NCBI GenBank assembly: GCA_951406725.2
Contig: OX597817.1
Location: 105,648,001-105,712,000 of the forward strand
Direction of reading: 5' to 3'
Length of the DNA stretch: 64,000 bases
Origin: Octopus vulgaris
Taxonomy: Eukaryota
Part shown: one piece after another, positions 1-64,000 of the stretch
How positions within the stretch are numbered: the stretch's first letter is position 1
Layout: every line of letters starts with the position of its first letter
Position numbers and translations under genes: made by a program
The notes under the pieces: model-generated
The model's input: only the letters and a program-made list of their open reading frames with translations
Database searches by the model: none
Told to the model about the DNA's origin: nothing

Positions 1-400
1 GGGTAGATAATAATGGATGAAAAAAATAATTGTAAATGAATAAAGTGAATGAAAAGGGAAAGTAATATAATATTAGGAATGTGTAGGGAATTTAGCAGAC
101 TAAGGGTGGTTGTTTTTTTAACTCTAGCTCAATCTTGATCCAATAGGCTTATGTTGAAAAGCATTCCAGCTGTAACTGCGACATCTGCATTAGAAGTGTA
201 GGACTATGTTATCCAATCTATCTTTTCTTTATTGAAGACTGTAAGTTGTTACTTCAAGCTGGTCAAGCAAGCATATAAAATCCCTCTGATTTTCTCTGTA
301 GTTTTTGTAATGTAGTTATGGTAAGATTTGACCTCATGACCTTTAATTTCTGAGCAGAGGACAAATATCTTAACTATATGAAATATTTTCTGTTTTGTAG

Positions 401-492
401 TTCCCCACCTTACAGATTAGGAAGAAGGTGTCAGAGAGAGCACCTGAGAGATTGAAGTTTTTAGAAAAATATGAAGAATTGAAAAATTTGAA
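401..492 (+). CDS. TUBGCP2: GCP2 exon a (FPTLQIRKK...FLEKYEELKNL)
   Basis: tag| acceptor, |gtaaga donor; resembles the GCP2 FLKKYDELK motif; an alternative acceptor at 415 is possible. Confidence 0.75.
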
Positions 493-3400
493 GTAAGAAT
501 ATTCTTCTTTTAGCATGTTTTGATCAGTAAATCAACTTTTAAGAGAAGGATGACAAAGAAGTTGAAGATTGTATGAAAACTAAAAATAACATGTTTAAAA
601 TAGGAAGAGCTATTATATCATTATCATCATCTTTGTTTTAATGATCACTTTTGTAAGCTTGCTTGGATCAAATGAGAGTATGTTGAGACTGAGTTTTCTA
701 CAGCCAGATGCACTTCATGTTGCCAACTTCCATCTGTTTCCAAGTGAAGAAATAATCTCCCAGTTTATCGAACATCATCAAACAGCCCAGACGTGCTTAC
801 GTGGAGAAATGGAAACAAATGACACTTAAATCTTTTGTTTACAAAATCAGCACTACATATTAAGACATGTCAAGTATTCTGAACTTGTCTAAACCACTCA
901 CATATACATGTGTGTGTATGTTTATCCAGTTCCATTCTGTTTACTCTCACCCACTCTTGTATACTGTGAGTAGTCATGTATCTCTTTTATCTTCTTCGAT
1001 ACATTAAAGCTCTCATTGACTATCATAAAGCTGCTTCCCTTTCTACTGTAATCTTACTCGGTTGAAGAGGATCTTAGTCATGCATGCTACATGGCAACGT
1101 CACTTGTACTGGTGCCATGAAAAATGTACTTGTACACTTTGTAAAGTGATTGGTAATAGAAAAGGCATCTAGCCATAAAAACCATACCCAAAATAGAACA
1201 TATGAATGATATGTTGTTCCCAATGTGTGTAGGAGGACAGCAATTCCAAATACAAACTGACCTGAACTGTGATGACTTACCAGTGCAGAAAGTGGATGTA
1301 AACTGATGAGGATGAACAATATAGTCACGTTAGCACTAGTATTAGTGATTGAAAATCTAACTGATCTGCTGAAACGTTACCTTGCTTGGAAACAGGTGAG
1401 GGTTGGTGACAGGAAGGATATCTAGTTATAGGATATCTACCCCAACAAATCCCATCTGATCCATGCAACCATGGAAAGAAGGATGTTGGAGGATGGTGGT
1501 GATAACGGTAAATTAGTACAAATAGAACCAGTGCAAGTTGTTAATGTTTTAAGACAATATTCTATCACTGCTGCAGAAGTAATAACTTTCTTAAAATAAA
1601 AACAATAAAAATTGAAGAATTTAAAAAAAAAATTGTGTTTTATACTATTAATCTCTTAGATTAATAATATACCGTAAATCCTTGAGTATAATCCGCATTT
1701 TTTCCCCAAAATTTAAAGGTCAAAATCTCTAGTGCCTACTATATACGAGGTTAAAAATATTTTCTAAGTAATGTCCGAACCTCTATTTGCTCTCCGGAAG
1801 TGTTTATTCAGACGCATTTTGTGATGTTGGGCGCGAAAATACCTTCAGCTAAGCCTGAAAGTAATGTAGTCATAAAAGAATCATCCATAACTTGCAGTAA
1901 GCAACAGTTATTAAAATAAAAGTATTCAGAACACAGAATAACATGTAACAAAAACAATTTGCAAACATATTTACATTTCTATATAACAGTTAAGAACATC
2001 ACCATTATTGTATTATGCATGCGCGGAAGTGTTTGTTTGACTAAGTGCTGCTGGCTTAATTACGCACGACTCAAGTTGGGGAAGTGGTACATATTATACA
2101 CAAGGTTTAGGCTTTTCAGAGGTACAGCCCCCTAAAAATCCCCTGCGTATTATACTCAAGGGCGGACTATACTTGAGGATTTACAGTAGGTTGTTTTTTC
2201 TCATCATGATATTCTTTTCTCTTTGATTAGAATATTTTGTACTGAAAATTCTTCAGTACTTATCTTCTATAAGATTTGATGAAATAAAATACTGCAGTTT
2301 AATATGTCCAGTAATAATTTCAACTGGTGGGTAGTTTGCAAAATTGTTAGCACACTGGGCAAAATGCTTTGTGTCATTTCATCCATCTTTATGTTCTAAG
2401 TTCAAATTCTGTTAAGGCTGACTTTGCCTTTCATCCTTTTGGGGTTGATAAAATAAGTACCAGTTGAGCACTGGGTATGATGTGATCAACTGACTCCTCT
2501 CCCAAAATTGCTAGCCTCATGCCAAAATTTGAAACCAATATTTTCCATTGTTTAGAGAATGTACTGAATGTGTGAATAATGCTCTTTGCTTGAAATTTAA
2601 ATTATTTTCCTCTTCTATATTTCTAGTATCCGTGGTTTGAATCGCTTTGTTTTCTTTCTGTCAGAGATGTGTGAAGACACAGAGGTAATTTCTCTTTAAT
2701 TTTTGTCGTTTTGCTTTTATCTCTCTTAGTATTAGATAGGTGACACTTCAGAGTAGAACATTTGTATGTATTTTCCAGCTTTTAGACTGATAGTTTATTT
2801 TTCAGTTTAATTGTTGTTATCTTGACTGAGCAAACCTATGGTCACTGAATTACAATCATTGCTGTAAACAATAATGATAATAATATTCAGATGATTTGAT
2901 ACGTGTGTGCATACATAGACATTTTTTTTCTTCATTTATTTAATGTCTATTTTCCCATGCCTGCAGGAGTTGGACATATATGTGTATGTTTACTTTAATA
3001 TGGAGGTATAGAGTCTACGATGGAGTCAGTAAAAGTGGTTTACTAATCTAGGATTAAGTTATATATTGTTCATATGCAAAAGAAGAAAAGATATTTCATG
3101 CTTTTTTTGGAAGATGGGTAGTGGTGAAAGCATTAGTTTCATGTTTAAAATAATCAATTTTCTTGCAGTGCAAAAAATGATGGACAGACTGTGTGCAAGT
3201 GAATGGACAAGTGAAGTAATCAATAGTTGCACCCGAAAGAAATGGCTAGAATAGGCAGACATATTTGTGAATGAATAATGTTAAGTTTTGAAATACCATA
3301 AGGTGGTAGAATGTACCTGGGGTTCACTTATATCAGGTCAAGGATAAACGGAAATATGCATTTTGAGAACCAATGTCAGTGTGAGAAGAAGTACATTAAT

Positions 3401-5914
3401 CTGACATGGATTATTTCATAGTTGATATTTTAGAATATTCTGTTTAAAAAAATGTTATTTCTAGTGTCTGAAGTAATTTATTATTTGTTTTCTGTTTTAA
3501 AGACCATAAAATGTTTGAGTGAGAATGAAGAAAAAGCCGAAGCAGAGGCAGTTGTGGAAGAGACTAATGAAACCTTTAATCTTAATGAAAGTAAGATGCC
3601 ATTCCCAGATCTGGATGAGGTAAGTTTATGATTTTAGGTTTGTAAGCATATTCCATTTTTAAAAGCTTGTTCAACTATTTTAGTCATTGATCAGTGGTGA
3701 AATAGCTGTCAAAAAAATGATGAATGCTTTGTTTTTGGCTTAACTTCTCGACCTTTTAGCATTTAAATTAGCCATATCCAGCTCAAACATTACCTGTTTT
3801 ATGTTAAAACTGGCCAAATCCAGCCTTTTATACCTATCCTTCAATGTCATTCTGAAACAGTCATTGAAATCTTGGAGCTAAAAAATAATGCATGATTGAT
3901 TCAAAACAATGTAAATAAATAAACATTACTTTTGACAGAGGGATTCTGAATGCTAAAGGATTAACATATCAAAGAGAAATGTTTTATGTCAGTGCTGAAT
4001 TTGCTCATTTACTTCTCTTTATTTAGTTAAAAGATAAATTACGGAAAGCTCAGGGAACAACACATATTTTCAAGGATATTCATTTAGTTGCTCCTCAGAA
4101 AAAACGTGTTAGTAAGTACCAAATTTATTGTCTCATAATTACTATTATAATTGTTTTTTATAGAATACACTTTGTAAACATTTTGTTAATTTATCTAAGT
4201 TCTTAAGTAAATGCATTTTGTGTACTAAAAAGGCAGCCTCTTTGTTAAGTTTTCTGAATTCCATTTTCATATACCTTTTTAGAATAAAAATTTTACTGTC
4301 AACTTTTCTGTATACTTGATAAAATAATTTCCCCCTGCTGTTAATTTTTGATAATGAAAGCCATTAAATTCTGGCATTTTTACTCCATGTTTTTGTTGCA
4401 AGTTTATCAATTCTTATAGAATATGTACTTCACTTTGTTTCATTCATTTCTTTCTTCAGTTTCCCATGTAAGCATAAATTAAGTGAATACATATATGTAT
4501 TAGTGAGGCATTGTCTACAGCTGGATGCCATTACTGTCACTAAACCATACCTGTCTTTCAATTAGGGGCTCTCTTATTCCACACTTCTATCAAAGTGCTG
4601 AGCCAGTGAAAGATGTATTGAGTAGGAAATGACAACAAACTTCACTGCTTATAGGTCAGCATATTTTTATGTGTAGTGTGCAGGATATAAACATTCACAT
4701 AGACACACATGGTGGGTTTTCTAATTACTAAATTCATTTGTGTTGTAGGACGTTACCAGAAACCATTTAGTTGAGATGTGAATTTTTTAACCATAAAGGT
4801 ATTGATCTGTGTAAGACTGCCATTTTCCTGTATGGTTACTATATCATATAACTGAAGAATATTGCCTGTCTATTGCCTTCCTATTCTGTATGGCTGGGTA
4901 AACTGCAGATATGTAGAATTTAGATGTTAATTGATTCTGAGTCAGCCATGAAATTTTGTAAATCTATGTTAAAAGTCATTCCTGATGTGACTATTGAATT
5001 TTTTTCTTTGATTATTGTGTATGTAGACCTTTGTGATTTCTTAGGGGTTTGGCAGCAATTTCTAGCAGTTTGAGTTGCTGCATTGAGGCTCTCACATTTG
5101 CTTGTGTTCTTCAAAGAAATGCAACAAAATGCTTGTTGTGGAATTGAACTCATGATCTACCTTCTCCACTTAGCTCTCACGCCATTATAATCTAAGATAT
5201 AATTTGTACTTTATTAACTAGTGTTGATGCTCTAATATTTGTAGGAATATTTCTTGATGTTACTTTGTCTCTCTTTTAGTGACAGTGCCTGAGCAGCCAG
5301 ATTGGTTGTTTTCAAGATCTTGGTTAACAATGGATTATGTACACGATATTGCTGGTTACACTGATGAGGTATAATTACTTTTTCTTTTTCTTAACTTATT
5401 TTTATTATTATTATTTCAAACCATAAAATTGTGGTCAAAATAGCTTCATTCATTGATGCCATCTACTAACATAACTAGCAGTGTGTCTCCCCCTCTGTTT
5501 ATCCATTCCTCTGATATGTACATCAAAGGCTATTACAAGGGTGTACTGTAAAGTTCCTGGCTTTAAGGATATTGTGAAAAGCCTGGTTAGAGGCCTAACC
5601 TTCTTAGTTCTTTTACAAGGTTTAATAAAATCATAATTAACTGACCTTCCTGTGTTTTTTTTTTACCCAAAGCCAGGAACTTTTCAGCATCCCCTCATAG
5701 CCTGCCAAGAAATTGAAAGAATATATTTTATTGGGCTTTTAACTTTACGCATTCTTATGTATCTATCAATTTGTTTGCGATCTCTCTGCATCTATTGTGC
5801 ATCCATAATCCAGAATTCTTACATGCTTCTTTTCTGCATATTGAATGTGGCCATCTTCCTGATGGCAGAGGTGTGTACTGTCCTCCTTTCTTGCTAGCAA
5901 AAACTTTATATATT

Positions 5915-5947
<33 letters not shown>

Positions 5948-8900
5948 ATATTCAATACCTATCATGTCTCTTTCAGGATCTAATCATTGTTTCAGTTTCA
6001 GCACATTGATCTCAGATCAGTCATATGCCAAAAATTATAACTCTGAAATTTGAATTATTTACTCTTACTCTTACTCTTACTCTTACTCTTACTCTTTACT
6101 CTTTTACTTGTTTCAGTCATTTGACTGCGGCCATGCTGGAGCACCGCCTTTTAGTCGAGCAAATCGACCCCAGGACTTATTGTTTGTAAGCCCAGTACTT
6201 ATTCTATCGGTCTCTTTTGCTGAACCGCTAAGTGACGGGGACGTAAACACACCAGCATTGGTTGTCAAGCAATGCTAGGGGGACAAACACAGACACACAA
6301 ACGCATACACACACACATATATATATATATACATATATACGACAGGCTTCTTTCTGTTTCCGTCTACCAAATCCACTCACAAGGCATTGGTCGGCCCGGA
6401 GCTATAGCAATAGACACTTGCCCAAGATGCCACGCAGTGGGACTGAACCCGGAACCATGTGGTTGGTTAGTAAGCTACTTACCACACAGCCACTCCTGCA
6501 CCTTTATTAAGTTAATCTAATATTATTATTAAATTACATGAATGCAGTTTGTAAAGTTACCTCTTTATTTCTATACTATTTCTCATTTTCTCCTATAGCA
6601 TCTTCCTGTTCTTGGCACCCTGTCTCTTAGTGAACAAGAGAAGTTGGTTATTGCTGATCTACTTTTCCTTTTACAGGTATGTAAAGGAAAGAGTTTTTGA
6701 TTTAATATCATTATATTCTGATATTGATTATATTGCAGAATTAAGTTTGTTAAATACTTAATAAAAATGTATTTTACAATGCAATAATATGCTGATAGTG
6801 CAGTACAGCCATTTGCTATCACATCCACCTGCTTTATCTCGACTGTCAATCATGCAAGCTGTGACTGTTCTTTGCTGAAAACTGCACTTTCAAGAATTTT
6901 GTAAAAAAAAAAAAAAAAAAAAGCAATAAATTACTTACTTTGTTTATTAAAACGAAAAATTTGTGAAAATTTTGATACCTTAAATGTATTAGATGGCAGG
7001 TTTTGTATTATTTTGAAAGAACTTTAAACTGCAATTACCCCTGAAGTCAATGTCCAATATACATAATTTTTTTTTTTTACCATATAAGTTTTCCAAATGT
7101 TCCTTATGTTTTAATTTTTGGTGTGGTGTGCAACAACTAAAATAATCTCATTTTTGTTATGTATCATCTATAATAGCTAAAGATAATAATCTTATTCTAA
7201 TGTTTGAAATTGTGTGATTTGTATTGAAATTATAGTGTTTTTAATTTTTCTTTAATTGGATCCAAATAAAAAAAATTATCATTTACTTTTAGGGTGTAGA
7301 AGGCAGTTACATTTTACCAAAGCCTCTAAAGGCTAAGTATGACAACAAAGAATTTATTGTTGATAGTAGCCTTGGTGAGTTGAACACTTTTTAAAATAAA
7401 TTTAGGGAAATAAGATGATTAAAGATATTCTGCTAATCATTTGTATTATTTTATGGTATGTTTAATGCTTTTATAGGGTTATGTTTGGTTTGTGAAAATA
7501 CAGATATCTTGGAGCAAATAAATATCATTGGGCTTCATTTTTTGTGTTCTGTCAATATTTAGAGCTCTGCTAGTGTTAAATATACATTAAAAAAAATGGA
7601 AAAAGAAAAGAATTTAGATTTCAATAATGATTTCATACTAGAACATTATAGTTAAAGAATTCAAATAAATTGTACAACAATTTACATTGAAAAAAAAATT
7701 AACGGAAGCCTGAGGTTAAATGTTATCTATTATAGAAATATACTGTTTTGATATCTGTGATGGAACAGAGCATATGCATATATTTCTGAAGAAATACAGG
7801 GTTAAATGGGTAACAGTAATTAGTGGCATAATTGACACCTAAGTGCAATCAGATGGTGTAATAATGAATCTTTTATATTTTCTTTTATCTTTCACATATT
7901 TCTGTCACCTGACTGCAGCCATGCTGGGGCACCACCTTGAAGGGTTTTAGCAGAACAAATTGGCCCCAGGACTTTTTTTAAAGCTTAGTACTTATTGTAT
8001 TGGTTTCTTTTGCCGAACCACTAAGTTATGGGCATGTAAACACATCAACGCGTTATCAAGTGGTGGTGGTGGTGGGACAAACATAGACATAAAGACACAC
8101 ACACATGAATATGTATGTGTATATATATATATATATATATATAATGGGCTTCTTTCGGTTTCTGTCTACCACACTCACTTATGAGGCTTGAGGCTTTAGT
8201 AGAAGGCACTTACACAGTAGGACTGAACCTGTAACCATGTGGTTGGGAAGCAAGCTTCTTACCACACAGCTGCACCTTGAATATTGAGGAATTAGGAGTA
8301 TCATTGGCTTGTAGTACTCAAGGTAGTTGGCAAAATGTAAAATTAAGACGAAACTGCCAAGAGTGAAATCTATTGTAATTAGAGAGAGAGAGGGAGAGAA
8401 TATTTCATCATAAGATAATTGTAATATTTTGATTTTAAAAATATTGTTTCTATTGTTTTTTTTATAGATCCTTCTTTATCTGAGCTCACACAACGAATTC
8501 TTCCTTTGTGTTCATATTATTCTACAGTTGTTCGATTTATTGAAGGTAAAGAACTGATTTTTTCATTAAAGAACAGTATTTGGTAGCTACTATTGTGTCA
8601 TGAAGATGTGTGGTTAAGTGGTTAGGGTATTTGGCTAATGATTGTAAGGTCGTGAGTTCAATTCCCAGCGATGCATTGTGTCCTTGAGCAAGATACTTTA
8701 TTTCATGTTGCTCCAGTTCACTCAGCTTTCAAAAATGAGTTCTGCCTGTATTTCAAAGGGTCAGCCTTGTCATTCTCTGTGTCACATTGACTCTCTTTGT
8801 GAACTACAATAAAGGCACACGTGTCTGTGGAGTGCTCAGCCACTTGCATGTTAATTTCATGAGTAGGCTGTTCCGTTGATCGGATCATCTGGAATCTTCA

Positions 8901-11015
8901 TTGTTGTAACCAACCGAGTGCCACTATTGTGGCAAATGATATTTTAAAGAGTTGTTAACCTATCAACATTCTAAAATCCATAGATGCAGTAGAACTAGCA
9001 GAATCAAGCATTTAGTTATACCACTTTACATTCAAATTGTACTGAATTTGAGTTTATGCTTCAACTTTACTCGATTGATAAAATAATTACCAGTCAAGTG
9101 TTATGCTTATATTACTTGAAGTGAGACCAGCATCATCACCATCATTTTTACATCTGTTTTTTCCATGCTGGGATGAGTTGGACAAGACTTTGTTGAAGCA
9201 GTATGCTGATCCTTTCACAAGCATTTACTTGTTTCCAAGTGAAGTACTTATTCCCCTGATCTTTATATTGGGTTATCCGGAAAGTTCGTGCCGATTTTTA
9301 AAGGAACAAAAAAGGTCAATAAATACTTGCCATTACATTTTTAATCACCCAAATATGAACCATTTTGTTGTACAATGTATCTCCATCTTTCCTTTAACTT
9401 GCAAATACTCTCTTCCCAGAATTGAGGTGGTTTCATGGCTAAGAATTCATCAAGGTATCTTTTTACGTCATCCAAGGAATTGAGATTTTTACCATTAAGA
9501 CTATTCTGCAGAGACCTGAATAAGTGGCAGTCCGGAGGAGCAATATCTGATGAATATGGAGGGTGGGGTAACACATCCCAGCTGAGCTGCAGCAATTTAT
9601 GTCTGGTTCCCAAAGCATCAAGTGCCAAAAAGGAACTTTCTTATCTTCCATTTTGAAGGGTTACACAATTAACACAGGTTATAGGAACATAATCATTCTT
9701 CCATGAAAAAAAAGCTTAAACTGTGCTCTAAATGGAGGTATAGTCAAATCCTGTTTTATGGACTCAACCGTGTTCTAAAATAAGTCGAAAGGTAAGCTAC
9801 TATAAATCGGCACAAACTTTCCAGACAACCGAATACAACAAATCACACAACAGCCAGATATGTATTAAAGGCAATCATAAACATTGACACTGTTTAAGTA
9901 GTGACATTATTTTATATTTTGAACGAGTGAAGAAAGTAAAGATGCAGGTGGGAAAACAAAAAAAATAGTTTTCCATGAACATTTTTGGTGCCTTATATGC
10001 ATAAAATATGATTGACTATTGAAGCTGAAAGTTGAATCGTTAATTAAGTTACCTTATTTATTCAAACAACAATAACCATTTACATTTAATGAAGTTTTTA
10101 TTCATTGTTTGAAAATCAGTTTATTTATACATTGTTAAAGTTTCTTTTCTTTTTATTTTTAAAGAGAAATCAGCATATGAATATGGTTTAGTGAACCAGG
10201 CGTTGGCTGCCGCTATGCGGTCATTAATAAAAGTAAGTATGAATAAATTATTTCAACTGTATATTCTGTTTTGTTGATTTCCTTGAATTAGAAGAATAAA
10301 ATATAAATTTGGTTTCATCATCATTGTTTAATGTTCATTTTCTGTGCTGACATGGATTGGACGGTTTGACACAGGACTGGGGCCAGCCAGAGAGCTGTCC
10401 TGGCTCCAATTGCCTGTTCTGGCATGGTTTCTACAGCTGGATGCCCTTCCTAACACCAACCACTTTACAGTGTGCTGGGTGAATTTTATGTGGTACTGGC
10501 ATAAGTGCATCTTACATTGCACTGGCACAAGTGCATTCTGCATGGCACCAGCACCAAAGAGAGGGAGTGGGCGGCATGGCCATAAGGGACATGCCTGTAT
10601 GTATGGATGGCCTCGATTTTACTTAGCTTAATGTGTCTTCTCAAGTACAGCAAAGCACCATAAGTCCTGGTCGCTTGTCATTTCCTCTGTGAGGCACAGT
10701 GTCTGAAGATCCTTTCTCGCCACTTTGTCCCATGTCTTCCTGGGTCTACCCTTCCTCACGTTCTCTCCACAATTAGAGAACGGCAACTATGTTTGCTTTA
10801 TTGTAGCATGAATACTAGCTGCTTGTTAGACAAAGATCTCTACTCAGGCGTAGGAGTGGCTGTGTGATTAGTAGCTTGCTTACAAACCATGTGGTTCCTG
10901 GTTCAGTCCCACTGCGTGGCACCTTGGGCAAGTGTCTTCTACTATAGCCTCGGGCTGACTAAAGCCTTGTGAGTGGATCTGGTAGACGGAAACTGAAAGA
11001 AGCCCGTTCTATATA

Positions 11016-11050
<35 letters not shown>

Positions 11051-14000
11051 GAGTACAGGACACCACCAATAAATGTAGAACACAACGAGAAACGAAAACA
11101 TAAAGTCAAACAAGGAAACAGACTTTTTTTAACAATGAAAAAACAGAGTACAGGACAAACGATACAAGGAAAATTCCCCTTCATCAGCTGCCCCTGGTTC
11201 AACTCAATGCGTGTTTCGAAGGTAAGGGCAGAACACAGCCAGGCCAAAGCAGTCCTTCCTGCTAAAGTAATTAAATAAAATTCTTTTGCAGAGGGGTAAA
11301 ACAAGTGACAAGAACAGGACGTAAAAGCAATACAAATGAAGAAAAAACAGTAGAAAAAACAATTCAAATAAGGAATTACAGGACAGGGAACCAACAATAA
11401 GGGCTTTTTTAGGCCTAGATGGTGGAAAAATTAGTTAGAACGCATGTGAAAAATTGGCTTGTGAAAGACAGGGAAGTCGATCTATGCTTGTTGAAGGCAC
11501 GGAGCTGAAAGAAAGTTTTTAGTAGCGCTCTGGTCAAAGCCAGAGAGAGGAGGAGGAGGAGAGAGAGAGAGGGGGGGGGAAGAAACCAAAAGGTGAAAAA
11601 TAAGAAGGAGAGAGACAAGTAGAGAGGAAGACAGACAGGCAAGGAGGAAGGTCAAGTAAAGAGTAAGAGTGCGCGTCATATATATATATATATGTGTGTG
11701 TGTGTTTGTGTTTGTCCCCCCAAAATCGCTTGACAACCGATGCTGGTGTGTTTACATACCTGTAACTTAGTGGTTCGGCAAAAGAGACCGATAGAATAAG
11801 TACTAGGCTTACAAAGAATAAGTCCTGGGGTTGATTTGCTCGACTAAAGGTGGTGCTCCAGCATGGCCCCAGTCAAATGACTGAAACAAGTAAAAGAGTA
11901 ATGTAGCTATCCTTGCATAACTTGAACTACTGAGTCTTTTGGCCTACTAGAAATAGCAACCAAGTTTGCTTAAAATCACATCTCACTATGTTAAATGTTG
12001 GGTGGCCATACTGGAATGTATAGTCTGGGATATAGTATGCTAATATTAAGGATGAGGTGATTGCAGGTGGAAGTTATTTTATAAAGTAAAAAAAAAAGAC
12101 TCCCTTTGATCATGAATGACCATGGGATTGCACCTAGAAAGTTTCCCTCCGAGACACAAACTTGGGCAAAGTTGTTTATGGAAGACCAGCAGTTGCCCAT
12201 GCATACCAGCCTCCCTTCCCCATGCTACCGATGTTATCCAAGGGAAAGGCAAATGCCAATAGAGTTTGGCACCAGTGATGTTGCATCTCATTTCTACAGC
12301 TGAGTGAAGTGGAGCAATGTGAAATAAAGTGTCTTGCTCAAGAACAAACACACAGCTCTCATGATCGTGAGCTCGACACTCTAATCACTTTTATCATAGA
12401 TTTATTTAATTGGTGAGTGCTTTACTAAATGTTTAAAATCATGTTCATATTTGGGTTTTAAAAGTAGGGATCTTTAATTCACTAACATAACATATATATA
12501 TATATAGGCACAGGAGTGGCTGTGTGGTAAGAAGCTTGCTTCCCAACCATGTGGTCTGCGTTCAGTCCCACTGCGTGGCACCTTGGGCAAGTGTCTTCTA
12601 CTATAGCCTCGGGCCGACTAAAGCCTTGTGAGTGGATTTGGTAGATGGAAACTGAAAGCAGACCGTTGTGTGTGTATATATGTGTGTATGTATGTATTTG
12701 TGTGTCTGTGTTTGTCATCCTGACATCACTTGACAACCAGTGCTGGTGTATTTACGTTCCTGAAGCTTAGCGGTTCAGCAAACTGCTAAGATAGAAAATG
12801 TACTTGACCAATAGAATAAGTACTAGGCTTAAAGAAAAGTCCTGGGGTCGATTTGTTCAACTAAAGGCTGTGCTCCAGCAAGGCCACAGTCAAAATGACT
12901 GAAATAAGTAAAAGAGTTAAAGAAGTTTGTATCATCGTTTTAAAAAATATTAACTAATACCTGGTCTTATATGTGGTTAGGTCCTGCCCATCATAATTAT
13001 ATATACATTTGATCTCAGTCTTCTCTAAATGATCTTCCTTCAGTGTGAAATCTTGGTGCTAATTTGTCTTCTTTATTTCAGGATTATAATATCCTTGTGG
13101 CCCAGCTGGAGCATGAAAACCGCCAGGTTTGTACATCTTCATGTTTTAGTAGTTTTCTATTTCAGAATGTTTTCAGTTAGTAAAAGTTTTTTCATTTATT
13201 TTATTTTGTTGATAAAAAGTATTTTATAAACATATACTCTGTACTCAGGTGTTTAGTAACATTGTAATTAAATCAATTACTGTTTGATTGTAACTTACTT
13301 GACAATTGTTACTAGTGCTTGTTTAAAACTTACAATACATATTACTGTGATACAATATAAGCTTGTGTTTAACCATATCTAGCCCATATGTTTCATCTGT
13401 TTAATGTTAAGTGCCTAGATCTGTCATTTCACACCTACCCTACTATGTCATTCTAAAAAGAAACAATTACACCATCAAAATCGCAAAATAAGCATTGCAT
13501 TTGACAGAAGAACCTGAATGTTAAAGGGTTAAAGAAGTTTGTACCATGATTTTATTAACTTAAATGTTTTTAATGTTTTTATATGGTTCAGTCACAAAGA
13601 AGGAGCAGTGTCTATAACCCATGCTGTTCTGCATTTGGTGAACCTGTTTCAGTTGATATTCAGGTGACCTTTGTTAATGTCTGCAGAAAAATCATGGACA
13701 GGGAAGAACAATTGGATATTGGGGCTTGTGAGGTGGTGGTGGCTAGGATTGAGACATAGTATAAGGATAATGAGAGAAAGAGTAGTGTATCAAGTAAGCT
13801 TGGGTGGAGTGGTATGACACTAACTGGTTCAGAGGAGCAAAGACTGTTGAGTAATGATAAAATAAAAAGACTGAGACAGCATGACTAGGCCAAAGGCTGT
13901 GGTGTATTGGTTAGTGGATTGTTGCCAATCAATTGAACTGCCCTTTGTGTGTGTGTCAGTAGCAGTGTCTCAGCTATAGAAGTCCTCCATTGTGAGTCTA

Positions 14001-17000
14001 ATTAGGAAGTCAGTAAGTGGAGATGAGGAGGGAGAATAATTTTGGAGATGTAGTTTTTGCCATGTTAAGTAAGTGAAGTATAAAATAAGGACATAATGCT
14101 ATGGTTCTGACATATTTTGAACTTATTGTCTACATATGTAGCACCACATATGTTCAGTCATTCAACTTCTTGTCTTTCAGGAGCAATGATTTCTTGTTTC
14201 TTATTTAACCCCAATGTTATGAGTAAAGATATTCCTAAAAAATGTGTTGTTGATCCTTCTGGGTAATACTTAGACCAGTTGTTCTCAATCAAGGTCCATA
14301 TGGTCGGGGGGGGGGGGGGGTGTTCATATAAGACTTTGTTGTTAAAATTTATGTGTAATAAATTGCTTATACTTCTACAATATTTTAATTTTTTGAAAAT
14401 AATTCCTAATAATATTTAAGAATAAATATACAGTAGGAATTTTTTTTTTATATACATCAAGTGACTATGGAGGTCCTTTAGAGTAAAATGGGAGTCAAAG
14501 GAGTTCATAGGCAAAACATGGTTGAGAGAGTCACTACTCCAGACTAAAGCACTTGCATTCCAACTATGACTGTTCTGTCATTTTAGTAGCATCTACAACA
14601 ACATTATCCAATGTGCCCTTCCTTTTTAAAATGATATGGTGTGCCTTGACAGATTTGGATGCTGTTTCTTCAGAAGATGAGCAACTACATAGAAGCTCTT
14701 TCATTGGTTCATGGATTGACATCTGTTTCCTGTCATGCTTGTCCATAGTGACAGCTACAGTTAAATTTCCTTGACATCCAGCCAATGTTGGTCAATTGTT
14801 TTAGGTTATCTGCTTAGCTAAAATCAGAAATCAGTTACTAGTACTGACTAAAACTGTATCAAAACAGGATAATGCCACAGAATATATGTTACTGTTTCTC
14901 CTCCTATTTGCCAATGTAAGCAATCATCCTCATTATCAATTGTCAAAAATGGCAGCAGTTGTGTTAAATTGAAGCAGATTGCTGAAATAATAGGGTATAA
15001 CGTGAAGGTGATAAAAAGATTCTGATTAGTTTAGGCGTATTTGTTATAGATTGATTTGTAAATTCTTGTGTCAAACATTGTGTTTCGTATAAGATGCTTT
15101 ATGATGTTTATTCCAGTATTTTAAGTTTTTTATTTGTAAGCTGATGGGTTTTACTCTGAGCACTAATTTTATTAAAGTAAATGTACTTATCATCTGGAGC
15201 CCTCAGTAAAGATCCACACAATCCCTTGAAGGGACTGTGTGGGCCAGTGGAATATCTCAAGTTGTACATGCAACTACAAAGTTAGTGTTACTCCACTGCA
15301 AAACTTTGTAAATTATTTGTTTGTAGAAGTAGCATTTTCTAGGATCGGATGGAAAATCATTATTTTGACCAATCTTAGTTCAATGATTTTTCCTAAAATG
15401 ACAATTATTATGATCACAATTTACATCCTGAATGTAATTTAGCTGTAATCAGAAGTATTTTGCTTCTTTTTTTTTTTTTGTGAAATTTGAGAACTTTGTA
15501 ACTTGTGTCATTAATGTTGGTAAATAGACGTTGTTTCTGAAACATAGCAGTGTTGTAGTTGAGGCTAATAAGCTGATATCACTCAACAGAGATTCTTAGT
15601 AGAATCATCATCAGTTAGCATCCGTTTTCCATGCTGGTGTTGGTTGGATGGTTTGACAGGAACTGGCAAGCCAGAGAACTGTGCTAGACACCTGCTTTGG
15701 CATGATTTCTATGGCTGGATGCCTTTCTTAATGCCAACTACTTTACAGAGTGTTCAGGGTGCATTTTATGTGGCACCAGCATTGGGAGAGTCGCCAAGTA
15801 ACTTGTAAGACAAAGACCTCTTGGCTGGGAGGGGAAGATAGCTTTGTGCCAGTTGAGCAGTTATAATAGAGAGATAGAGATAGGTGTCTTACTAGGAGAA
15901 GAAAGAGAGATAATTAGAGGGAAAGATAGACAGACAGGCAAAGTAAGAGAGAAATAGATGGTGTTGGAGATGTTTTGGGACCTGCAATGAGGAGTGAATG
16001 TAAGTGTTATAGAGGGGAATGTTTCATAAGAGTGTGAGGGGAGATGTTTAGAAATAGGGAAGGGATGACTGTAGCAAGTGATGAGATGTGAAATTGGAGT
16101 GACTGGAGGTGCTATGATAGGTATGGGAAGACATGGAGAGAGTGCATTCATAAAATAACAATGTCAGTAAAATTATGACACCCATAATATTTTTTTTTTT
16201 ACTGATTAAATCACTGTTTATGCTTCTTTTCTTGTGTGTGACTAATAAAATAGTTAAACTATTAAACCTTTGATATTTGTTCTGTTGCAGGGTCGGTTAG
16301 CACTCCAGAAGTTATGGTTTTATTTACAACCAACAATAAAGACATTTGAGATTCTTGCTTCAATTTCAAACTCAATTAACAATGTAAGTTTTACTAAGCT
16401 GCATTTTTTCATTAATACTATCATTAAACATCTTGATTATTTTTATCAAGAGGTATGTAGTCAACAAATTAACTTAATGAAGAAGTACAATATAGAACCT
16501 TGATGTGACCTGAAGAATAAAAAAATCTAAGATTCTAATTGAGTAGAGTCTTTCATCTACATCTGTATGTTTTTACTTTAATTAAGAATTAACTGCTAAG
16601 ATTTAATGTAAAATGATATGAGACATCATTAAAATTAATTTAAGGCAGAAAAGAGAAATCTTACTGATTGGACTAGAATCATGTGTTTATCATAGTATCA
16701 TATTATTTTGTGAAGTTAGAATAGAGTTAAACTAAATACTGTTATTCGTGACTGCTATTTTGAGGAGATGGTATGGTTGGCACTCTAGTGTAACTGGTAA
16801 TACACTCACTTTGCAAGCAATAGGTTACATTGCTTCCACTTGTTTCTCTTTTCTTTCTTGGATTAGCACTTACAATATGTTGTAGGTTTTTTTTTATTTT
16901 TAAGGTTTACTTTTTTTTCTCAGTAGATAAAGAAAATGCTGCACTTCCTGATGAAGAGTATTGGACTCTGCAAGAGTCCTGTGTTGGTGCCATGTAAAAA

Positions 17001-20000
17001 GCTTTCATGTAGCACTTGTGCCAGTTCCACATTAAAAGCACCCAACACACATATAAAATGGTTGTGTTAGGAAGCATTCAGCCATAGAAACCAAGCCAAA
17101 TCAGGCTGGAAATTGGTGCAGCTCTCTGGCTTGCTAGCTCTGGTCAAACTGTCCAACCCATGCCAGCATGGAAAACGGACACTAAATAATAACGATGGTG
17201 AAGATGATGATGATTAACAGTTTAAAACTCTAGAAAACTTCATTGAAAACAAAATTTTTTTGTGATGTGACATAATTTTTCAATATCCAATTGGATCCAC
17301 CCCTCACTCTTTTTTAATGCCTTAAGAGGATGCATGAACATCACAACTTCTTGTTTCCACATGCCTATGTCTGTTAATCTGTATGAATATTATAGGGCAA
17401 CAACGGCAGCAGCAGATTTAAGTGTTTCGGCCACTTGTCTATAAAGGATTACATTATAAGTAAATTTTATGGATTAGAAGTTTCTTTATTGACTTCACAT
17501 TTCACTATATGTTGGTAGTGTCCCCTCAAGGTGGAGTGGCTACTACAGTGAATGGCACTAGCCATTCTCCTTGCCAATGCCTTCATAGTCATTACTACGG
17601 GGCATGGTTGAGCACCCCACTTGTTCTGGGATATGTGACCCATCACTACTCCTCCTCCTCCATCTTCGGCAGCTTTGTACCCCATACTTTTTTCTTTTCC
17701 TTTCTCATCTCTCTTCTTTTCTTGTTTCTTTGTATCTGTGTGAATCTTTTCAAATGCAACACTTTGAATAAACAAACTGTTTTTCCAAAAAAAAAAAAAA
17801 AGCCAAATTCTAATTTGCCTCAATAACTTAGTAATCATAAGAGGGCTAAAATAGATGAAGACTTGACAATCTGTGTGCTGCCACCTTATACTGAAATTTC
17901 TTCCTAGGATACAGATTTTAATATTCAACGACCCATCAAACCAAAGCTATAAAAACGCTCAGTGTGACTGGTATAGTTCACAACTGCGGACAGTGTATGC
18001 AGAATTGGTAATTGGTTCATTAGTGTGCAGTGCTGAACTCAAATCTTCCTATAGATATGAAGAATGAAATGGAAAATTTGTTCATTTTCCCTAGAAATTT
18101 TCAGATGGTTTAGTTCAGTGTTTCTCAACCATTTTTTTTTTACTTATGGACCCCTTTGATTCCAAATCATTGGAAATACAGTATAGCTAGAAACATTTCT
18201 GTTGTATTTCTTTCATTAAAACAATGATTTTTATTGCAGGGAAAATGTATTGGAGATGCTGTGCTAACACTTCTGCATGAAATGACATCAGGTTTTGCAG
18301 GGTACGTCTATAAATTTTTACTACACTGACAAATGTTTGCAGGTCTCATCATGTTCTTTTGGTGTATTTATTAAGTTATTGTCTGTAGCAACTGGCTTTT
18401 TTAAATAAAAGTAATAGGACAACTCAGATATCAGTATTGTTATCCTATATATATATAGGTGCAGGAGTGGCTGTGTGGTAAGTAGCTTGCTTACCAACCA
18501 CATGGTTCCGGGTTCAGTCCCACTGCATGGCACCTTGGGCAAGTGTCTTCTACTATAGCCTCGGGCCGACCAAAGCCTTGTGAGTGAATTTGGTAGACGG
18601 AAACTGAAAGAAGCCCGTCATATATATGTATATATATATATATGTGTGTGTGCATGTATGTTTGTGTGTCTGTGTTTGTCCCCCTAGCATTGCTTGACAA
18701 CCGATGCTGGTGTGTTTATGTCCCCGTCACCTAGCGGTTCGGCAAAAGAGACCGATAGAATAAGTACTGGACATACAAAGAATAAGCCCCGGGGTCGATG
18801 TGCTCGACTAAAGACAGTGCTCCAGCATGGCCGCAGTCAAATGACTGAAACAAGTAAAAGAGTATATATATATATATATATATACATACACACATTCAGT
18901 GGTTGGACAAAATAATGGAAACACCTAGAATCATAATTCTGAAATATCTATAAAACCATCAAAAGCTTGTTTGTTTTTATATTTTTTGATTATTATAAGT
19001 GTTGCTTAATATGTTTTGCTAAAATTGCTATTTCTTTCCAGATATCATCAGTAAAAGGTAATTAAAATTCATTCAAATGACAGATCTGTTGGACCTTCAA
19101 AGAGGTCAAATTGTTGTTGCTTGTATGGCAGGTGCTAGTGTAATGAAAGCAGCCAAAATGTTTGGAGTATCAAGAAGTACCATCTTGAAAGTAATGACAG
19201 CCTTTGAGAAAGAGGGAAAAACCTCTTCGTTAAAACAAAACTCCGGAAGAAAACCAAAACTTTCAGTTAGGGACTGTTGGACTCTTATGTGAATTGTTAG
19301 AAAGGATCACAAAAGTACAACTCCCAAAATTACTGCAGAGCTTAATAACCACCTCGAGAACCCAGTTTCCACAAAGATTGTTCGCTGGGAGTTGCACAAA
19401 GCCGAATTTCTCAGGATGGCAGCAATCAGGAAGAAAACCAAAACTTTCAGATAGGGCCTGTCGGACTCTTACATGAATTGTTAGAAAGGATCACAAAAAT
19501 ACAGCTCCCAAAATGACTGCAGAGCTTAATGACCACCTTGAGAACCCAGTTTCCACAAAAACTGTTCGCTGGGAGCTGCACAAAGCTGGATTTCATGGGA
19601 AGGCTGCAATCAGAAAACCACTATTTTCAAATACAAACATTGCAAAGCATTTAGATTATAGTAAAAATCTACAGAATTTGTCCCTAGAGCAGTGGAAGAA
19701 TGTTATTTCTTTGGATGAGTCATCTTTTACCCTGTTTCCAGTTGAGTATATGTGTACAGACACCCAAAAGAAGCATTTGACCCAGACTGCCTTCTTTTAA
19801 CTGTTAAACATGGAGGAGGATCTGTGATGATCTGAGGGGGATATATCTTGGAAATCTGCCGGCCCAATGGCTTCCAATCATGGTAGAATTAATAGTCAAG
19901 ACTATTTAAGCATTTTATCTGATTAAATTCATCCTATGTTTGTGGAACTTTTTCCGAAGGGAAACGCAATTTTTCAGGATGATAATGCAGCAATTCACAC

Positions 20001-23000
20001 AGCTAAAGTTGTTACTGAATGGCATGAGGAACATTCTAGTGAAGTTGAACATCATATCTGGCCATCAGAGTCCCCAGATGTCAATATTATTGAACATTTA
20101 TGGTGCATTTTAGAAAAACTATCATCACAACAAGAACTGGAGACTGTTTTAACTGAAGAATGCACAAAAATTCCTTTGGAAACAATTCAAACTTTGTACG
20201 AGTGTTTCCATTATTTTGTCCAACCCCTGTATATATATATATATATATATATGTATTTGTGTGGAGATAAAGAGAAATTACAGGATGCTGGAAAGAGGCC
20301 AAGTTGATGTTTGCTTTGCTCAAGAGCTAAATTAGAAGGAAACATGACAAGGCAGATTGTATGATGTATGTGTCCAGAGTTGTGTATAGTATACACGGAT
20401 ACTGAATATGAGTGGTGTACAATGGAAAAAATGAAGCGAAAGTACTTTGATGGATATGTAATGCTTAGGGACAGCAAAATGAATGTAGAAAAACACCCAG
20501 ATGTTGTAAGCAAAAGAGCTGACTGAGCTGTTATGTGGAACTTGTAGAGGATGACAGCTGGATAAAAAAGTCCCAAGTGATTTAAGTGTGTATGTGTCTA
20601 TATGTGTGCGTGTGCATCTATATATTTGCATATATGTATGTATATATATGTATGTATCTATGTATATATATATATATATATGTGTGTGTATATGTTTACG
20701 TTTATATATATATATGTGTATATATGTATGTGTGTGTGTGTGTGTGTATATATATATACATATACATATGTATGTGGAAAAAGTCCTAGTGGTATCTTGT
20801 CATGTCTGTTTACATTCTGGTTACTTCATTTTATGCCAAGGGTGAGCTTATTTTCCTGCTTTGCAAAGTTGACAGAGTATGTACCAAACACCTGGGATTG
20901 ATATGATTGATTAAATTCCTTTTAGGTAATGCACCAACAGGAGCACAGTCTACTGCTTGAAACTAGTTATGGTACATGTAAGAGGAAAGAGAGCAAGTTC
21001 CTCCTACTTGTGCATACTATTCTAAATAGTTAAAAGCTTAAATTATATATCACTAGATTGTCTTTTTAACAGATTGTTTCTTATCTTTTTAAATTAAATT
21101 TTGTTTTATTTCTGTATTTATTGTAGAGATACTAAAAGTCAAGAACTTTGCCTTTTTTTAACTCAAGCGGTAAGTTTTTATTAATATTATTATTGTTTTG
21201 TTTTTAATCTGCACGTGTGATACAGTAACTTGCCGGGTCACACCCAGTGACTTTGGGCAAGTGAAGGTTAAGAGATGTCTAAATGTAATTGAAAGTTTGG
21301 GAAGAAAGAGTTGGCAGGACAGTACAGCAATTTATTCATACAGCATAACGCAGTACACCATTTATGTATAACTAGCGGGACCTGTGAATATTTCACGGAA
21401 TTTATGCTAAACTTATTGGGTTATTTCTGAAATCTTTATCCAGAAAACATGAAATGTGTAGACTGTGTTGTGTCTATATCAAAAGATAGTCGCTCATTTG
21501 CTACTCATTGAAAAGTGAAAAAAACTGGAATATAATGATTACTTAATGCACTTTATATATACACTTTATATACTTTATAAAGTATATATATAATCTAGAA
21601 ACTTAATATACAGCACTCTCTCTCTTTCTCTCTCACTCTTTGCCTTACCCTCTTTTTCTCTCTCCTTTTCCTTTTACTCTTTGCCTTTCCCTTCAACTAA
21701 TCACGTGAAAGCGTTGCAGACAGGCTAAGTAATGGAGGAAAAAACATAAGTTCAAAAAAAACAATTAGACATTTCACTCTCCACCACCTCTCTCTCCCTG
21801 TCCCCGCCTCCTATCTCCCATTCTCCACTCTCCCCACCCTTCCTATCTCTCCCCATCCATCCTTCAACTAATTACATGGAAGCATTACGGATAGGCTAAG
21901 TAACAGTGACAAGCAGAATTATAAGATTATGTATGAAAGATAAAACAAAATAAAATTTTTTTTTAAATTAATGAAATAAAAAAAGTTTTTAAGTTATTGT
22001 TTTTGTTGAGTTGTCAGTAAAATGTTGCTTTGAGTTACTCATAAGTTTTGCTTTACTTGAACTTTGTAACAAAGATATGTTTAAAATTTTTGGTCTGTGT
22101 CTCACATAAGGTTTCAGCAATTTTGAAGAAATCCTCAGCTCCTTTGCATTTTTGTCCTTCAAGTTGGAATTTGTGAATTATTTCTGTGAAATTCTTTTGT
22201 TTCTTTAAAACATTAAAAAAAACGAAACAAAACAGAAAAAAAAACATTAAATTACATTGCAAAATGTCAGGGGAGTGAAATTACAGACTTGAATAGCTGT
22301 TTTAACTCTGCCTTCTCTATGTTAGAACAAAGCATCCCTAGTGCTGACCAAAACCTTCCTCATACAAATCTATTGTACTTAGGCCAAAAGGTTTTAAGGA
22401 TGAAGTCAATAGATGTGCCTCCAATAGTAAACATCTGCTTGTTAGCAGCTGCCCTTTATGACATATTATGTAGGTCCAAAGGACGCATAGAAAGAGTAAT
22501 AGACACAGGCACAATTGTGTTAGTAAAAGATTATGTTTGGAGGTCAGTCAAATTTATGGATTTGAAGTGACAGAATAGTGGTATAAGTATGAACCAGAGA
22601 CTTGTGTTGAATGCTAGTTCCAGGATATAAGGGGATTTCTTCATAGAGACTGATCACATTACTGAAGTAAGGAGACTAGATATGATTGTGGATGAAAGAA
22701 GGAACAAACAGTGTAAAATCATTGACTTTGCAATCCCATTTGATAGTAGAATGAATACTAAGGAAACTGAGAAAATTGAGAAATCGGGAGTGATCCAGAG
22801 AGATAAAGAGATTGTAGAACACAAAAAAGAAAATCGTTCCTGTGGTGATTGGGAGACTTGGCACTATGCCAAAACTATTACTTTAGTGGCTGAAGGATAA
22901 GGGAATTGAAATGTTTTGTTGACCTGCAGATAAGTGCCATCCTGTATTCTGCAACAATCCTAAAAAAGACTCTTGAAATTTAGGGAGACTTGTCATCCAA

Positions 23001-26000
23001 ACTCAGGATAATAATTCTGTGAGCTAAATTAGCATGTAATAGCTTACATAGTATAATAATGTTAACAGTAATAGTTTATATATCAACTACTAAGTGTTCA
23101 GTGAAACTGTGGGTGGACAAGGTGGCATTGTTGCATGAAAGAGCATGTAAAAAGAAGAGTAACATTAACAAAGAAACAAATTTCAAAAGGATAATGCAAG
23201 AAGGTGTTAATTGAAGGGTAAAGTTACTTTCTCGAGTCATACTGACTCATAAGGGCCAGTTTCATGGCATATATATTCCCCACCTGGACAGAATGCTGGT
23301 CTGTCACAGGATTACTCATTTTTATCAGCTGAGTGGACTGGGGCCATGTGAAATGAGGTGTTTTTCTCAAGAACACAACGCATTGTCCAGGAATTGAAAC
23401 CACAACCACATGATCATTAGTCCAATACCCTAACCACAAAGCCATGTGTCTCTACAAGTGAAAGGTTAGTGGCCAGAAAGAAGTATGGAAAAAAGATAGA
23501 TACAAGATGTGATTATGTTCTTACCAACATACACAAGCAGGAAGGAGAAATGTTTTTTGTATTTGTTTTGGTAGGGAAGGAAGAGCAAAGTAGAAGAGGA
23601 AAACTGGGAAGAATGGTGTTTGGTAATAGAAGGAAATAGCATAAACAACAAAAGCAAAATAGTATTATGAAATTGTTTAAGCTGGTGCCAAGCATGATGA
23701 TAAGTTATTTCTTATATTGGTTTTGTTGTTCAGAAATTCTGGACACTGCAAGATGGTCAATGAAATGGCCAGATGAATTGGAATGGTGGAGCATGAATTT
23801 ACTGTAAGTGCAGTATTTATGTTCTCTTTCATCAATGCAAAGTCTGCTTTGCATCGATGTAGAAAATGGGGTTTGCAGAATTGTAGCTAAAATTTGGAAT
23901 CACTTGGTCCAGGGATTTCATTTGTAATAGCTGTGAGAATTTGAATGAAGAGACAGATGAGGTACCTGCAATGATAGCATTTAATTGAAATGTCTATTTA
24001 CTTGACACCCCACAGCAGACATACAAACTGATCTAAATTTCGCTCTATCATTTTCACCAATGCAAATTATGACCAGTAATTATTATTTTATATTTTTGTT
24101 ACTTGATTATTATATTTGTTTAATATTTTGTGCTTGCAACTTATCAACAACTGAATTAAAAAATTAAAAGATATATGTTCTCTTCCAGTTTTAATTATGT
24201 TTGTGTCTCTTTTCATCAGGCGTGTGCTCCATACTTTGAAATTTTGGAGATGTGGATCTACAAGGGGATTATTAACGATCCATATGAAGAGGTATGTTGC
24301 TTCAGTGATATAAATGTCTCTTTCTATTTCATAACTATTTAAAATATGACTATCCAAAAAAGGTCATTTGAAAGCATATCCCTACCAATATAAAAATGTG
24401 CTGGAGAAAAGGTACAGAATACCTCCAGCAAGAGCAGGGTGATCACAGTATGAATGTCTCAAACCCATTAGCATTTGAATCAACCATATTTGGCTCAAGT
24501 ATTCTAATTGTTTCAAACTGGCCAGATCTCTCCTTTCACACTTACTTTACAAAGTCATTTAAAAAAAAAAAAAAGTCACATCATCGAAATCTCAAAGCTA
24601 TGAGACATTTCATGATTAATTCAAAACAATGTGAATAAACAAGCATTATATATAACATAGTGATTTGAATGCTAAAGGGTTATTCATATGTCTACTCAAT
24701 CAGGACTGATTTAAGACTAAGCAACAACTACATGAATTTTATCTTTTTTTAAATTTTAATTACTATGACTTATGGCCAACATTGTGACCAACAGATAATT
24801 TTGAATTATTAATGTAACTAGGAAAATACTCCATTTCTGCTTGAGAATCTTTCAGTTATCAATCATTAATTATTATTAATCATTCCTTATTGTTTATCAT
24901 TGTTTAATTTTTCTTTCTAGTTTTTTGTTGTTGAGAATGAAGAGGTCAACAAGGAGAAATCATACAATGAATATCCTTTTACTTAATACAGTTTTGTATT
25001 CTAACAGTGATTTTCACTTTAGAATTAGCTTAAATACATGAGGTTACTAATCTCAAATGCAACATTTTATCTATCTATTGTTAGTCAAATATATGTGAAA
25101 TTTTCCTGTACTTATTATCAGTATTTTAATTCTAATCTGTAGTTTTGTAATATTTATTATTTTAATTGAAAATTTTTTGCCAAAATGTGATCGCGTGTGT
25201 ACTGTTGGCGATTTTTTTCCTCCATTTTCCCTTCCTTGGACCTTTCCTTTTCCTATGTTTCTGACGAAGAGCTCTGCTTGAAATGTTAAATCCCCCTTCT
25301 TTCTTTCCTTTCCTGAGCGTCCAATAACATTATACTTGTTCCACGCCCTCGCATTGTGTTCTCTCTTTGTGTTTTCATGTTTAGATTAACTATATATATA
25401 TCACTTGGATAGGCCAGGCTGTTTGGTGAAACTGATTTCTGATGGCTGAACAGGAATAAAAAGATGACAATGAACTGCAGCAAAAGTATGATGAAAATGC
25501 ATCAAACCCAGATGAAAAAAAATTATAATGGAGAACAATTAGTGCATCAAACAAAAATAACTTGTAGTATTTAATTCTGTTAATTATCTCCCTTCATGCC
25601 AAAGTAAAACTCGGCACTTTAACATGGATGATAAAATTAGTACTAACATACTGGAGCCGTTGCAATTGATTTCTGAAAAATATAACCTTCACCTTCAGGG
25701 TACAATAAATTTTTGAGACATGTTTTATGGGAAAAAATAAGTAAATAAATTAAATAGCATCCTTAATGCCAGGTAGTTTGGTAATTAAGTTGCTGAAAGT
25801 GGCAGAGATAGTGAAATGTTAAATTGAATGGTTCATGATATTATTTGACTTTAGTAGCTTTAGTCATTGAGCCACATGGTTGAGAATTGAACTTCTTTAT
25901 CATATAACTGTATATGTCTCACTAGATTCTGTTATTCTTTTTCATGTTTCAATTATTGAACTATGACTACGCAACTGTAAAAGCAATGCCCAAGCAAGGA

Positions 26001-27146
26001 TGTAGTTCAATGATTAAGAAGTTTGTTTCTTAACTTTTTGATTTAATAATTGAAACTAGTAAAAGTCAAATAATACTATATGTGCAGACACGGCTGTTTG
26101 GTAGGAAGCTTGCTTCCCAGCTACATGGTTCCGGGTTCAGTCTCACTGTGTGGTACCTTCGGCAAGTGTCTCCTACTAAAGCCTTGAGCTAACCAAAACC
26201 TTGTGAGTGGATTTTGTAAATGGAAACAGAAAGAATCCCATTGTGTGTGTGTTTATGTATGTATGTGTGTATATATATATCTGTCTGTGTCTGTCCCTCA
26301 CTACCATGTGACAAGCAGTGGTTTGTTTATGTTCCCCGTAACTTAGTGGTTTGACAAAAAGAGAAGGATAAGTACCAGGCTTTAAAAGAAAAAGAAAATC
26401 ACTAGGGTTGATCGCTCGACACAAAGTTCTTCAAAGCTATTTTCCAGCATGGCTGCAATCTAATGACTGAAACAGACAAATGTAAAAAAATAATAATGTG
26501 AACTATTTAATCTGGTGTATACTATCTTTGCCATTTCTACCAGATTACCTGGTGTTGATGATGCGGTTTTTATACATTTTTTTTTACCTGAAATAAGTCT
26601 GGAAAATTTACTGTGTGTGCAAGAGAATGAATGTTACATTTTTCACAAGCCAATTTAACCTTAGTTGTGGGTTATCTATATTAAAATTACTGTCTCCATA
26701 CTCATCATCATCATCATTTAGCATCTGTTTTCCATGCTAGCAGTGGTAAGACAGTTTGATTGGAACTGATAAGCTGGAGAGCTGCACCAGGGTCCTGTCT
26801 GTTTTTGCTTGGCTTCTATGGCTGGATGCCCTTCCTAATGCCAACCACTCCACAAAGTGTACTGAGTGCCTGTCACACTGGCCATGACTATGATTTCATT
26901 TAGCTTGAAGTGTATTCTCAAGCACAAGGCAAAAATGCAGGCTGAATCGTCAACAGAACCTATGTGTCACTAAACTACTAACAAAATACTTGGTGGCTGT
27001 GTGGTAAGTAGCTTGCTTACGAACCACATAGTTCCGGGTTCAGTCCCACTGTGTGACACTGGGCAAGTGTCTTCTGCTATAGCCTTGGGTCGACCAAAGC
27101 CTTGTTAGTGGATTTGGTAGACAGAAACTGAAGGAAGCCCGTCGTA

Positions 27147-27190
<44 letters not shown>

Positions 27191-30100
27191 TGTGTGTATG
27201 TGTTTGTCCCCCCAACATTGCTTGATAACCGATGGTGGTGTATTTACGTTGCCGTAACTTAACAGTTCGGCAAAAGAGACCGATAGAATAAGTACTAGGC
27301 TTACAAAGAATAAGTCCTAGGGTCAATTTGTTCGACTAAAGGCAGTGCTCCAGCATGGCCACAGTCAAATGACTGAAACAAGTAAAAGAGCAGAGACTAT
27401 GTTTTTATGTTTATCTTTATTTCAAAATCTTCAAGCTAAAATTGGAGAGAGAAATATTGTAAAGTTTTTATTCTCTCTCAGTCAGCCTAACTTTCTGTGG
27501 ATCATCATCCACTTTTTTCTAAGTGGAATTACTACCTCTGTGATATTATTTCTTTGACTCCATCTATGTATTGGGAACAGAATTACGTTGTGAGAAAAGA
27601 CAGAACTCCAATCTTTTTGGCACTTGTTGTCCAAGAAGTATTAAAAACTGGGAAATATCTAAATGTTGTACGACAATGTGGTAAGTGATCTTTTTATATT
27701 GTGATTTCTGTTATTCTATAAATATTCTGGCACTAATACTCATTCCTTAATAGAATAAATATTCCTGAACATTAATTTTAAATAATCATGATCAAAGTAG
27801 GACCGGTTCAATATTCTTTAAGGTTGTTCTGTAGAAGTTCCTGGCCTCATTCTAGGTCAGAAAACTCATCTCTGCTGTGCTGTATTTTTTAACACCCTCC
27901 GTTGAGGGCATTTGCCTATGTAGGAGCCTCTATACCAGTAGTTCTCAACCAGGGTCCATGTAAGATTTTGTTGTTAAAATTTAGGTGCAATAAATTGGTT
28001 ATATTTCTACAATTCACAAAATATTTTAAAAACTTTTTTTTACAATTTCTAATAATATCTAATTATAGAAATATAATAGGATTTTTTTTAAAGATTGCTG
28101 TGAGGGTCCAGTAGAGTAAAATACGAATCAAAAGGGGTCCACAATTAAAAAATGGTTGAGAACCACTGGTCTCTACAGTCACTTAGCCTGCCAGAAATAG
28201 AAGATAGTTACTCCTAAGTCATACCCAACCTGCTTGAAAAGAAAACATATTGGGCACTAAGGCCCTAGATATACAAAAATATAGCTACCTTGAAAGATTG
28301 TCTTAAACTGTAAAACCCAACATTTATAGTAAGAGGAATTTAGCTGTGTGTTGTTCATGAGTAGAGTGTAATGTTGAAACTGCATTTCCTTCATGTGCAT
28401 GTGCACACACACATAATTAGCTGTGTTTTAGTTCCGTTGAAGAAGACTAGGTTACCATGTCACCACTAGAGAACTTTTCATAATCTTTGGTCTCAGCTGT
28501 TTAAGCAGTGTGTGGTTGGTGACAGCTGATATGATTGAAAAACTGAGGAGGCTTGAAGTGTCTTTTATATAGAAGTGTGGGATCTATTTGGTTTAGTTGC
28601 CAACATTTCAAAAATTAAAGTTTATCGAAATTTTTTTAATTTGACACTTTAATACACTTTTCCAAACTGAATTCCTGGAGTTATTTCACTATTTCCAGAA
28701 AAATGTTTTTGAAAAGTTATAGAGGTTTAAAGTTAGACAACAGGATTTGGAAGCTGTCATTTTGTGCGTGACTGCACATTTTGTCAACATCCTGAAAATA
28801 GCACGTGTTGTCAAGTTTGAATAAACAACATACATTTTGTAGTTTTAAGCATTGTGATAGCACAAACTTAAAAGATTTATCCAAAAACGTTATTTAGCTG
28901 TTATTTTTAGCACACCTCATAATCACCTCAATGACAAGGAAAATGCGTATTTTGTAGTTATAAGCATTCAGTATGCATTTAATGCAATAGCATGAAGTTA
29001 AAAGATTTTTCTACAAACAAAATAACACATTACAAATTAAATATTTTTAAAAAAACAAAGATTCTGTTGACCAGTTCATAAATTCACCTGCTCAGTTGTC
29101 AACAGATAGGTAAAACAAGTGGTTTCAATTTATTTGTCAACATGTGCTTTCTCACAGACAAAAGAGTTCTTATTTTCCACTTGTTACTATGGAAACTGGC
29201 ATGAATGAATCTGTGGCTTATGATTGGCTAGAATTACCTCAAATTTTCAAACTTTAATTACTAATAACTCTTTATTTGTTGATTTATAGCAAAAATGATT
29301 TTCATGGTCTTCATTATCTATAAAAGTGTATCATTACACTGAGTATAAAATCAATTCGAACAGAATGGATACTGGCAGCCAAACTGAATAAATCCAAAGT
29401 GTGTTGTTAGAAATAGTAACAGAGTTAAAGTTACTAATGTATAAAATAAAACGGAGTAGACAATTGAATCCTGTGGACTACAGAGTTGTTAGAATATTGA
29501 TGAGAGAGAACTTCATTGATGTATATCATAATGAAGCTATCTGATGGGAAATTTCTGATCTCAGAAATGTGTGGATGGAAAAGGAAAGTAAACTCAAGAA
29601 TATGAAACCAATTGTTGGTTATTATGAAAATCTTTCTATCTGAACTGAAATCCTTGTATTTCAGGTAGAGATGTAAAATGTCCTTATGCTGAAGAAATGA
29701 TTTATACATTGAATGAAAAAGGATACTTTGATCAAATTGAAAAAGCATATAATTATGCTTCAAAAGTTTTACTAAACTTATTGATGGAAGAGCAAGAACT
29801 GATGGCTCGACTAAGGTGTGTAATTTGTAATTTCTATGTTTATTACTGGATTTTTAATATTGATAAAAAATAGATTATTTGTTTCTATGTTATAGTCATG
29901 TTTTTCTCCCATATTTTCTAAATGTCTTTCTGTACTTTGTGGCCTATTTAAATGTGCAAGCTTCTCAGCTTAGTTTTGGGTTTAATTCCATTGCTCTTTG
30001 ATCAAGTGACTTCTACAACTTTGGATTGACTAATACCTTGTGATTGCAGTTTGATAGCTGGGAACTATACAGCATATATAACTATCTATATTTATAATTG

Positions 30101-32969
30101 ATGACAGCTATAAGCTTCACATTTTATAATATTTATGTGTGTGTGTGTAGTTGACAGCTATAAACTTCACATTTCATGTTTGTATGTATGTATGTATGGA
30201 TGGATGGATGTGCACACATTCCCCACAAACACATTTGCTCCTTCTATTCACTTTCAGAATTCCTAAAGCCACCAGCAACTCTTTGCATTAAAAATATCTA
30301 CCTCACCACTCCACTCCACTCTCTAAAGTCATTGTTTTCAGTCACTTCAACTCTCACAACTCTCAATATTTATTCCAAACCTTTCCAGACTGATGCAAAA
30401 ACTCTCCACTATGCAAACACTTTCAATCTCTTTCTCACCTTAAAACCTCACCTCTACCAAACTATATCCATTTCTGCATCCACTGGGTCATCCAGCCTCT
30501 GCCTTATTGCAACTATCCAAATACACCAATGCATACTACAGAACACCTCTGTCTCTATCATACTTCAAGTCAACCAACTGGCTGGAGCTCCACCAGTTTT
30601 ATTTCACTTGTCCCTGACAGCATACCTGCTTCATTTATGACATTTAGAAACAGCTGGGTGATTGATTGAACTTGCCCCTTTAGCTATGTCCCTTCATATT
30701 CCACACAGCAAAATTTCAATGTCCAAAGTCTCTCAAGTAGTTTACTCAACGCTATGCTGCAGCTGTTCAGACATAAATCAAGGCCTACAATTTTGGAGCA
30801 TCTCACCCACTCTCCAAGACTGGGTGGTATTCACCCAGCAATGCAATTCACTATTTGTGATATAAAGTTTACCTTTATATCACGAGATTTTTCCACCCGA
30901 TAAGCTGCTGCCTATCCTTTTGGTCCTTTGCTAAAAGAATCTCCCAATTTATGAAGTCCTCTTCCCCAACCATGACCACATCTAAATAAGCAGTACATCC
31001 CTTGGAGAAAGTCTCACAACTACACATTACATACCTTTTGTCAATCTCCTCCAAATATACTCATTTCAAACTGTCAGGCTTCTCCATCCCACATATACAA
31101 TTTCATCTTTGTTTGTGAGAAGTTGTCTACTGAAAAAGTTTTTACATCGCTCGACAGAAGCCATACTGATGTCTGAGCTTTATTTTAAACATGACATTGT
31201 ACAAAGTTAATAGTGTCTTTTACATCCAAGCACATCACTTTAACTTCATTTTGTGCTACAACAATTTCTAAGTGTAATAACTTATTTATTAATGGTTTTA
31301 AATTTTGGCATAAGGCTAACAGTTTCAGGGAAGGGGCTAAGTTGGTTACATCAACCCCAGTGCTCAACTGGACTTCTTTTATTGACCCTGAAAAGATGAA
31401 AAGCAAATTGACCTTAATAGAATTTCAACTCAGAATATAAAGACAGGCAAAATGCTGCTAAACATTTTGACTGGCATGCTAACAATTCTGCCAGTTCGCC
31501 ATCTTAATAACTTATTTAATAATGTACCTCTGTACAATCCACACGGCTGGCAAAAATAAATTGTACTTGTAGTTCAATGGACCAAGCCATGTCACATTCA
31601 GTGTGTCGCACTGAATCTCCCTGAGAACTACATTCAGGGTATGCATGTCTGTGGAGTGCTCAGCCACTTGCACATCAGTTTCACAAGCAGGCTGATCTGT
31701 TAATAGAATCAACTGGAATGCTCATCTTCATAACGGATGGAGAGCCAGGCTATACAACTATTGCATGAAACCTTTGAACAGGCAAAGTACATCATTTGAT
31801 AATGTTTTACACTATTTTACCTATAATAGGAATATTTTACACTATTGTTGTTTCTTTTATAGAACAGTTACTGTAGTGGAGCCTACAAATAAGCATTGGA
31901 TAGCATAGTCATAGCTTTACAGTGTCTGAGAGAAAATCAGTAGTCGTTAGAGGAAGGTTTTCCTGTGCTGAAGCCAAACATCAACAAAGAGAATTGTAGT
32001 TTATCTTCTGATGGAAATATTTATCTTATTCCATTGTAATGAGTTAATTTCAGTTGCATCTTAAATTGTTATATGATATAATTTACGTTTGTTTTAGGTC
32101 TATGAAACATTATTTCCTGTTGGACAAAGGAGATTTTATTGTTCAGTTTATGGATATGACAGAAGAAGAAATGAAACAGCCATATAAGAGTATCCTACAG
32201 CAGAATCAAACATTTTGTATAGTAATTCTGTAGAACTGTGTTTGTAGTATGTTTTGTGAGCTCTGAAACAATCATGGGAGTTTTTTTTTTTAATATTATT
32301 AGCATCTGCTCAATTCAGTTTTACAATCTTTTTTAACATTAACTATTTTGTAATTGAGTTGGGTTATTTGTCTTAATTTGTGGTGCTTGCAACCTATACT
32401 CTGAAAATGGTATGGAAGAAAATTTCATTATTGAATAAGCACTCTAATTGAAATTTCATTATTGAATAAGCACTCTAAGATCCCTAATTGAATTTCTCTT
32501 GAGAATGCTATTATTGAGATTATTATAGTTTCAACTGTATGGTTTGTTTGTTTTAAGTAAACTTGTATGTTTGCTATGTTGTTGTATGGTGTAATCTTCA
32601 TCAGATGTATTTGTTATTTTGTCAATATTCAACATAGTTTCCTGCCATTGTTGGAATTGTTCCTCCTGCTATTGCTGCTATTAAAGATATTGGAAAGGGA
32701 CAAATATGCCTGTATGTTTCGGGAATAATTTGACCAGTGCTAGTTGAGTAACATGAGTGAAGAAAAGGCTAAGAGATGGAGCAAGAAACTAAATATCTGA
32801 AGGGGATACATCAGTTGTCATATTTAAGTAGTGGTTATAGTATGAAGAATTTTAGATTGTTAATGCTGCTTTAATCATAGTAGAAAATTAGTAGTTTATT
32901 TGTGAGAGATGCATCTCTTAAGCCCCAGTTATCATCATCATCATTGTTTAATGTCTGTTTTCTATGCTA

Positions 32970-33018
<49 letters not shown>

Positions 33019-34010
33019 GTTTGACCAGGGTCTGGGAAGCCAGGAGACTGCACCAGGTTTCAGTCTGATCTGGTAGTGTTTCTACAGCTAGATGCCCTTC
33101 CTAACGCCAACCACTCCGTGTGTGTAGTGGGTGCTTTTTATGTACCATGATCAGTTGGTGCTTTTTACGTGCCACTAGCACACTTTCCATCTTAGCATGG
33201 GTTGCATAGACCATGATCTAAATTATTTCCTGTTGTGAGTTACTGCTCCCAAAGGCAAGTGTTCAAAGGTGTGATTTGGCTTGGTTTCTGTGGCTGGATG
33301 CCCTTCTTATTGCCAATAACTCTACAGAGTGTACTGGGTGCATTTTCTCATGGCATCAAAACTAGAGTGGTTGAACAGTCCTTGATGAAACAAAACTAGT
33401 GAGACCTAATATAATTATACACTTGTTTTGCTTATTTAGCCATCCACTTTTCAGTGTGAACCATTGGGGAGCCGTAAATGTAAATTTGGAGAAAGAACAA
33501 TACTGACTGAAAATCCAGAAACAGGTATTTGAGAGTGGGGATGGTGTTGAGAGTACTCTATAAACTAGGGCATGTAACTTGACTCAGGTGACAGAGGAGG
33601 GGAATTGGAGAGGGATGAATGACTGCCAACAGAATGTGACAGTCCTATAAAGGACAATGTTACTATTGTTTTAGCTCCTGGAAAACATATTTTCCAGCTG
33701 GCTATCAACACACAGTTTGTGTGTGTGTGTGTATATATATATATATGTATGCAGTTTGGCAAAAGAGACCTATAGAATAAGTACTAGGCTTACAAAGAAT
33801 AAGTCCTGGGGTTGATTCGTTCAACTAAAGGCAGTGCTCCAGCATGGCCGCAGTCAAATGACTGAAACAAGTAAAAGAATAGAATATATATATATATATG
33901 TCCAACCCTTGCTAGCATGGAAAACGGACGCTAAACGATGATGATGATATATATATACTAGAAATAGTTGATATATATATATATCTATATATATATATAC
34001 TAGAAATAGT

Positions 34011-34041
<31 letters not shown>

Positions 34042-37000
34042 CTAGAAATAGTTGATAGCTTCCGTTACCTAGGTGACCAAGTCAGCAGCAGGGGCGGGTG
34101 TGCTGAAAGTGTAACTGCTAGAGTAAGAATAGCTTGGGCAAAGTTCAGAGAGCTCTTACCTCTGCTGGTGACAAAAGGCCTCTTGATCAGAGTAAAAGGC
34201 AGACTGTATGACGCGTGTGTACGAACAGCCATGCTACATGGCAGTGAAACATGGGCCATGACTGCTGAGGATATGCATAAGCTCGCAAGAAATGAAGCCA
34301 GTATGCTCCGATGGATGTGTAATGTCAGTATTCATACTCGATAGAGTGTAAGTACCTTGAGAGAAAGGCTGGACCTAAGAAGCATCAGATGTGGTGTGCA
34401 AGAGAGACGTTTGCGCTGGTATGGACATGTGGCGAGAATGGATGAAGATAGTTGTGTGAAAAAGTGCCACACCCTAGCGGTTGAGGGAACCCGTGGAAGA
34501 GGCAGACCCAGGAACACCTGGGACGAGGTGGTGAAGCATGACCTGCGAACTTTAGGTTTCACTGAGGAAATGACTAGAGTCCGAGACCTCTGGAAGTATG
34601 CTGTGCGTGAGAAGACCCGGCAGGACAAGTGAGACTTCTACATGGGATGTAGCCAGCCCACTTATGCATACCTTCCCTTCTTGGGACACAAAACTCTACT
34701 TGTGAAGACCTGTTGAGGCAAGTGAGAATCAGAATCGAAATCGATCAATGGAAATTGCAGCTGAGTTACCAGTGCCGGTGGCACATAAGAGAACCATCCG
34801 AACGTGGCCGTTGCCAGCGCCACCCCGACTGGCCTCGTGCCGGTGGCACGTAAAAAGCACCATCCGATCATGGCCGTTGCCAGCCTCGCCTGGCTTCCGT
34901 GCCGGTGGCACATAAAAAGCACCCACTACACTCATGGAGTGGTTGGCGTTAGGAAGGGCATCCAGCCGTAGAAACATTGCCAGATCAAACTGGGCCTGGT
35001 GCAGCCTTCTGGCTTCCCAGACCCCAGTTGAACCGTCCAACCCATGCTAGCATGGAAAGCGGACGCTAAACGATGATGATGATATATAACTACTGATGAT
35101 GATTTGATGTGGCTGAAAGGCAAAGACAAACTGGATGATATTTTAATTTGTAAAATAGAATTTGTAGGTTTTTTTCCTTGACTGCATTGTAGACATAAGT
35201 TGTAGGAGAATGGAAACTTTGCTAGAGCTTGCTTTACGAACCAGTACTGCAAATGTTGATCCTTTCAAAGATGATTTGAGGTATGTATGCATAACATATT
35301 CTGTTTATTTTTTCAGAGACATTCACTACTACATTGGTGGGTTAAGCTATTATATAGGGTTTCTTTGATGGAGCTCCCTTTTTTTTGTTTTTTGGAATTA
35401 GTAGATATAATCTAATGAATATTATATTTGGATAGGTATTTATTAAAAATATTGTTGGAGAAATCAATGTACCAGACAAGCTGCTGATAAAAATCAAAGG
35501 AGCATTTGTGTGGTCACTTGACCTGCTAGAAATAACAAATCTCTCCCTCCCTCCCCCCACTCTCTCTCTTTGAGGGGAAAAAGAAAGAAATGAAAATGCT
35601 TAAGGTCTTTGAATCACCACAAATTATTTCTCTAGATAATATTTCTTAGTTTCCAAATGAATCCCCAATTTTTAAGTTGTAAAGAATTTATGACTCTTTT
35701 CCACCATTACAAGTGGTTATAAATTATGTTGTATCATACTTGGAATTCACTAACATACTCTTTATGTCTTTTTTCTCAGAAAATATCTGTAGTTCAGGCT
35801 CCACTTAGTGGAATGCTATTAGTAGTTTATAGTATGTAATAAGCTTTTTTGATTCTGTCTCTTGCCATTTTAGTGCAAATTTATGATTGGCAATTCACAG
35901 AACAATTTTTTTAACTGTTTCCTTCTCTAAATATGCTGTTGCATGAATAAGATGTAAATGAACACCAGAAGGCAAATGTGGAAGATGAGCAAAATGAATA
36001 CGATCTTTCTGAGAATGATTATTAAATTTACCATTAATGAGTTTACACTGCTAAAGTTAATTGTTGTAGGTTCTTGATTATGATTCTTTTTCTTTTTATT
36101 ACTATTACAAACTGTTGTCTTCATATTTTGAAGTAATGTGTATATTTTCACATATAAAATATGACCATCACAAAAACTAGCTTAGCTTTGCAAGATATAG
36201 TAAATTTTGTTCAAATTTACAATCAATGTCTTAGAATCGGATTTCCTCATTACAATATAGAACATATCATTAAATTGATCAAACATTAAGAATGTTATTG
36301 AACAGTTTGTTATGAAATGCAATCGTTACAATTATTCAACATTTAATATTGACACTTTAATGAATGTTTAAATATTATTTCAGGATACAATTCCAGGAAA
36401 CTGACCTAATATCTCAGTTATATGATATTCTGAAAGGTAAACAGGGATTTCTCTTCAAATCTTTTCTATATTTCTTCAAATCATTTAATTTATTTTGATT
36501 ATTAACTCCAAAAAGGAACTGTTTCTATCATTTCTACACATAATCACGAACATGTAACATGGGTTACTTTATACCAGTGATGTTCTTTTAACAGTTGTTT
36601 GTGATAAGAGTCTACCAAAGTTGTGGCTACTTTGGATGTACTGTAAAACATTATTCTGCAAAGTATTTTGTGTGCTTAAGATATTTTCTCCAAAATGTTT
36701 TATTTAAAAGTGTTTATGTATAATCACACAGAAATAGCCTTTCCTTCTTAAGAAATCTGAAATCAGATCTAGAACAAACAGTTCAGTATTTATTAAAATT
36801 TGGGTTTGAAACTTGTCAGTTCATTGTCAGTTGGATTTTGCCTGAGGCTGAAGGTTATGAATGCCAGCTGCAATTTAACTAAGTATGTTAACTAAGACTG
36901 CAAGTCACATATTGACCAAGACTGCTTGTCAAAATTCTAAAACTTGGTTGCTAGTTGGCCAAAACAATTAAACACTAGTTAACTCTTTTGATACCAATCT

Positions 37001-40000
37001 GCTTGAGGCTACCCCAGGTTCCATGATACAATCTTCTTGGTTTAGAGTGATCTAAATAAAAGCCTTCTATCAAAGTTTCATGTTAATTTATGTTTGAAAA
37101 ATCTGCTTAATAATGACAAAGCTATTTTTCTAAATGCTAAATTATTTGAAACATAAACAATGTACTTTATTAGAAACACGGCAACAAAATGGTTAACTCA
37201 ACATAAATGAGTTGAGAAAATGTCTCTTGTGCATACAATCATTAGCTGTTATGTGCATGAGAGATGAAAATGGAGGATACATTGTAGGGTCAAAATACAG
37301 TGAATTGGTTGGAGTAAATGTTGACTTAATATATGTTTTGTTTGTTTCTTGTCTGCTGATCTCTTTACTGTAACTTGTGTTTTCTAGCAATGCGCAGTAG
37401 CCCTGTTGAGTGTAATTTGTCTGGGCTGGAATCTTTCTCCTTCAATTATAATGTGAAATGGCCACTAACTCTTGTTTTAAATAGAAAGGTCAGTTTAAAT
37501 TTACTTTTACAAAGTGTTTTATTGTTGCTTTTAATACCAATGTTAACATGAAATTCTTCTCTAATGACCCAAAATTTTAATTAGTTTTATGACTTTTATG
37601 TATTTCTCATTTCTTGTCCTCTTTACTTTGCTTTTTCAGTTTATGAAATTCTGTTTTCTTCTGATTCGAATATTTGGTTGAAAAATGTTACTCCTCCTAC
37701 AATTTCACTAATATTTCTTTCATAAAAACAGATTCAACTTATATATATATATACACATAAACTGTTCCTAACTAGATTATATCCAAGAACTTACCAGAAC
37801 TTTGCTTGAGATCAGTTTGCACCCTTCCATAAATACTTAACTGCTTACATCTTTAGATTATAAAATTCACCATTGGAATTATTGTTATTATTTTTCAGTT
37901 TATTTCAACTAGATATGTTTTAAGTATAGAATCTTATGGTTGATGTTAGTTATGAAAGACACTATCTTATTTTCTTTTTCATATAGCTTTCTTTGAGAGA
38001 GAAAATATATTCTTTTAATTTATATAATTTATTATTTTGAAATGACTGATTTACTTTGTAAAAAGCCTTCTTTTAGCTTTGTTAAACCTTTTTACTACAA
38101 AAAACAGTTTTATATACCAATCTTTCTTGTTAAGGAATGTCATGTTTGAAACTATTTTTTTGTTGATATATATCAAGTTTATTGAGGTAACCTGACTAGC
38201 AGAAGCTTCCAATTCTTTTTTTTTTTTTTCTTTCTTGTTAGATATTTAATATCATAACTGCAATAACCATGAAATTTAATTTTCGTAAAAGATGGATGGA
38301 ATAGTGCTATAACATGCTGGAAAAGTTTGTTCTACAAAATATGCTATATTAGTATCTAGTATTCTTAGCAATGTCATCAAGAAGATGATGAGGAGTCAGT
38401 AGTGAAGAGCTGGGTTTGAAATATTAGAATTGTAAAAACTGACAACTATGTTTTACCATACAGAGTGATATAATTGGTTAGATGAGAGCTACTGAAGTTA
38501 AGCAGTGGAAAATATTTTCAGTCCTTTTATATGTACTAAATTCAGATTTATTATATTTCAACTTGAAAGATCAAACTTGAAGTCTGAATTTTATTGATAT
38601 GATAACATGGTGTTATATTTCAGATATAATTATAGAAAACCAGATCATCTGATGCATTATAGATTAAGCACTTCATAGATGGATCCTTGGTTCTAAAATT
38701 TATAAGTAGCAGTAGTAGTAATAATAAAACAACATCTATTGTGTGGTCTGTTGTTTATATATTAAGTGTAAGAAGTTGACAAGAACTCTGCTTCCTTTTT
38801 GTGTTACACTTCAGTGTCTCAGCTGCATTTTCTGGCATACAATTTGATGTAGTGTATAGTGTTAACATTCAAATATTGTTACTATCTTTTTCTGATCCCT
38901 GCTGCATTTCACATGGAATTTTTGCTCCTTCAATTGTCTTGGTGTATAAGTCAATCTACCTGTTTCAGCTGTAAATTATGGTCTGAAAAATGAAACTTGT
39001 ATGCTTGAAAATATGATACTATTACAAAAGTTTTCAGCTATATTTTAAAAACTTTTAGTCAAGGGGGATCTCCTAGATTTCATTATTCCACACTGGAAAG
39101 ATTCTTCTCTTTGTCTTCATCTTCTGATTTATTTTATTTTCAGGCTCTTATGCTCTACCAATTATTATTCAGACAGCTTTTCTACTGCAAACATGTGGAA
39201 CGACAATTATGCAAGTAAGTTTGAACATAGGCTTTTTGACAATTCACATAAGAGTCCAGCTGTCAATTCAACAGCTCTTTTATTGTATTAAATGTATTGG
39301 AGTGATTGGCAAATATTAAAATCCATAAGTTGATCTGAGAAGTCACAGGAAATAGGTATGTTCTAGTACTAAATTGGGTTGGAAATAGGGATACTGAAGA
39401 GATAATGGTTTGAGTGACTGTTGGAGAAACTTTGGAAACTTTTTGTTTTGTTAATGAAAGGTAATTTCTCTATACTTATGGTTATATCAGATATATGATG
39501 TTGCATGAAATAAAACCTGGTGAGTGAAATTTGAATAGTTCCAGTTCAATTTATTATTACCTAAGCCTTAGTGAAAGTGGAGGTATTATTTTCAGTCACG
39601 TTTGTTTGTTTGTCTGTGGACAAGATATCTCAAGAATCGCTGGATGAATTTGGATGAAACCTTCAGAGATGTTTGGCCTTGTGACTTGCATGAATTGATT
39701 ACATTTTCAGATCAATCTGGTACCGGATGGGAATTCTGGATTATTTGTTATATTTACTTTACATGAGGTATTACGATCTTATGTTGACTTTCAAGTCTTT
39801 CTCTGATTATCTCCCTTGAAAGTACTCTTATGGTTTCCATGTAAGTTATGGTGGCGTTGCTGTTTCCAAAGTTTTATTTTCATTTCTCTATTATTAATTT
39901 TACTCACATCTCTTAGTCGAAACCGATGGATAAAGAAATCACACTACATAAACAAAAGGCAGCAAAACCGTTCAGAAAGTAAATAACACTAACATGTTCA

Positions 40001-41285
40001 GTAACAATAATAAATTCAAATTATACTCTGCAATTTTTAGTTTTACTAATTTTGAATATATCGCTCCTGTTTAAAACCTTTTACCTATTTGACAATTGCA
40101 TTTCTAGTTCTGCTTTGAAGGAAGCTTTACTTCTTGGACTCACATTTTTGTGCACAACGATGTTGCTAAACCTCTGTTAACAACACTGTATGCAGGTCCT
40201 TTCCATTTTCTTTCACGCACAGGTAAATTTTTCACTATAGTCCTTAATGGTCATAAAGACACTGTATCACTGGATAGACTGAAAAAGGCCTTCATAGAGA
40301 AAATTGTCCCTGTTCCCATTGCAGATGATGCACACATAGCATTACAAACACGACCTGCACTTCCACTTTCACATTCTATGACTTTCATTGGGATCGACCA
40401 GGTACTGGACAAGGATTCTGGATTATTCTTCCGGTTTTTTTACTTAATTTTTGAGAGCGGTTGGGTTCATTTTTAGTATTCTTTTTTGTGAGAGCAGTTG
40501 AATTTATTTTAGATGTTCTCATTTTTGAAAAACATCTCCGTCTAATCGTTGAGGACATTGGTGTTGCCTTGGCAGAGGTTTGCACTCTCTGAGTGCTCTT
40601 GTTATTATTATTATTCAGTAGTCTTATTTTTGTTATGTGATTTCACTTCACTACCGAGCGCAGCTCTGTGTGCCTTGAGTATATGCTGTAGTTTGTTGTG
40701 TTGCTCTTATTTTTACTGTATTGAAAGTGTTTTACATAGGATGTGTGTGGTACCTAGTAGTACTATTTTCTGTATGTTATATATACTTGTTTGTCCTAGT
40801 GTTTCTGTTATGTATTTGTCTGAATATTTTTTTACCATACCTAATGCACCTACTATGATAGGAATTGTTTCTGTTTTTAGACCCCACATTCAAGTTACTT
40901 ATCATTACTATTGTTGTTGTTGTTATTGTTGTTGTTGTAATAAACAAAGAATTTAAATGGTTTATTTTTGTTTCAGTTTATGGTTGCAAAATAAATGTGT
41001 AAAACTGCTCCCTTCTAAAGGTTACACTGCTGCATTTGCCTTAAGGCAACGCATGTTGAACTTTGTCCAGAATTTAGAATACTATTTAATGGTAGAAGTT
41101 ATTGAACCAAATTGGCATATTTTTCTAAACAAGATGGAAACAGTAAATATTTTGCTTATTTGTCTTTATTTCTACTTTTTTTGTGCATTTTTTCTAAAAT
41201 TTTTTTATATCATGTATGTTATAAATAACAAAGGAGTGAAAATCATACACTACATCAGTGTGGTGTGTGTGTGTGTATGCGTGTA

Positions 41286-41325
<40 letters not shown>

Positions 41326-44300
41326 ATGGATAGTAAAATGAATGGTTTACACTTGGTAGCTTACTGGTAAAGCCCGGTCACTTTCACAGTGATTGTTAAG
41401 TATATAGCAAATGAAAGACAGAAGATGGAATATGTGAGAATTTATTATTAATCACGACAATTGTTTTGACACATCTAGCATTGATTTCTCAACAGCTGGT
41501 TCAGGAGCATCCAGTGGTGCAGATTTATCTTGTCGGGTGATAAATAAATACAACTCGTTAAAATGACTGTTCTACAATGTAATTTTCCATTTTGTAGAAA
41601 GAAAAATAGCCAGACGGAGGAAACATCTTCATTTATATAGAAGATCAAAATTAAAATCACAGATGGCAAAAAGAGAAACGAATATGCAATCCAGTGAGAA
41701 AAATACTAGAAATAACCGTTAATAGATGTGGCTGTATAAACATCCTCAGGCAAGCTGCATGGCGCGAGTACACTTGCTCATACAAGCATCTGGCTGCTTT
41801 TCTTTCTACAAAATGGAAAGTTACATTGCGGAACAGTAATTTTAACAAGTTGTATTTATTTATCATCCGACGAAATACATCTTCACCACTGGATGCTCCT
41901 GAACCAGTTGTTGAGTGTCCCACTCATGAGGAATTGATGTTAGATGTGTCGAAATAATTGTTGTGATTAATAATAAATTCTCATATATTCCATCTTCTAT
42001 CTTTCATTTGTCATATATATATAGTGCGTGTTTGTGTGTGTGTGTTTGTGTGTTTGTGTGTGTGTGTATGTATGTGTTATATATATATATATATAGTGTG
42101 TGTGTGTATATATATAAAAAATATATATATATACACACACAAACACATACATATATTTATTTGTATATTTATATATAAATATACAATTAAACCGAAAGAG
42201 ACCGATAGAATAAGTACTAGGCTTACAAAGAATAAGTCCTGGGGTCGATTTGCTTGACTAAAGGTGGTGCTCCAGCATGGCCACAGTCAAATGACTGAAA
42301 CAAGTAAAAGAGTAAAAGAACTAGTTAGATTGATAAATAGATAGAGCAGGGGAGAGAGAAAGAGGGATAGAGTGGACAAATAGCAATCATATTTAGCTGG
42401 TTCGTATTTTCTTTTCTCATGTATATAGCAGCTTACTGATGTATGAGTGGTAGCTAACTGATTACTTGCTGAAAAGAATTAATGTTGTGTAACATTTTTT
42501 CAAAGAAGTCACTTTTTGAAAATAACTATAAAATAATAATATTTTTATGTCAGTAAACTTGACATCATTCTTCAGAAAATTACTTTCACCATCCTAAAAC
42601 AGCATATATTGATCATTTTCAAAGTCTAAACAAAATATATTGACTCAAGCATGGCTGTGTGGTTAAGAAGTCTGCTTTGCAACTACAGGGGTTCAACAAA
42701 ATAAAGGAAACACCTTAAATTTCAAACAAATTAATTTTAATTTGGAGTAGGACTGCCTTTGGTAGTAATTACAGCTTGAATTCTACGAGATATGGAATCG
42801 TACAAAGTTTGAATTGTTTCCAAAGGAATTTTTGTTCATTCTTCAGCTAAAACAGTTTCCAGTTCTTGTAGTGATGATGGTGGAGGATATCAACTTCTTA
42901 CTTGTTTTTCTAAAATTCACCATAAACGTTCAATAATATTGAGATCTGGGGACTCTGGTGGCCAGATAAGATGTTCAGCTTCACTATAATGTTCCTCATG
43001 CCATTCAGTAACACCTCTAGCTGTGTGAATTGGTGCATTATCATCCTGAAAGGTTGCATTTCCCTCTGGAAACAGTTCCACAACCATAGGATGAATTTAA
43101 TCAGATAAAATGCTTAAATAGTCTTGACTATTAATTCTGCCATGATGGGAAACCATTGGGCTGGCAGATTTCCAAGATATAGCCCCCCCCCCCCCCAGAT
43201 CATCACAGATCCTCCTCCATGTTTAACAGTTGAAAGAAGGCAGTCTGGGTCAAATGATTCTTTTGGCTGTCTCTACACATATACTCGGTTGATGTTTAGA
43301 AATAGGGTAAAGGATGACTCATCCGAGGAATAACATTCTTCCACTGCTCTAGGGACCAATTCTGTTGGTTTTTACTCCACTCTAAACGCTCTGCAACATT
43401 TGATTTTGAAAGTAGTGGTTTTCTGATTGCAGCCATCCTGAGAAATCCGGCTTTGTGCAGCTCCTGGCAAACAGTCTTTGTGGAAACTGGGTTCTTGAGG
43501 TGGTCATTAAGCTCTGCAGTAATTTTGGGAGTTGTACTTTTGTGATCCTTTCTAACAATTCGCATAAGAGTCCAACAATCCCTATCTGAAAGTTTTGGTT
43601 TTCTTCCGGAGTTTTGTTTCGATGAGGAGGTTTTTCCCTCTTTCTCAAAGGCTGTGATTACTTTCGAGACAGTACTTATTGATACTCCAAACATTTCGGC
43701 TGTTTTCGTTATGCTAGTGCCTGCCATTCAAGCACTAACAGTTTGACCTCTTTGAAAGTCTGATAGATCTGTGATTTTAATGAATTTTAATTACCTTTTT
43801 CTGATGTTATCTGAAAAGAAACAGCAATTTTAGCAAATCATATTAAGCAACACTAATAATAAATCAAGAAAATATTAAAATAAACAAGCTTTCGACAGTT
43901 TTATAGGTATTTCAAAATTATGATGCTAGGTGTTTCCATAATTTTATCGAACCCCTGCATGTGGTTTCAATTTTGGGTCAACCAAGGTCTTGTGAGTGAA
44001 TTTAGTAGGTAAAAACTGTGAGGAAGCCTGTCATATATCTATGTATGTGTTTGTGTTCATTCCCTTCATCATCGCTTGACAACTGGTGTTATTTGTTTAT
44101 AACCCCCTCCCCCACTTAATTAGCAGCTTGGCAAAAGTGATCAATAAGATATCTGCCATCCTTAAAAATAAGTATTGAAGTCAATCTGTTCAATTGAAAC
44201 CTTTGAAGATGGTGCTCTAGCATGACTGCTGTCCAATGACTGAAATAAGTAAAAGATAAAAGATAATGTTACTAATTTTCTCTGAAAATTTTTAAAGGTT

Positions 44301-47300
44301 AGTGAAAAATTTACATTGCCCCTGTGCAAGGATGACATGCAAACCCATGAAGCGTTCCACATTTTTTCAACAGTGCTGCCCCAGCATGACCGCAGCCTTC
44401 AAGCTGAAACTAGTTAAAGAGTTGTATAAAAATATACTAAATACTTGAAAAAAATATACTAAATATGTCAGATGTTTTTTCTGTATTTGTACATGGCTAA
44501 GTGGTTAAGAAGTTAACTTTGCAATCATGAGGTTCTGAGTTTGATTTTAAGATGTCTGTGCTCTCCGAGTGCTTTTCTAGTTTATTCACATTGTTTTGAA
44601 TTTATCATACATTATCTTGTATCTTTGAAATTTCAATTATGTGGCTGTTTGTTTTTTGAATGATATTCTAGGTAGGTGTAAGAGGCTGGATCTTGCCAGT
44701 TTGAACATAAAATAGCTGGAATGTTGTGGTCATATATGGCCAGTTTAAGCACTAAAGGGGGTTAATAAACTTGAAATTGTAAATAGTAAAGTAAATTATA
44801 CTTATAGGTGCAGGTGTGCCTGTGTGGTAAGCAACTTCCTTCCCAACCACATTGTTCTGAGATCAGTCCCACTCCATGGCACCTGGGGCAAGTGTCCTCT
44901 ACTATATCCTCAGGTTGACCAGAGCCTTGTGAGTGGATTTGTTTGACGGAAACTGAAAGAAGCCCGTTGTAAATATGCAGTAATCCCTTGCCATATCACG
45001 GTTCACCTATGATGTTCTCAGTACATCGCAGTTCACCTACCATGCACTCAATACATTGCGGACTTTTCTGGCTAATATGTGTAAATTTATATTGCGGACT
45101 CCTCAGGTTTCTGCAGCCAATAGGTATTTATATTATTTTAGATTTTAATTATTTCTGTGGGAGGTTTTGGAATGTAACACTTGTGATAGTCAAGGGATTA
45201 CTGTGTGTGTGTGTGTGTGTGTCTGTCTGTGTTTGTCTTTCCATCACTGCTTGACAACCGGTTTTGATATGTTTATGTCCCATTAATTTAATGGTTCTGC
45301 AAAAGAGGGCAATAGAATAAATACTAAACTTAAAAACATAAGTACTGGGGTTGATTTGTTCAACTAAAATCCTTCAAGGTGGTGCTCCTGCATGGCTGCA
45401 GTCAAATGACTGAAGCAAATAAAAGAATAAAGGAATTTGTATTAGCAGTAATACTGTTAATTTTGCAATAAAATTGGGCACAGTAATGATATAAATGCAG
45501 AATGTGAATTAAAAAAAAATGTCCATCAAAGCTAATAACTTTTTATATACAGGCCACCAACATAGCCATAAAAATTGCCTTATCTAAAGAAATATAAACT
45601 TATGTAGAAACAATAGGACAATTATGCTATTTCTTTCAACAGAGATATGTTTTGTTTATACATTTGAAATTTCTAACCAGCATGAGAGCTTTCTCTATGG
45701 TTTTTTGACCTGCTAGAAATAGCATCTGAGTCTCCCTCAGATTACACTCTGTGCCTTAAAGATTGAACAAATTGTATATTGTAATCCTAGCCATGCGGTG
45801 TCTGATACAATGGGTTGGTCATTGTTGGAACGTCTTTGATTATAAGTCTGGTCAGCTCAAACAAGTCTGACCTGAAGCTAAATAACAACAGTAAATACTA
45901 AAGGAATGTCTCATTCAGAGCATCTTTGAATCTTTTAATCATGTATAACAAGACCTCTTGTTTGTTTTTTTTTTTTTCTTTTTCTGTAGACGTGTACATT
46001 ACTTCAGAGTTTTAACCAATACCACCTTCTGGTGTAAAACCTAATTGACATTAATTAGGTCAATTAGTCAAAGCTAAATTATATGGTAGACATGTTTTTA
46101 GTATTTAGTATTGTTCATGATATAAATAAAATATTGGCTTCTAATTTGGGCACAAGACCAGAAAGTTCGGGGGAGTGGGTAAGTCGATTACATCGACCCC
46201 AGTGCACAACTGGTACTTATTTTATTGACCCTGAAAGGGGTGAAAGGCAAAGTCAACCTCGGCAGAATTTGAGCCTGGAACATACAACTGGAAAAAATGC
46301 TGCTGAACATTTTGCCTGGTGTGCTAATGATTTTGCCAGTTTGCCACCTTATTGATATGAATAATTATTGAGGGTAATTTATATTAACAGTAGGAGGAAA
46401 ACCCAGATTTAAATAGATCCAGAATGCAAGTTCTTTCTGTGGTCTTCATAGCCAAGCAATATAGACTGCAGTTCAGGGAAATGAGATCAGCTGAAAATCT
46501 CACTTTCAATCCCCACAAGAGGTAGAATTTGAAAAACAGCTGGAGGACACTTAGGAGTCCTGACTTAAATGGGATCTGGCTTCTTAGAGGGTCAGGAACT
46601 AAGAAGCTTCATGAGAGTTCTTGTCGTGAAGATTTCTCCTGCTGTTTGCTTGCTTCAAAGTAAGTTTCCATTTTCTAAGACAGTGGTAATTTATATTATG
46701 GCAGGAAATGAGTGACTTCATTTACTGTTCTTAGCAAACCTAGTAAGATGACACTGTGTAAAAAAAACCTTAATTTTTTTCTTTGTTTCTGGTCAGTAAA
46801 TGTTATTTCCTATTTGCTTCTATCTAGAAATCAAAGGAAATTACTTCAATTCCCTTCAAACTTCGCTTTTGTGACCTGAACATCAATGTTTTGAAACTGG
46901 CCTATTTTCTATTACATTTCAGAGAGATTCAGCACCTGGTTGCTGAAGCAGAAATATTGTTACAGCATATATTCTGCTTAATACCACAGATTTGCTTGTC
47001 ATTTGCTTGGCTGTAGCCAGTTGAACATGTCCTTTAGTGGCTGACAATATGTGCATCTCTGATCATGAACAGAGGTTGCAGGAGCATCTTAGCCATGTGT
47101 TGAGAGAGATTCTTTTGAATGAATATTATAAAAGCAAAGTTTGAAGGAAATATTAGCCATTTTTCATAGTTTTAGGAGTAAGCAAATAGCAAATAACAAT
47201 CCACCCCCAGGATAAAAATCATTTTAACTGTGTAATCTGTATATTTGATATGTTTTTAATGATGCCCCTGTCAGTCACTTAAAGAAACCAATTATTAATT

Positions 47301-50300
47301 TGTTTTTTTCTTATGTTTTAGGTGTCAAATATTGACGATGTCCTTTTGCACCATGGGGACTTTTTACATAATTGTTTAAAGGAGGGTATGATGACAAATG
47401 TTGACCTACTGCGTATAATCCACAAGTTGATGGTAGTCTGTATCACATTCTGTAATCGTATTCGAGTAAGTTAACCAATTTTTGTTTCATTTTAAATTTA
47501 TTGCAAAAGTAGTTTCACAGAATTGGTGGAGTTCCAAACAAGATGTCTTCTGGTATTAAGTTGTGTATCTTTTTGTTCTGAGACAAAATCGTGAATCCTG
47601 TTGTTAATTTTGCTTTTCATCTTTTCAGATGTGATAAAATCACAAAGACTGGCCTTTCTCTTCATTATCAGAAAATACCTTGCTCTTTCCACCCTCAACA
47701 GTTATTTTCTACAAACCTCTGGTGAGACCCATAGTGAGGCATTTCTCTCACATTTGGGATGGTACTGCTGCTGCACACAGAGAAATCTTAGCCCACATCC
47801 AAAGAAAGGCACTCTATTCATTAAATCATTCACCAATGCACTTCAAACTCTGGCTCACAGATATGCTTTCTCTCTCCCTCTCTCTCTTTCTCTCTATCTC
47901 TGCCTTTACAACATCTACTACTGTAGTCTCTGCTCCTTGCAGTTGGCTGGTCTTATGTGTTCTGCACTCAAGCACTCTTGACTCATTCATTTCTCCTCTT
48001 GTTCCCATGTATGTCCACCACCAAACTCTTCAAGCTTGACATAAATCACTTTACCAACAATGTTAGTCCTCTGGATTTTTCTCTCTACCCATCTTTTATC
48101 CTTTACTGTCAGCTTGGTTCAAAAGGAACATTGATGGCATTAGTCTTGTCAGTCTCAGGGGATCTTTGAAGAGCATAGGCATAGCCCCTTTCTCCAGACT
48201 AAATCAATAATTTAAAAAAATATACTGGTTGAATAGTGGAGTTAATCTATGAACTCCCCAATTGTTTGTGACCATATACTGCTTGTAGAAATCAATATTA
48301 TTGCAAAATATTAATGAAGTAAATCTCTTTTTTACTAAATATTCAAGATTCTCTATTTTATGTAATGTTTAAAATTCGTTTACCTAAACTAAAAGAAGTT
48401 TGTCTAGAATTTTAACTCTTTATTCTAAATTTTTCATGCTTTTTTATCTATATGATGCAGGTTAACTAATTAAATGTTTGGTAATTAATTTCAAGCAGAG
48501 ACTAATCTTTTTCCAGTCTTCCTACTAAATTTCTGGAATTTTTTTCTGCTACAAATCAGTAACATCATTTTTGCATAATTAATTATTCCATTCATATTAC
48601 TTCTTCAGTGGCCCCCATAAATTTCTGTGACTCTTTCTTTCTGCATTCATTGAAAGCAAGTATTTCTACATTTAATACATTTGACACTGCATCCTTTAAG
48701 GCCCTCATGCTTTCCGAAATCCGCCGAAACTACACCTGATTATATATACACTTTAGATGAGTTGTAGTGCACCTGAGCACTGTACACAATTATTATTATT
48801 ATTATTCCTTGCAACTTGCCAACTTACTTTCATACAAACAATTTTCCAATACAAAGCACACCTTATACCTCTTCACATCCCAAAAACCTGCTTTCTGCTT
48901 CAGTGTATATTCTCTATGTTCTGAATTCAAATCTCACAGAGATCAACTTTACCTTTCATCTTCTTGGATAAAAATTCTCACTACAAAGCAGTGGATTGGC
49001 AGAACTGTAAGAGAGCCAGACTGGTTGCCTTGTGTTTATTCTGGTTCTTTGTGTTCTCAGTTCAAATCCCATCATGACCTACTTGATAGATTTAATCCAT
49101 CTCTTGGTCTGACATCACCAATGTTACATGCAGGACTCCAGTTTTACGATACCTTCTTCAGTCTTTGAAGGTCCTAAAAAAAACTGATGGGCACTGCCTT
49201 CCCTCTTGACTAGAAGATTAAAATGAATGTTTCAACTTGGTAAACTAGTTATATTTTCTATACAAACTTTTTTAGTTCCTCTTGTTTTCCAACACACAGC
49301 TCATCTACATTAGTTTTCCCTGTTACACTATTCCACCTCCATATCGCCTGGTGACAGGCTGATCTCAGCACACCAGTAAATGAATTGATGGTTTGAGCCA
49401 AGCAGGGAGCTTCAACCTGTGAGAAATAAAAAGTGAATCTCTTTGAAATCATATTCTGCGCTCTTAAAAAAAAAAAAGTAGGAAGGTGAATGCATTAATA
49501 CAATATGTCTGAAAAAGTAAATGGGATAGTCATGGCTGGAAAGGATGGACAGCCTTTGATAATAAGGTTGTCTTTCTCAAGGTCAGCCTGGAGTGAAATC
49601 ATAACTAATTAGTAGGTTGAAATGAAATGATTCTGCTCTGCACACAGAACATCTTGGGCTACATCTTCCAAAAAGCCATCCAATTGATGGGAATGGAGGT
49701 CACTCACCTACTCAACTTTCACTCCACAGATGTGCTGTCTTTTTACTCTGTCAGTTTTGGAATGGCCTCTTTTCCCTGGCATTAGCTTTTTGCTTACCAT
49801 CTCTACTCAACCCCCACCCATCACACACATTTTACCTTCTTGTAGCCACCCAGATTGTGTTCCATCATTCTAGGCCTCACAACTAACTACTTTTCCTAAT
49901 TCCACATCATCATCATCAATTCATTAAAAATTCTCTCCCTACCTGTGTTTTTCCTGTTGTCAGCTTGTTTTTATTTGAAATGAACATCACCCCAAATTAA
50001 TTTCACCAACCCTTAAAGGCCTGTAGAGATCCTGGCTTCACAATTTTCCTCCATTCTAGTGGAGTCTTCAAATTGAATTAAGTTTTTGCAGGAATTTTGA
50101 CTCTTTTTATAGTATTATTGAGTGTGTAGTGGTGGGGAGAGATATAAGATAGTACAAGAGGGTGATGAATGAGGAGAAAGTGAGAGAGAGCATGTGTGTG
50201 TATGTGTTTTTGTATCTGAATGAAGTGTTAAAGAATAAGAAGGAAAGGAAGAAAGGGAGAAAAAGAAGAAAAAATTTTCGTTGATCTCTTTACAGCTGGT

Positions 50301-53300
50301 CAGGTTGTCAATAATAATCAATTCTGCAATCAAATGACTGAAACTAGTAAAAGATAAAAGAAAATACATGTGAATAACAAAATTATAAATACTACCTTTT
50401 TCAAGATACCCAAGTATTAGTATGAGTTTTCTGAAGTTTTAAATTATATTTTTTTAAAAATCACAGTACACTTAGATACCCATTGTGATACACCAGTGGC
50501 ATACTGAGGACTGACTTGATTCAAATACACTGTTATAATGTTAAACAATGTGGGTGGTAATCTTGTTTTATTTTATTATCATTAATTTGCTCTTCAATTT
50601 TACTTTGAAATTTAGCGATTTAACGAATCTTTAGAAGGTCTTCCTGAAAGAAGTTGGTTGACTCTGACTAATTCCTTGCAAGCTACCAGCCCGGAGGATC
50701 CGAAAAAGAAGCAAATTTCTAAAAAGGTAATTGTGTTTCCTTTTCTTTTTAATATTGTCCATTATTCTTAGAAGATTGTTTGTTAGAAAGTGGAATTAAG
50801 TTAGCATGCTGCTAGAAAGAGGAGAAATCTGATATTTTGAACTTTGGAGTGAGCAATTACTACAACTAATGCCAAATAACATAGGGAATTGTATATGTAC
50901 TGAAGCATGAGAGTGGGAGATAAATAATTGGTTGCTGCTGTTATTATAGAAAGTGAAATTATAAATTCATCATCATCACTATCATCTTCATCATCATTTC
51001 ATGTCTGTTATCTATTCTGGCATGGGTTGGACAGTTTGATAGGAGCTGGCCAACTGAAGAGCTGCCTGGACTCCATGTCTGTTTTGGTAGGGTTTCTATG
51101 GCTGGGTGCCCTTCCTAATGCCAACCACTTTACTGAGTGTACTGGATGCTTTGATGCAGCATCGGCACTGGCATGGGTGCTATTTATGTGGTAACAGCAC
51201 CCACAAGCCTTGTAGATTAGGATCACTCAGCTGAAAAGGGATGTTGGGGACATGCCTATTTGCCAGGACAACCTGGTCTTCACAAGCACAACAAATGGCA
51301 AGAAGTCTTAGTCCCTTGTCACCTCCTCTGTAAGACTCAACATCTGAAGATTCTTTCTCACCACTTTATGCCACATCTTCCTGGGTCTACCCCTTCTGCA
51401 CATTCCTTCCACTATTAGGAGAGGAGAAACAAGTAGTGTCAGTGTTAAATGAAAAAGATGGTCAATGAGTGAAGAATTAGGATGGGAGAAATGAACTGAG
51501 TGAAGAACAAGTGAAAGAGGGGTGAAGGAGGAGGATGAAAGAAAAAGCAATATGGTAGGAATAATGTCAAAGAAGGCAGTAATATAATTTTTCAGAGTTT
51601 GGTAATATTGTTTACAGTCATGCAAATAATTATACACTGTGACAACTAATTTGTTGAACTTTTCCTATGTGTCCAAGTCAAATAGAATAAGAGGTATCCA
51701 TTAATATCTATGAGTGTGGAGATGTCTAAAGTAAAAATGAGGTTTGTTTGTTCCCTTGTGTTTTGTGAGTGCCACAAGAGTTGAAGTGCAAGGTGATTCC
51801 ACAGAAAGAGCTTCTGGTTTGGAAAGTGCTTGTGTATTATTTCAAGCATTGAAAAAGTGTTTGCACAGAAGTGATTGTCTAGATGGCAGCTGGTTTCTCT
51901 TATGTATTAGAGATTTATAGAGTTTACAAATGATGCAGTTGTTGTTCTGCATCAAGTCAGCCCTGATTGAGCAAATGACAGTAAAAGCATTCTAACCATG
52001 ACTGTCCAGTGTTCTTGTATACATAAGACTATATTATCTAATGTGTCCTTTGGCTGCTATTTCCAGCAGATCAAGCATGCACATGGAGATTTTTCTTCAT
52101 TGGCTGGAAGTGGTGCCATAAATTAGTTTAGCAGATCTGCAGTCAAAATGATTGGTGATTTGAGATTTAGTGTTAAAGTTGGTTCAGATAGTACTATTGT
52201 AGATGGCAGGACAAGTGTAGCTTGTGGAACAGAGACATTTAAAAGTGTGTCTTAAGGTGGAAAGGAGCTTCAAATTAAAAGTTTGAACAAGTTTTTTTGA
52301 AAGAGAAGAGGGACAGATTGTGGAAGATCGGTGCAGTTTGAGGGTTGAAAAAAATTAAGTGATACTTGTGAATGATAGTTTATTGAATTCTAGATCATCA
52401 ATCAACATTTAATGTCTGTTTTCCATGCTGGTTTGGGTTGGATTGTTTGACCTGAGATGGCAAGCCAGAGAGCTGCACCAGGTTGCAGTCAAGTTTGGCT
52501 TGGTTTCTACAGCTGGATGCCTGTCCTAACACCAATTGCTTTACAGTGTGTGCTGGGTACTTGTAATGTGGCACTGACACAGGACTCTCTTGCAGGCCAA
52601 TCCTTTTCACTGGGAGAGTGGCCTGAGCACTTCTGCTGTGGAGACCGGGTCTTCTTAAGTAGGATGGGTCTTCTTGAGTAGGATGGGTTTGTGTACAAAA
52701 TGAAGTAGGTGTGTATCCATAGCGAATGATCTTATTCTTGTGGTCATTGATATAATGATCATACTGTTCTGGGATGTACTGTTCTTATTCCATTCCATAA
52801 ACTTTTTGTTTATATTATTTGCCAATGTAGACATTCTCAAGATCTCTTAGATTCTGATTCATTATGTTTTTCTTGTACTACTGAAGAATGCTAGAATACC
52901 ATATTACTTGAAGCGAACATTTGACAAAAGTTTGATATTAGTTGCAACAATATTATATGTTTGTTTTTATTTTTTTTTATCCTTTTACTCATTAGGTTGT
53001 TGCTGAAGCTATGACTGATGAATCAACTGAACACCTTGGCACTGTGATATCAATGTTTGAAAGTAACTTCAACAAGTTGCTCATGGAATTATTAGAAAAA
53101 ATGGCTTATATGATCCATGGTAATGGTGAACAAGCACTACTTTGCAGGTCTGTACTATTTTGTAATTATATTTTCTTTTTGTATTGTTTGCTGTTTACTT
53201 AGCTACTTTTTCAAGAACTTGTAGGCTTAGTTTATAACTCTATTTGATTTTGATAACTATTCACCATAGTTTCTAAGCACATTAAGACAATGATAATTGT

Positions 53301-58312: not shown

Positions 58313-61300
58313 ATTGATAAGATGCATTCTGCTGATTGAATGCAGCCATTTTCCTGCATTTTGTTCTTTGGGACAATGAAATTATTAATAGAAGCAATTA
58401 CTGCTTTCTATCTAAACTATTCACTCTAAGAGTAAAATATTTCATCTTCTCTGGCACTCCATGTCATTGGAAGTTTATTACTATTCTTTCAGCTCTATTT
58501 ACAAACATTTCTATGAGCCTGACAAATTAATATATAATTGATTTCATATTGCAAACATTTTATTGATTATATTTATTTTATTCCAAATGTGCACACTTTT
58601 TTTTGAAAGGTATTATTTTTTCTAATTCTTTTTTTTTTGTATTTTTTTTAACAATTTTTCTATGAATTAAAAATATTGGAAAATAAGTTTCTATAAAAAT
58701 ATTGTCTTGCCTTAATTCTTTTTTGACTTAAAAGTACTTTCTTTTTGGCACCACAACCACCACCACCATCATCATCAGTAGTATCATAATTTTAGGAGCT
58801 ATATTTTGCTTGCCAGCTGAGTTGAACCAGTGTAGGTAACATAATGTGTCTCTAATCATTTTAGTTAAATATCATCATCATTTAACGTCCATTTTCCATG
58901 CTGGCATGGGTTGGATGGTTTGACTGGAGCTGGCAAACAGGAGAGCTGCACCAAGTTCCAGTTTGATTTGGCCTGGTTTCTACAGCTGGATGCCCTTCCT
59001 AATGCCAACCACTTTATAAAGTATGCTCTCTTCTTCAGTCAACTTACATCATCATTCTGCTTTACATATCCATACCAGCGCAATTTCGCCTTCTAAAAAC
59101 ACCAGCTGTCAGCTCTGATGCCTCACTACTTCCTCACAGGTCAATGATGGAGACTTTATGGTGTTTGTTTTGACCTGCTATGAACAGCAGCCAAATTTTC
59201 TTCAAATTTCACCCTATTTCATTAAAAATTGGACACATTGATATAATGGGGTCCTAGATAATTACTGTATTTGACGGGGAAAAGTGGGTGGTCATGACTG
59301 GAATGCTACGTTGATTAGATGTGTTTGATCAGAACTGGCCTGAAGCCAAACAACAACTACTTCAACTAATTTGAGCTCAATCTTTTACATAAATTGACAT
59401 TGTATTTTCAGTTCATTTTCTCTTCCCTGTCCTATAGAATTACAGTGTTTATCTAAACTGCTTATTACTTGCAGAGGAAATAACTCTCTATGCTTCTTCA
59501 ATTCTGATACTATTCAGGCTCTTAGATTGTCTAGGTTGCAGAACTTATAACTTCTTACGAGACTGTAGTTGTCATTTCATGTCTGACATTGCTTCTTTAT
59601 ATTTCAGTACTTTGGGTTCCAGTTCTTTGACAGCTTGCTAGATATCCCTCTTCTCCTTTTTAGTACAATTTGCTTACTGAAAAAACAATTTTTACTTTCT
59701 ACCAACTCCCTTACAATGATGTCATGTTCACTGCTAGTTTTTTCTGCTGTGTTATTTATTAATATCTTCATCTTTATACTGCTTTTCTTTTAGGCCCTTT
59801 GACATTTGTTGGCATTTCATATCTTAACCCTTTCGTCACTGTATTTATTTTGAGATGCTTTGTGTTTCTTTCAATTACTTTAAATATAGCAAAGAATTTA
59901 GTAAAATAACTTAGTTATCATTCAGCTAGTGTTAGGAACATAAATTGTGACTAAGGTTTGGTGGAAGATTTTAATTCAAAACTTATGAAAACAAGATATT
60001 TGTACTCAGAGCCAGAGCCAGTTTCAGCAGGTTTGGTAATAAAAGGTTTAAACTTGACCTGTGACTCTATGCATTGAGACCCAAAGTATCAACTTTTAAA
60101 TGCTTCCAGGCTCAGCCACTGTTACATGTAATTACTAATGATAAATTAGAAAATATGACAATCAATGAAATAAAAAATTTTTTTTAAACTCCTAAGTTAA
60201 TCTTATTAAGATATTAAACCTTATTTATTTTCTGAGCAATTGTGATGAGTGATTACACTCTAACAAAATTATTATTATTATTATTTTTTTGTTTTTGTCT
60301 TTGGTCAGTAATTGTTTTTTCCTATTTGCTGCTATTAAGAAATCAAAGGAAATTACTAGTATGCCTTTCAAACTTTGCTTTTGTGTTCTGGACATCACTG
60401 TTTTGAAACTGACCTATTACATTTCAAACAGATTCAGTGCTGAGTTGCTGAAGTAGAAATATTGTTATATAAATATTCTGTTCAATACCACAGATTTGCT
60501 TGCCACTTGCTTGATCATAACCACTCGAGCATGTCCCTTGATCATGAACAGGAATAGTAGGGGAACATCATAGCCATGTGTTGAGTGGGATTCTTTTGGG
60601 TTTGGATAAATGTAACAAAAGTAAAGTTTGAAGGGAATATTAACTATATTTTCATACTTTCAAGGGGTAAGCAAATAAATAACAGTTGCTACCCAAGGAC
60701 AAAAATTGTGTTACACAGTGTTAGTAGACATCAAAGACAAAAGCATAACTGGCTGGGACTTGAATCGTATCTTTTGCTTGCCATTTATTACTGATTATTC
60801 AATAGATAATTCTAATGACCATTTTCTATTTTTCTTTCATCTTGGGAGGGTCATTATGCCTATAATAATGACATGCACCAATTCAGTTTCACTTTTTTCT
60901 TATTCGTCAATTGGTTAGTTATTTAACCAACTAACTAATTGCTTGTTTGATTCATCATTCAGTCAATCAATCAATCAGTTGTGTTTGTCAGTGTTTTTGT
61001 TGTCGTTTGCTACCTTTTCATAGCCTCTTAATTCCAGGTCAGCTTCAAGTCTGCTTCAGGACTGTAGTTTTCTCTCTATGAACAAATAGGTCATTCTTAC
61101 TTCTGTTCAGGCTATAATAATTTTTTTAAAAAATTTTTTGTGAAGCTGACAAAAATTAGTGATATACAAGTATGTACTGATCACAATTTAGTAATATACC
61201 AAATATTTTTCTACACTTGTTATATGAGCCAATGAAAGAACAGCTACATGGTCATGTGAATCATCTAGGAATATAAACCAAATTTTTATGAATTTGTTTT

Positions 61301-62789
61301 TGAATCTCCCTGTGTATGGTGGAGGTAATTCATATATCTGTCAAAAGAAACAATGGCACCTCCTTAGCAGATATCTCTATGTGATTGATATGGTAAAAAG
61401 ATATGTCAAGGAATTCACACTGATTGCTTGCATGACCATATCAAGTTCGTTATGTAATCACATGATTCATGGTCTAATTTGATGGTGTAGCATCTTGGTC
61501 AAAAGTTTTCTGGTATTACCTTGAGTCAATCCAAGAACATATTGGATAATGTAGTTCAGGATACACAAAGCAAAAAAAGAAAAACACAATTCCCCCCTCC
61601 CTCCCCAAAAACCAGAAAGGTCATTGCTGGTTGATTTTGACAGTTGGTTCATTGATCAGAGCTGACCTGGAGTTAAACAACAGCAACTAATTTGCACACA
61701 TCAAGAGTGTCAGGTGATGACGTTACTATCATTTAAGTTGTCTCTGGGTTCCAAATTATAATTGTATCTTTAAAGTGTTTGTGTTTACATATATAGATAA
61801 ATATGCGTGTATATAAAAAAAGAAGGTGGCACAGAGGAGTAATAATTGTTAGAATTGAAGAAATGGAAGCTGAAGTTTTAGAATTTTTTTTTTTAATCTA
61901 GGGAAACCCCTTTTTTTAGGCACAACTCTTCTGATTATGATCTTTTAGCAGAGCCTCAAGCTTCGTGAGGAAGGAGAGTACAATTCCTGAATAACTGCAG
62001 GAGGGTATCAGGACAGTAATTCATCCTTAGACCAGGGAATTGGTTCCAATATTTGTGATGGAACATCTAAGTTGGTGGTTTTAAATCCACCACCTAAATA
62101 CAGTCTTTCTTCTGAGCTTTCACACAGCTTCATCCATAAGACATGGGTTGACCCTAAGCCACTGTACACTTAATAGTAGGAGCTTTTTTCCTTTCCCTAT
62201 TCTTCTGTCTTGTAAAATACCTGGTAACCTTACTAATGCCAGTGGCATGTAAAAATTATCCAGCACACACTGTAAAGTGGTTGGCGTGAGGAAGGGCATT
62301 CAGCCATAGAAATCATACTATAGCTTACACTGGAGCTCAACGTAGCTTTGCAGCTTGCTGGAGCTTGTCAAACTGTCCAACCCATGCCAGGATAGAAAAA
62401 TAGACGTAAAATTTTAATGTTGAGTTTGAATTTTTGTAATGAAAATATAGACGGAGATGGTGTGTTGTGCCAAGTATTTAGAATAGGGTTAGTGAAGAAA
62501 GGCAAGGTGGGTCCTAATGGTGTGTAAAGAATTGATATTCGTCATGTTAGTGTTGTGCACTGCAACAGAATGGTCAGATGGGAGCGTCTGATCTTGTGTG
62601 AGAATCTCTCATCTGTCACACCAAGTATCAACTTCTTTGTGTCATGAGCAAATTTTCAGTACTTAAGGTTTGATGTTGCAAGGCCAAAGAAAATAATCTG
62701 TCTAAGAATTAGAGCAAGGTTTTAATCTGGATAATGAGTTCCCTTAAGGCTCTGATGTGTTGATAATATTACAGAATATTAGTTTCTGT

Positions 62790-64000
62790 TGAGAAGTTAC
62801 TTTACAGAAGGACTTTATCAAGAAGTTCTTGTTTATCAGAGTGTGGTTTTCTTGAGCAATAATTCCTCATCTTTATCTTCAGTCTCTATTGTCATCAACA
62901 ACTGTTAACGCTTGGTTTCCAGGGTCTTCTGTTTCTTCGAGCCAGCATCCGATGTCATCTTCTTTGTGATATCTGCTTTTTCTGCTCTCTAAAGTCTGTG
63001 ATGAAAAATCACTTGCCTTGAATCTTTCAAAATCGTTTTATCCCAACACTGCACAGCATTGGCTAATGTGGTAGTCTCCAGTGCTTCTCATGAAGCAGCG
63101 AAATTGAACATTGCTGACTTTAGTTTATAGTTCTTGATGTTATTGAGAGTTCTTCGTTTTCATGCATCTTCCCTTATACTGTACTCTTCTATCACTCTGA
63201 GAACATCCAAGTATTTTTGTTGATATCGTTTACAGACGACAATTGTACCTTGATTTATTGGTTGGACTGTAGAGGTATCATTGGGAGGCAAGAACTTGCA
63301 CCTTATTTTACCCTCATTACTGACAAGCAGGTGATCACTTGGGCGAGTAGGTATATTGTCCAAAACTACTAATGCCTTTATCTCATCGGCAGAAAATTTG
63401 ATGACATTTTCATATTTCCACACTTCAGGAATAAAATGTGATAAAAATCAGTTGTTAAGAATATGCATATTAAACCATACTTTCTTGCTACGGTGATCGT
63501 TTGATGGTAGCTGGTAACATTATGCTTTTCAAATCTCACCACTAACTTTAAAAGACACCTCCCATCTATTTTCATGTAACATAGGGTTCGTTAGACATGG
63601 TATGAAGGTTTTTATTCTTAAACGTTTGGTTGTTCTAAAGTAACGGCTGCCAATACAGTCCAGTTAAATATCATAATACACTTCGAAAATTAGGAAATTT
63701 TCATCTAACCTATTCTATAATGGTTCGATCTTTGGTAATATGCTGCCTGCTTCAGAATGGTTAATTTTATTACCCATTCCATGATGATTTACAAATTGCC
63801 ATGCCCATCTGTCACTAACTTTGAAATTATTGATGCCCATTTGCCTAGCTGACTTGGCAGGAACATTTTGAATTTCTACATCAAAAGTTGTTACTACATG
63901 GTTATTGATGAATAAACCACTTCATCATTGGTCCTCAAAACTTGTATCTTTTGCAGCTTTCATATGCTTCGTTGCACCAACATAACTTAGCATTTGCATC
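62790..64000 (-). mobile_element. Decayed pogo/Tigger transposase (DDE_1), runs off the window
   Basis: ALVVLDNIPTRP...IRCKFLPPNDTSTVQPINQGTI; upstream ARQMGINNFKVSDRW resembles a CENP-B HTH. Confidence 0.85.

What the first reader, a model, noticed from the sequence alone, without database searches (positions are those of the whole stretch)
24971..27567. U12 intron with an AT donor and no conventional, well-placed acceptor (possible AT-AT intron)
Seen: exon o ends at a perfect ATATCCTTT. The only in-frame junctions before the conserved YW codons are ...GAC| (27558), ...ATC| (27564) and ...TAT| (27567). The AC is itself the end of the best U12 branch motif (TTCTTTGAC), so using it would need a different, weak branch site. 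The AT lies 10 nt after the branch A, similar to the 11 nt in the gene's other U12 intron. Known: U12 3' site choice depends on distance and tolerates rare AT-AT/AA/AG ends. Inference: a rare non-canonical terminus, or alternative 3' sites giving NEYW versus NDPSMYW in an essential microtubule nucleator.
Basis: partly seen in the sequence, partly recalled or inferred. Interest (0 to 1): 0.72.

Follow-up and report, generated by a model that had tools for sequence, protein, structure and literature searches.

The report
Octopus GCP2 AT-AT minor intron
An octopus gene for the microtubule-nucleating protein GCP2 has an intron that transcript assemblies cut out between AT and AT instead of the usual AT and AC; it is likely removed by the minor spliceosome and likely arose from an old AT-AC intron by one letter change, a rare but already known intron type.

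Summary
Confirmed. The gene is octopus TUBGCP2 (GCP2). Contigs from 3 of 3 RNA-type runs (3 studies, 2 organisms) join 24970 to 27568. The 2,597-nt intron 24971-27567 therefore runs AT...AT, the cut cannot be shifted, and the protein reads NEYW. No contig used the AC at 27558, so the NDPSMYW isoform is unsupported. A related species' DNA keeps the AT with no indel. The donor and the branch site (10 nt upstream) pair with the genome's own U11 and U12 snRNAs. The intron is old: 36 of 80 related loci have it at the same codon position, with 22 distinct acceptors (17 AC, 5 AG, 0 AT). The octopus AT is probably a derived C-to-T change. AT-AT is a catalogued subtype (about 1% of conserved animal minor introns). 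New here: a minor intron in TUBGCP2, which two mammalian lists lack; several public gene models broken at it; and a post-hoc hint that AT-AT ends arise by CpG decay (exon +1 is G in 5 of 8 human AT-AT versus 13 of 66 AT-AC, p=0.018). The scan noted AT-AA and TG-ending minor introns in other genes of this genome.

The parts
401..58312 (+). TUBGCP2 (gamma-tubulin complex component 2) gene, from residue 47 to the stop codon; the first coding part was not found in the window
   Evidence: Exon hits PDB GCP2 chains at E 2e-7 to 1.5e-6; exon map from Octopus proteins P0005, P0007, P0008, P0009
24921..24970 (+). Upstream exon (FFVVENEEVNKEKSYN plus the first two bases of the Glu codon)
   Evidence: Its last 30 nt equal the loose ends of the X17 and X18 contigs, its last 17 nt that of X11
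24971..27567 (+). Phase-2 intron, 2,597 nt, ends AT...AT
   Evidence: Junction 24970 to 27568 in 3 of 3 RNA-type runs
24971..24980 (+). U12-type 5' splice site ATATCCTTTT
   Evidence: Sequence; positions +4 to +10 pair with the 5' end of the genome's U11 gene, 6 Watson-Crick pairs and 1 G-U
24984..24986 (+). In-frame TAA reached if the intron is retained (...NEYPFT*)
   Evidence: Truncated models P0007 and P0010 end here
27550..27558 (+). U12-type branch site TTCTTTGAC, predicted branch A at 27557
   Evidence: 1 mismatch to TTCCTTRAC; 8 of 8 positions pair with the genome's U12 gene, 6 Watson-Crick and 2 G-U, with the A bulged; unchanged in DNA run X13
27566..27567 (+). Non-canonical 3' splice site AT, followed by exon base G
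   Evidence: RNA contigs align from 27568; no difference here in DNA run X13; SLTPSM-YW reading in genomic ORFs P0001 and P0004
27568..27680 (+). Downstream exon (G + YWEQNYVVRKDRTPIFLALVVQEVLKTGKYLNVVRQC)
   Evidence: Contigs align 27568-27683 with 0 differences and go on into the exon near 29664
32190..35192 (+). Second U12-type intron of the gene, canonical GT-AG
   Evidence: GTATCCTAC donor, TTCCTTGAC branch, AG end; junction inferred from protein P0009, not checked on RNA

Best explanation
The 2,597-nt intron 24971-27567 of octopus TUBGCP2 is cut out of transcripts between an AT start and an AT end, likely by the minor (U12) spliceosome, and is likely an old AT-AC intron whose last base changed from C to T. 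Shown: the junction, the ends, the signals and their pairing with the genome's U11 and U12 genes, and AT-AC or GT-AG ends at the same codon position in other animals. Inferred: U11 binds ATATCCTTTT, U12 binds TTCTTTGAC and bulges A27557, and the 3' cut is set by distance from the branch A. The AT 10 nt away is the old acceptor position and the only in-frame choice in range; the AC at +1 is too close and the next AC and AG (+21, +23) are too far and out of frame. Retention would stop the protein at ...NEYPFT*, before its C-terminal half. The C-to-T step may be decay of the methylatable CpG in AC|G (weaker inference).
For:: one contig each in X11, X17 and X18 starts to align at 27568, with loose ends equal to the end of the upstream exon; A24970 differs from T27567 and A24971 from G27568, so the cut cannot slide; models of O. 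bimaculoides, O. sinensis and Argonauta read NEYW; 36 of 80 loci have an intron one base before the Tyr codon; 22 distinct acceptors, 17 AC, 5 AG, 0 AT; both ends seen in 5 distinct AT-AC and 2 GT-AG cases; branch distances 10-18 nt in the 18 acceptors with at most 3 mismatches and a distance of 9 or more, 10 nt in L002 and L028. U11 and U12 genes present and complementary. AT-AN ends are spliced by the U12 machinery in experiments, optimum distance 11-13 nt (PMC1557818 section; PMC3584512 passages).
Against: The runs are only guessed to be RNA and are assembled contigs, one per run, so usage levels and rare isoforms are unseen. No DNA run of the window's own organism was laid; X13 is a relative. 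Which spliceosome acts was not tested. 10 nt is just under the 11-13 nt optimum. Many AC-ending loci are close relatives of each other and unnamed, so polarity (AC to AT) rests on few independent lineages. The Candidula model P0072 (SLTCCI-YW) implies an AT end followed by a base other than G, which fits neither an octopus-only origin nor CpG decay (protein-level inference only).
Confidence: 0.9

Rival explanations
1. Alternative 3' sites are used in a regulated way, giving NEYW (27567) and NDPSMYW (AC at 27558) isoforms.
For: The AC at 27558 is in frame and canonical for an AT donor; U12 3' site choice is described as error-prone (PMC3584512 passage); contigs drop rare variants.
Against: 0 of 3 runs show a contig for 27558 or 27564, and the contigs run unbroken across the junction. 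The AC is 1 nt from the branch A. 0 of the 3 full-length octopod models show it.
Confidence: 0.05
2. The AT is an assembly error or private variant, and the true end is AC.
For: All 17 A/C-type orthologous acceptors seen as DNA end in AC; no DNA run of the window's own organism was laid.
Against: DNA run X13 of a related organism (depth 48.9) spans 27450-27730 with no gap and no difference at 27566-27567. Genomic ORFs P0001 and P0004 and the O. bimaculoides model P0011 need ATG at this place.
Confidence: 0.02
3. The true cut lies 1-4 nt further right (ends TA...TG to CC...AT) and the G seen at the junction is an A edited to inosine, as is common in cephalopods (recalled).
For: The protein NEYW is the same under this reading (maps NEY to 24974).
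Against: It needs near-complete editing in 3 of 3 runs, breaks the perfect U12 donor, and departs from the phase-2 position kept in 36 loci.
Confidence: 0.02
4. The intron is removed by the major (U2) spliceosome despite its ends.
For: One U2-classed AT_AT row exists in a human table; the 10 nt before the end are pyrimidine-rich.
Against: Both U12 signals are present and pair with U11 and U12; orthologues carry U12 signals; there is no GT at or near the cut.
Confidence: 0.02

Closest known systems
Human AT-AT U12-type introns: ERCC5, IK, KCMF1, SMC3, UBR3, TCTN1, HNRNPLL, SRSF12 (PMC8280824 supplement file 1 rows; PMC1557818 Tables 2-3)
   Same: ATATCCTTT-type donor, U12 branch motif about 10-13 nt upstream, AT end; 5 of these 8 also have G as first exon base.
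   Different: Different gene and phylum. TUBGCP2 is absent from the mammalian minor-intron lists searched.
Subtype switching AT-AC to AT-AT between orthologues: ERCC5, Gpaa1, Zc3hdc6, Slc9a8 (PMC1557818 Table 3)
   Same: Same intron position, AC in one species and AT in another.
   Different: Here the position also shows GT-AG forms and losses across animals, and the AT is shared by several octopus species.
Pan-animal census of non-canonical minor intron ends (Larue and Roy 2023, PMC10639083; passages, supplement row)
   Same: [quoted passage not shown]
   Different: O. sinensis and O. bimaculoides are in that survey, so this intron may sit in its online database; the supplement held does not name TUBGCP2.

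Membership tests
U12-type (minor) intron | 5' splice site RTATCCTT at the true intron start | tested here: met
   ATATCCTTT at 24971, the start fixed by RNA contigs; pairs with U11
U12-type (minor) intron | Branch site close to TTCCTTRAC | tested here: met
   TTCTTTGAC, 1 mismatch; 8 of 8 pair with U12 including 2 G-U
U12-type (minor) intron | Short branch-to-3'-end distance (optimum 11-13 nt) | tested here: met
   10 nt, one under the optimum in PMC3584512 and equal to orthologues L002 and L028
U12-type (minor) intron | No distinct polypyrimidine tract | tested here: inconclusive
   Only 10 nt separate branch A and end, 8 of them pyrimidines
U12-type (minor) intron | Minor spliceosome present in the organism | tested here: met
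   U12 125 bits, U11 94.5 bits; U4atac and U6atac not searched
U12-type (minor) intron | Removal depends on the U12 spliceosome | not testable with these tools
   Needs knockdown or lariat mapping
AT-AT (A-type, AT-AN) subtype | Terminal dinucleotides AT and AT at a transcript-defined, non-shiftable junction | tested here: met
   3 of 3 runs; flanking bases forbid a shift
Alternatively spliced U12 acceptor | A second acceptor seen in transcripts | tested here: inconclusive
   0 of 3 contig sets show one, but contigs drop rare forms

The most novel reading that the evidence does not exclude
AT-AT minor introns arise largely by CpG decay at AC|G intron-exon borders, and octopus GCP2 is a clean invertebrate case: an intron as old as the cnidarian-bilaterian split, AC in relatives, AT|G in octopuses. 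If so, DNA methylation, not selection for weak splicing, explains much of the second commonest non-canonical minor intron class, and AT-AT ends should be rarer in lineages without gene-body methylation.
Probability: 0.35. Interest if true: 0.5.

Novelty: new member of a known kind. Interest (0 to 1): 0.3.

Why it matters
It is a verified natural case of a minor intron whose 3' end is set by distance from the branch site rather than by its last letter, in a core microtubule-nucleation gene. It shows that GCP2 held a minor intron in early animals that mammalian lists lack. It explains why two octopus annotations split the gene and why seven other invertebrate models are wrong at this spot. The CpG-decay idea gives a cheap genome-wide test of where AT-AT ends come from. 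It does not reveal a new splicing mechanism.

Tried and rejected
A lay of the RNA runs across both exons gave no result, so the junction is read from loose ends on the acceptor side, and no count of public runs with the joined form was obtained. The run search listed no holder on record as RNA; the three runs are RNA by guess, though their contigs join exons on both sides. No RNA contig covers the intron end; this is not taken as evidence against retention. The acceptor at 27564 (NDMYW), which I first favoured because it matches the YND-x-YW spacing of other animals, was rejected. An intervening exon was rejected by the same call. Donor motif count alone is at chance level. U11 pairing used the wrong strand and was redone. 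Assigning unnamed loci to taxa by best hit gave only weak, lophotrochozoan-like calls. Two experimental papers on U12 3' sites, ids recalled, are not held. Paper searches: TUBGCP2 + U12-type, 0 papers; gamma-tubulin complex + minor intron + U12, 3 listings, none on this intron by title; octopus + U12-type + minor spliceosome, 3 listings; CpG + AT-AC + U12 + deamination + splice site, 3 listings, one read in passages with nothing on CpG origin of AT-AT ends. Supplements not seen (bioRxiv files, file 13 of PMC8280824, online intron databases) may list this intron.

Full report
Gene and observation. The exon at 27569-27679 matches GCP2 chains in the PDB. Octopus GCP2 proteins map exon by exon along the + strand from 401 to 58309. 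The two O. vulgaris pieces P0007 and P0005 match the window and break exactly at this intron, one ending ...NEYPFT*, the other starting MYWEQ.

The junction. I laid 4 of the 24 listed runs on 27450-27730: three guessed to be RNA, from three studies and two organisms, and one DNA run of a third organism. Each RNA-type run gave one contig aligned over 27568-27683 with 0 differences. The loose end before 27568 equals the last 30 nt of the exon ending at 24970 in X17 and X18 and its last 17 nt in X11 (compare). The loose end behind continues into the next exon, so these are spliced molecules. The junction is 24970 to 27568. It cannot slide, because A24970 differs from T27567 and A24971 from G27568. 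The intron is 2,597 nt, AT...AT, and the protein reads NEYW, as in the models of O. bimaculoides, O. sinensis and Argonauta hians. No contig used 27558 or 27564; contigs drop rare forms, so a minor isoform is not excluded. The DNA run spans the stretch without gaps; the 10 listed differences include C27564T but leave the branch motif and the terminal AT unchanged. Genomic ORFs P0001 and P0004 (SLTPSM-YW) and the O. bimaculoides model P0011 (M-YW) also need AT followed by G.

Mechanism. The genome holds U12 and U11 genes. Donor positions +4 to +10 pair with the U11 5' end, and the branch motif pairs at 8 of 8 positions with U12 when A27557 is bulged. Candidate ends after the branch A are AC +1 (in frame), AT +6 (out), AT +10 (in frame), AT +14 (out), AA +20, AC +21 and AG +23 (all out) and AA +25 (in frame, beyond the YW codons). 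A review gives 11-13 nt as the optimum distance (PMC3584512, passages), and AT-AN ends are reported to splice productively (PMC1557818, section 23). So the likely rule is: the branch site fixes the region and the AT at +10 is used. That U12 does the cutting is inferred, not tested. A-type minor introns are reported to splice less efficiently and to depend on CENATAC in human cells (PMC8280824, passages); whether that holds here is untested.

Age of the intron. Of 80 related metagenome loci, 36 have an intron ending one base before the Tyr codon, 42 have none there and 2 are uninformative (classed by eye from the printed sequence). The 36 collapse to 22 distinct acceptors: 17 AC, 5 AG, 0 AT. 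Both ends are present in five distinct AT-AC cases (L003, L013/L014, L021, L027/L030/L032, L047) and two GT-AG cases (L002, L008). Many AC loci are near relatives, and best hits place them only loosely among lophotrochozoan-like animals, with L002 and L003 nearest to clams. Named but mis-annotated proteins add lineages: Plakobranchus, Elysia, Nucella, Mactra and Capitella read through the donor as x-Y-P-F/L, the translation of RTATCCTT; Nematostella reads in from the acceptor as ALTCHT-YW, the octopus register with an AC end; Candidula reads SLTCCI-YW, which implies an AT end. These are inferences from protein letters. Together they make the intron as old as the cnidarian-bilaterian split, with losses, GT-AG forms and at least one AT form. 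TUBGCP2 is absent from the supplements of PMC6717393 (controls ERCC5 and GPAA1 found) and of PMC8280824 (12 of 13 files). Whether mammals lost or converted the intron was not tested.

Origin of the AT. The first exon base in octopus is G, so an ancestral AC|G was a CpG, and the window is CpG-poor (observed/expected 0.25). That methylated CpG decays to TpG is established knowledge, recalled. As a post-hoc test I counted the first exon base by hand in the human A-type table of PMC8280824 file 1: G in 5 of 8 AT-AT rows and in 13 of 66 distinct AT-AC acceptors (hits 1-45 and 91-112 of 228, 67 rows, one duplicate acceptor dropped), Fisher p = 0.018. Against it: 3 of 8 human cases have A, SRSF12 (AT|A) pairs with SRSF10 (AC|A), the Candidula inference has no G, the sample is partial and human only, and a splicing preference for AT|G would give the same skew.

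Comparison with what is known. AT-AT is a catalogued U12 subtype: 6 human and 6 mouse cases with AC-to-AT switches between orthologues (PMC1557818 Tables 2-3), and 701 introns, 0.952% of conserved animal minor introns (PMC10639083, passages, supplement row). PMC2831892 (passages) covers other odd ends and adds nothing on AT-AT. It works like these and meets every testable defining feature. I found no paper naming a U12 intron in TUBGCP2, but two Octopus species are in the pan-eukaryotic survey and their RefSeq proteins already read NEYW, so it may be in an online database that I could not see. Earlier notes of this scan report AT-AA and TG-ending minor introns in other genes of this genome (unchecked) and led me to PMC8280824.

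Verdict. A real AT-AT minor-type intron, a new member of a known kind. Interest 0.3. The boldest open reading is CpG decay as a general source of AT-AT ends (probability 0.35, interest 0.5).

Noticed in passing
window 24921-24970 and proteins P0002-P0138: The GCP2 loop between DPY.EF and YW is 16 residues in octopods (3 proteins) and 15 in a Sepia-containing cluster and one close unnamed protein (8 proteins), against 19-20 in 108 of the other 111 proteins parsed. Cephalopods lost 4-5 residues from the exon before this intron; the structural effect is unknown.
   Followed up: partly
window 32190-35192; protein P0067: The second U12-type intron is GT-AG in octopus. The Nucella model has an insertion at the same place that begins D-I-L, which would be read-through of an AT-type donor, so this intron may also switch subtype among molluscs.
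   Followed up: partly
P0005, P0007, P0010, P0011, P0021, P0038, P0067, P0068, P0072, P0075, P0081, P0153: Public gene models are split or mis-spliced at the focal intron in O. vulgaris, one O. bimaculoides set and seven or eight other invertebrates.
   Followed up: yes
L044 near 926; L048, L049, L055, L056: Introns at the same position end in AG without a U12 branch motif (5 mismatches): possible conversion to the major type; donors not in the loci.
   Followed up: no
L053, L073, L074, L076: Distant loci have introns at other positions a few codons downstream in this region.
   Followed up: no
window about 26090-26490 and 26990-27400: Two similar repeat copies with TG/TA microsatellites lie inside the intron (seen by eye; microsatellites); SINE-like by recall, not tested.
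   Followed up: no
window 19477-20304 (+), 43299-43727 (-), 33916-34629 (+): Open frames resembling Tc1/mariner transposase and LINE-type retroelement remnants in introns; names recalled from motifs, not tested.
   Followed up: no
G000:C3, C15, C17, C18; C8, C12: Five U11 matches (three at 84-95 bits) and three U12 matches (one at 125 bits) in the genome.
   Followed up: no
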